Shown: one piece after another, positions 1 to 34,344 of the stretch
Numbering within the stretch: the first letter of the stretch is position 1
How the letters are laid out: every line of letters begins with the position of its first letter
Virus record (IMG/VR): IMGVR_UViG_3300031994_000321
Source: a virus
DNA: 34,344 bases
Reading direction: 5' to 3' (one strand)
Program-made: the position numbers and the translations under genes
Notes under the pieces: model-generated
The model's input: the letters and a program-made list of their open reading frames with translations, nothing else
The model's database searches: none
What the model was told of the DNA's origin: nothing

Positions 1-127
1 AAGACAAGATTGCACAATTCAAAGAAGACTAAGGTGCGGCATTGAAAAAGGGGCTGTAGTAATGCCCTCGCCTGAGCCCCTGAGCCTACCAGAGTGCAGT
101 GCTGGATGGCGACAGACCACGGGGTAA
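1..127. repeat. Terminal direct repeat copy 1 (identical to 34218..34344); circular-closure overlap
   Basis: The first 127 nt (aagacaagattgcac...gaccacggggtaa) recur base for base as the last 127 nt. An exact k-mer-sized end overlap is typical of a linearised circular assembly. Unique length is 34217 bp. Confidence 0.95.
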
Positions 128-191
128 ATCCCAAGGAGTGCAGTAGCGAGGGCCCGCACCATTTTATACGATTTACTTAAAAATAGCACAA

Positions 192-620
192 ATGGACTGG
201 ACGCAGATCATTACAGTATTTATCGGGACGAGCGGCGTGGCCGGAGTCCTGATTGCAATTGTGACTCTTGTCGAGCGCAAGAGTGCGCTGATGCTCGAGA
301 ATGCGCAGAAGCTCGCGGAGTCGTACCAGCAGCTCGCCAACGAGTATCAGCAGCTTGCCAATGAGTACCAGGAACGCGAGAGCAAGACGCAGGGGCTGCT
401 CGGGGAGAAGGATGCGGAACTGCTGAACCAGATCAAGATGAACTCCAGCCTCCGCCACAACCTCGACGACGCTCACACCGAGTGCGCCGTGGCCAAGCTG
501 ATGTACTGCAAGAAGGCGAAGTGCATAGAGCGAGACCCTCCCTTTGGCTCCGACGCAGGCAAGGTCCTGGCGGATATGAAACTTGACAACAAACGAAACT
601 ACACGCGCAAAGATGAGTAA
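192..620 (+). CDS. Lysis-cassette membrane protein: N-terminal TM helix plus coiled coil (i-spanin-like or holin accessory)
   Basis: ATG start. Hydrophobic segment IITVFIGTSGVAGVLIAIVTLV, then heptad-like QQLANEYQQLANEYQ, and Cys residues in the C-terminal part. The stop overlaps the endolysin start (ATGAGTAA). Confidence 0.6.
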   Translation: MDWTQIITVFIGTSGVAGVLIAIVTLVERKSALMLENAQKLAESYQQLANEYQQLANEYQERESKTQGLLGEKDAELLNQIKMNSSLRHNLDDAHTECAVAKLMYCKKAKCIERDPPFGSDAGKVLADMKLDNKRNYTRKDE

Positions 621-975
621 GTATTTCAAGGCGGCTGAGTTCACGCGGTGCAACCCCTCCTGCGACATCAGCCAGATGGACGCAGCTTTCCTGGATCTGA
701 TGGACCGGGTGCGCGAGCTGGCGGGCATCCCGCTCGTCATCAATTCTGCATACCGCTCCAAGAGCTGGGAGATGATGCACGGGCGCAACGGCACCAGCGC
801 CCATTGCAAGGGCAAGGCCCTCGACATCCGCTGCAACACTTCCGCCAACCGCTTCAGGATCGTGGCCGCCGCCATCAACGCAGGCATCAGGCGTATCGGC
901 ATCGGCAAGACCTTCGTACACCTCGACAATGACGGCACCCTCCCTCAGAGGGTAATGTGGGACTACTATGACTAA
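613..975 (+). CDS. Endolysin, peptidase M15 (D-Ala-D-Ala carboxypeptidase-like, M15_3/M15A type)
   Basis: Motifs FKAAEF, INSAYRS, SAHCKGKALDI and FVHLD give the H/D/H zinc-ligand pattern of M15 cell-wall peptidases. The internal ATG at 613 is preferred over the track start at 583 because it overlaps the upstream stop. Confidence 0.85.
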   Translation: MSKYFKAAEFTRCNPSCDISQMDAAFLDLMDRVRELAGIPLVINSAYRSKSWEMMHGRNGTSAHCKGKALDIRCNTSANRFRIVAAAINAGIRRIGIGKTFVHLDNDGTLPQRVMWDYYD

Positions 976-1417
976 CGACCTCAGACCCGACGAGCCGCTC
1001 GACCGCTTCCTGACGTGCGCCATAACGCTCATCATCATCTTATTGATAGCAATAATGGCTTCGTCCTGCTCGCCCAGGGCGATAGAGACGATCCACGTCC
1101 ACGACACCACCTACATCCAGAAGGTGCAGATAGACTCGGTCTACAAGCGCGACAGCATCTACGTCCACGACAAGGGGGACACAGTCTACATCTACAAGGA
1201 GCGGTGGCGAGAGAAATACAAGTACCTCCGCGACACCGTAGCCGTCGTGAAAGTCGACAGCGTGGCCGTAGAACGCGAGAAAATCGTTGAGGTAGAGAAA
1301 CCCCTATCCAAGTGGAAATCGTGGCAATTAGCGGCATTCCCGTGGCTCCTGGGGCTTCTCTCAGCATCGGGGCTGTGGATATTCCGAAAACCTTTAATCA
1401 AACTTATAAGAAAATGA
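968..1417 (+). CDS. Unimolecular spanin (u-spanin)-like protein: lipoprotein signal plus C-terminal TM anchor
   Basis: N-terminal hydrophobic segment ending IAIMASSC (lipobox-like Cys). A beta-rich middle carries repeated D(S/T)(I/V)Y(V/I) motifs. C-terminal TM is WQLAAFPWLLGLLSASGLWIF. ATG overlaps the endolysin stop, and the gene's own stop overlaps the next ATG (ATGA). Confidence 0.55.
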   Translation: MTNDLRPDEPLDRFLTCAITLIIILLIAIMASSCSPRAIETIHVHDTTYIQKVQIDSVYKRDSIYVHDKGDTVYIYKERWREKYKYLRDTVAVVKVDSVAVEREKIVEVEKPLSKWKSWQLAAFPWLLGLLSASGLWIFRKPLIKLIRK

Positions 1418-1599
1418 AAGACCTGATCAACATCTTCAAGCTGCTGGGCATTGCCGCCTGGCTGCTCGCCGCCATCGGCGGTGTAGGCTACTGCGCCTAT
1501 TTCGGCCATTACATCATCGCCGCCGCCGTTTTGTTCTTGGCGATCGTCTCCTACCCTACCGTGCTCACCTGGCTGCCGGGCAAGCCACCGGAGAAATAA
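1414..1599 (+). CDS. Small 2-TM membrane protein, holin candidate
   Basis: 61 aa from the internal ATG at 1414 (ATGA overlap with the upstream stop). Two hydrophobic helices (LLGIAAWLLAAIGGVGYCAYF and IIAAAVLFLAIVSY) and a charged C-terminus. Confidence 0.6.
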   Translation: MKDLINIFKLLGIAAWLLAAIGGVGYCAYFGHYIIAAAVLFLAIVSYPTVLTWLPGKPPEK

Positions 1600-1670
1600 T
1601 CCGGTTATTCCGAGGCATAAAAAAAGCCCTCGGTCTTATATGTAAAAGCACCACCTGATACATAAAGCGC

Positions 1671-1720
1671 CACTGCGCAAGGAGCCGAGGGCTGTAGAAG
1701 TCCACTTTCCTTGCGCAGTG
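1671..1720. terminator. Perfect 13-bp stem / 24-nt loop hairpin downstream of the lysis cassette
   Basis: cactgcgcaagga (1671-1683) is the exact reverse complement of tccttgcgcagtg (1708-1720). There is no strong T-tract on either side, so it could be a terminator or an RNA stability/regulatory element. Confidence 0.5.
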
Positions 1721-1786
1721 ACTGTTTAAGTTAGTATCAGATGGTGCACTGCAAAGGTAGTGATAAATTCTGATAATCAACGGCCT

Positions 1787-2116
1787 ATGCAGGAAAAAAT
1801 TTGCAAGAAAATAGTACTGGAATTTCTGGCGTTCCTCCGGTACAAGGTCAAGAACGATCTGCTGACGATGGAAGAGATAGAGTCGCTCGCCAGGATGTTT
1901 GAGGAGAACCTAACAGTCCTGGGAACCATCGACGACCTGGCCCGCTTCTACAACCAGCCGAAGTCAAACGTCTCAAATGTTATCAACCGGCGGATGATCG
2001 AGAAGCCCGTCCGCAAGCTGTTCTATTCCTTCAAGGCTTTCCGATCTGTCAAGCCGTCTTCCTGGGCTTATCATAAAAGCACTTCTCGTTCAAAGGGTTA
2101 CAATAAAGTTGATTGA
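1787..2116 (+). CDS. Small HTH DNA-binding protein (excisionase/HTH_17-like)
   Basis: The track start at 1760 is GTG and the first ATG is 1787. TIDDLARFYNQPKSNVSNVINRRMI looks like helix-turn-helix. The C-terminus is basic. Confidence 0.5.
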   Translation: MQEKICKKIVLEFLAFLRYKVKNDLLTMEEIESLARMFEENLTVLGTIDDLARFYNQPKSNVSNVINRRMIEKPVRKLFYSFKAFRSVKPSSWAYHKSTSRSKGYNKVD

Positions 2117-2200
2117 CGTTAGCAAGGCTATTTCATCTTGCCGAACTTCGTGATGTGACACAAGTCACCTCAGAAGTTTTACAATCAAATCTTAATCAAA

Positions 2201-2695
2201 ATGGCAGATGAAATGATGAAGGGGCTTTCCCCTTATGAGAGTATGAAGATTGCTCATATGGCTGCACGCAGGCCCTCGGGTGCGGCAGTCGCCGGCCTTG
2301 TTGTCGCCGGTGCCGCAGCAGTCGCCAGCGTCGGCGCCTGGATCTTCGGCCCCATTGTATCACAGAACAGGGCCAAGGGAATCGAAATGCTTATTGATTC
2401 CAACAACAAAAACACCCAGTCAACACTTGACCGTCTTATTGGAGCTCTTGCTTCGGAGCGTGCAGAGCGTGTGGCTCAGGGCGTGACTATGAGCCAGACT
2501 ATCAACGACACCGTAAGCGGAAGTCAGCAGGGGACACTTACTGCACAGCAGGCAGCAGAGCTTTCGGCGATGCAGAGTGTACAGAACAACCTTCTGAACC
2601 AGGCTATCCTGGGCAACCTGTCGGAGAATCCTCAGAAGGTGCAGATCTACTCGGCGCCCCAGCCCTGTGGCTGCCCGGGATCCTGCGGCAACTAA
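2201..2695 (+). CDS. Hypothetical membrane protein with Cys-rich C-terminus
   Basis: TM helix AAVAGLVVAGAAAVASVGAWIFGPIV, a Q/N/S-rich extramembrane part, ending PQPCGCPGSCGN. Followed by a strong terminator. Confidence 0.7.
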   Translation: MADEMMKGLSPYESMKIAHMAARRPSGAAVAGLVVAGAAAVASVGAWIFGPIVSQNRAKGIEMLIDSNNKNTQSTLDRLIGALASERAERVAQGVTMSQTINDTVSGSQQGTLTAQQAAELSAMQSVQNNLLNQAILGNLSENPQKVQIYSAPQPCGCPGSCGN

Positions 2696-2705
2696 CAGCT
2701 CACGT

Positions 2706-2737
2706 GGCAGGGTTGAGGCGACTCGCCCTGCCTTTTA
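2706..2737 (+). terminator. Rho-independent terminator
   Basis: ggcaggg (2706-2712) pairs with ccctgcc (2726-2732), with an inner gag/ctc extension. Followed by TTTTATT. Confidence 0.75.
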
Positions 2738-2747
2738 TTGAAAGACA

Positions 2748-3101
2748 ATGTCGCTACGCAAGAAAAGAGAGCAGAAGCTTATGGAACAGCTCGAATTGAT
2801 AAAACCCACAAGCAAGGCTGCACTCAAGCAGCAATGCCTGTTTTTGGCCAACCTTGACGTCGACAAGGCGGAAAGAATGTACGACTTCCTGATAAAGGAT
2901 ATGGACGATATACCAGCAGTCGAGGCCGCCTCAAAGACTTTTATCCAAAACGTAGGGGAGCAAGCCAATGGCCTCATCGGATGGCTGCGGGAGAACCAGG
3001 ACGTCATCAGCCAGGGCGTAGACTTCATCAAGGGCATCATCGCCGGAAGAAAGGGCGGGCAGCTGCCCTCGGCGGCTCCGCTGCCACCCATAAACAACTG
3101 A
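2748..3101 (+). CDS. Hypothetical protein (helical, soluble)
   Basis: ATG-initiated 117-aa ORF with protein-like composition, in a tightly packed + strand operon. No family recognised. Confidence 0.65.
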   Translation: MSLRKKREQKLMEQLELIKPTSKAALKQQCLFLANLDVDKAERMYDFLIKDMDDIPAVEAASKTFIQNVGEQANGLIGWLRENQDVISQGVDFIKGIIAGRKGGQLPSAAPLPPINN

Positions 3102-3105
3102 CGCT

Positions 3106-3294
3106 ATGGACGGGTATGAGATAAAGTTCAACGTCTTCGCCAACTCCCAGGAGGAGGCAGACCGCACTTCGCTGCTCATCCGCAAGTTCGTCGACGACTA
3201 CGCCAGAAAAGGCATAGCGGTCACGGCGGGCAAGATTGCCGCTGCAGTCACAAAGTACAAAGACAGCTTTTTATTGACAACATACTTCAAATAA
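3106..3294 (+). CDS. Hypothetical small protein
   Basis: 62-aa ATG ORF starting 4 nt after the previous stop. No family recognised. Confidence 0.55.
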   Translation: MDGYEIKFNVFANSQEEADRTSLLIRKFVDDYARKGIAVTAGKIAAAVTKYKDSFLLTTYFK

Positions 3295-3304
3295 TGATAA
3301 TAAT

Positions 3305-3538
3305 ATGGCCGAAAAGCAATGCACAGGCGACTGCCTCAAATGCTCGCTCCAGCAACAGGTCTATTGCGCCGCCCAGCACGGGCACGCCATAATGGGCTAT
3401 ATGCCCGTCCTGCTGGAGCGAATTGAGGCTTTGACAAGCGCCCTTTCGGGCTTTGCGCCCCAAGAGATTATCAACCCTCTGAAAGATAATGCACAGATAG
3501 ACTCCGGTGCAGAAAATAGGGAGCCTTCAACATCTTAA
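3305..3538 (+). CDS. Hypothetical small four-Cys protein
   Basis: 77 aa. The N-terminus CTGDCLKCSLQQQVYC has C-x3-C-x2-C-x7-C spacing. Confidence 0.6.
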   Translation: MAEKQCTGDCLKCSLQQQVYCAAQHGHAIMGYMPVLLERIEALTSALSGFAPQEIINPLKDNAQIDSGAENREPSTS

Positions 3539-3549
3539 TCTATCAGACT

Positions 3550-4035
3550 ATGGCTTGTTATAACGGACAGACTTTTGTCAATACTTGTATTCCAGCACCC
3601 GGCGCAACAGCCGCCGATGCCACCTATGTGGTAGACCTCACGCACTACCTTTGCGGCAACCGCAAGCTATGCGCCAACGGAGCATACCCGCTTGCTGCCG
3701 ACCTTAATTACAAAGTCCTCAATCCACCCCGTGCCGTAGGCAACGACACCTACCAGGTGGACATCCTCATCACCGGAGATATCACCTATATGCCGTACCG
3801 TAACGGTCAGTGCGGCTGCGATTGCAACTGCCCTCGCAGCGAGAATATATGGGCTACCGTCAGCGTGCCTTGGGGTTCCGCTGCGGCTCCTGCCGTGACT
3901 GCCGGCGAAGCCTTTGCTTCACCGACAAACCTGAAGGACTGCTGCTTCATCACAAACGCCTGCTCTATCGTAGGCTCCTTCAACCTCGCTACGGCTGCGG
4001 CAGCCTCGGCAAACGGCTCAAAGAGCTCCAAGTAA
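3550..4035 (+). CDS. Hypothetical cysteine-rich protein
   Basis: 161 aa with 11 Cys, including QCGCDCNC and DCC clusters. Beta-rich-looking sequence with an Ala/Ser-rich tail. Confidence 0.7.
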   Translation: MACYNGQTFVNTCIPAPGATAADATYVVDLTHYLCGNRKLCANGAYPLAADLNYKVLNPPRAVGNDTYQVDILITGDITYMPYRNGQCGCDCNCPRSENIWATVSVPWGSAAAPAVTAGEAFASPTNLKDCCFITNACSIVGSFNLATAAAASANGSKSSK

Positions 4036-4385
4036 TGTACCGGGAAGCTGCGGCGCTGACGACGGCCTGTGTGCTCTTCGTGCAGATGGGATTGGCTGAC
4101 GCCATACAGGCGAGGCTTCATTTCCGGTCCGTCCTCCTGTCCTGCCCAAAATGCTGCACCTTCTGGAGCGTGCTTCTGCTCTCGATGCTCCAGCGGCAAA
4201 GCCCGGTCCAATGTGTTGCAGCTTCCTTTATTTGTTCCTACGCCGCCCTGTGGCTCGCACTGCTGTACGACTGCCTGGCGACACTGTATAACAGAATCTA
4301 TGACAAGATCACCCAACAAACCGACACCGAAGACTCCGGTGGCGCCGATGACTCCGAAGCCGGCGCAGCCGATGCGGTGTCCTAA
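4035..4385 (+). CDS. Hypothetical multi-TM membrane protein with CPKCC motif and acidic tail
   Basis: The internal ATG at 4035 overlaps the upstream TAA (TAATG). Hydrophobic segments sit around ACVLFVQMGLA, TFWSVLLLSML and AASFICSYAALWLALLY. The tail is TDTEDSGGADDSEAGAAD. Confidence 0.6.
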   Translation: MYREAAALTTACVLFVQMGLADAIQARLHFRSVLLSCPKCCTFWSVLLLSMLQRQSPVQCVAASFICSYAALWLALLYDCLATLYNRIYDKITQQTDTEDSGGADDSEAGAADAVS

Positions 4386-4895
4386 ATGCAGATGAATATG
4401 ACACTTTATGAAATGACCAAGAAGTATGGCGAAGGGAAGGGAGAAGGCGTGATGTGGACCACCTTGCAGACCGTTTCCGATGCCATCGAAGACGCAATGG
4501 ACGAAGACGTGAAGAAGCGCCTGATGCGAAACCTCTACGGACAGATGGCTGGTGGCCATTACAACCAGGAGTTTGCTCAAGACGATGTTGCTAAAATGTA
4601 CTATAAGGAACAGAGCGGAGCGAAAATCGCAGCGCCATACTGGACCGAAGCCCAGGTCAAGGAAGTGTATGAGATAGTCAGAAAAGACATCTCGTCGCAA
4701 TATACCTTCTGGGACTTCTACGTCACCCTCCAGATGATCAAAAGCGACAATGTTCAGATGCTCAAAAAGTGGTATCCAGCAGCACCGCCGGAAGAACTTG
4801 ACAAGAAACTCGTCGAAATGGCCGTCAACTGGCTCAACGATCCTGACAACCCATACGGCGACCACAAGATCTGGGGATATATGTGCGCGAAATAA
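4386..4895 (+). CDS. Hypothetical protein (resembles a widespread uncharacterised phage/mobile-element family)
   Basis: ATG immediately follows the upstream TAA. 169 aa with motifs GGHYNQEFAQDDVAKMYY and FWDFYVTLQMIKSD. Function unknown. Confidence 0.7.
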   Translation: MQMNMTLYEMTKKYGEGKGEGVMWTTLQTVSDAIEDAMDEDVKKRLMRNLYGQMAGGHYNQEFAQDDVAKMYYKEQSGAKIAAPYWTEAQVKEVYEIVRKDISSQYTFWDFYVTLQMIKSDNVQMLKKWYPAAPPEELDKKLVEMAVNWLNDPDNPYGDHKIWGYMCAK

Positions 4896-4896
4896 A

Positions 4897-4925
4897 CAGC
4901 AAACCATTTTGCTGATGTCAGCAAA
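4897..4925 (+). terminator. Hairpin cluster after the cargo operon
   Basis: cagcaaa (4897-4903) / tttgctg (4908-4914) / cagcaaa (4919-4925) can form alternative 7-9 bp stems directly after the stop codon. Confidence 0.5.
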
Positions 4926-4975
4926 ATTGTTACATTTGTACCAATACAATCTAATACATTGTATGGCTTAAGGGT

Positions 4976-5006
4976 AGAGCTGGAGGTGCAAGCTTCCAGC
5001 TCTTTT
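4976..5006 (+). terminator. Rho-independent terminator
   Basis: agagctgga (4976-4984) pairs with tccagctct (4995-5003), followed by TTT. Confidence 0.7.
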
Positions 5007-5032
5007 CAAAGCCAAAACGAAAAACTTGCAGA

Positions 5033-5060
5033 TTTTGTCCTATTGTTGTCCGATAAAATT
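5033..5060 (+). repeat. Direct repeat A1 upstream of int (candidate integrase arm-type site)
   Basis: ttttgtcctattgttgtccgataaaatt. It differs from the copy at 5216-5242 by one substitution (t/a after tcctat) and by one extra T in the 3' A-rich tail. Confidence 0.6.
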
Positions 5061-5215
5061 GAAAATGCAAGAGTGGCCTTGTAAAACGCGGATATTACTT
5101 TTTCGATAGAGAAAGTTAACAACCCCCTCATAGATTAGAAAAAAGCCCTTCAGAACGCTTGTAGGGCATATTTAAAAACCTATTGTCACTTAAAGTGCCG
5201 ATAGGTTTTTGCTTT

Positions 5216-5242
5216 TTTTGTCCTATAGTTGTCCGAAAAATT
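5216..5242 (+). repeat. Direct repeat A2 upstream of int (candidate integrase arm-type site)
   Basis: ttttgtcctatagttgtccgaaaaatt. A third TTGTCCTA half-copy lies at 5249-5256. Confidence 0.6.
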
Positions 5243-5243
5243 A

Positions 5244-5251
5244 TATCTTTG
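5244..5251 (+). promoter_or_regulatory. Bacteroidota-type -7 promoter box (TAnnTTTG) for int
   Basis: tatctttg matches TAnnTTTG and lies 20 nt upstream of the ATG at 5271. Confidence 0.5.
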
Positions 5252-5270
5252 TCCTACCCAAGAGCCATCA

Positions 5271-6533
5271 ATGATCACCTTCAAACCCATAGTCATCCAG
5301 GGCGGCAGACGAAAGGACGGGACGTGGCCCGTCAAAATCCGCGTCACCTTCAAGGGGCAAAGTCGCCGACTGCCCACAACTCTGATGTGTGTGGATGCAG
5401 ACCTGACGCGCTCGGGCAAGATCAAGAATGCAAACGTACTGGAGAAAGCCGCAGAACTTATCACCAGGATGAGGGCAAGCTGCAACCAGCTCTCGCCATT
5501 TGTGGTGGAGGCGTGGACGGTGGACGACGTGGTGCGATGGATACGCAAGGACTTGACTGCGGAGCAATGGAGGCTCGACTTCTTTCAATTCGCTGACGAA
5601 TACATCGACAGCAAGAAGGAAAGCACCCGTGCCGTATATCTTTCAGCCCTCCGCACCTTTGAGACCTTCCTCGGCAAGAGGTATGTCGATGTCAACGAGA
5701 TCACCCGCCAGATGCTTTTGGACTTCCTGGACTTCGTAGATGCAAGGCCGGTGATGCACCGCAGCAAAACCGGAACCCTTGTTGAGACGCAACGCGAGAA
5801 AGTGTCGCACGGCGTATCACGGGAATATCTCTCAAAACTATCCCACATCTACGGCAAGGCGAAATTCCGGTACAATGATGAGGACAGCGGTATCATCCGC
5901 ATACCCCGTAATCCCTTCGCAGGGCTGACGGGAAAAGAATACCCTCACAATGGTCAGCCGAGCCTCGGCGTTGAGGTGATGCAGAAGATTATAGATTGGG
6001 AGCCGCAGGACTGGATCGAGGAGATAGCGCAGGCGGCATTCCTTTTCTCGTTCGGCACGATGGGGGCAAACCTTACTGACATGCGGAGCCAGGTAGATCC
6101 TCCAACGGACGGAATATGGGTCTACAATCGACGCAAGACTGCCGACAGACGCGTCGACCGTGCCGAGGTAAGGGTTCGCATCCCTGAACAGATATCGCCT
6201 TTTGTAGCGAAACTGCGTGGCCCGCAGGGGCGATCGGGAAAGTGGCTCGGAGCCCTGCAAAGATGGAGCCGTGACAATTCGGCAACGCTGATGATAAACA
6301 TGGCCCTGCGGAGGTGGGCGGAACGCGAAGGCATCAAACCCTTCACCTTCTATGCGGCACGACATACCTGGGCAACATTGGCGCGAAGCGCGGGAGTCGA
6401 GAAGGCTACCGTTGACGAAGCATTGGCTCACATCGGTGACTACCGCATTGCGGATATATACGCGGAGCGCAACTGGTCTCTCGCCTGGGCAGCGAATGAC
6501 AAGGTGATGGCACTATTCAGATGGCCTTTGTGA
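5271..6533 (+). CDS. int: Tyrosine recombinase / phage integrase (Bacteroides type)
   Basis: The N-terminus MITFKPIVIQGGRRKDGTWPVKIRVTFKG is the typical arm-binding domain start. The C-terminal box is ARHTWATLA...LAHIGDYRIADIYAE (R-H...H...Y). The start is moved from the track's 5229 to the ATG at 5271. Confidence 0.9.
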   Translation: MITFKPIVIQGGRRKDGTWPVKIRVTFKGQSRRLPTTLMCVDADLTRSGKIKNANVLEKAAELITRMRASCNQLSPFVVEAWTVDDVVRWIRKDLTAEQWRLDFFQFADEYIDSKKESTRAVYLSALRTFETFLGKRYVDVNEITRQMLLDFLDFVDARPVMHRSKTGTLVETQREKVSHGVSREYLSKLSHIYGKAKFRYNDEDSGIIRIPRNPFAGLTGKEYPHNGQPSLGVEVMQKIIDWEPQDWIEEIAQAAFLFSFGTMGANLTDMRSQVDPPTDGIWVYNRRKTADRRVDRAEVRVRIPEQISPFVAKLRGPQGRSGKWLGALQRWSRDNSATLMINMALRRWAEREGIKPFTFYAARHTWATLARSAGVEKATVDEALAHIGDYRIADIYAERNWSLAWAANDKVMALFRWPL

Positions 6534-6773
6534 TTTTTCTGCTTCCAACCTTTTTTGACGTTCTATCAGCCTAACCTCAGCATCTTCCACAAGTACCGAC
6601 AACCCATTCAGTATAGGGGCCAGCATCAGCAGTGCTATGCCGGTGCCGAGCACCGTGAAGTTATCGTCGAAGACGGCGAAGAAAAAGCCCAGGACGAGGA
6701 GGATGATTGAAACGATAATGCATATCACGCTCCAAGTGTGGAGTGCTATGCTTCTGTCGTGGTTTCTGATCAT
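6513..6773 (-). CDS. Small 2-TM membrane protein (lysogeny-side; superinfection-exclusion candidate)
   Basis: 86 aa with two hydrophobic helices and a charged coiled C-terminus. Same strand as the repressor and directly downstream of it. Its 3' end overlaps the int 3' end by 21 nt (convergent). Confidence 0.6.
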   Translation of the reverse strand: MIRNHDRSIALHTWSVICIIVSIILLVLGFFFAVFDDNFTVLGTGIALLMLAPILNGLSVLVEDAEVRLIERQKRLEAEKSQRPSE

Positions 6774-6798
6774 AATACTTTTCTTATGCTATATCGGA

Positions 6799-7188
6799 TT
6801 ATCCAATCTTTTTTTTCGGTTCTGATATATGAACGCCAGGCTGAAGCTGGTTTATCAATTCCTGCTGCATCTTCAACGTCTGACTCATATTCTTCAGAGC
6901 TTCGCTGAGGTTGTGATAAAATACAGCCGTAGCAGCAGGAATTACTATCTCTTGCGAAGGATCAGCGTTTGACAGTTGAGGTGCTGCCAGGTTCGCCTTG
7001 GCCCACATTTCAACCTTGTTGACAAGAGACTCCGTGCAGCTTTTCGGTTCTCCGTTTATTGCCGAATACAAACTTGTGCGGTCTATGCCGAGAAGTTCGG
7101 CAAATTGTTTTTTGTTGTGACATAGCCCTGCTTCGAGGGCCTTGCCATAAATCTCAAGTAAAATTTTTTGTCTTTCCTGAATAGTCAT
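6799..7188 (-). CDS. XRE/CI-like transcriptional repressor
   Basis: HTH KKQFAELLGIDRTSLYSAING near the N-terminus. Divergent from the early operon, in the position expected for a phage repressor. Confidence 0.75.
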   Translation of the reverse strand: MTIQERQKILLEIYGKALEAGLCHNKKQFAELLGIDRTSLYSAINGEPKSCTESLVNKVEMWAKANLAAPQLSNADPSQEIVIPAATAVFYHNLSEALKNMSQTLKMQQELINQLQPGVHISEPKKKIG

Positions 7189-7222
7189 TATTGTATGGTT
7201 TTAGGGTTGTCTCAAAAATTTT

Positions 7223-7271
7223 ATAGAATTTTCCGATAAAAAACTTGGAAAATCCAATATAAAAATTCTAT
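7223..7271. promoter_or_regulatory. Inverted repeats in the divergent switch region (operator candidates)
   Basis: atagaatttt (7223-7232) is the reverse complement of aaaattctat (7262-7271). An inner ttttcc...ggaaaa inverted repeat is also present. The right arm overlaps the -7 box. Confidence 0.5.
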
Positions 7272-7276
7272 CTTTG
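7269..7276 (+). promoter_or_regulatory. Bacteroidota-type -7 promoter box (TAnnTTTG) for the early operon
   Basis: tatctttg lies 29 nt upstream of the ATG at 7305. It is the same octamer as the box upstream of int. Confidence 0.55.
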
Positions 7277-7304
7277 TTTGTAGATACACACAAAGGTATA
7301 AAAA

Positions 7305-7508
7305 ATGACAGAATTAGTACAGAAGGCTTCGGTCAGAGCTACCATAGCGCAGATGGGAATAGGCGAAACTATCGGTCTTGCTTGTGACATTGTGTCGAGC
7401 AGCACTGTTCGTGGTTATGCGGTGGCTCTCGGAGTCGAATTACAACGAAAGTACACCGTCCACCTCAACCGGAATAACCGAACTTATGAAGTGACCCGCC
7501 ATGAGTAA
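7305..7508 (+). CDS. Small early protein in the Cro position
   Basis: 67 aa and first gene of the rightward early operon, opposite the repressor. No motif recognised. Confidence 0.55.
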   Translation: MTELVQKASVRATIAQMGIGETIGLACDIVSSSTVRGYAVALGVELQRKYTVHLNRNNRTYEVTRHE

Positions 7509-7794
7509 TCTCGAAGCATTGGTACAGTCAGCGGCAGCGCAAGGAGCAGCCCAGGTAATTGAGACCCTCGGTCTCAGTGCCGGGGAGATCTCCTTCCGCA
7601 GAGCCCGCGACATATATGGAAAATGGTTTACAGATGCAGTGAAGAATGGCCGCGTTCATCCCAGCAGGGTGGATAACGGCCCGAGAGGTATCCGCCGTTT
7701 CCGTATAGTGGACATCCAGCAGCTGAAGACTGCCGACCTGATGAGGGCTGAACTTCAAACGAGAGAAATTAACCCCAAAACCATACAGCAATGA
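7501..7794 (+). CDS. HTH DNA-binding protein (MerR/excisionase-like)
   Basis: LGLSAGEISFRRARDIYGKWFTDAVKNGRVHPSRV...RRFRIVDIQQL resembles excisionase-family HTH proteins. ATG overlaps the upstream stop. Confidence 0.5.
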   Translation: MSNLEALVQSAAAQGAAQVIETLGLSAGEISFRRARDIYGKWFTDAVKNGRVHPSRVDNGPRGIRRFRIVDIQQLKTADLMRAELQTREINPKTIQQ

Positions 7795-7979
7795 AGAAAG
7801 TATTATCAACAATTCTTGCCCTGGCATGCTTTGCATCAATGATGCTGGCGGCGGGCGAAAAGCCTGACGGCTCACCGGCAATCTGGTGGAGCCTCGGTTG
7901 CATCGCAGTCGCCTGCCTATGCGGATGGCTGTTCACAAAAGTCAACCCCAACTTCAGACGGGAGGGCCTTTACCTATGA
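7791..7979 (+). CDS. Small membrane protein (signal/TM plus second TM)
   Basis: MKKVLSTILALACFASMMLAAG followed by AIWWSLGCIAVACLCGWLF. ATGA overlap upstream. Confidence 0.55.
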   Translation: MKKVLSTILALACFASMMLAAGEKPDGSPAIWWSLGCIAVACLCGWLFTKVNPNFRREGLYL

Positions 7980-8170
7980 AAACGGCAGACCTCAACCGAC
8001 TGAGCAGGGCCGGCAGCGACCTTGCCATTGCGCAGGGAAGGCTTAATGCCATCAAGTGGGAGGGCGTGAGCCAGTTTGAATACGAGCTGCTCACGAAGGC
8101 TAAACGCCACATCTGCGATGCCCAGGATTATCTTGCAGACATCAAGAATATTCAGATTCCGAAGCCATGA
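7976..8170 (+). CDS. Hypothetical small protein
   Basis: The internal ATG at 7976 forms an ATGA overlap with the upstream stop. 64 aa. Confidence 0.5.
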   Translation: MKTADLNRLSRAGSDLAIAQGRLNAIKWEGVSQFEYELLTKAKRHICDAQDYLADIKNIQIPKP

Positions 8171-9111
8171 GTGATCTGAATGCAACTGACGGCTATATCG
8201 TCCACGGATGGATGGTGACTGAGCTTGGGCTGCGAGGGCCGGAACTCACCACCTTCGCCATCGTGCATCAGTTCTCGCAAAGCAAGGCGGGAATCTACAA
8301 GGGTGGTGTACCTTACATCATGGCCTGGGTTGGATGTTCGGATGTTTCTGCGCGGAAGTATCTGCATAGCCTTGAGAAGAAAGGGCTCATCAGATCTGTG
8401 CCTGGCGCAGTAAATGGAGTGCCTTTCCGTGATTATCAAATTCTTGATAATCATATACCCAAAATTCTTGGGGATACCCCCAAAATTCTTGGGGATACCC
8501 CCAAAATTCTTGGGGATACCCCCTCGCAAATCCTTGATAATCATACCCCCAAAATTCTTGGGGATACCCCCAAAATTCTTGGGGATACCCCCAAAATTCT
8601 TGGGGTAGATAATAATAGAAAAAAAAATAAAGATTTTTTTTTAGTGAAAGAGAAAATCGTTTCGAACTTTTTCTTCCAAAATTGGCGCGACCCGAACGGC
8701 GAGTTCGACAAGCTCGTCGCGTACAACAGCGGTCCCGCGGTCAAGAAAAAGTGGGACGCGATGTCCGACAAGGAGCGCGAGGCCGTTGCAAAGCTTTGGA
8801 GGCAGGAACCTCAACAGAGGCCTCGCTTCGATAATGCTTTCTTGTCTTACTGGCGAGATGTATATCTCAAACTCTACGGGATGGACGCTCCGGTCCAGAT
8901 TCGTCTTGCTGCCCTCGATGACAAGTTGAGGTATAATGTGCGGGACGGCAAGCTCGCCCTCACGATAGCCGCAGAGCTCAGGGACTACCTGGAGCAGCAT
9001 GCGGAGTCATTCAGGCCGATATTCGTGCGGCTGCAGAAAGAGAAGGGCTGCACGAAGCTGACTTATAACATACTAACCTTATCAGCCCCTGACAAGGCAG
9101 GAGCGCGGTGA
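8167..9111 (+). CDS. Replication initiator-like protein (N-terminal winged-helix) containing the origin iterons
   Basis: N-terminal wHTH-like LTTFAIVHQFSQ...ARKYLHSLEKKGLI. The internal PKILGDT x6 repeat is encoded by the iteron array. The gene layout resembles lambda O/ori. Confidence 0.65.
   Translation: MSDLNATDGYIVHGWMVTELGLRGPELTTFAIVHQFSQSKAGIYKGGVPYIMAWVGCSDVSARKYLHSLEKKGLIRSVPGAVNGVPFRDYQILDNHIPKILGDTPKILGDTPKILGDTPSQILDNHTPKILGDTPKILGDTPKILGVDNNRKKNKDFFLVKEKIVSNFFFQNWRDPNGEFDKLVAYNSGPAVKKKWDAMSDKEREAVAKLWRQEPQQRPRFDNAFLSYWRDVYLKLYGMDAPVQIRLAALDDKLRYNVRDGKLALTIAAELRDYLEQHAESFRPIFVRLQKEKGCTKLTYNILTLSAPDKAGAR
8437..8606 (+). repeat. Iteron array (candidate origin of replication)
   Basis: Six copies of the 21-bp unit cccaaaattcttggggatacc, at 8458-8520 (3 copies) and 8548-8606 (3 copies, the last truncated). 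Each trio is preceded by caaatYcttgataatcata. Each unit contains a cccaa/ttggg inverted repeat. Confidence 0.75.
8607..8650 (+). other. AT-rich tract adjacent to the iterons (candidate DNA-unwinding element)
   Basis: agataataatagaaaaaaaaataaagatttttttttagtgaaag includes A9 and T9 runs inside an otherwise GC-richer gene. Confidence 0.6.
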
Positions 9112-9194
9112 AAGTCCGCAATGGAGTGTTGTAATCTTACCTCGGATGTTAGTAGCCCGAAAGGGCAGGCAGGGTGGTCCTAATGGAAAGGATA

Positions 9195-9309
9195 CGGCGG
9201 CGATAGTATAACTCGATTCGGACAAAGGGCCCCGGCGAGATAGGCGGTTAATCGGATAGGCCGCTCAAATCTGGAACATTAGCCGGTTCGACTCCGGCTC
9301 CGCCGACCA
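9195..9309 (+). ncRNA. tRNA-like structured element (canonical T-arm, acceptor 3' strand, ACCA); not a canonical tRNA
   Basis: The T-arm is gccgg-ttcgact-ccggc (9282-9298), followed by tccgccg-a-cca (9299-9309). Two candidate 5' acceptor strands exist: cggcggc (9195-9201, 6 of 7 pairs) and cggcgag (9233-9239, 77-nt span). I could not find a 5-bp anticodon stem with a 7-nt loop. Confidence 0.35.
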
Positions 9310-9326
9310 ACATTAACCTATCAGAT

Positions 9327-9608
9327 ATGGAAACAACTACACTCACACCCCCCCAGAAGCTGGAAGTCATCAAGGCTCTCCAGCACAACGCCAACCGCAT
9401 CGGTCAAAGAATGCGCAGAACTCAGCGACGAATCGACTCCCAGGATCCAGAGATCCTTGCCCGATTTGAGGAAAGTCCCGAATATAAGGCATACCTGGAG
9501 GCGCTTGTTGCTGCAAGGCAGAAACGCATCGAGAACATTCTCGCTCTCATCGGCATGCTGGATCAGGATATATCAGAAATGTCAATATCAACGCTGAATA
9601 ATATTTAA
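9327..9608 (+). CDS. Hypothetical protein (helical)
   Basis: 93-aa ATG ORF with protein-like composition. Confidence 0.6.
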   Translation: METTTLTPPQKLEVIKALQHNANRIGQRMRRTQRRIDSQDPEILARFEESPEYKAYLEALVAARQKRIENILALIGMLDQDISEMSISTLNNI

Positions 9609-9619
9609 AGCAAAACATT

Positions 9620-9916
9620 ATGAAAACAGATTACACAGGAAAGAAAGTGATCGTCCGCGCATACGGCGCAGGCGTGTTTTTCGGCACACTCAAAGAGAAG
9701 GAGGGCGACGAAGTCGTCCTGACGGATGCCAGGCGCATCTACTACTGGCACGGCGCATCGGAGTGCATAGAGCTGGCCACCGCAGGCTGCGACTCGCAGT
9801 CCAAACTGACAAGACCGGCAGCGGAAGTCCTCATCGAGAAGGTAATTGAAATTCATCCCTGCACCGAGCAGGCCATTCACACCATCGAAGCTCTGGCAAT
9901 ATGGAAGTACAGGTAA
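9620..9916 (+). CDS. Hypothetical protein (small conserved phage family)
   Basis: The pattern KKVIVRAYGAGVFFGTL...VVLTDARRIYYWHGA recurs in small phage proteins of unknown function. Confidence 0.65.
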   Translation: MKTDYTGKKVIVRAYGAGVFFGTLKEKEGDEVVLTDARRIYYWHGASECIELATAGCDSQSKLTRPAAEVLIEKVIEIHPCTEQAIHTIEALAIWKYR

Positions 9917-10647
9917 CAGTAACAGAGGAGGTACGCAGATTCCTGCTCGTTAATGACGGCTCCGGCGACGGCTCCGGCTACGGCTCCGGCGACGGCTCCG
10001 GCTACGGCTACGGCTCCGGCTACGGCTACGGCTACGGCTACGGCTACGGCTCCGGCTACGGCTACGGCTACGGCTACGGCTCCGGCTACGGCTCCGGCTA
10101 CGGCTCCGGCTACGGCTCCGGCTCCGGCTACGGCTACGGCTACGGCTCCGGCTCCGGCTACGGCTACGGCTACGGCTACGGCTCCGGCTTGAACATCCTC
10201 GACGGAAAGGCCGTGCATGTCATTGATGGCTTGCAGACCATCATCGAGAGCGTCCACGGCACATACGCCCGCGGCTGGATTCTCCAGAAGGACCTCACTC
10301 TTGGGCCATGCTACATTGCTAAGGTGGGCAACTACTTTGCACACGGCAAAACGCTCAGGAAGGCCCAGGCGGATGCTCAAGCCAAGTATGAGAAGAACAT
10401 GCCGCTGGCAGAGCGCCTTTCCGCCTTCAAACAACAGTACCCGACGCTCGACACCGAGGCGACGGCGGAAGACCTCTACCGCTGGCACGGAGTCCTGACA
10501 GGCTCCTGCCGCATGGGCCGTGACTCCTTCTGCAGGGAACATGGCATCACGATGGCCGACACCATGACGGTGCGCAGGTTTATCGACTTAACAAAAGACG
10601 CCTATGGCGGGGATGCCATCAGACAGCTGGCAAAACAATATCAATGA
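9901..10647 (+). CDS. Protein with an N-terminal [G/S]Y[G/S] low-complexity repeat and a globular C-terminal domain
   Basis: Residues about 19-96 are only G, S, Y and D (GSGDGSGYGSGYGYGYG...). The C-terminus (GNYFAHGKTLRKAQADAQAKY...YRWHGVLTGSCRMGRDSFC) looks folded. Confidence 0.75.
   Translation: MEVQVTVTEEVRRFLLVNDGSGDGSGYGSGDGSGYGYGSGYGYGYGYGYGSGYGYGYGYGSGYGSGYGSGYGSGSGYGYGYGSGSGYGYGYGYGSGLNILDGKAVHVIDGLQTIIESVHGTYARGWILQKDLTLGPCYIAKVGNYFAHGKTLRKAQADAQAKYEKNMPLAERLSAFKQQYPTLDTEATAEDLYRWHGVLTGSCRMGRDSFCREHGITMADTMTVRRFIDLTKDAYGGDAIRQLAKQYQ
9955..10188 (+). repeat. Hexanucleotide microsatellite-like array (ggctac / ggctcc / gacggc units)
   Basis: 234 bp built almost entirely from GGCTAC and GGCTCC hexamers. 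In frame, it encodes the GY/GS repeat. Confidence 0.9.
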
Positions 10648-10660
10648 GGATAGTTCGGCT

Positions 10661-10945
10661 ATGAGGAAAATAATGTTCAAAGACAAGTACGGCCTCACGA
10701 AGGCCGTGTTGGAGGGGCGGAAGACGATGACGAGGAGGATAGTACCGGAGTGTAGATCACTTGAGACCCTAATATTGACGGCCGTTGCACTTGTAGCGAT
10801 TGTCGCTTGGATGGCCGCCATCTGCATAACGTACGAACATGGCCACGTGAGTCTATTCTGCATATTGTTCGTCGGGCCGTTCGCCGTAGGTGGCATTATC
10901 GCCGCCGCAAGACTTATATACGCCATAATAAGAGAAAAACTATGA
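10661..10945 (+). CDS. Membrane protein with an ASCH-like N-terminal remnant
   Basis: MRKIMFKDKYGLTKAVLEGRKTMTRRIVP resembles the start of ASCH-type phage proteins. It is followed by two hydrophobic helices rather than the expected beta-barrel. ATG at 10661 chosen. Confidence 0.5.
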   Translation: MRKIMFKDKYGLTKAVLEGRKTMTRRIVPECRSLETLILTAVALVAIVAWMAAICITYEHGHVSLFCILFVGPFAVGGIIAAARLIYAIIREKL

Positions 10946-11904
10946 ATCGAAAAGAAGCAATCGAAAGAATTAAGTACTGCATAGGGAAACAAGCGTGGGC
11001 TTTGGATGAAATTGACACGGAAGCCCTGTATGAAGTAATCCCCGAACTGCGCGAGAGCGAGGACGAGAGGATAAGGAAGATAATTTACAACTGCGTATAT
11101 GAGTGCTGTGTTACTGGCTATCTTTTGAAAGATGATAGAGATAGTGTTGTCGCTTGGCTCCAAAAGCGAGAAGGGCAGAAGCCTTTGAAAGTAGGAGAAA
11201 ACGCCTACTTTGACCCAAACACAGATATGTGGTTTATTAAAAAAGAGCAGAAATCAGCAGAGTGGGATGAAATCCAATCAGAATTCAAAAACATCAATGA
11301 AGCATTTGAAGATGGGAAAAAGGAAGTGGTTGATAATCCAGAAAAATATGGCCTATGCAAGCCCACAGAGTGGAGCGAGGAAGACGAGAAGGTGCTGAAT
11401 AGCATTATAGCATATATTGAAACTGGTAATATCTACGCAACATCAAAAGTTAATATGAAAGTCTGGCTCAAGTCCCTCCGTCCCCAGTCGAAGCAAGAGT
11501 GGGACGAATTTGATGAGGACTGCTTGAAGCGAGCGATTTGGTATGTAGAAAATCCGGCTCCATCGGTAGTGAAAGACACTAATCTTGTCCTATGGCTCAA
11601 ATCCCTTCCAGGAAGATTCAACCTTCAGCCGAAGCAAGAGTGGAGCGAGGAAGATGAGAATATGGTTAAAATGATTCTCGGAGATTTAGAATGGGAAAGA
11701 AGAAACACAACAGTAGATAAAGATATACGGCTTTATGATGAGAAAATTGCTTGGCTCAAATCTCTCCGTCCCCAGCCTCATTGGAAGCCCAGCGAGGAGC
11801 AGAAAGACGGTTTATTCCACGCTTGTAATCGAATGACTGGAGATTATTATCACAATGCTCTTGTGTCACTCTATGAAGACCTCAAGAAGTTGATGGAGGA
11901 ATAG
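10942..11904 (+). CDS. Repeat protein (WLKSLRPQ...W-S/D-E-E-D-E units, at least 4 copies)
   Basis: ATGA overlap start. Repeated AWLQKREGQKP, VWLKSLRPQSKQEWDEFDEDCL, LWLKSLPGRFNLQPKQEWSEEDENMV and AWLKSLRPQPHWKPSEEQ. AT-richer than its neighbours. Confidence 0.7.
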   Translation: MNRKEAIERIKYCIGKQAWALDEIDTEALYEVIPELRESEDERIRKIIYNCVYECCVTGYLLKDDRDSVVAWLQKREGQKPLKVGENAYFDPNTDMWFIKKEQKSAEWDEIQSEFKNINEAFEDGKKEVVDNPEKYGLCKPTEWSEEDEKVLNSIIAYIETGNIYATSKVNMKVWLKSLRPQSKQEWDEFDEDCLKRAIWYVENPAPSVVKDTNLVLWLKSLPGRFNLQPKQEWSEEDENMVKMILGDLEWERRNTTVDKDIRLYDEKIAWLKSLRPQPHWKPSEEQKDGLFHACNRMTGDYYHNALVSLYEDLKKLMEE

Positions 11905-11906
11905 CA

Positions 11907-12356
11907 ATGAACGAACAAGTAAAAGCAATCCGCGACGAGGTAGAACGGCTGCGCGATAAACACGAAAAGGCGGCACGCGCCTGTTCTGGACTGAATGTCG
12001 TAGCGATGACGCACGGCGGTGCGCAGAAAGTATGCGACGAAATTCTCACCATCATCGACACCCTTGGGGGTGGAGACAACATAAAAAGAGATATGGACAA
12101 GAAAGGTGCTCTATGCTGGAACCGAGTAAAGTGGCCTGTAACGATAGTGGCAGACCGCTATAATGGCCTATATAGCCGAGGCGAATGGCTCGCCTTTCCC
12201 TGCCAGCCTCAGGACATACCTGCAGCAGTCTTTGGGGAAGACAATGAATGCGATGAGTTCTGGAAAAACTACGAGGAGCCCGTTGGCAAAGGAACCTATG
12301 CTGACGATGCCCTCGAAGAACTGATATACTTGATGAAAATGCTTAATAAGAATTGA
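11907..12356 (+). CDS. Hypothetical protein (conserved phage C-terminal domain)
   Basis: 149 aa. The motif ADRYNGLYSRGEWLAF...ECDEFW...VGKGTYADDALEEL recurs in phage proteins of unknown function. Confidence 0.65.
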   Translation: MNEQVKAIRDEVERLRDKHEKAARACSGLNVVAMTHGGAQKVCDEILTIIDTLGGGDNIKRDMDKKGALCWNRVKWPVTIVADRYNGLYSRGEWLAFPCQPQDIPAAVFGEDNECDEFWKNYEEPVGKGTYADDALEELIYLMKMLNKN

Positions 12357-12358
12357 TT

Positions 12359-12742
12359 ATGAAAACAAGAGATGTGATCATTGGAGGTTTTAGCCTCTTA
12401 TTACTATTGGCGATAATCGCCGGACTACTCATTGGTGGACCTCGTTACCGTGTTTGGGCCGAGGGCAAGAAAGGTGAGGCTGAATTTATGAGGGCGGAGC
12501 AAAACCGAAGAATAAAGGTAGAGGAAGCTAAGGCTAACCTCGAGGCTGAAAAACTCAATGCTCAGGCAGAGATTGAAAGGGCGAAGGGCGCAGCCGAAGC
12601 CATCGCCATCGAAAACGGAAGCCTGACACCGACATACATTCAGTATTTGTGGGTAAGGCAGCAGAACGCGAACACCAATAATCGCATTATCTACATACCG
12701 ACGGAGGCTGGATTGCCAATACTTGAAGCAAAGAATGAATGA
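12359..12742 (+). CDS. SPFH/Band-7-like membrane-anchored protein (short form)
   Basis: N-terminal TM, then PRYRVWAEGKKGEAEFMRAEQNRRIKVEEAKANLEAEKLNAQAEIERAKGAAEAIAIEN...YLW...IYIPTEAGLPILEA, which resembles the HflK/C-stomatin C-terminal region. The track start at 12353 is TTG, so the ATG at 12359 is used. Confidence 0.6.
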   Translation: MKTRDVIIGGFSLLLLLAIIAGLLIGGPRYRVWAEGKKGEAEFMRAEQNRRIKVEEAKANLEAEKLNAQAEIERAKGAAEAIAIENGSLTPTYIQYLWVRQQNANTNNRIIYIPTEAGLPILEAKNE

Positions 12743-12745
12743 CCT

Positions 12746-12961
12746 ATGGAAATAGAAGGCATCCTTACTGGCATGATAAATTGCAAAGAGCCTATAACTG
12801 AAAGGCCGCTCCATTATCTCACAGTGGCCGTTCCGTGTTTTCAGGACGACTATCACCAAGTCGGCTACACATCATTCGACATACCCATTATTAGCGGCGA
12901 AATTCTGGCGGATCTACGACTCGGAGATAAAGTGAAAATAACGATTGAACCAATCAGATAA
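12746..12961 (+). CDS. Hypothetical small beta-rich protein
   Basis: 71 aa, 3 nt after the SPFH-like gene. The C-terminus is IPIISGEILADLRLGDKVKITIEPI. Confidence 0.5.
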   Translation: MEIEGILTGMINCKEPITERPLHYLTVAVPCFQDDYHQVGYTSFDIPIISGEILADLRLGDKVKITIEPIR

Positions 12962-13767
12962 TGACTATGGCTACCAAGAAACCCACAACAAAGAAGGCTC
13001 CGGCAAAGAAGCCGCAGCCTGTCAAGGATGACCGCATCCTTGTGGTCATTCCGTACCTCGCAAAGGCCGCTCAGGGCCGCGAAATTGCATACGCCGTCGA
13101 AGGATGGCGCAGGCACTTCAAGGAGCCGCACCACATCGTCATCGTCGGCGATGATCCGGGAATCCAGGGAGATGACATCACCTTCCTGCCCTGCCCCCGG
13201 GTTGAGGCAATCAAGGGGCAGTACCAGTGCCATATCGACCACGTAAAAAAGTTCCGCAAAGTGCGTGAGGCCTTCCCTGACAGCAAGGGTTTTATCTACA
13301 GCTGCGACGACATCTATGCAGTCAACGACTTCACCTTGGTTGAGGTGATGTTTCCGAAGATCACCGAGGACGTGATGACTTGCAGCCCGGACCACCCCAA
13401 TGCCTGGCGGCGGGATCTCTACAAGACACTCGAGCTGTGCAAGAAAAACGGACTGCCCCTGCGAAACTGGGTCTGCCACCTTCCCGTCTGGTATGAATGG
13501 GACAAGTTGCTTGCCATCTATGACAAGTACGATTGCGACCATATCAGCTATGTCATCGAGAACATCTACTTCAACACCTACGAGGCCACAAGGGTGCCTC
13601 TGATGATCAACATCAGGCACGACAACCTTCGCTGTGCTGTCTATCGGGCCAATCCGGACTGGACGATCGTAGAGGCTGCTTTTAACAACAAGATCTGGAT
13701 CAACAACAGCATTGAGGGATGGACCCCTCAACTTGATAAAAAGCTATCCGAATACTATGAAATTTAG
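12961..13767 (+). CDS. Nucleotide-sugar transferase-like protein (GT-A / Stealth-like), with a K/P/A-rich basic N-terminal tail
   Basis: ILVVIPY...GREIAYAVEGWRRHF...HIVIVGDD, FIYSCDDIYAVNDF (DXD-like) and WVCHLPVWYEW resemble the Stealth/GT conserved regions. The N-terminus is ATKKPTTKKAPAKKPQPVK. The family call rests on motifs only. Confidence 0.45.
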   Translation: MTMATKKPTTKKAPAKKPQPVKDDRILVVIPYLAKAAQGREIAYAVEGWRRHFKEPHHIVIVGDDPGIQGDDITFLPCPRVEAIKGQYQCHIDHVKKFRKVREAFPDSKGFIYSCDDIYAVNDFTLVEVMFPKITEDVMTCSPDHPNAWRRDLYKTLELCKKNGLPLRNWVCHLPVWYEWDKLLAIYDKYDCDHISYVIENIYFNTYEATRVPLMINIRHDNLRCAVYRANPDWTIVEAAFNNKIWINNSIEGWTPQLDKKLSEYYEI

Positions 13768-13791
13768 GAGACAAGAACTGATGGATAAACG

Positions 13792-14199
13792 ATGAAGGCC
13801 AACGTTAACGACAGGGTGCTTTATAACGGCGAATCGCACATAGTGCTCAGGGTGCATATTGCCTATGAGCTGGACGGCATCTGCATCCCTGTCGACGAGG
13901 ATGACATTACACTGGTGCAGACGCTGTCGGACGATGTCGTTTTGGAAGAAGTGACAAAGGCATTCGGCCTAACCGTCGGCGAGCTCCGGCAGAGAAACCG
14001 CACAAGTAAGCTCACCGCTATACGATATGCTATATACTATCACCTTCACAACCGCGAGGGTTGGAGTTATCGAAGGATTGGAAAGGCCATCCGTAGAACA
14101 CATACGGCCTGCTTTGCAGGGAGTCGTCGCTTCCAAGAATTGCTCGAAATAAATGACCGCGAGGCCATTACTCTCAATGCAAGACTCTCCAGCTTATGA
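13792..14199 (+). CDS. DnaA domain IV (Bac_DnaA_C)-like HTH protein
   Basis: VTKAFGLTVGELRQRNRTSKLTAIRYAIYYHLHNREGWSYRRIGKAIRRTHTACFAGSRRF matches the DnaA C-terminal DNA-binding domain pattern. Confidence 0.65.
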   Translation: MKANVNDRVLYNGESHIVLRVHIAYELDGICIPVDEDDITLVQTLSDDVVLEEVTKAFGLTVGELRQRNRTSKLTAIRYAIYYHLHNREGWSYRRIGKAIRRTHTACFAGSRRFQELLEINDREAITLNARLSSL

Positions 14200-14573
14200 G
14201 ACACCTTGAAGCACACTTGCAGCAGGCCTGCGTACTCTGGTTCAACTTGCAGCACCCACAGCTATACGGGCTGTTATACAGTTCGCTCAACGGCATGCGG
14301 ACGACGCCCACGCAGGCGCGGACAGCAAAGGCCGAGGGCATGATCGCCGGTGTCGCCGACCTTACACTCTCGGTGGCTCGGCACGGATATCACGGGCTGT
14401 TCATAGAGCTCAAGAATGGCAGTCGCGGGAAGCAGAGCGAGGCCCAGAAGGAATGGCAGAAGAAGGTCGAAGCACAGGGCTATCGGTACGTTGTCGTGCG
14501 TGACTTCAATACCTTCCGCAGGGCTATCGAGAGCTATCTGAATGATGTTACACAACAGAAACTATCGTTATAA
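14196..14573 (+). CDS. VRR-NUC domain nuclease
   Basis: GVADLTL...GLFIELKNGSRGKQSEAQKEW is the PD-(D/E)xK-type D...ELK...Q core of VRR-NUC. ATGA overlap upstream. Confidence 0.75.
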   Translation: MRHLEAHLQQACVLWFNLQHPQLYGLLYSSLNGMRTTPTQARTAKAEGMIAGVADLTLSVARHGYHGLFIELKNGSRGKQSEAQKEWQKKVEAQGYRYVVVRDFNTFRRAIESYLNDVTQQKLSL

Positions 14574-14576
14574 GTC

Positions 14577-15899
14577 ATGGAAATTACAAGATTACCTCTC
14601 AATAAATTAGAGCAAAACACGGGACAGCTGCCAGGACTGCCCAGCAATCCTCGCACCTGGACGCAGACAGAGATAGACCGCATCGCCAAGAGCCTCAAAG
14701 AAACCCCGGAGCTGTTTGAGATGCGGCCAGTGATTGTCGTCAAGCATAAGTCCAAGTACATTATACTGGCGGGCAACCTGCGGTATGCAGGAGCCAAGCA
14801 AAACGGCGACAAAGATGTTCCCTGCGTAATCGTCCCATCAGACTTCTCAACTGATAAGATGAAGGAGATCGTTATCAAGGATAACGGCAGCTTCGGATCC
14901 TGGGACTTTTCTGCTCTTACAAACGACTGGGGTGATAACTCGCTGGAGGATTGGGGGGTTCCTGCGTTTGATATTCCGTCTGTGGGTGAAACAAATGGAG
15001 CGGAAGACGACGTCGAGCGCAAGCGTCGGGAGTTCGAGGAGCGCATGAAGGCGGGCGAGATCAGCGAAGAAGATGAGGAGTATCAGGCCTTCCTGGATAA
15101 GTTCAAGCTCAAGAAGACTACCGACGACTGCTACACGCCTGCCGTGGTTTATGATGCCGTAGCCAAGTGGGTGGCCGACACTTACCAGCTCGATCAGGCG
15201 AAGTTCGTGCGCCCGTTTTATCCTGGAGGGGACTACCAAAGCGAGAAGTATGAGCGGGGAGCCGTGGTCGTTGATAATCCCCCGTTTTCTATCCTCGCCG
15301 AGATACTGAACTTCTACAAAGAAAAACAGATCTCGTTTTTCCTTTTTGCGCCTACGTTGACGCTGTTTTCTTCTTCTTCTTCGTCTCTGTCTTCTTCGGC
15401 TCTGCCCTGCGGCGTAGCGATAACCTACGAGAACGGGGCGAGCGTAAACACCTCATTCCTGACAAACTTGGAGCCGAAGGACGTGCGCCTGCGCTCCGTC
15501 CCTTCCTTGTATCAGGCAGTGAAGGTTGCCAACGATATAAACCTCAAAGAACTGAGAAAGGAGCTGCCCAAGTACAGCTATGACCATCACGTCATCACTG
15601 CACCCTTCGTCGGCGCTCTGTCGCGGCTCGGTATCGACTTCGTTGTGCCCGTCAATGAGAGCGAGTCCATATCGCAACTGGACGCGCAGAAGGCATCAGG
15701 CAAGGCGATCTACGGCAAAGGGTATCTCGTTTCGGAGAGAGTATTTGCAGAACGCGAGAAGGCAGAACGCGAGAAGGCAGAACGCGAGAAGGCAGAACGC
15801 GAGAAGGCAGAACGCGAGAAGGCAGAACGCGAGAAGGCAGAACGGTGGGAGCTTAGCGAGAGAGAGAGAGAGAGAGTCCTGGCGTTATCGCAACATTAG
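14577..15899 (+). CDS. ParB-like N-terminal domain fused to an N6-adenine DNA methyltransferase, with an (AEREK)n tail
   Basis: The N-terminus (PVIVVKHKSKYIILAGNLRYAGAK) is ParB/Srx-like. The MTase motif IV is VVVDNPPFS. The C-terminus carries AEREK x6-7 and SERERER. Confidence 0.8.
   Translation: MEITRLPLNKLEQNTGQLPGLPSNPRTWTQTEIDRIAKSLKETPELFEMRPVIVVKHKSKYIILAGNLRYAGAKQNGDKDVPCVIVPSDFSTDKMKEIVIKDNGSFGSWDFSALTNDWGDNSLEDWGVPAFDIPSVGETNGAEDDVERKRREFEERMKAGEISEEDEEYQAFLDKFKLKKTTDDCYTPAVVYDAVAKWVADTYQLDQAKFVRPFYPGGDYQSEKYERGAVVVDNPPFSILAEILNFYKEKQISFFLFAPTLTLFSSSSSSLSSSALPCGVAITYENGASVNTSFLTNLEPKDVRLRSVPSLYQAVKVANDINLKELRKELPKYSYDHHVITAPFVGALSRLGIDFVVPVNESESISQLDAQKASGKAIYGKGYLVSERVFAEREKAEREKAEREKAEREKAEREKAEREKAERWELSERERERVLALSQH
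15747..15851 (+). repeat. 15-bp tandem repeat (gcagaacgcgagaag x6 perfect plus 1 degenerate)
   Basis: Perfect head-to-tail units at 15747-15836. In frame, they encode AEREK. Confidence 0.95.
15858..15876 (+). repeat. (GA)9 dinucleotide microsatellite inside the MTase 3' end
   Basis: gagagagagagagagagag, located 23 nt before the stop codon. Confidence 0.9.
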
Positions 15900-15909
15900 A
15901 AACGACCAG

Positions 15910-15940
15910 AGAAACAACATACATACAAGCAGCCCGAGCC
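15910..15940 (+). repeat. 31-bp exact direct repeat, copy 1
   Basis: agaaacaacatacatacaagcagcccgagcc, identical to 16236-16266. The flanks are also similar (aacgaccag / aacgagaccga). Confidence 0.9.
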
Positions 15941-15977
15941 ACAGGAATACATGTATATGGCATAGACAAAAGACACG

Positions 15978-16220
15978 ATGGCGAATAACAAACTATACTC
16001 GGTGCTTGAGCGGCACAATGACGGAGCCTGGTGGTATCACTGCCGCACTTTTTCAAGCAGAAAAGAAGCAGAGGAGTATCTTAAAGATTGGATACCCTGG
16101 GACGAGACCAGGCCGAAAAGGGTATTTGAGCACACGAAGCCTCTGCCGCAGCAGTCTTGCTGCACCCACAACTTCCTGACATTTGAGTTTGGAGGAGCAA
16201 TACTCTGGAGAGAAAAATAA
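15978..16220 (+). CDS. Hypothetical protein (flanked by the 31-bp direct repeats)
   Basis: 80-aa ATG ORF. Its stop overlaps the HNH start (TAATG). Confidence 0.5.
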   Translation: MANNKLYSVLERHNDGAWWYHCRTFSSRKEAEEYLKDWIPWDETRPKRVFEHTKPLPQQSCCTHNFLTFEFGGAILWREK

Positions 16221-16654
16221 TGGCAACGAGACCGAAGAAACAACATACATACAAGCAGCCCGAGCCGCAAGGGTTCCTGGCTCCTGACTACCGCAGCCGG
16301 CCCGAGTACCACACTGCCCGCTGGCAGCGTCTGCGTAAGAGGTTCCTCGAACAACCCCAGCACATCTACTGCGTCCGTTGCAAGGCGCAAGGAAGATACT
16401 CGCTGGCCAAGGTTGTCGACCACATCGTCCCTGCTGAATTGTGTGAAGACTTCTGGGACGAAAGCAACCTGCAGCCGCTCTGCGAAAGGTGCAACCGAGT
16501 CAAGGGCGCGGAAGACCGGAAGCTGATCCAGAACCGCCACCAAGGGGTAGGGGGTCAAAATCTCTACGGCCAACCTCTCCAAGACCAATCCCCCGCCCTC
16601 GAAGACACACAGCCAAAATTCTCAAATTTCCCAAAAACCGACAAAAATGGGTAG
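16220..16654 (+). CDS. HNH endonuclease (terminase-associated)
   Basis: CVRCK...VDHIVP...NLQPLCERCNRVKG is the HNH/zinc-finger core. It lies immediately upstream of terS and overlaps it. Confidence 0.85.
   Translation: MATRPKKQHTYKQPEPQGFLAPDYRSRPEYHTARWQRLRKRFLEQPQHIYCVRCKAQGRYSLAKVVDHIVPAELCEDFWDESNLQPLCERCNRVKGAEDRKLIQNRHQGVGGQNLYGQPLQDQSPALEDTQPKFSNFPKTDKNG
16236..16266 (+). repeat. 31-bp exact direct repeat, copy 2 (inside the HNH 5' end)
   Basis: Identical to 15910-15940. Here it encodes KKQHTYKQPEP of the HNH protein. Confidence 0.9.
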
Positions 16655-17153
16655 ACCGAAACAGCCGCAGCAGCTGCTTGAATTGAAGGGCACGGCGAGG
16701 AAAACACGCCGCCGAATCGAAGCTATGGTCGGAATGAAGATCACGAACTTCGACCAGGTGGCTGCGCTCTGTGACTATACCCATCTGACCGATCAGGGGC
16801 AGCGCATATTTATCCGGCAATGCACCTTCTTGATCGGGATGAATGCGCTCCAGGCGCAGGATCTACAGCTGCTGCTGATATATGCTCAGAACTATGACAT
16901 CGCGTTGAGGTGTATGGAAGAAATCAACAGCGGAAAGGCGTGGTTCACACTCACCAAGAATAAGCGCGGGGAGATCGTCGCAATTCACGAATTTCCATAT
17001 CTACGTCTATTCCGCAAAGCCTGCACAATTGTCAACTCAATCGGGGGCAAGTTCGGGTTCTCACCCGCAGACCGCATCCGTATGGCGGAGCCTGCAGCCC
17101 AGAAAGAGAAGACTGACATCATGGATATATCAGCTGATGCCATTGAGATATGA
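16647..17153 (+). CDS. terS: Terminase small subunit (P27 family-like)
   Basis: The N-terminus is MGRPKQPQQLLELKGTARK and the C-terminus is GKFGFSPADRIRM, both typical of P27-family TerS. Located upstream of terL. Confidence 0.75.
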   Translation: MGRPKQPQQLLELKGTARKTRRRIEAMVGMKITNFDQVAALCDYTHLTDQGQRIFIRQCTFLIGMNALQAQDLQLLLIYAQNYDIALRCMEEINSGKAWFTLTKNKRGEIVAIHEFPYLRLFRKACTIVNSIGGKFGFSPADRIRMAEPAAQKEKTDIMDISADAIEI

Positions 17154-18838
17154 AACTTGATTACAGACAACGGATAGCCGACTATATCGATGCGGTGCAG
17201 ACGGGCCGAAGGGTTGCCGGGCACTATGAGGTGGCGGCAGTGGAGAGGCAGCTGCGTGACTTGCGGCGCCAGCGCACCGATGACTTCCCCTATTACTGGG
17301 ATGAAGCAGAGGCTATCCGTCGCTGTAACTTTTTCGCCAAGCTCCGCCACTGCAAAGGTGAATACGCAGGGAGGCCCATCATCCTCGAGGGCTGGCAGGC
17401 GTTCATAGTGGCCGTCATCTTCGGCTGGAAGCGCGTCGATAACAACTACAGGCGTTTTCTCCGTGCGGACGTCGAGACGGCCCGCAAGAATGGCAAGACC
17501 ACCCTCGCCTCCGGCATCGGCATCGAAATGATGTCGCAGGTAGAAAACGAGCCAGGTGCGGAGGTCTATGCCGCTGCCGTGGACCGCAATCAGGCCAAGC
17601 TCTGCTGGGACGGCGCGAAGCAGATCATTCAGAGCTCCACCGCACTGTCGGAGATCTTCAAATGTTACCAGTTCAGCATCGTTGATATGAGGATGGCTTC
17701 ATCCTTCAAGCCCCTGAGCAAGGACACGAAAAACAAGGATGGTCTCAATCCCTCCTGCGGCATCTGCGACGAGCGTCACGCCTGGAAAAGTAACGACATC
17801 TATGAGCTGCTTCGTACCGGCATGGGCTCGCGCAGACAGCCTCTGCTGTTCAGCATTACCACTGCCGGCTTAGATAAGAGCCTTCCGTATTTCGATGATT
17901 TGCAAAGGATGAAGGCTATCCTGGACGGCAACATCAGAGACGATCAGCAGTTCGTCATGATCTTTGAGCCGGACAAGGACGATGATTGGAAGGACGAGCG
18001 CACTTGGTATAAGGCAAATCCCAACCTGGGTGTGTCTTTCAGCATCGACTATCTCCGCAGCGAGTTTGAGGATGCAGTCCGCAAAGGTGGAGTCCGCGAG
18101 GTGCATTTCAAGACAAAAAACCTCAATATGTGGGTCGATGCTCCGGAGGTGTGGATTAACGAGGACAAAGTCAAGGCCTGCAACTACGGAACCGATGATG
18201 CGGCCCTGCTCGGTCAGGAGTGCTATGGCGGTCTCGACTTTGCGTCCCATGTCGATATAATTGCGTTTGAACTCTACTTCCCCACCTTGCCGCATAAGCC
18301 TGTCAAGAGTTACTACTGGATACCGGAGGCAAAGGTGGAGCAGGGCACAGATCTCGTGGATTATCGTGCCTGGAAAGAACAGGGCTGGATCAAGACCACT
18401 GAGGGAGAGGTGATAGACATTGACTATCTTGTCGCCGACATTCTGGCGATCTGCAAACAGTACAACGTCAAGAACATTGCCTTTGACCCTTACAAGGCGT
18501 ATCACGGCCTCATTCAGGGTCTACAGGCGGGAGGTCTCGACAGCATCCTTTCCGAATTTTCGCAGGGCATCAAGAATATGAGCGAGCCTACTAAGGAGCT
18601 TGAACGCCTCGTCACGGCTGGCGAGATAGATCTGATGGGCAACCCGATACTGCAATGGATGTTCCGCAATGTTACTCCTTACTACGACCCGAACGATAAT
18701 ATCAAGTTGTTTAAGGGGAAGGCCAGGAACAAGATAGACGGTGTCATCGCCCTCGTCAACGCCGTCGGCGGCTATATGGCCGAAATGGTCAATCACAAAC
18801 CGATATATCAGACGCACACGTTACGGATACTGCCATGA
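17150..18838 (+). CDS. terL: Terminase large subunit
   Basis: 562 aa with a Walker A-like ARKNGKTT. Length and order (terS-terL-portal) are typical. ATGA overlap with terS. Confidence 0.9.
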   Translation: MKLDYRQRIADYIDAVQTGRRVAGHYEVAAVERQLRDLRRQRTDDFPYYWDEAEAIRRCNFFAKLRHCKGEYAGRPIILEGWQAFIVAVIFGWKRVDNNYRRFLRADVETARKNGKTTLASGIGIEMMSQVENEPGAEVYAAAVDRNQAKLCWDGAKQIIQSSTALSEIFKCYQFSIVDMRMASSFKPLSKDTKNKDGLNPSCGICDERHAWKSNDIYELLRTGMGSRRQPLLFSITTAGLDKSLPYFDDLQRMKAILDGNIRDDQQFVMIFEPDKDDDWKDERTWYKANPNLGVSFSIDYLRSEFEDAVRKGGVREVHFKTKNLNMWVDAPEVWINEDKVKACNYGTDDAALLGQECYGGLDFASHVDIIAFELYFPTLPHKPVKSYYWIPEAKVEQGTDLVDYRAWKEQGWIKTTEGEVIDIDYLVADILAICKQYNVKNIAFDPYKAYHGLIQGLQAGGLDSILSEFSQGIKNMSEPTKELERLVTAGEIDLMGNPILQWMFRNVTPYYDPNDNIKLFKGKARNKIDGVIALVNAVGGYMAEMVNHKPIYQTHTLRILP

Positions 18839-19047
18839 AGATACCCGATGCCATCGAACTTGTGACTTTTAGAGGATTCACCGAAGCCTTCTGGCGGATC
18901 TACGGGGAAGGCGGAAAGTGCCAGGAGGAGGTTTACCTGATGCTCGACCAGATTTATTTTGATTACTTCGGGGAGCATCGTTTTTCGACTTTCGATGCTT
19001 ATCGAAAATACAGGGACAGACAACTGAAAAAAAAGAGGCAGAAATAA
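18835..19047 (+). CDS. Hypothetical small protein
   Basis: 70 aa with an ATGA overlap with terL and a basic C-terminus. Confidence 0.55.
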   Translation: MKIPDAIELVTFRGFTEAFWRIYGEGGKCQEEVYLMLDQIYFDYFGEHRFSTFDAYRKYRDRQLKKKRQK

Positions 19048-19055
19048 CTGCCTCT
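19034..19055. terminator. Hairpin with flanking A- and T-tracts (bidirectional terminator-like)
   Basis: agaggcag (19034-19041) pairs with ctgcctct (19048-19055). It is preceded by AAAAAAAA and followed by TATTT. Confidence 0.6.
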
Positions 19056-19180
19056 TATTTGTCTGCGCTGATATAGCTCTGCACCAGCTCGTCGACTGCT
19101 TCGCCCAGACCTACCCCCTGTCGGGTTGCGATAAAAGTTGAGGGCTCGATCATTTAATTGGCGTCAATAAAATGATAAAA

Positions 19181-19194
19181 GGACAAATGTCCGC
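19181..19194. promoter_or_regulatory. Palindromic site GGACAAATGTCCGC, copy 1 (49 nt upstream of the portal ATG)
   Basis: The same 14-mer recurs at 30791-30804. The core ggaca-aa-tgtcc is an inverted repeat. Confidence 0.5.
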
Positions 19195-19242
19195 TCCCCA
19201 ACGAGGTGTGCTGCTCAAATTTGATACGAGCAACACATCTAT

Positions 19243-20451
19243 ATGGGACTTTTTGACATTTTCAGAAGAAAGAAACCGGATCAAAGGGCCGTACTCCACG
19301 GAACGGAGGAGTCATACAGGCGCTTCCGTGAGCCGCTGTCCGACTTTGGACTGACCGTCAGCAACGATGCAGCCCTCAAGATGACTGCCTACTATGCCGG
19401 AATCCGTCTGATCTCAGAAAATATAGCTGCACTCCCCAAGCGCATCTATCGCAACGAGAAAAACGGAGACCTCTCCCCCGTCGACAATGCAGTGAGCCGG
19501 GCCGTCGGTGTCCGTCCCAACGCTTATACAAATTCCTTCGACTTCTGGTTCACGATGGTGGCCTGGCTCCTTAACCGGGGCAACGCCTACGCCCTGATCC
19601 GGTGGGACCAGGAAACCGGAGAGGTAGAGCTGCACCAAGTCTTCCCGGACTACGTTACTCCAGTCATTGTCAAAGGTCACAAGTGGTTTCATGTGGCACT
19701 GCCGACAACCGACAGCCGCACGTTTCTCAATGGCGACTATCCGGACTATCGGATGCTGCACTTTATGCAGTTCACGATGGACGGCGTCTCGGGGCTCAAC
19801 CCGGTCCTCTACAATGCCATCGCCCTGAGCAAGGGCGCGGCAATGGAGCGTTTTATTGCAAGATTCTTCAAGGCCGGCGGCGACAAGCGGGCCGTGCTGG
19901 AGATGGACGGTCAGATGGGCGATGAAGCTTACAATAAATTCCTGGCCCGCTACAACGAAACCGGCTCCGGGGGCACACCCCTCCTGGAATACGGCATCAA
20001 GTTCAAGCAGGTCAACGTAGATCCCGTAACAGCAGCCCTCATCGAAAGCGAGACATTTAGTATCGACGATATAGCGCGGATGCTCAACATCCCTCCCCAC
20101 ATGTTGGCGGAGCTCACACACGCCACCTTCAGCAACATCGAGCATCAGACAATCCAGTTCGTGCAGTACACCCTTCGTCCGCTGGTCAAGCGCATGGAGG
20201 TCGAGCTGGAGGGTAAGATGTTCTACTTCCCCGGACACAGCGTCAAGTTCGTTCTGGAAGGCCTCCTGCGAGGCGACACTCAGGCGCGGTCGCAGTTCTA
20301 TCACGGTGCAATCCTCGACGGCTGGATGAGCCGGAACGAGGTCCGCAAGATGGAGGGTCTCCCGAAGGCGGAAGGACTTGACGATTACCTCTACCCCACC
20401 AACGAGATGAAGGTAGGAGATGAACCGAATAACACACAATCACAGCAATGA
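19243..20451 (+). CDS. Portal protein (HK97 family)
   Basis: 402 aa, in the position after the terminase. The sequence pattern is typical of Phage_portal (LLNRGNAYALI..., FFKAGGDKRAVLE). Confidence 0.85.
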   Translation: MGLFDIFRRKKPDQRAVLHGTEESYRRFREPLSDFGLTVSNDAALKMTAYYAGIRLISENIAALPKRIYRNEKNGDLSPVDNAVSRAVGVRPNAYTNSFDFWFTMVAWLLNRGNAYALIRWDQETGEVELHQVFPDYVTPVIVKGHKWFHVALPTTDSRTFLNGDYPDYRMLHFMQFTMDGVSGLNPVLYNAIALSKGAAMERFIARFFKAGGDKRAVLEMDGQMGDEAYNKFLARYNETGSGGTPLLEYGIKFKQVNVDPVTAALIESETFSIDDIARMLNIPPHMLAELTHATFSNIEHQTIQFVQYTLRPLVKRMEVELEGKMFYFPGHSVKFVLEGLLRGDTQARSQFYHGAILDGWMSRNEVRKMEGLPKAEGLDDYLYPTNEMKVGDEPNNTQSQQ

Positions 20452-21098
20452 ACGAGATATACACAAGGGTGTCGAAGGCCGGCACCAAGAGCGGAGAGCG
20501 CAAGATGACATTCGTGGCCAGCGATGCCACGAAGGACAGCTACGGTACCGTGCTGATGCCGTCAGGCTGGGATCTCGACCGTTTCAACAAGAATCCCGTC
20601 ATCGGGTATCAGCACGCGCTGCAGTATTCCGGTGATCCGGACAATGTCGTCGGCAAGGGCCGCGCATACATCGAGGATGACAAGCTGATGGTAGACGTCG
20701 AGTTTGAGCCAGCCGGAATGAACGAAAAGGCCGACAAGGTCTGGAAGAAACTTGAGTTCGGCACACTCAACGCCGTAAGCGTAGGATTCGTGCCCAGGGA
20801 AGGCCGATGGGGTGTCGGCGATGAGGCTCCGGGCAAAGCCAACGAGACCTACTACTATACACGGATGGAGCTGCTGGAGATCTCGGTGGTCGCCATACCC
20901 GCCAACCCGAATGCGCTGAAGAACGAAGCCGATCCCGAGACGGACCGACTCAGTGTTCTGCGTAAGGCTGCTCTCGAGGCCGAAGAGGATAGGAACAAAG
21001 CCAAAGATCTGGGTCACGACCCGGCCCCCTCCAACAGCTACGACCGTGACATCGCAATAGCAGAGGCGGAGTTGCTGCTTCTTGAAACAGAAAATTAA
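20448..21098 (+). CDS. Prohead maturation protease (HK97 family)
   Basis: FVASDATKDSYGTVL...NPVIGYQH...VSVGF...EISVVAIPANPNA. ATGA overlap with the portal gene. Confidence 0.85.
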   Translation: MNEIYTRVSKAGTKSGERKMTFVASDATKDSYGTVLMPSGWDLDRFNKNPVIGYQHALQYSGDPDNVVGKGRAYIEDDKLMVDVEFEPAGMNEKADKVWKKLEFGTLNAVSVGFVPREGRWGVGDEAPGKANETYYYTRMELLEISVVAIPANPNALKNEADPETDRLSVLRKAALEAEEDRNKAKDLGHDPAPSNSYDRDIAIAEAELLLLETEN

Positions 21099-21124
21099 CC
21101 AAAACCAATACACAACTACATCAC

Positions 21125-22297
21125 ATGAGAACAATTGTACAGATTCTCACAGACCTCAGAGCCAATGTAGAGGCTATGAAGTCTTGTGCCACCACTGACA
21201 CCGACGGCATGGCCGCTCTGATGGCAAAGGACAAGGCACTGAAAGAAGAACTCGCCGCTGCACGCGCAGCCGAGGAAGCTGAACGCCTGCTTGTAGCGCA
21301 GGAAGTACGGAAAGAGGCTAAGAAGGGCAACCGCTTCAGCCTTGCAAGATTTATCGCAGGAGTTGCCGACCGCCATCTCGAAGGTCTCGAGGCCGAGGTT
21401 GCCGAGGCCGGTGCCGCAGAGTACCGCCGCATCGGTCTCAGCCAGAAGGGTAAGGTCATCCCGTCAGCACTGCTCAGGGACGTTCACGGCCAGAACTTCG
21501 CCGATGATGATGAGGGTGGATACCTCGGAATCACAACCCTCCGTTATATCGAGGACGTGAAGGAAAGGCTTGTCGTCGCCGGTATGGGCGCTACCGTCCT
21601 TCCCGGTCTTGTCGGCCAGGTAAGCCTTCCCTCAATGGGCAGCGTTACTGCCACCTTCCTGGACGAAGGAGTCGCTTCGCAGACGAAAGTCGCTGATGTG
21701 GCAAACGTGGTCCTCACCCCGCGTGGCATTCGTGCCAGCATGGTAACGACACGTGACCTCCTCAAGCAGACAACCGTTGCCGTCGACCGCATCCTTGAAC
21801 AGCGCCTTGCAGATGCAGCCGCTGCTTGCCTCGACAAGGAAGCTCTTGCAGCCATCGTTACTGCCGCGACAGCTGCCGGCAGCTCTGTCACCTGGGCAAA
21901 CATAGTGGCGATGGAAACCGCCATCAATGCCGCCAACGCGAACCGTGGCAGCATGGGCTATGTCTTCACCGCCAACACCTGGGGCGCAGCCAAGACCACC
22001 CTCAAGAGCGCGGGAGTTGGCGGCTACCTCCTTGACATCGACGGAAAGGTCAACGGATACAAAGCTGATTTCAGCAACCAGCTGGCCAGCGCCGATGCAA
22101 TCTTCGGAAACTTCCAGGATCTCTATATCGGTCAGTGGGGCGGCATCGACTTCGTCGTAGATGAGGTCACCCTCGGCGACACCGGCGAGATCAAGGTCCT
22201 CCTGTTCAACTACGCCGACGCGAAAGTTGCCTTTGCCAAGAGCTTCAGCAAGATTGCAGCATCTGGCTCAGGCAGCGGCGACGGGCAGAGCGCTTAA
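21125..22297 (+). CDS. Major capsid protein (HK97 fold) with an N-terminal delta/scaffold-like coiled coil
   Basis: 390 aa. The N-terminal roughly 100 aa form a charged coiled coil. The C-terminal part contains GNFQDLYIGQWGGIDFVVDE, typical of HK97-family capsids. Confidence 0.9.
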   Translation: MRTIVQILTDLRANVEAMKSCATTDTDGMAALMAKDKALKEELAAARAAEEAERLLVAQEVRKEAKKGNRFSLARFIAGVADRHLEGLEAEVAEAGAAEYRRIGLSQKGKVIPSALLRDVHGQNFADDDEGGYLGITTLRYIEDVKERLVVAGMGATVLPGLVGQVSLPSMGSVTATFLDEGVASQTKVADVANVVLTPRGIRASMVTTRDLLKQTTVAVDRILEQRLADAAAACLDKEALAAIVTAATAAGSSVTWANIVAMETAINAANANRGSMGYVFTANTWGAAKTTLKSAGVGGYLLDIDGKVNGYKADFSNQLASADAIFGNFQDLYIGQWGGIDFVVDEVTLGDTGEIKVLLFNYADAKVAFAKSFSKIAASGSGSGDGQSA

Positions 22298-22308
22298 CCT
22301 ACCCCACG

Positions 22309-22833
22309 ATGGCTGAAACTATTAAGACAGACGAGACCGAACTGCTCCAGCTCCTGGGGTATTTCCGGAAACATCTGCGGCTGACAACCTCTGATGCGGA
22401 CGCCGACTTGAGGGCGAAACTCCTGTCGGCGCTCACATCCGTGGGGCGCGATGTCAACCGCATCCTTGTGGGCAGCACTGTGACGGTGACGGCTATGGCC
22501 GACAGCTTCGGCGGGCAGATCAAAATGACGCTCCGCGGACCCGTCCGTGAGGTGCAGTCTGTGTCTGTCGATGGAGTGGCCCTCGTGGAAGGTGAAGGAT
22601 ATTTCGTTCAGGGCAACAGGCTCAGGATCATCGGCGACTTCCGCGATGCTTTCATCGAGGTAATCTACAAGGCGGGGATAGAGCAACTGGCCGACACTGT
22701 GCCGGATATGTGGGAGGCGGTATGTCTGCGAGGCGCAGGTTCATACGCCAACCCGCTTGACTCGATACAGGAGAGGCTGCGTGCATCTGACATCCTCATC
22801 CGGTCATATCGCTATACCGACTGGCAATCATGA
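22309..22833 (+). CDS. Head-tail connector (gp6-like)
   Basis: The N-terminus ELLQLLGYFRKHLRLTTSDADADL is typical of gp6-like connector proteins. Position follows the capsid gene. Confidence 0.65.
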   Translation: MAETIKTDETELLQLLGYFRKHLRLTTSDADADLRAKLLSALTSVGRDVNRILVGSTVTVTAMADSFGGQIKMTLRGPVREVQSVSVDGVALVEGEGYFVQGNRLRIIGDFRDAFIEVIYKAGIEQLADTVPDMWEAVCLRGAGSYANPLDSIQERLRASDILIRSYRYTDWQS

Positions 22834-23159
22834 CGACCAATGCCGACATAGGAGCAATGGACACGCTCGTGACGCTGCAGTCGTGCGTCATCGTCCGCAA
22901 TAACCAGGGGGCCAAGGTGGATCACTTCACCGACTTCCGCAAAGTGTGGGCGAAGGTGGACCACAGCGTCGACGAGCAGGTGGCCTTTGACAATCTCGAG
23001 GCAGGGCACGTCATATACCTGACGATATACAAGGTGCCGGAGCTGACGACACGCTGGAGAGTGATCATCGACGACGCTCCCTGGCAGATCACGGCGATAG
23101 ACACTCTCGACAGGCTTTCGCCCATCTGCAGACTCACCGTTCAAGCCATATCGAAATGA
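22830..23159 (+). CDS. Head closure / head-tail adaptor protein
   Basis: 109 aa with VTLQ...NQGAKVDHFTDFRKVWAKV...W.I..., typical of the SPP1 gp16 / HK97 gp9 class. ATGA overlap. Confidence 0.7.
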   Translation: MTTNADIGAMDTLVTLQSCVIVRNNQGAKVDHFTDFRKVWAKVDHSVDEQVAFDNLEAGHVIYLTIYKVPELTTRWRVIIDDAPWQITAIDTLDRLSPICRLTVQAISK

Positions 23160-23665
23160 GTGCGACGATGACGATAGAAGGAATGTCGGACTGCCTGCGC
23201 TGGTGCGACAAGGCTCCGGAGGACATGGTGAAACTTGCCAAGAAAGCGATGCGCGAAGGAGGCAAGGCCGTCACCAAAGGTATGAGGCCGAAGATTGACG
23301 CACGATGGCGGAAGCTTATCAAGTACAAGGTCACCGGAGGACGAAACGACAAGGACCTGAACTGCGGCATCGGCCTGTTCAACGCCCACCAGCAGCAGGG
23401 CAAGCAGCCGGCAGGCTCCCCGGTCGACGACTGGTTTAAGGCTTACTGGAAGAACTACGGGACACTGACAAGGCGAGATCCGAACCATCGCTTCGACAAG
23501 CCCATCAAGCACGCAGGTACCGCCGCGGCCAGCCGCAGGCGGAACAATGTAGGCCAGCCGCATGAAAACTTCTTTGAAGGTGCGCTTGAAGGCTATGAGG
23601 ATGCCTTTTTCAACGCATTTGCCAGGACGATCGCAGAAAACATCGAAGACTGTTATGATAGATAG
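23156..23665 (+). CDS. HK97 gp10-like tail-attachment protein
   Basis: Size and position fit. ATGA overlap. Basic. Confidence 0.55.
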   Translation: MSATMTIEGMSDCLRWCDKAPEDMVKLAKKAMREGGKAVTKGMRPKIDARWRKLIKYKVTGGRNDKDLNCGIGLFNAHQQQGKQPAGSPVDDWFKAYWKNYGTLTRRDPNHRFDKPIKHAGTAAASRRRNNVGQPHENFFEGALEGYEDAFFNAFARTIAENIEDCYDR

Positions 23666-24005
23666 CGAGCTCATAGGTGATGCATTTGTGGATGCCGTCA
23701 AAGATATCGCCCCCTGCTTCCTTGCGGAGGCTGAGGCCGACGATTATCCCTTCATCGTCTACAATCAGACGATAGTCCCGCTAATGGGCAAGGATGGTGT
23801 CTGCGGCCTTGAGTCAAGCTTCGTGGCAACGATAGTATCCAACGATTTTGAGGAGGCGGAAGACATCGCAGGCGCTGTTGCCGCAGCAATGCGGACCGCA
23901 GAAAGCATGCAGCCGTATGCCGTCTACCCGAACACCATTAACCGCGATTGCACAAATAAGGTCTGGGAGATTGAACTAACCTGGACGATAAGACAACACA
24001 ACTAA
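23655..24005 (+). CDS. Tail completion/terminator-like protein
   Basis: The internal ATG at 23655 overlaps the upstream gene end. 116 aa, immediately before the major tail protein. Confidence 0.5.
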   Translation: MIDSELIGDAFVDAVKDIAPCFLAEAEADDYPFIVYNQTIVPLMGKDGVCGLESSFVATIVSNDFEEAEDIAGAVAAAMRTAESMQPYAVYPNTINRDCTNKVWEIELTWTIRQHN

Positions 24006-24023
24006 CGAATAACACATACTACT

Positions 24024-24437
24024 ATGCTTGAAGGATACAATGTAGCATTTCGCATCAACGGCAAGACCGTAGTGGGACGCACATCTGACGATCTCACTAT
24101 CGCTGCCAGAACCGTTGACAGCATCACTAAGGATGATCAGGGAGAAAGCCAGGAGTCCGTCACCGGGCATGATGTCACTTTCTCCGCAGCAGGAATGATG
24201 GCCGTCGGCAATTCTGAAACGGGCAAGCTCGATCGAGATGACATGATGGAGCAGGCCCTGAAGAAAGGGTCTGCCGCCGTCATCCCGGTGACATACGCGG
24301 CAGCTGGCGGCGACACGTACCAGGGCAACTCCATCATGACTCAATATCGCGAAAGCACGAATGCCACCGACATCGGCACCTGGAGCGCAGATTTCAAAAT
24401 TCAGGGCGAGTTTGCCAAAGTCAACACTAATCCGTAG
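24024..24437 (+). CDS. Major tail protein (siphovirus tube)
   Basis: 137 aa, beta-rich, immediately upstream of the G/GT chaperone pair. Confidence 0.75.
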   Translation: MLEGYNVAFRINGKTVVGRTSDDLTIAARTVDSITKDDQGESQESVTGHDVTFSAAGMMAVGNSETGKLDRDDMMEQALKKGSAAVIPVTYAAAGGDTYQGNSIMTQYRESTNATDIGTWSADFKIQGEFAKVNTNP

Positions 24438-24440
24438 CAG

Positions 24441-24758
24441 ATGGACCAGGTAAGAGATAAGCTCAGGATCGGCGGCGCTGAATATAGCGTCGCTTGCAAC
24501 ATGAACGCCCTTATGGGGTTTCTGGAGGATCGCGGGACTGATGACTTCGGGGCACTTACTGATCTTACAAAGCTCAAACCCACGGATATGCTGCCGCTGA
24601 TTGCGGCGTGTGTCCGCGAGGGCGAGAGGATTGAAGGCAGGCAGTGCAGTCTCTCGGCAAAGGACATAGGCGAGGTCGCGGACTTCCGCGCCCTCACAGA
24701 CTTTATGGAGATCTTCGGCAGGAGCATGGCACCGGCAGTCACGGTAGAAAAAAAATAG
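24441..24758 (+). CDS. Tail assembly chaperone (G-like, zero-frame product)
   Basis: 105 aa, between the major tail and tape measure genes. It ends VTVEKK* at an A8 run. Confidence 0.8.
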   Translation: MDQVRDKLRIGGAEYSVACNMNALMGFLEDRGTDDFGALTDLTKLKPTDMLPLIAACVREGERIEGRQCSLSAKDIGEVADFRALTDFMEIFGRSMAPAVTVEKK

Positions 24759-25156
24759 CGGCCACTGGAGGAACGGTCCCGACCTTCAGGATAGGCGACA
24801 TCAGGGGCAAGGCTCTCGGCCTGCTGCACATCAGCCGCAACGACTTCGGGCTGATGACCGTGGGCGAATACTGGGAGGCGTGGAAAGCCTATCAGGATGA
24901 GAAGCTGGCGGACCGCAGACATATGGGCGAGCTGGCGCGAGGTATGGCGGCACGCATCCTCAATCCCTTCTGCAAGGGGTCCATCAAGGACGTGCAACGC
25001 TTCTGGCCAATGCCCTGGGACGAGGGGGGGGCGAATGATGCTGAGACGCGCCGCATCAACAGCCTTCCAGAAGAAGAAAGACAACTACTGGCGCGGCAGT
25101 TCCTCGAAAGGATAGGTTTCAACTATGGCCAGCAAGACTCCGAATCTGAAAGTTAA
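24441..25156 (+). CDS. Tail assembly chaperone GT-like fusion via -1 programmed frameshift
   Basis: After a slip on A_AAA_AAA (24749-24755), the -1 frame stays open to 25156 (...IAATGGTVPTF...QQDSESES*) and overlaps the tape measure start. Confidence 0.7.
24749..24755 (+). promoter_or_regulatory. Slippery heptamer A_AAA_AAA for the -1 frameshift
   Basis: The zero frame reads gaA AAA AAA tag. This is the canonical X_XXY_YYZ pattern directly before the stop. Confidence 0.7.
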
Positions 25157-26810
25157 CGTCAACAGCGACACCTCCGGTTTTACAAAGGGGATGGCGTCTG
25201 CGAAGAAAGAGCTCAACGCTTTTGAGAAGACAAGCAACGACGCCCTCGGCAAGATAGCCGGGGCGCTTGGCATAAATACGGACCAGGTACAGAAACTGCA
25301 GGAGGCCTTCGCCGGTGCCGGTCGTAAGATATCGCAGATGGGCGGCGAGGGCAACAAGGCCTTGGGGCAGATCGTGGCATCAGCCGGCAAGGCGGCGACA
25401 GCCATCGGAGCCATCGGCATCGGAGCTGCCGTCACTGCCTTCAAACTTCTCAACGAGGAGGCCACAGCCTTCAAGAACACCGTAGAGGGCGCGAACATCG
25501 AACTGCAGACGCAGGCCTACCTCGATACATATCGGCAGTTCATGCACGATTACAAGTCGGAGACCGGCAAGACCCTTGCCGAAACCGAGGCCAGCTTCAA
25601 GAAGTGGTGGGGCAGGACGTGGCAGAATATCAAGACATTTGGCGTAATCGCCCTCACCCAGCCTCAGTTCGCAGGCACGAATACCCTCGCAGCGACCTTC
25701 TCGGCCGCAGCGGACGAGACACACAGGATAGCCCAGGAGGCGGAGTCAGCGGCAACCAATGCAGAAAACGCGGCAGGCGTCCTCTATGACCTTCAGCGCA
25801 AGCAAAGCGACAGCGCAAGGCGGTGGGCCGAGACGGAGCGTCAGATAGCCGAATTGAGACGCATCGCAAGCGACCAGGAAGAGAGCTCCCTGACAAGGGC
25901 CAACGCCATTGCCAGGGCAAAGGAGCTCACCAATAAGCTCTACGCCGAGCAGTACGACATCGCGCTGATGATCTCCAATATAACGGACCTCATCAGCGCC
26001 CAGGCCGGTGACTCTATCGCGGATGCGGATGCTGCCAATAAAGCCGAGGCGGATGCCCTTGCCATAGAGCAGAAGCGTGTTGAATCACTCCGCACCCTCG
26101 ACAAACTGCAGGCTACAATAACGAAGAACGCAGCAGCAGAAGCCAAGGCAAGGCAGGAGGCCGCGGAAGCCATAGCAAGGGGAGTGGAGCGTATGCAGGC
26201 GCTCGCTACGGGGCAGATAGAGCTGGCCGTCAGCGATGAAAGCAGGCAGGCTCTCCAGGGCTTTGCCACAAAGCCCGTGGAGGTTCCTGTAAGGCTCCAG
26301 ACCGAGCAGGTGGAGCGACAGCTCCTTGACCTCAATGATGTCGTCCAGACCTCAATTGTGGATGCCGTCGAGGGTATATCCGAGGCATTGGGTAACCTCC
26401 TCGGGAACCTTGCCAACGGCGAAGGAGGCGTGGCCCAATTCGGCCAGGATATGCTGACGATGTTCGGAAACTTCGCCCAGAAGTTCGGAAAGGTCCTCAT
26501 CGCCTTCGGCGTTGCAGTCGAAGCCGCAAAACGCTCAGCTGAAACATTCAATGGTATCGCGGCCATAGCCGCGGGTGCTGCCCTTGTCGTTGCCGGAGCA
26601 GCCGTCAAGACTATAGCGTCGAATATGGCATCCGCAATGGGTGGGGCGGCATCATCCAACAGCTATGTAGCATCGTCCAACATTGGCGGTGGAGGAGGAT
26701 ATTCAAACAGCACCCTCCAGGTTGAGGTCACCGGCACTCTCACGGCCAACGGCTCCCAGCTGGTGGCCGTACTCAATAATGAAAACAACCGCAAACATTA
26801 TACGACATAG
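25125..26810 (+). CDS. Tape measure protein
   Basis: 561 aa, Ala/Gln/Glu-rich coiled coil with a hydrophobic segment near the C-terminus (IAAIAAGAALVVAGAAV). In the canonical position. Confidence 0.85.
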   Translation: MASKTPNLKVNVNSDTSGFTKGMASAKKELNAFEKTSNDALGKIAGALGINTDQVQKLQEAFAGAGRKISQMGGEGNKALGQIVASAGKAATAIGAIGIGAAVTAFKLLNEEATAFKNTVEGANIELQTQAYLDTYRQFMHDYKSETGKTLAETEASFKKWWGRTWQNIKTFGVIALTQPQFAGTNTLAATFSAAADETHRIAQEAESAATNAENAAGVLYDLQRKQSDSARRWAETERQIAELRRIASDQEESSLTRANAIARAKELTNKLYAEQYDIALMISNITDLISAQAGDSIADADAANKAEADALAIEQKRVESLRTLDKLQATITKNAAAEAKARQEAAEAIARGVERMQALATGQIELAVSDESRQALQGFATKPVEVPVRLQTEQVERQLLDLNDVVQTSIVDAVEGISEALGNLLGNLANGEGGVAQFGQDMLTMFGNFAQKFGKVLIAFGVAVEAAKRSAETFNGIAAIAAGAALVVAGAAVKTIASNMASAMGGAASSNSYVASSNIGGGGGYSNSTLQVEVTGTLTANGSQLVAVLNNENNRKHYTT

Positions 26811-26812
26811 CT

Positions 26813-29350
26813 ATGGCATACGCTGCACGTTTCCGCTTTCGGTGGCGGTCGAAAAATGATAATATCTATCTAATCGAGATCCTGCAGAACGGATACAACG
26901 GCAGCGTCGTGCAGCGTCCCCTGGGAGGGGCTCCGCAGCTGCGGCGCGACAAGAACGGAGCCGTCTGCGGCACGTCTCTCGAGTTCCTGGCACAAGCCCA
27001 GGAAGACGGCGAGTTCGCAGTGCTCTTCACCTCAAACCCGCAGGCCTTCCGCGTGGATCTCTACCAGAACGGCACGCTGATATGGCAGGGCTTCGTAACT
27101 CCCGAGCTCTACAGTGAGCCATATATAGCCCCACCCTACAATGTCAAGGTGACGGCTACCGACAACCTCGGGGAGTTGAAGCTGTCGGACTACACGGCAC
27201 AGGGGCGCGTCAGCATCGCAACCCTGCTGTCATACTTCTTAGGCAAGACCGGACTCTCGCTGCCCGTGCATTGGCTGAACGCTATGCACCCGTCATCAGC
27301 GGCCAGCGTCACGGCGGCTGATATGGCGGCATCTACGACCGTCAACCTCGACCATATGGAAGGCGACACTTGCTATGACGTGCTTGCCAAGGTGCTCGAC
27401 ACCTTTCACGCCATAATCGTGCAGCACAACTGCCAATGGCTCGTCGTCCGCGAGACGGACCTTGAATACCTCCGTAACGGCAACACGATCACGGCCCCTG
27501 ACGGCAGCACCTTTGCCATCGGTGACTTCGGGTCAATGGCCAGCAAGGTATGGTGGCCTGTCGGATATCTCTCGCAGACCGTGAAGCCCGCCAAGAAAGA
27601 GAAGGTCATCAAGGCTCCGAACAACTGGCTGGAGAACCTCTTGCCCAAGACTGCGACATCCGTGCAGAATGCGACCTACGAGGATGCCCAAGACGGCACA
27701 ACACCCTACTACGAGCTTGTGCCGTACAGCGGAACTACGGTCCGCACATCTTCCGTGGCATTGTGGTCCTCCTTCTCGGAGTTCGTGCCGACGCACGACC
27801 TCACACTCTCGCTGACGTTGCAGACCTTCGGGGTCATCTCGGGTCATACCTACGGAAAGAAGTGCGCTGAGGTGAGGGTCTATGTCATCGGATCCGACGG
27901 CAGCAGCTACATCAACCGCTATGTCACAGCGACAGGCGAATACTCGTCGAGCGTGGCAGCGGCACTGAGCATCGACGGCACATACCGCGAAACGCCCGAG
28001 ACTTTCCACATAAACGTGCCAATCAAGTCACTGATGGCATCTGCAGGCTACAACCGCATCTACCAGATACAGGTGACGCTCGTCACCGTTTCGTCGGAAG
28101 ACTCAATCAGCCGGATCCGGCTGTTCGAGTGGGGGCTGAATTTGCCCGAGCTAAACAAGGGCTATCAGGTGACGTGCATCCTTGCCAACGGAGCCCGCGG
28201 AGCCGACAGCCCCGTCGAGATCGCAGTGGCAGACAACACGGAAAAGGCCCTCGAGGCGGTCTTTGTCACCAACGGCATGAAATATGACATTGCCCTGGGA
28301 GGCGCAAGCATCGCGCAGTGGGCATCCGGCAATGTGCCATCCTTACCCCTGCTTGAGTTTCTTGCCCGCGACTACTGTCTCAGCATAGCGACTCCGCGTC
28401 TCTATATGGAAGGCGTTATCAACGTTCCGGAAGGCGAGGTGCTCCCGCTGCTGTTCCGTGGTGGTGGCCTCATCTACTGGCCTGAGACCTGGAACTGGAA
28501 TCTGTTAGAAGATCGGCTGCTTGATATCAAGATGCTGTCTCTTCCGGCAGCAGCGGTCCAGGTGACAAGCGTGACCCGCCAGGCGCAGGGCTCTGATGGT
28601 ATGATCATCGGCGGCGAAAGCACGCCCTCTGCCGGAGGTGGTGGCGGTCAGGGCACGGTGACGAGCGTGTCCGTATCGATGCCGCCGCAGTTTGTTGTAA
28701 CCGGCTCACCCATCACGTCAGAGGGCACAATAGAGATATCGCTGAAGAGTGGGTATACAATTATCACAACTGAGGCGGAGAGAAAATTCTATGCAGCTTA
28801 TGAATCCGCGCACACCCATAGCAACAAGACGACGCTCGACAACATCACGTCGACGAAGGTGAGCAACTGGGATGATGCGGCGACAGCCAAGCACTCTCAC
28901 AGCAACAAGAGCATCCTGGACGGCATCGACGACAACGACATCGACAAATGGGATGAGGCTTATGACAAGGCGCACACCCACGGCAACAAGAGCACGCTGG
29001 ACAATATCACCTCGACGAAGGTCAGCAACTGGGATGACGCGGCGACAGCCAAGCATACCCATAGCAACAAGACGACGCTCGACAACATCACCTCGACGAA
29101 GGTCAGCAACTGGGATGACGCGGCGACAGCCAAGCATACCCATAGCAACAAGAGTTTCTTGGACGGGATCGACACGGCAGACCAGACCTTCGACGGCAAT
29201 AAGACGTTTTCCAAGAACGTCACCGTCTCCCAGAAGATGTCGGCTGCGGCTCTCGTCATCCCTGGCAGCGCACCCAGCGGCTCCTACGTCTCCACCTCCG
29301 AGTGGTATATCAGCATAGACACATCAGCAATCAGCGGCAGCGTAGTATAA
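26813..29350 (+). CDS. Distal tail / fibre protein with C-terminal HxH repeat stalk
   Basis: 845 aa directly after the tape measure gene. It has a Gly-rich linker (SAGGGGGQG) and then five 27-aa repeats containing H-[TS]-H-[SG]-N-K. Confidence 0.75.
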   Translation: MAYAARFRFRWRSKNDNIYLIEILQNGYNGSVVQRPLGGAPQLRRDKNGAVCGTSLEFLAQAQEDGEFAVLFTSNPQAFRVDLYQNGTLIWQGFVTPELYSEPYIAPPYNVKVTATDNLGELKLSDYTAQGRVSIATLLSYFLGKTGLSLPVHWLNAMHPSSAASVTAADMAASTTVNLDHMEGDTCYDVLAKVLDTFHAIIVQHNCQWLVVRETDLEYLRNGNTITAPDGSTFAIGDFGSMASKVWWPVGYLSQTVKPAKKEKVIKAPNNWLENLLPKTATSVQNATYEDAQDGTTPYYELVPYSGTTVRTSSVALWSSFSEFVPTHDLTLSLTLQTFGVISGHTYGKKCAEVRVYVIGSDGSSYINRYVTATGEYSSSVAAALSIDGTYRETPETFHINVPIKSLMASAGYNRIYQIQVTLVTVSSEDSISRIRLFEWGLNLPELNKGYQVTCILANGARGADSPVEIAVADNTEKALEAVFVTNGMKYDIALGGASIAQWASGNVPSLPLLEFLARDYCLSIATPRLYMEGVINVPEGEVLPLLFRGGGLIYWPETWNWNLLEDRLLDIKMLSLPAAAVQVTSVTRQAQGSDGMIIGGESTPSAGGGGGQGTVTSVSVSMPPQFVVTGSPITSEGTIEISLKSGYTIITTEAERKFYAAYESAHTHSNKTTLDNITSTKVSNWDDAATAKHSHSNKSILDGIDDNDIDKWDEAYDKAHTHGNKSTLDNITSTKVSNWDDAATAKHTHSNKTTLDNITSTKVSNWDDAATAKHTHSNKSFLDGIDTADQTFDGNKTFSKNVTVSQKMSAAALVIPGSAPSGSYVSTSEWYISIDTSAISGSVV
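28811..29160 (+). repeat. 81-bp tandem repeats encoding HxHxNK...LD.I...W units
   Basis: HxH codons start at 28811, 28892, 28973, 29054 and 29135, an exact 81-nt period. Units 1, 3 and 4 are nearly identical at the DNA level. Confidence 0.9.
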
Positions 29351-30777
29351 TGGCAGGCATCCCCGGCAATAGGTATCTCGGCAAGCTCGTCTTCAAGAAG
29401 GGCTCGACGGTGAAGAACATCTACATCGCCAAGTTCTTCTTCGGCGCCAGGGCCAACGGCGGCTACTACAACACGGGCGGAGCAGCCAACATCAGCAACG
29501 CCACGACAGCAGCTGCGATACGGCAGGCCATCTGCCAGGAGTTCAGCCTGGACGAGATCGAGGCGGTATGGCAAAACGGCTACGCAAAGGGCTTCATCGG
29601 CCTCGTCAAGGACGGCGGCAGCCTCATCAACTATCACGATATGAGCAAGCACCGCGGCCACAAGCTGACTCGCAACGGCGTGACCTACTATGCCCTCAAC
29701 GACGCAGGGCTTCACGTCAAGGGCTGGGGCAACATCAGTATGAACTACTGCTTCACCACGTTCATGGACGGGCTGCTCAGGTATCTCGCGCCCTTCTATG
29801 AGGGCTGCACCTACACCTTCCAATACTCGACTGACGGCACGAACTGGACTACCCACACGTCGGCATCGCGCACCATCAGCGCGAGGGGTGATGCCACGAT
29901 ACCCTTCGGCAACCTTTCGGGCATCTCTGAAAACACACCAGCAGGGACGCTATATACACGGCTCATCTGCACCAACGACGAGGGCACGCTGACCGTGACG
30001 AACAACATCACGATGAAGGCTGCGGCCATCTGGCAGCAGGCCACGCGCTTCTCAGGCTCCTACACTACACACATTCCCACGACGATATACAGCGGCAGCG
30101 ACTCCGGCACGGGTGCTGGCTTCTATATGATGAAGGCCGACTACGATGCCATCATAGCCGCCTGCAGGTCATATACGCCCCCCGTGGAGGCAGGTCACGA
30201 CTACTGGGAGAGGGGCAAGAGGATAGCGGCATCCACGGCAGGCCTCGGCACGATCAACGTGAAGCCGTCCTTGCCTGCGCTGTACAACGGCACCTCGGCA
30301 TCATATACAGCAGGCTGGTACCTGCTCACCAGAGACTACGGCGTATACCTCAACAGCAGCGGCAGGGTGACGTACATCTTCTACGCATACGAGGCCGCCG
30401 GCACGAACCCCCGCATCAGGGTGACTGCATCCTTCAGCCGCACCTGGGACGAGGCCGCGAATCGCTACCAGCTCTCGGCAGTCTGCACGGCAGAGTACCT
30501 GGACGCTACGGCCACAAACCCGAACTACGACACGACGCTGACGCTCCAATGCCAATGGTCGCTCACCAACGGAGGAGCTGCCGCTGCGGGTGCATACTTC
30601 GCAGGAGGGGCGACATTCGCCACGGATACGCTGGTGGTTAAGGCTAACCCCAGCGGCACGCCTGCGGCTGCTGCCTTCTTCGGATATACCGACGAGGGAG
30701 TGACCAACATCAATGGATGCCGCATCACCGTCACGGGCAACACTTCAACGCTCCAGGCGGCTGTGATATACGCCTGA
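29350..30777 (+). CDS. Tail-associated protein of unknown function (receptor-binding candidate)
   Basis: The internal ATG at 29350 overlaps the upstream TAA (TAATG). 475 aa, beta-rich and Thr/Gly/Ala/Tyr-rich. Confidence 0.65.
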   Translation: MAGIPGNRYLGKLVFKKGSTVKNIYIAKFFFGARANGGYYNTGGAANISNATTAAAIRQAICQEFSLDEIEAVWQNGYAKGFIGLVKDGGSLINYHDMSKHRGHKLTRNGVTYYALNDAGLHVKGWGNISMNYCFTTFMDGLLRYLAPFYEGCTYTFQYSTDGTNWTTHTSASRTISARGDATIPFGNLSGISENTPAGTLYTRLICTNDEGTLTVTNNITMKAAAIWQQATRFSGSYTTHIPTTIYSGSDSGTGAGFYMMKADYDAIIAACRSYTPPVEAGHDYWERGKRIAASTAGLGTINVKPSLPALYNGTSASYTAGWYLLTRDYGVYLNSSGRVTYIFYAYEAAGTNPRIRVTASFSRTWDEAANRYQLSAVCTAEYLDATATNPNYDTTLTLQCQWSLTNGGAAAAGAYFAGGATFATDTLVVKANPSGTPAAAAFFGYTDEGVTNINGCRITVTGNTSTLQAAVIYA

Positions 30778-30790
30778 TGCAACGAAATGT

Positions 30791-30804
30791 GGACAAATGT
30801 CCGC
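30791..30804. promoter_or_regulatory. Palindromic site GGACAAATGTCCGC, copy 2 (46 nt upstream of the fibre ATG)
   Basis: Identical 14-mer to 19181-19194, at nearly the same distance from the downstream ATG. A near -7 box (taacttttg) follows. Confidence 0.5.
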
Positions 30805-30849
30805 AACCGTACAATATATGCTTGATAACTTTTGACAAAAATTGAAATA

Positions 30850-33800
30850 ATGGAAGATCTGAAACCCATAAGGCGGCAGACGACAACGACTCTACTTGCC
30901 ACACTCACCGATAACGGAGTGAAGACTGACTGGCGCGATTTCAGCGTGATCCGTGCCTACATATATGCCCTGGATCAGCAGATGGTGTCCGGCCCCTGCT
31001 CGGTTGAGGTAGACAGCTCGGACGAGACCGTCCTTCGCTGCGTCTATGATGCCGGCAAGCCGCAATATCTCGGTCCGCAGAAACTCGTCATCTACTGCGA
31101 ATATCAAGGACAGAAGAACACCTACGACAAGCTGGCGTTCCGCTATGTCGCATCAACCGACGAGACCCTCAATGACGGCACGACGATCGCCGCCGACACC
31201 ACAGACGTATATATCACCGTCGAAGACGTTTCCACCTCCATTCTTTCCGGCGCTATAGCAGCAGCGCTGGATGCAGCTGAATTTGCCAACCGCACCGGCG
31301 AGGATGTCCAGGAGAGGGCGGACCAGGACCATACAAGAGCCGGGCAAGACCACACTCGCGCCGGAGAGGACCATACGCAAGCCGGGCAGGATCACACCCG
31401 AGCTGAGGAAGACCATACGCAGGCCGGGCAGGACCATACCCGAGCCGGGCAGGACCATACCCGAGCTGAGGAAGACCATACGCAGGCCGGTCAAGATCAC
31501 ACTCGAGCTGAGGAAGACCACACTCGCGCCGGAGAGGACCATACGCAAGCCGGGCAGGATCACACCCGAGCTGAGGACGATCATACGCAGGCCGCCAGCG
31601 ACCATACGCAGGCCGCAAACGACCACACCACCGCAGCGGCGGATCACGAAAAGGTTCAGCAATATGTAATAGATGCCGTTGATGTCAGTTTAGATAACGA
31701 AGAAGGAATCCCTTCGGGAACAGGATCGATATCCGGTGGCGTACTTTCCCTTAATTTTCATAATTTGAAGGGAGCAACAGGCGCAACAGGCGCAACAGGC
31801 GCAACAGGCCCACAAGGGCCGCAGGGAAACACGGGATCGAGCGTGGACTACCCCTTTGAAATCGTCAACAACCTTACCACGAATGACGCGACAAAGGCGT
31901 TGTCGGCGGCTATGGGTAAAAAAATCTACGACGATATTCTCACCGGCCCTAAAATAACGGCGCAAGAGAACGCAGGCACGGCTTCATCGTATTGGTATAA
32001 CAATAATGGCACGATAGGATATGGGGCATCGGGAATGGGATTGCACCGCGCCGATTATATCCCAGTCAATGTGGGCGACGCAGTAAGTCTTAATGTAGGC
32101 ATAGGCAGCGCAACGGTAGCGGTGGCATTTTTCTGCAATGATGCAGGCACAATAATCAGCACTATCGCCAAAACGGGCGGCAATACGCAATGGTCTGGCG
32201 GTGTTCCTGCGGGAGCGACACGGATATACATCAACTACCTCACGGGCTATACTTTTACAGTGCCCTCAACAATCGCCAAAATCAATGAGGCGTTGAGTGG
32301 ATTGGACGATGATTTGGAAACTCTCGACGACCAAGTCAATGGATATACCTCGACAACCACGGAGGCTGACGTTACCGCACCTTCTGGGGCTTGGGACAAT
32401 AGCGACGGCGTTGTCACGGCTATATCAAACGGCGTGCTTCACCGTGTCCCCGCAATAGATTTAAGCGGAGTAAAATCATTCAGCCTTACCACTACTCTTA
32501 GTTGGTCAATGGCTGCTGCCGGCTTCCTGTGCGATGATTTCGGCAACATCATAGAAACGATAAGCAGAACTGGGGAAACCACAACGGTTACGGATAAGGC
32601 AGTCCCCGCAGGAGCGACAAAGTTATACATCAACTACGCATCGGCATTCACTTATGCAGGATATTACCCCGGCATAGAAGAAAAAATCGAGGATGAGATT
32701 GAAAACCGCCTTAGTATAGATATAGAACTTCCCATTCTTGCTCCCTCGCCTCAACTCCCCGCAAATGGCGAGACCATATCCGACATCAATGCAGAAACGA
32801 TGACCTCGCAGAGCATACAATCGGCTATCGAGTCTATCATCGACAAACTGCCCACCCCCAACAAGAACTCATACCCCAACAATCCTCGTTACGGGACGGT
32901 ATATGAAACCATTGGCCGCGACGCATCCAATCAGTATGACATCAAGGCTTATGTGTTTACCAAAAGAAACCGTTTTTGTTGGCGAAGCGGCGCAGCCCTG
33001 TATGCGTGGGTAAATGGCAGCACTACATATTACACCGACCATCGTTCACCGATCGTTGGCGACGCGGTGTATAATAGTTCGTCCCGTGCATCTTCGGGAT
33101 ATGTTGTTACGTCGTATGATTCTTCCACTCCGGCTATATCGGTAAACGGGACGGCCTACACAAGAGACGATACCAAGAATGTGGCCGCAGATGAAATCTA
33201 TACCCAGTTAGAACTTGGAAGCACGACCGCGACAATATCATCATATTACAAGGACGGGAGTTGGGCGGGAACGGCCACCGTTGCTTCAGCCACGACACTC
33301 ACCCTGTCGGGGAAAACATATACCCGTTATCCGTCAAGAGACTTTCACACAGGCAACAAGGCGACCATTGCTTTGTGGGCCAACGAACACGGGCCGCAGA
33401 GCGATCCAAACGATGCAAGCGTTATTCTTTACCGCCTTGTTAAAGACTTGTGCCGTGGATGCAATGACAATCCCTTCCTTACATACCTTCGAGGCTATTG
33501 CAAGGTAGTGATTATTCCTGCTGCTAATCCGTGGGGAGTGAATATATACCAATCTGGTGGGTATGGCCGCAACAATGCCAACGGCGTGAACATTAACCGC
33601 AACTTCGACACCATCGGATGGGCCGCACAATCCGACACCAATAAAGGCAGTTATGCGGGCGACCAACCCGAAACGCAGTTTATTATGAATGCCGTCTTGG
33701 ATATGGAAGCAGACATCGCCATAGATGTCCATTGTCTCGGATATGTCACGCAGGCGAATGAGGGACGCTCACACTATGAGGGCGCAGTATCGGAATTGAA

Positions 33801-34086
33801 TGGTAAGGTAGCGAGCGTGATGACTGGCTATTGCGGTCTCTCATATACCTCTTATGGAGACGCAAGCCCCTCGACATCGGCGACGGGTGCTGATTGGTTG
33901 TACTCTCTCGGCATCGCGGGCGGTCTCATAGAGATGAATTCAGGGCCGTATGCTTCGTCGTTCAATGGCAAGCAACATTCCGACGTAATAATGTTTGCAA
34001 ATTACACCTTGCTGCTGAATACGTTGAGAATGTGGTATTATCAATATGACGACACCCTCGATTTATCGCGGATGAGCATCAAATAA
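30850..34086 (+). CDS. Tail fibre: N-terminal domain, DHTxAxx heptad array, collagen-like GXY, two tandem beta domains and a C-terminal M14 carboxypeptidase-like domain
   Basis: The track start at 30832 is TTG and the first ATG is 30850. M14 motifs are IIPAANPWG, GVNINRNF, YAGDQPETQF, IDVHCLG and GADWLY...LIEMN. The expected HxxE Zn motif reads EHGPQ. Confidence 0.8.
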   Translation: MEDLKPIRRQTTTTLLATLTDNGVKTDWRDFSVIRAYIYALDQQMVSGPCSVEVDSSDETVLRCVYDAGKPQYLGPQKLVIYCEYQGQKNTYDKLAFRYVASTDETLNDGTTIAADTTDVYITVEDVSTSILSGAIAAALDAAEFANRTGEDVQERADQDHTRAGQDHTRAGEDHTQAGQDHTRAEEDHTQAGQDHTRAGQDHTRAEEDHTQAGQDHTRAEEDHTRAGEDHTQAGQDHTRAEDDHTQAASDHTQAANDHTTAAADHEKVQQYVIDAVDVSLDNEEGIPSGTGSISGGVLSLNFHNLKGATGATGATGATGPQGPQGNTGSSVDYPFEIVNNLTTNDATKALSAAMGKKIYDDILTGPKITAQENAGTASSYWYNNNGTIGYGASGMGLHRADYIPVNVGDAVSLNVGIGSATVAVAFFCNDAGTIISTIAKTGGNTQWSGGVPAGATRIYINYLTGYTFTVPSTIAKINEALSGLDDDLETLDDQVNGYTSTTTEADVTAPSGAWDNSDGVVTAISNGVLHRVPAIDLSGVKSFSLTTTLSWSMAAAGFLCDDFGNIIETISRTGETTTVTDKAVPAGATKLYINYASAFTYAGYYPGIEEKIEDEIENRLSIDIELPILAPSPQLPANGETISDINAETMTSQSIQSAIESIIDKLPTPNKNSYPNNPRYGTVYETIGRDASNQYDIKAYVFTKRNRFCWRSGAALYAWVNGSTTYYTDHRSPIVGDAVYNSSSRASSGYVVTSYDSSTPAISVNGTAYTRDDTKNVAADEIYTQLELGSTTATISSYYKDGSWAGTATVASATTLTLSGKTYTRYPSRDFHTGNKATIALWANEHGPQSDPNDASVILYRLVKDLCRGCNDNPFLTYLRGYCKVVIIPAANPWGVNIYQSGGYGRNNANGVNINRNFDTIGWAAQSDTNKGSYAGDQPETQFIMNAVLDMEADIAIDVHCLGYVTQANEGRSHYEGAVSELNGKVASVMTGYCGLSYTSYGDASPSTSATGADWLYSLGIAGGLIEMNSGPYASSFNGKQHSDVIMFANYTLLLNTLRMWYYQYDDTLDLSRMSIK
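31327..31653 (+). repeat. 21-bp tandem repeat array (15 full units plus 1 partial) encoding DHT(R/Q)A(G/E)(Q/E) heptads
   Basis: Units start every 21 nt from 31327 to 31642. A 63-bp higher-order block (31348-31410) recurs at 31516-31578. Confidence 0.95.
31771..31842 (+). repeat. Collagen-like G-X-Y stretch (8 triplets) with 9-bp DNA repeats
   Basis: GAT GAT GAT GAT GPQ GPQ GNT GSS, with ggcgcaaca repeated at the DNA level. Confidence 0.9.
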
Positions 34087-34217
34087 CGTCTAACACATAA
34101 CACTATGAAACGCTACATACAATTTTTCGGCATTTGTGCCTACAAATAGTATGGCACAGGCAAGCGGCTGTACCACCAGCCTACGGGCCGTTACTACTCA
34201 GTAGGCAGTGGTCACGG

Positions 34218-34344
34218 AAGACAAGATTGCACAATTCAAAGAAGACTAAGGTGCGGCATTGAAAAAGGGGCTGTAGTAATGCCCTCGCCTGAGCCCCTGA
34301 GCCTACCAGAGTGCAGTGCTGGATGGCGACAGACCACGGGGTAA
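34218..34344. repeat. Terminal direct repeat copy 2 (identical to 1..127)
   Basis: Exact 127-nt match to the window start. Confidence 0.95.

Follow-up and report, generated by a model that had tools for sequence, protein, structure and literature searches.

A conserved seven-gene cassette encoding cysteine-rich and membrane proteins in otherwise unrelated Bacteroidales phages

The window analyzed here, a stretch of 34,344 nucleotides (IMG/VR record IMGVR_UViG_3300031994_000321), belongs to an HK97-type phage with TerL, portal and MCP genes, and contains seven + strand ORFs (g1-g7, 2201-4895) situated between the lysis cassette and the integrase. This block is one conserved, co-inherited cassette and not a stack of independent morons, and it moves horizontally among otherwise unrelated Bacteroidales phages. 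The initial annotation had framed it as moron or lysogenic-conversion cargo of temperate phages, which has turned out to be too narrow, since crAss-like phages carry the same cassette in the same order, as does the cultured Bacteroides phage BS162P1. Its suggestion of an undescribed system is supported. Only g7 belongs to a family (Pfam DUF7841), and PHROGs, NCBIfam, PADLOC and the PDB returned nothing. We tentatively propose that the cassette is an independently transcribed accessory module building a thiolate-linked membrane complex, whose role would most likely be exclusion or lysis control.

All seven genes previously delimited were recovered as + strand ORFs, and their placement between lysis cassette and integrase agrees with a Peptidase_M15 endolysin (583-975) on one flank and the integrase (5229-6533) on the other. 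The single-gene unit g1 (2201-2695, 164 aa) is followed by g2 (2748-3101, 117 aa), g3 (3106-3294, 62 aa), g4 (3305-3538, 77 aa), g5 (3550-4035, 161 aa), g6 (4035-4385, 116 aa) and g7 (4386-4895, 169 aa). Between g2 and g7 the intergenic gaps do not exceed 11 nt or are replaced by overlaps, including the TAATG at 4035 (g5/g6) and the TAA-ATG at 4385/4386 (g6/g7) that had already been described, and these genes are probably translationally coupled. The composition of the whole block is not atypical (G+C of 0.52-0.55, window range 0.44-0.59). The estimate of about 25 Cys in four small proteins proved to be exact: g1, g4, g5 and g6 together contain 25. Cys makes up 4.8% of their residues but 1.18% of those encoded by the window's 38 remaining + strand ORFs (p=6e-9, binomial). 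With dN/dS values of 0.04-0.27 against homologues, g1-g7 are all real genes under purifying selection.

The co-occurrence of these genes, which the initial annotation had named as a check, extends to related phages: g1-g6 are collinear wherever the contig reaches (22 of 22 related loci), down to about 25-35% identity. These loci span about ten phage backbones, comprising HK97-type temperate phages, bona fide crAss-like phages and BS162P1, with Prevotella and other Bacteroidales of gut and rumen as hosts. The crAss-like contigs L011/L012 give full Pfam matches to crAss capsid, ring and tail-hub families; between the window and one crAss-like contig, g5 is 72% and g1 58% identical, and otherwise just one gene is held in common. 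The genome position of the cassette varies. It lies beside lysis genes in about six of the ten backbones. In the window, L005 and L013 it has lysis genes on one side and attP/int on the other; L018/L020 (adjoining a D5-type primase), L008 and BS162P1 (amid QueC/radical-SAM and Tad2-like genes) carry it in an early or replication region. The crAss-like contigs and BS162P1 carry the full cassette in its conserved order, with no integrase in the examined stretches.

Directly 5' of the cassette, g0 (1760..2116, + strand; probable ATG at 1787, 109 aa) encodes a small helix-turn-helix protein that accompanies the block in most loci. Homologues occur directly 5' of g1 in L001-L004, L006 and L013; at the same position, L018 and L019 encode small proteins similar in sequence, L020 has a gene of equal size, L010 a 96-aa protein with weak HTH matches, and L011, L021 and L022 a different excisionase-like HTH protein (HTH_17 match for L011 only). 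The g0 gene is also found without the cassette in L030, where no g1 is detectable and little sequence is available past g0, and in L035, where a different gene follows it in place of the cassette, as expected of an accessory slot.

Between g0 and g1, the box GAACTTCG (2143..2150, + strand) is a Bacteroides-type -7 promoter-like element, the consensus being TAnnTTTG (quoted in PMC7366714). The form GAACTT(T/C)G is invariant across nine aligned upstream regions, 56-81 nt 5' of the g1 ATG, and is replaced by canonical TAnnTTTG in L007, L009 and L011. A stem-loop (2151..2172, + strand), with which the g1 transcript is predicted to open, begins right after the box in 9/9 loci (-7 to -21.5 kcal/mol); its sequence differs per lineage, and substitutions that keep the base pairing are seen between L002 and L003. 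Box and stem-loop are the conserved elements of the region in which a weak hairpin (2122-2141) had been noted, the latter being no better than shuffled sequence (-7.0 kcal/mol, z=-1.5). The strong terminator formerly placed at 2706-2737, in the g1-g2 gap, was found again as a predicted intrinsic terminator or attenuator (2706..2739, + strand) formed by a hairpin at 2706-2732 (-20.2 kcal/mol, z=-3.2) and TTTTATT; in 8/8 divergent loci the same place after g1 is taken by a GC-rich hairpin (-19 to -29 kcal/mol), without conservation of sequence. Similarly, the two terminators said to close the operon (4897-4925 and 4976-5006) correspond to predicted + strand hairpins at 4906-4927 (-12.1 kcal/mol, z=-3.7) and 4972-5007 (-22.3 kcal/mol, z=-4.8, then TTTTC), each followed by a T-rich run. 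Judged by sequence, g1 is the only cassette gene with a promoter-like box and a terminator of its own, as morons have, both conserved in position, in line with the self-contained unit it had been taken for.

The g1 product is a bitopic membrane protein. Its N-terminus is conserved (SPYE...RRPSG) and precedes a transmembrane helix rich in Gly and Ala (about residues 28-46); after the helix come a Q/S/N-rich region, in which an ERxER motif is invariant, and a tail with three or four Cys at the C-terminus (PQPCGCPGSCGN). At 90% identity its family counts more than 2129 clusters, but at 50% a set of 1.84 billion proteins yields only 112 representatives; its dN/dS is 0.17-0.21. Cys positions, whose conservation was likewise at issue, are kept in homologues of g1, g4, g5 and g6. 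Cys counts show no even-number bias and the g1 tail has mostly three Cys, which favors metal or intermolecular links over internal disulfides; the CGCxxC of the tail is a mirror image of the CxxCGC nickel site of HypB. The only spanin signal for g1 was a weak match to PHROG 1026 (Rz-like spanin, E=0.15). Homology to the N4 gp52-like ejection protein (PDB 8vxq), to which hmmsearch gave a borderline match (E=0.067), was rejected after hhalign against a seven-member gp52 profile (probability 0.2%, E=0.31).

Among the remaining proteins, g2 is soluble and probably helical (dN/dS = 0.05); its TSK..LK is invariant and PLPPIN(G) is conserved at its C-terminus. The g3 protein is devoid of Cys, with a conserved G.AV(T/S)A.K (dN/dS = 0.04). 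The acidic g4, which contains CTGDCLKCSLQQQVYC, displays C-x3-C-x2-C-x7-C at its N-terminus, and the four Cys are invariant in nine divergent homologues, including that of BS162P1. The g5 protein contains 11 Cys, with QCGCDCNC and DCC; four of them (C35, C41, C94 and C131) do not vary, and residues 81-95 form a loop rich in Cys (QCGCDCNCP). Its AlphaFold2 model (pLDDT 82.4) is all-beta with eight long strands, and has no fold neighbor in the PDB or BFVD (no match at E<=0.001; TM<=0.28). Ferredoxin-type or radical-SAM Fe-S assignments for g4 and g5 were rejected, as their spacings (C-x3-C-x2-C-x7-C and C-x-C-x-C-x-C-P) are unlike the ferredoxin CxxCxxCxxxCP and no Pfam match was obtained; radical-SAM proteins have their CxxxCxxC inside a fold of that type. 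The small g6 membrane protein has CPKCC, two to three hydrophobic segments and a charged, acidic tail; an invariant C-x-K-C-x-x-F-W at the membrane edge contains its only invariant Cys pair, C37 and C40. DsbB and VKOR have at least four helices and, in extracytoplasmic loops, two essential Cys pairs, and a DsbB/VKOR-type oxidoreductase was discarded for g6 on the basis of its hydrophobic segments, its single pair and the lack of a Pfam match.

The view that the block has no recognizable family stands for g1-g6, for which the searches (Pfam, PHROGs, PADLOC and others) yielded no family, and falls for g7, the only cassette protein with a family: Pfam DUF7841 (PF25223; E=3.5e-19, 69.6 bits vs. 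a cut-off of 25.2, profile positions 2-113 of 114). DUF7841 is a family without known function, and no mention of it was found in the set of papers searched. The AlphaFold2 model of g7 is all-alpha (pLDDT 95.3) with no fold neighbor in the PDB (best Foldseek match E=1.5). The gene comes after g6 in the window, L002-L007, L009-L012 and L018-L022, and, like g7 itself, the genes at this position are full-length DUF7841 members in L007, L009, BS162P1, L011/L012 and L018-L022. As earlier stated, no enzymatic, virion or defense domain was detectable in profile searches. PADLOC-DB v2 gave no defense model (best E 0.028 for g0 and 0.037 for g1, zero matches for g2-g7); Pfam thioredoxin, DsbB, VKOR, ferredoxin and Mer families did not match the cassette; and Pfam/PHROG holin models left g1 and g6 unmatched at E<=1. 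Pfam Crass_capsid, CrAss_Ring, THA/THB and AuxCP matched no cassette gene in L011/L012 or the window; in L011/L012, Pfam crAss virion families match genes neighboring the cassette. Neither signal peptide nor lipobox was found in g2-g7, hence an o-spanin partner is absent from the cassette.

From the mechanistic point of view, the cassette would be driven by the sigma-ABfr-like, host-type promoter box just 3' of g0, and its predicted transcript would open with a stabilizing stem-loop. The conserved terminator after g1 suggests that only part of transcription continues into g2-g7, so that g1, a single-pass protein whose extracytoplasmic part is rich in Q/N and which ends in a CGCxxC thiolate tail, may be the abundant subunit, with g2-g7 present at lower levels matched to one another. 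The presumed partners are g6 as a second small membrane protein with a CxxC, g4 as a Cys4 mini-protein, g5 as a Cys-rich beta protein of new fold, g2 and g3 as small soluble proteins, and the DUF7841 protein g7. We infer that these proteins may assemble into a complex at the cytoplasmic membrane through metal-thiolate sites or intermolecular disulfides. The target of this complex would be the cell envelope, during infection or lysogeny, and its likeliest roles are exclusion of competing phages, or envelope remodeling or control around lysis. The lack of a signal peptide in g4 and g5 implies that the Cys-rich parts may sit on opposite membrane sides, which is a poor fit to a single shared metal site. 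No homology ties the cassette proteins to exclusion, lysis or metal binding, which also counts against the proposal. It is possible, if somewhat doubtful, that the cassette represents a previously undescribed phage envelope machine specific to Bacteroidales, linked by metal-thiolate or disulfide bonds and passed on whole between crAss-like phages and other tailed ones. If true, a set of two membrane and four to five soluble proteins that includes two new folds would control rival-phage entry or host envelope integrity unlike any described exclusion, lysis or defense system.

A module for lysis control or envelope disruption, in which g1, g6 and soluble partners time or complete lysis in Bacteroidales much as the T4 T/RI/RIII lysis-inhibition set does, is rather unlikely. 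The topology of g1 (N-in, one transmembrane helix, large extracytoplasmic domain, terminal Cys) would fit a class III holin or an i-spanin, the latter being defined by an N-terminal transmembrane helix and a periplasmic coiled-coil domain. Its weak PHROG match is to an Rz-like spanin, and lysis genes are frequent neighbors: the cassette comes straight after the lysis cluster, or within it, in the window and L001, at Amidase_2-DUF6808 in L011/L012, at holin-Amidase_3-DUF6808 in L019, by the lysis cluster also in L022, and 4.7 kb from an amidase in L009, and in L007/L021 it has holin_4_1 upstream and a convergent GH108 endolysin plus a spanin-like gene downstream. This recurrent neighborhood of endolysin, holin and spanin genes could signal a direct lysis role, to the detriment of our proposal, and it includes crAss-like contigs in whose examined stretches no integrase was found and where a rule of morons next to attR should not apply. 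However, the window already encodes, besides its endolysin, a spanin-like lipoprotein (968-1417; lipobox, transmembrane helix at the C-terminus) and small membrane proteins with at least two transmembrane helices; g2-g7 offer no o-spanin, holin and spanin families gave no significant match, and no recognized lysis genes lie near the cassette in L018/L020, L008, L002 and BS162P1. The ordinary lysogenic-conversion reading, with independent cargo genes expressed from the prophage to the benefit of the host, would account for the location between lysis genes and attP/int in three loci (window, L005, L013) and for the promoter-like and terminator elements flanking g1, but it is largely refuted by the cassette distribution, the full ordered set being present in phages with no integrase in view (crAss-like contigs and BS162P1). 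Together with the tight packing of g2-g7 and an ordinary G+C, this makes it most improbable.

Virion or ejection proteins, with the Cys-rich ones as minor disulfide-locked structural parts like those of the crAss001 tail and g1 and g6 ejected and inserted into membranes, are very unlikely. The crAss001 virion is stabilized by disulfides (PMC10172136), the cassette lies between tail-fiber-like genes in L009 and after a portal gene in L002, and g1 has expression signals like those of abundant late proteins, together with its borderline match to 8vxq. Against this, the profile-profile comparison with the gp52 family was negative, no significant PHROG structural match or Pfam crAss virion family fell on cassette genes, and proteins 58-72% identical are shared by crAss-like and HK97-type phages with otherwise unrelated virions; furthermore, the variable genome position, the early or replication-region location in L018/L020 and BS162P1, and the cassette's own predicted promoter are ill-suited to structural genes. 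We also give little credence to a metal-handling, Fe-S or thiol-redox module, as suggested in the initial annotation. Its substrates or metal carriers would be g4, g5 and the g1 tail, and g6 its membrane thiol oxidoreductase; the module might, for example, oxidize phage proteins in a host lacking DsbA/DsbB. The Cys enrichment, the conserved CxxC, C-x3-C-x2-C and CGCxxC motifs and the presumed HypB-like mirror of the g1 tail speak for it; the redox-enzyme version is nonetheless weakened because g6, with one conserved Cys pair and 2-3 hydrophobic segments, lacks DsbB/VKOR features, and neither a thiol, ferredoxin or Mer family, nor ferredoxin spacing, nor a recognizable enzyme was found in the block.

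Several known systems resemble the cassette in part. Morons such as lambda bor/lom, HK97-type morons and the toxin genes of streptococcal and staphylococcal prophages occupy the lysis-attR end of temperate phages. The window block is similarly placed between lysis cassette and attachment site, g1 comes with a promoter-like box and a terminator of its own, and the slot after g0 varies (L035); however, morons are single genes, whereas the cassette is a fixed seven-gene set of ordinary G+C with tightly packed g2-g7, also present in crAss-like contigs and BS162P1 and sometimes in early regions. T4 holin T, antiholin RI and RIII form a lysis and lysis-inhibition set, and lambda Rz/Rz1 is a two-component spanin. 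The predicted topology of g1 is like that of T or Rz (N-in, with a lone transmembrane helix, a large domain outside and Cys at the terminus), g1 is accompanied by several small soluble and membrane partners, and the cassette is often beside endolysin, holin and spanin genes; unlike these sets, it shows no sequence or profile similarity to them, contains no lipoprotein partner, is carried by phages that already have spanin- or holin-like genes, and is not always near lysis genes. The poxvirus proteins E10R, A2.5L and G4L constitute a cytoplasmic disulfide pathway. Like them and the crAss001 virion proteins (PMC10172136), the cassette consists of virus-encoded proteins whose function may be carried by Cys, in the latter case within a Bacteroidales phage biology where thiol chemistry matters. 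It differs from both in having no Pfam crAss virion family, no thioredoxin or Erv fold and no oxidase. Superinfection exclusion by membrane proteins is exemplified by T4 Imm/Sp, P22 SieA, lactococcal Sie2009 and HK97 gp15. These systems consist of one or two proteins, are not Cys-rich and have no homology to the cassette, whose seven conserved genes exceed what known exclusion systems need, a point against our proposal; the likeness lies in small phage inner-membrane proteins that are independently transcribed, accessory and horizontally exchanged, and that are found in temperate and virulent phages.

The window covers nearly all of a tailed-phage genome, with genes for TerL (17150-18838), the portal protein (19243-20451) and an HK97-type major head protein (21125-22297). 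At its left end, a Peptidase_M15 endolysin gene (583-975) lies beside a + strand gene for a lipobox protein with a C-terminal transmembrane helix (968-1417) and genes for small membrane proteins, and a tyrosine integrase gene (5229-6533) is situated downstream of the block considered here. Proteins combining a lipobox N-terminus (MASSC, LLCGC or LSGC) and a C-terminal transmembrane helix are also encoded at L021:11945-12445 (-) and L035:1687-2223 (L-numbers denote the phage or MAG loci compared with the window); in the window and L021 they are encoded beside endolysin genes, in L035 just downstream of an amidase gene. None of the three has a family match, and their predicted architecture is that of a unimolecular spanin. 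Besides, a 1078-aa tail protein (30850-34086) matches two PHROGs, one of tape-measure proteins and one of zinc carboxypeptidases (E=3.6e-10), and may carry a peptidoglycan-cutting domain.

The initial annotation had placed seven + strand ORFs between the lysis genes and the integrase, and we recovered the same sequences, Cys motifs and stop/start junctions. We refer to these genes as g1 (2201-2695), g2 (2748-3101), g3 (3106-3294), g4 (3305-3538), g5 (3550-4035), g6 (4035-4385) and g7 (4386-4895). The Cys richness attributed to four of the products is real, with 25 Cys in 518 residues (4.8%) against a mean of 1.18% for the other 38 window ORFs (p=6e-9), and purifying selection acts on all seven genes (dN/dS 0.04-0.27). 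Among the hairpins proposed in and around the block, those at 2706-2732, 4906-4927 and 4972-5007 are stable, T-tailed and beat shuffled sequences, whereas the one at 2122-2141 does not (z=-1.5). A - strand ORF of 380 codons (3807-4949), unusually long at ~52% G+C, overlaps the end of g5, g6 and g7; it is a by-product, since the + strand, which is the coding one, has a Pfam match to DUF7841 and the higher conservation. A public contig of 34,785 bp encodes a protein identical to the g7 product.

The block is one conserved cassette. Scanning viral contigs with g5 yielded nine loci, in all of which g1-g6 keep the same order as far as the contigs reach, at identities down to ~30-48%, so that the gene co-occurrence in related phages that the initial annotation had proposed to check was indeed found. 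MAGs of rumen Prevotella and Bacteroidales supplied extra loci, as did homologue look-ups on long contigs. The phage backbones carrying the cassette are mutually unrelated. In L011 and L012 its neighbours match Crass_capsid, CrAss_Ring_1/2/3_4, crAss_AuxCP, THA and THB, and these contigs are bona fide crAss-like; the 99.9-kb contig L009 has weak crAss tail-hub matches, and in L018 and L020 the cassette is situated behind a D5-type primase gene, between early genes of opposite orientation. The sole cultured carrier is Bacteroides phage BS162P1 (L010, OP172706.1, 88.9 kb; host Bacteroides salyersiae BSC162), in which the cassette (65.7-68.4 kb), DUF7841 gene included, follows QueC and a radical-SAM gene and precedes a Tad2-like gene. 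The QueC-like and radical-SAM (QueE-like) genes of this phage, at L010:1078-1806 and 4373-5092, suggest 7-deazaguanine DNA modification; at L010:14897-15523, one protein joins a crAss001_48-related domain to a Tad2-like anti-Thoeris domain.

Between the window and the crAss-like L011, g5 is 72% and g1 58% identical, while the only other gene in common is window 12961-13767; therefore, the cassette has been exchanged horizontally between phages. What had been read as prophage cargo is a real block, but it is instead a mobile module of seven genes, widespread in Bacteroidales phages and present in crAss-like ones too. The second gene common to the window's HK97-type phage and crAss-like phages (12961-13767, +) encodes a 268-aa protein that matches nothing in Pfam or PHROGs and is 51% identical to the product of a gene between crAss_AuxCP and crAss_THA (counterparts L011:16930-17673 and L012:13175-13948). 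The g1-g2 gap holds an HNH/NUMOD4 homing endonuclease gene in L002 (4449-5084, - strand) and also in L006. The g1 family is abundant but compact, comprising >2129 clusters at 90% identity, yet only 112 representatives at 50% identity among 1.84 billion proteins; g5 counts 181 clusters and g7 603, and no cluster of the three bears a name. At the nucleotide level, comparing the block with 50,697 phage records by blastn gave no match; tblastn with g5 and g2 matched BS162P1 alone, and with the g6 of BS162P1 only itself. A 256-aa protein (P0373) begins as the N-terminal half of g1 and continues in frame as the C-terminal half of a DUF7841 protein; it results either from a natural deletion that removed g2-g6 or from chimeric assembly.

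The cassette also carries conserved expression signals. In the window (2143-2150), L001-L004, L006, L010, L013 and L018-L020, GAACTT(T/C)G is invariant and lies 56-81 nt before g1 begins; L007, L009 and L011 have in its place the canonical TAnnTTTG, which is the -7 consensus for the primary sigma factor of Bacteroides (PMC7366714). Directly 3' of this box a stem-loop can form in every locus, its sequence varying by lineage and showing base-pair-preserving changes between L002 and L003. A GC-rich hairpin (-19 to -29 kcal/mol, usually T-tailed), conserved in position and not in sequence, directly follows g1 in all eight divergent loci. The Rfam search of window 1500-5400 returned only chance matches below threshold. 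From g2 to g7 the genes overlap or are separated by gaps of ≤11 nt. This arrangement would make the g1 mRNA a discrete, stable and abundant transcript, with g2-g7 reached by read-through at a lower level and probably translated together.

In most loci a small HTH gene precedes g1, either of the type found in the window (g0, 1760/1787-2116) or excisionase-like (with an HTH_17 match in L011). In L035, which is related to the window in the lysis region, the gene after g0 encodes an unrelated Gly/Q-rich protein of 321 aa that bears a Cys cluster of its own, and this slot is therefore variable. The protein (L035:3270-4235) combines a hydrophobic part resembling a Gly zipper, a Q/N-rich coil containing QLCQCCCE and a C-terminus rich in Gly and aromatic residues; it was rejected as a g1 homologue (hhalign probability 0.15%). 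Just before the HTH gene, 120-132-aa membrane proteins with several hydrophobic segments and a common R(F/L)C motif (L011:7870-8262, L021:8255-8617, L022:8230-8607, L035:2466-2864) may be holins or members of the module.

Six of the seven cassette proteins fall outside the described families, as g1-g6 had no significant match in Pfam, PHROGs, NCBIfam or PADLOC. The g7 product, which had been left without a family, is a Pfam DUF7841 member. Cys conservation among homologues was confirmed, with invariant or conserved motifs in g1, g4, g5 and g6. In the g1 protein, SPYE...RRPSG is conserved and ERxER invariant; it also has a Gly/Ala-rich transmembrane helix, a Q/S/N-rich stretch and a C-terminal tail in which three or four Cys are nearly always present (e.g., PCGCPGCG), with hardly any elsewhere in the protein. 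In g2, TSK..LK is invariant and a C-terminal PLPPIN conserved; g3 (62-68 aa) contains no Cys; g4 has an invariant C-x3-C-x2-C-x7-C; g5 has four invariant Cys plus a Cys-rich loop; and in g6, with its two to three hydrophobic segments, C-x-K-C-x-x-F-W is invariant. Even Cys counts are not favored, which argues against disulfides that are purely internal and in favor of metal sites or inter-subunit links.

Structural comparisons were equally unproductive, with no credible match for g1-g7 among PDB sequence profiles and none at E<0.01 for g3-g7. The similarity of g2 to nairovirus nucleoproteins (E=1.6e-4 over 67 residues) was judged a chance match for want of shared biology and of independent confirmation, and a plausible-looking alignment of g1 with the N4 gp52-like ejection protein 8vxq (hmmsearch E=0.067) was rejected at a profile-profile probability of 0.2%, using a profile of seven gp52 homologues. 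The AlphaFold2 model of g5, confident at pLDDT 82.4, is all-beta and has eight long strands, and that of g7 is very confident (pLDDT 95.3) and all-alpha. The remote-homology check by Foldseek gave no neighbour for either, against PDB and BFVD for g5 and against PDB for g7 (best match E=1.5), and the models apparently represent two new folds. The top rows for g5 were OmpA, gasdermin and secretin beta structures (TM 0.17-0.28, rmsd >15 Å for most), a resemblance that reflects long antiparallel strands, not fold; an outer-membrane barrel was set aside because g5 has no signal peptide. Our literature search found no paper on DUF7841 or on BS162P1.

Regarding function, cassette proteins might be virion components, but the genome position varies, the promoter is of host type, the cassette occurs in phages with unrelated virions, and the sole structural lead, the gp52-like one, failed the profile-profile test. 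Against a part in classical lysis, these phages already encode endolysin, spanin-like and holin-like genes and the block has no lipoprotein partner; the recurrent neighbourhood (the cassette adjoins lysis genes in ~6/10 backbones, and elsewhere lies in early, replication or DNA-modification regions) nonetheless sustains it as a less likely alternative. A dedicated redox enzyme is disfavored, as g6 lacks DsbB/VKOR features. From these arguments, we therefore tentatively favor an independently transcribed accessory module acting on the envelope. Its products would assemble a thiolate-linked complex at the cytoplasmic membrane, with g1 as the abundant subunit, and this complex might exclude rival phages or control the envelope near lysis. 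Of this picture, the gene anatomy, conservation, mobility and signals are shown, and the complex, its chemistry and its role are inferred.

Bacteroidales phages, the crAss-like ones among them, rank with the most abundant gut viruses of humans and animals, and for most of their genes no role is known. A cassette kept intact and exchanged among phages unlike in virions and life styles must give a general advantage on their hosts, and since BS162P1 is cultured and carries it, its function is directly testable. Exclusion or lysis control, if true, would be a new mechanism in gut phage-phage and phage-host conflict; thiol or metal chemistry would make it the first module of that kind known in phages that infect anaerobes. 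Family-level membership tests all failed save DUF7841 for g7, and we rate the cassette as new, neither its proteins nor its architecture matching a described system. The nearest known things are analogies of position or topology, none by homology: morons at the lysis-attR junction, the T4 holin/antiholin set and spanins, small superinfection-exclusion membrane proteins, and disulfide-locked crAss virion proteins. The function of the cassette may still prove to be a familiar one (e.g., exclusion or lysis control) performed by new proteins.

Follow-up and report, generated by a model that had tools for sequence, protein, structure and literature searches.

The window, that is, the whole stretch of viral DNA analyzed here (34,344 nucleotides), carries a gene, P0001, whose product joins a short leader, a Gly-X dipeptide repeat encoded by a hexamer array, and a C-terminal domain (C-domain). 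It is directly preceded on the same strand by a DUF6948 gene, and the two genes overlap (Table 1). A preliminary description of this DNA had placed the repeat gene in the early region just after the origin, and this placement is supported by its position downstream of the iteron-bearing replication initiator gene, in the same operon. No plus-strand terminator-like site was found between 8900 and 11500. Scans of the entire window for Rfam families and tRNAs gave no matches, nor did a megablast search of the repeat-gene region against the phage collection.

Table 1. Features of the window at and upstream of the repeat gene.
Feature	Coordinates	Strand	Description
Replication initiator (winged-helix/DnaD-like)	8167..9111	+	phrog_186 and phrog_6969 matches; upstream, same operon
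21-bp iteron-like repeats	8437-8605		within the replication initiator gene
DUF6948 partner gene	9620..9916	+	98 aa; Pfam PF22253, E 1.1e-25; predicted Sm/LSm-like barrel
Gene overlap	9901..9916	+	16 nt; DUF6948 3' end and repeat gene start
Repeat gene P0001	9901..10647	+	leader, Gly-X repeat, and C-domain; 248 aa
Leader	9901..9954	+	residues 1-18 (MEVQVTVTEEVRRFLLVN); short helix; conserved hydrophobic-F-L motif
Hexamer array	9955..10188	+	39 x GGC-(TAC/TCC/GAC), encoding (Gly-X)39; residues 19-96; predicted disordered
C-domain	10189..10644	+	152 aa; compact alpha/beta, from predicted structure; unnamed family

The repeat gene and its product

The open reading frame of P0001 begins with ATG and is uninterrupted. 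Its array is built from four codons and none besides these, namely GGC (39 times), TAC (22), TCC (14), and GAC (3), which gives 39 uninterrupted Gly-X dipeptides with Tyr, Ser, and Asp at 22, 14, and 3 of the X positions, respectively. Because the array is 39 x (GGC-NNC), with four codons and no more, the preliminary statement that this segment consists only of G, S, Y, and D is exact. Tandem Repeats Finder reports the array at 9956-10189 with a period of 6, 39.0 copies, 88% matches, and a score of 356. In the AF2 model, residues 22-93 have pLDDT values below 50, so that the repeat is predicted to be disordered, whereas the C-domain lies above 90. Within its family, this copy stands at the 99th percentile for Tyr, the 5th for acidic residues, and the 88th for length. 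Two other open reading frames, one on the minus strand (9877-10542) and one in the +2 frame (9953-10192), are by-products of the repeat.

The leader is predicted to form a helix at residues 9-15 (mean pLDDT 85 for residues 11-20). Its ..I..FL.. motif is kept family-wide, even in members with a collapsed repeat, and is missing from the Gly-X-only proteins described below.

All 152 residues with a pLDDT of at least 90 fall inside the C-domain, which bears out, at the level of prediction, the earlier proposal of a folded C-terminal portion some 150 residues long. A 45-sequence alignment of the Gly-X branch has 20 invariant columns in this domain, including C137, H148, H196, and C203, and the window copy carries the motifs PCY.AK..N.FAHG.T and LTG(S/A)C..GR..F (alignments A1 and A2). 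The C-domain matched no Pfam, PHROG, NCBIfam, or PADLOC family. Its profile gave zero matches to the PDB by sequence, a full-length profile retrieved from the PDB nothing beyond artificial Gly/Ser linkers and further stretches of low complexity, and a Foldseek search of the C-domain against the PDB gave no fold match (best E 0.4). In BFVD, one close relative is named 'Lamprin' and three distant ones are uncharacterized.

Three candidate assignments for the C-domain were set aside. DUF5678 was weak, with 2 of 11 members at E <= 5, and is read as a local beta-hairpin/helix resemblance. A CHHC zinc site formed by C137, H148, H196, and C203 was dropped because distant relatives fused to leucine-rich repeats (LRRs) do not conserve C137 and H196; the LRR-fused members compared keep H148 and TG-x-C203, together with several other motifs. 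A papain-like Cys/His enzyme found no fold support. Judging from the retained His148 and Cys203, the C-domain could function as an enzyme or a binding module organized around these two residues.

A two-gene cassette and its modular relatives

The DUF6948 gene directly upstream of the repeat gene was absent from the preliminary description. The AF2 model of its product has a mean pLDDT of 92.5, and the top 50 Foldseek matches of this model in the PDB are all Sm/LSm proteins (probability 1.00, best E 9e-4), with target-normalized TM values of 0.6-0.75. DUF6948 is predicted to adopt the Sm/LSm fold, with an N-terminal helix/strand and a bent five-stranded beta-barrel, the Foldseek E-values being modest at about 1e-3.

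The ATG of the repeat gene is contained in the DUF6948 codons ATA-TGG, of which TGG encodes Trp95, a residue invariant in alignment A3. Among 83 distinct loci, the most frequent overlaps are 16 nt (46 loci) and 13 nt (32 loci), 82 loci fall within 7-19 nt, and most have nnATGGAA as the start-codon context. DUF6948 lies directly upstream in all five metagenome loci, and it is found upstream in every one of the 17 genome loci (of 23) that have upstream DNA, being directly adjacent in 16 and apart in one, with a single reversed case. Starting from the partner gene, Gly-X plus C-domain is encoded downstream in 70 of the 80 closest IMG/VR DUF6948 loci. The window has the same arrangement, with DUF6948 directly upstream on the same strand, an overlap, and a Gly-X hexamer array of the variable-length kind. 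The repeat gene forms the downstream member of a conserved two-gene phage cassette whose genes are translationally coupled; this adjacency and overlap show co-expression and not complex formation as such. In the literature searched, no description of this two-gene unit was found, the term DUF6948 appeared in no paper, and nothing relevant emerged on phage glycine-tyrosine repeats or on phage Sm-like or 'fibroin heavy chain-like' proteins.

The cassette and its parts are widespread. The repeat gene has 693 homologues in a 90%-clustered database, and a profile search with the C-domain, in which the window copy was included and thus scored by construction, the 693 and 1279 matches being independent, defines a family of 1279 clusters at 50% identity; N-terminal architectures are visible for the best 150 of these 1279. 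Two short peptide patterns alone retrieved 321 DUF6948 loci from IMG/VR. The claim that arrays of this type are rare in phages is therefore wrong. A Gly-X repeat is present in 217 of 232 full-length C-domain proteins (94%).

The branch with leader, repeat, and C-domain belongs to phages of gut and rumen Bacteroidales; the C-domain form also lies in a prophage of the Leyella stercorea isolate An906 (locus L022). Cultured proteobacterial phages with Pectobacterium, Ralstonia, Iodobacter, and Vibrio as hosts carry DUF6948 followed by a Gly-X-only protein of 81-137 aa; examples are Iodobacter phage phiPLPE (an unannotated ORF), Pectobacterium phage Koroua and its relatives, and Ralstonia phage NK-7, in which the protein is annotated as 'fibroin heavy chain-like protein'. 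These cultured-phage cassettes share with the window the same upstream DUF6948 (33-51% identity) and a hexamer-encoded Gly-[Tyr/Ser/Asp] repeat downstream, but the ..FL.. leader and the C-domain of 152 aa are missing from their repeat protein.

In addition, the C-domain is found fused to BspA-type LRRs in Riemerella phages CRP5 and CRP6, where the proteins are annotated as 'ribonuclease inhibitor' and sit in the replication/recombination region, and in prophages of Flavobacteriales (Myroides/Paenimyroides). The homology of these domains to that of the window (about 25% identity, tblastn E 2e-6, profile E 1e-15) includes the AHG and TG-x-C motifs. However, the N-terminal LRRs take the place of the leader and Gly-X repeat, and C137 and H196 are unconserved. 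A scan of two Riemerella phage loci, which extend about 3.8 kb upstream in CRP6 and almost not at all in CRP5, detected no DUF6948. The occurrence of the C-domain in Riemerella phages without an Sm-like neighbor suggests that the domain does not necessarily depend on the Sm-like protein for its function.

Length variation and selection in the repeat

Repeat length differs in 7 of 11 locus groups whose flanks are at least 97% identical, and always by multiples of 6 nt. One such near-identical group spans 90-432 nt, and in some otherwise near-identical phages the N-region is down to 72-90 nt, with few repeat units. In a set of 600 protein pairs whose C-domains share at least 93% identity, the N-regions are unequal in length in 92%, and the difference is an even number of residues in 92% of these cases. 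Family-wide, the repeat ranges from 9 to 267 residues, and it changes far faster than its surroundings, with a median identity of 65% vs 98% in the flanks. The earlier proposal that slippage of the hexamer would alter repeat number without breaking the frame is well supported by this comparison of relatives, in that near-identical ones differ only by multiples of 6 nt. Short-read assembly error could explain part of the length differences, but the strict multiple-of-6 pattern, together with the preserved frames, indicates that it is not the main cause.

These data also bear on whether the array is a DNA-level element (an attachment site, an origin, or a protein-binding array) or an assembly artefact, with its coding incidental. 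The Iodobacter phage phiPLPE repeat (KMGCCG)35, which is covered by the unannotated Gly-X ORF of that phage, has been published solely as a DNA repeat, with speculation that it serves as an attachment site (PMC3391216), and contigs often end at such arrays. However, the frame linking leader and C-domain is kept in 82 of 83 distinct loci, every length change is a multiple of 6 nt, and the synonymous codons GGT and GGA stand in for GGC in relatives, with Gly retained. The window, moreover, has its own integrase region and iteron origin, both away from the array. As for an artefact, the longest exact repeat inside the array is 47 nt, far shorter than the 127-nt overlap of the circular contig, the leader and C-domain share one frame across the array, and homologous arrays are present in hundreds of independent assemblies. 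Both readings, already largely refuted, are hardly credible and were rejected; as far as can be judged from the sequence, the window array is neither chance nor an intrinsic assembly collapse.

Of 2532 positions at which Gly is expected, 98.4% have it; codons other than GGC comprise 289 that are synonymous and 41 that do not encode Gly, and Gly at every second position is maintained by protein-level selection. At the X positions of the family, Tyr and its six one-nucleotide neighbors (D, S, N, C, F, and H) account for 89.5%; Ala (0.7%), Thr, Pro, and Val are almost missing, and Q contributes 0.2%. Selection at the protein level limits X mainly to Tyr, Ser, and Asp.

A neutral spacer, that is, a selfish microsatellite tolerated between leader and C-domain and needing only frame, solubility, and disorder, with no function alongside the Sm-like protein, would accommodate some of these features: the free variation in length among near-identical phages, the approximation of X residues to the one-step mutational neighborhood of a Tyr codon, and the persistence of the leader motif after repeat loss. 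Nevertheless, it is unlikely in view of the purifying selection on Gly, the near exclusion of Ala, Thr, Pro, and Val, whose codons are a single step away from those of Ser and Asp, and the retention of the repeat in the large majority of full-length C-domain proteins. Furthermore, Gly-X-only proteins adjoin DUF6948 in distant Proteobacteria phages, and their being kept beside DUF6948 indicates that the repeat itself is the conserved partner. The shrinkage of the repeat in some phages and its absence from 6 of 232 full-length family members suggest that its length, and perhaps its presence, is weakly constrained.

The divergence of the repeat relative to its flanks could also be taken as the mark of diversifying selection in an arms race, in which the repeat or the C-domain would act as a decoy or inhibitor of a host defence or host protein and the LRR and Gly-X segments would be alternative targeting modules of a single effector domain. 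Fusion of the same C-domain to protein-binding LRRs in other phages, tandem paralogues in some phages (loci L006 and L025), and the early-operon position agree with such a role. Yet slippage alone yields such variation, which need not be adaptive, and no match was obtained to PADLOC defence models or known anti-defence families; we regard this role as very unlikely.

Resemblance to known systems and proposed role

The preliminary description had called the repeat FUS-like. The [G/S]Y[G/S] density of the FUS low-complexity domain is about half that of the window array, and in the stickers-and-spacers picture of FUS-type domains, evenly spaced Tyr residues in Gly/Ser favor phase separation. The window repeat resembles the corresponding segments of FUS, EWS, and TAF15 in its predicted disorder, its dominance by Gly, Ser, and Tyr, and its 22 [G/S]Y[G/S] triplets (residues 19-96), each Tyr being flanked by Gly or Ser, and in its association with a putative RNA-binding protein, here the product of the neighboring gene. 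In contrast, the phage repeat has a strict period of 2, lacks Gln, Thr, and Pro, and has Asp as the third main X residue family-wide. There is no homology, and the putative RNA-binding partner is a separate polypeptide. The SYGQ-type composition with irregular Gln/Thr/Pro spacers is not seen in the window array. The comparison with FUS is therefore apt for the density of Tyr motifs, with 22 of 22 Tyr in G-Y-G, but not for the pattern or for the family at large.

This limits the idea that the array phase-separates into condensates or hydrogels that organize phage replication or the take-over of the host, their material properties being tuned by slippage; we consider this idea rather improbable. 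All 22 Tyr lie in G-Y-G within 78 predicted-disordered residues, the partner has a predicted Sm-like fold, and the gene belongs to the early/replication operon, all of which would suit a condensate. However, most family members are much poorer in Tyr (12% at the median, with some at 0%) and more acidic (net charge -5 at the median and as low as -42), so that Tyr-driven condensation cannot be the conserved function. Moreover, the repeat collapses to few units in near-identical phages, and its dipeptide periodicity without Gln, Pro, or Thr is unlike the FUS low-complexity domain. 

Sm/LSm proteins with low-complexity tails rank among the classic components of RNP granules: SmD1, SmD3, and SmB carry Arg-Gly dipeptide repeats, and the C-terminal domains of Hfq are acidic or Gly-rich, its acidic tail being thought to mimic nucleic acid. 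The cassette resembles these in combining an Sm-fold protein, predicted in the present case, with a disordered dipeptide-repeat or Gly-rich segment. It differs in that the phage repeat resides on a separate, translationally coupled protein and consists of Gly-Tyr/Ser/Asp, not Arg-Gly. An alternation of Gly and X with Ser and Tyr at X is also found in lamprin, plant glycine-rich proteins, and silk fibroin, the last with its GAGAGS and GAGAGY blocks. Unlike the silk fibroin heavy chain, in which Ala and Ser predominate at X and beta-sheet crystallites form, the window array has no Ala, and the family makes frequent use of Asp. As the product of a phage early gene the protein is intracellular, it has no homology to fibroin, and its repeat is predicted to be disordered and not beta-crystalline; AF2, a weak guide for repeats, shows no beta structure there.

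The explanation we favor joins a descriptive part, comprising the cassette, the overlap, the disorder, the predicted Sm fold, slippage, and selection on Gly and X, which is very probably correct, to a proposed mechanism. The repeat is encoded by a hexamer microsatellite derived from GGC-TAY, which expands and contracts in frame through replication slippage and so leaves near-identical phages with several-fold differences in repeat length. The Gly-X segment would form a flexible, multivalent tether or tail studded with Tyr and Asp, which may, jointly with the Sm-like protein, engage RNA or single-stranded nucleic acids at an early stage of infection and, in the fusion form, would carry the C-domain to the Sm-like complex. 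The window copy, the richest in Tyr and almost the poorest in acidic residues among family members, would be the likeliest of them to self-associate. This tether mechanism, proposed by analogy with Sm, LSm, and Hfq proteins, whose low-complexity tails belong to the same polypeptide, is tentative, a reasonable possibility that falls somewhat short of probable. Taken as a whole, with its descriptive and mechanistic parts blended, the explanation is held with moderate confidence. A bolder version, which is distinctly doubtful, would see in phages of several bacterial phyla a two-part system resembling an RNP granule, with an Sm-like ring on RNA and a separate sticky tail of Gly-Tyr/Ser/Asp. The tail would be fused to a Cys/His effector in Bacteroidales phages, and the two parts would build a condensate or higher-order assembly inside infected cells, with its size or material state re-tuned from one generation to the next by hexamer slippage as a heritable, reversible rheostat.

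The DUF6948 cassette abounds in uncultured phages of the gut and rumen and also occurs in cultured ones, and annotators label these proteins 'hypothetical', 'Lamprin', or 'fibroin-like'. Its description raises the questions of whether bacterial viruses use Sm-type proteins with low-complexity partners in the manner of eukaryotic RNP granules, whether microsatellite slippage makes disordered length a fast and reversible evolutionary dial, and what the new 150-aa fold is, with its conserved His/Cys pair, that is attached to Gly-X or LRR modules.

Finally, it should be noted that such arrays break short-read assemblies and that the genes containing them are often unannotated. Contigs from two other assemblies, 100% identical to the window, begin 24 nt past the array, which indicates that short-read assemblers tend to break at this point.

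A co-translated pair with a predicted Sm-like member

The hexamer array of the repeat gene is built in codon register from GGC (39 times), TAC (22), TCC (14) and GAC (3), with no fifth codon, so that residues 19-96 form an unbroken run of 39 Gly-X dipeptides. Tandem Repeats Finder places a period-6 array at 9956-10189 (39.0 copies, 88% matches, score 356). In the AlphaFold2 model of the window's protein, built with a 45-sequence alignment, residues 22-93 have a pLDDT below 50, residues 9-15 form a short helix (pLDDT about 85), and residues 97-248 form a very confident alpha/beta domain (the C-domain; 152 residues at pLDDT of at least 90), in which a five-stranded sheet (106-149) is followed by seven helices. 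Both the repeat ORF with its G/S/Y/D-only array and the folded C-terminal domain of about 150 aa, as given in the preliminary description, are thus confirmed.

Features of the window and repeat-only relatives in cultured phages
Feature	Source	Position	Strand	Remarks
Repeat gene	window	9901-10647	+	open frame, ATG start, 248 codons
Hexamer array in codon register	window	9955-10188	+	four codons only
DUF6948 protein gene	window	9620-9916		directly upstream of repeat ORF; PF22253, E 1.1e-25
Integrase	window	5229-6533		
Initiator with iterons	window	8167-9111		
TerS and TerL	window	16647-18838		
Repeat-only protein	Ralstonia phage NK-7			137 aa; annotated 'fibroin heavy chain-like protein'
Repeat-only protein	Pectobacterium phage Koroua			89 aa
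Repeat-only ORF	Iodobacter phage phiPLPE (L113, NC_011142)	locus 1164-1409 = record 46,045-46,290		81 aa, unannotated

Apart from one genome locus with the order reversed, every related locus with upstream DNA has a DUF6948 gene 5' of the repeat gene (5 loci from metagenomes, 16 from genomes). The arrangement recurs in 70 of the 80 IMG/VR DUF6948 loci closest to the window's, where the others are contig ends or single exceptions. The repeat gene overlaps the end of the DUF6948 frame by 7-19 nt in 82 of 83 distinct loci (16 nt in 46 and 13 nt in 32), with its ATG inside that frame, a signature of translational coupling. This ATG is mostly made from the invariant Trp codon of DUF6948 (nnA-TGG-AA), accounting for the Met-Glu/Asp N-termini of the family. 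The DUF6948 protein is modelled by AlphaFold2 with a mean pLDDT of 92.5, and Sm/LSm proteins account for all of its top 50 Foldseek matches in the PDB (probability 1.00, best E 9e-4, target-normalised TM 0.6-0.75). The two genes encode a co-translated pair, one protein with a predicted Sm-like fold and the other with a Gly-X segment predicted to be disordered.

The reversed locus (L032, Bacteroidia bacterium MS495-25, 275-1016) is the only one with DUF6948 downstream of the C-domain gene, whose end it overlaps; since the contig begins just upstream, its end may have cut through a tandem arrangement. Two loci, L006 (4288-5819) and L025, carry two tandem leader, Gly-X and C-domain paralogues behind one DUF6948 gene, those of L006 being 236 and 272 aa long with different repeats.

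The C-domain and its modular architectures

Residues 97-248 as query match 693 proteins in a 90%-clustered database, and a C-domain-only profile retrieves 1279 clusters at 50% identity (612 with E ≤ 1e-10). A Gly-X repeat precedes the C-domain in 217 of the 232 members with a full C-domain, the remainder being truncated (9) or having the leader without the repeat (6). Because the family is large and the repeat is its rule, the initial statement that such arrays are rare in phages is wrong. The N-terminal region (leader and repeat) spans 24-364 aa (median 84) and the repeat alone 9-267 aa (median 57); the family's genome loci are nearly all from gut or rumen Bacteroidales (Prevotella, Segatella, Leyella, Bacteroidaceae, Cryptobacteroides and Alistipes). 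The C-domain has no family match in Pfam, PHROG, NCBIfam or PADLOC and no sequence match in the PDB, against which its best Foldseek E by fold is only 0.4; its BFVD relatives are one close protein, mislabelled 'Lamprin', and three distant, uncharacterised ones.

Cultured phages of Proteobacteria have a repeat-only protein encoded behind the DUF6948 gene. The NK-7, Koroua and phiPLPE proteins resemble that of the window in having Gly-X after DUF6948, whereas the leader motif and C-domain are present only in the latter. The phiPLPE Gly-[Tyr/Ser/Asp] ORF fills a space that passes for 'intergenic', behind the gene of the DUF6948 protein gp84, and coincides with the 210-bp '(KMGCCG)35' repeat (46,046-46,255) that Comeau et al. 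tabulated as a DNA repeat and speculated to be an attachment site (PMC3391216). In Riemerella phages CRP5 and CRP6, and likewise in Myroides and Paenimyroides prophages, the C-domain is like that of the window, but BspA-type leucine-rich repeats replace the leader and Gly-X; the DUF6948 gene was not found at the two Riemerella loci (about 3.8 kb of upstream DNA in CRP6, almost none in CRP5). These repeat-only and LRR-fused relatives reveal the window's protein to be a fusion of two separable modules, Gly-X and a conserved domain.

His148 (in A-H-G) and Thr-Gly-x-Cys203 at a helix N-terminus are kept across the Gly-X and LRR architectures, as are further motifs including F210, T-[IV]-R and Y-G; conservation of C137 and H196 is limited to the Gly-X branch. 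Judged from conservation, a Cys/His enzyme or ligand site in the C-domain is a reasonable guess. The leader motif (..I..F-L..) is specific to the C-domain branch and is retained in members with a collapsed repeat, and the leader probably belongs functionally with the C-domain.

The C-terminal two thirds of the CRP6 (L009:3812-4420) and CRP5 (L008) proteins is this unnamed domain, and their name, 'ribonuclease inhibitor', appears to derive only from the leucine-rich repeats. Upstream of the CRP6 gene, a 98-aa protein (L009:3369-3665) with no Pfam match ends in DDDDLPF, an SSB-like acidic tip.

In our literature search, the term DUF6948 occurred in no paper, and nothing relevant was found on glycine-tyrosine repeats or Sm-like proteins combined with phage; the phiPLPE DNA repeat is the sole published trace found. 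Sm-like proteins, Gly/Tyr low-complexity regions and microsatellite slippage are each known already, but neither their combination nor the new C-domain is described. What the window contributes is the form fused to the C-domain, with its independent relatives that carry LRRs, as well as codon-level evidence of selection and a direct demonstration of 6-nt length steps between near-identical phages.

Slippage and selection in the array

In 600 protein pairs with C-domains at least 93% identical (median 98%), a set dominated by a few clades, N-region length differs in 92%, 92% of these differences being even residue numbers, and N-region identity is 65%. At the DNA level, 11 groups of loci were defined in which the DUF6948 gene and the first 440 nt of the C-domain are at least 97% identical. 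N-region length varies in 7 of them, always by multiples of 6 nt, as anticipated from the hexamer unit; one group of 16 loci has 11 distinct lengths from 90 to 432 nt, and another of four has 72, 258, 312 and 450 nt. The array is hypervariable in length, and slippage drives this variation. A single locus of 83, L056 (IMGVR_UViG_2548877171_000001, about 2785-2985), has a C-domain frame disconnected from the leader, in which the repeat reads 'MALAMALAM...'; the break stems either from misassembly or from a frameshift within the repeat that leaves a pseudogene or a phase-off variant.

Glycine occupies 2491 of 2532 expected positions, and the non-GGC codons there are synonymous in 289 cases and non-Gly in 41 (about 7:1), against a ratio of 1:2 expected from single-base changes of GGC. 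At the X position, Tyr and the six residues one base from TAY (Asp, Ser, Asn, Cys, Phe, His) together make up 89.5%. Asp and Ser, which arise by transversion, are far more frequent than His and Cys, which arise by transition, and residues two steps away (Ala, Thr, Pro, Val) are close to nil. From this pattern, the unit appears to descend from an ancestral Gly-Tyr hexamer that point mutation diversified and slippage reshuffled, with selection for Gly and for Tyr, Ser, Asp and Asn. Drift alone does not account for the composition, which is under selection at the protein level.

Contigs from two other assemblies, 100% identical to the window, start 24 nt past the array, and six genome loci have contigs starting in or beside the repeat, close upstream of the C-domain. 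The former indicate an array prone to breaking assemblies. The longest exact repeat inside it is 47 nt and hence resolvable by an assembler with k = 127. That the array acts at the DNA level, or is an assembly artefact, is essentially excluded by the unbroken frame from leader to C-domain in 82 of 83 distinct loci, the synonymous excess at Gly positions and the strict 6-nt steps.

Possible roles and genomic setting

The Gly-X segment may act with the Sm-like protein, a general idea that we put forward tentatively. It would form a multivalent and flexible Tyr/Asp tail, supplied in trans but otherwise akin to the low-complexity tails that Sm, LSm and Hfq proteins carry, and would tether the C-domain to the Sm-like complex during early infection. 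A purely neutral spacer is unlikely, given the selection on Gly and the existence of repeat-only partner proteins. Condensate formation, proposed initially, is compatible with a tail in trans and most plausible for the window's Tyr-rich copy (length at the 88th percentile of the family, Tyr, 29%, at the 99th, acidic residues at the 5th). However, condensation cannot be a family-wide function, because Tyr is scarce and acidity strong in most relatives and because the array can shrink, among near-identical phages, to just a few units; we consider this role rather improbable. An arms-race or decoy role is more doubtful still.

With an exact 127-nt direct repeat at its ends (1-127 = 34218-34344), the window closes into a circle of about 34,217 bp and is the complete genome of a temperate siphovirus-type phage, tail genes included. 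The early-region placement first proposed for the repeat gene holds: it sits within a rightward early/replication operon that includes the iteron-bearing initiator, and no plus-strand terminator-like site was found between about 8900 and 11500.

The next ORF (10661-10945) has an ASCH-like N-terminal motif (a weak phrog_874 match, residues 2-34 only) and is then hydrophobic; it is overlapped by an ORF of 365 aa (10807-11904) with internal repeats spaced 141-270 nt, and the stretch 10661-11904 (GC 0.44) is richer in AT than the flanking DNA. Other in-frame repeats of the window are six perfect 15-nt units with a (GA)9 run where the ParB-methyltransferase gene ends (15747-15844), and arrays with repeats of 81 nt (28810-29153) and 21/63/105 nt (31319-31625) in large tail-region genes of 845 and 1084 aa.
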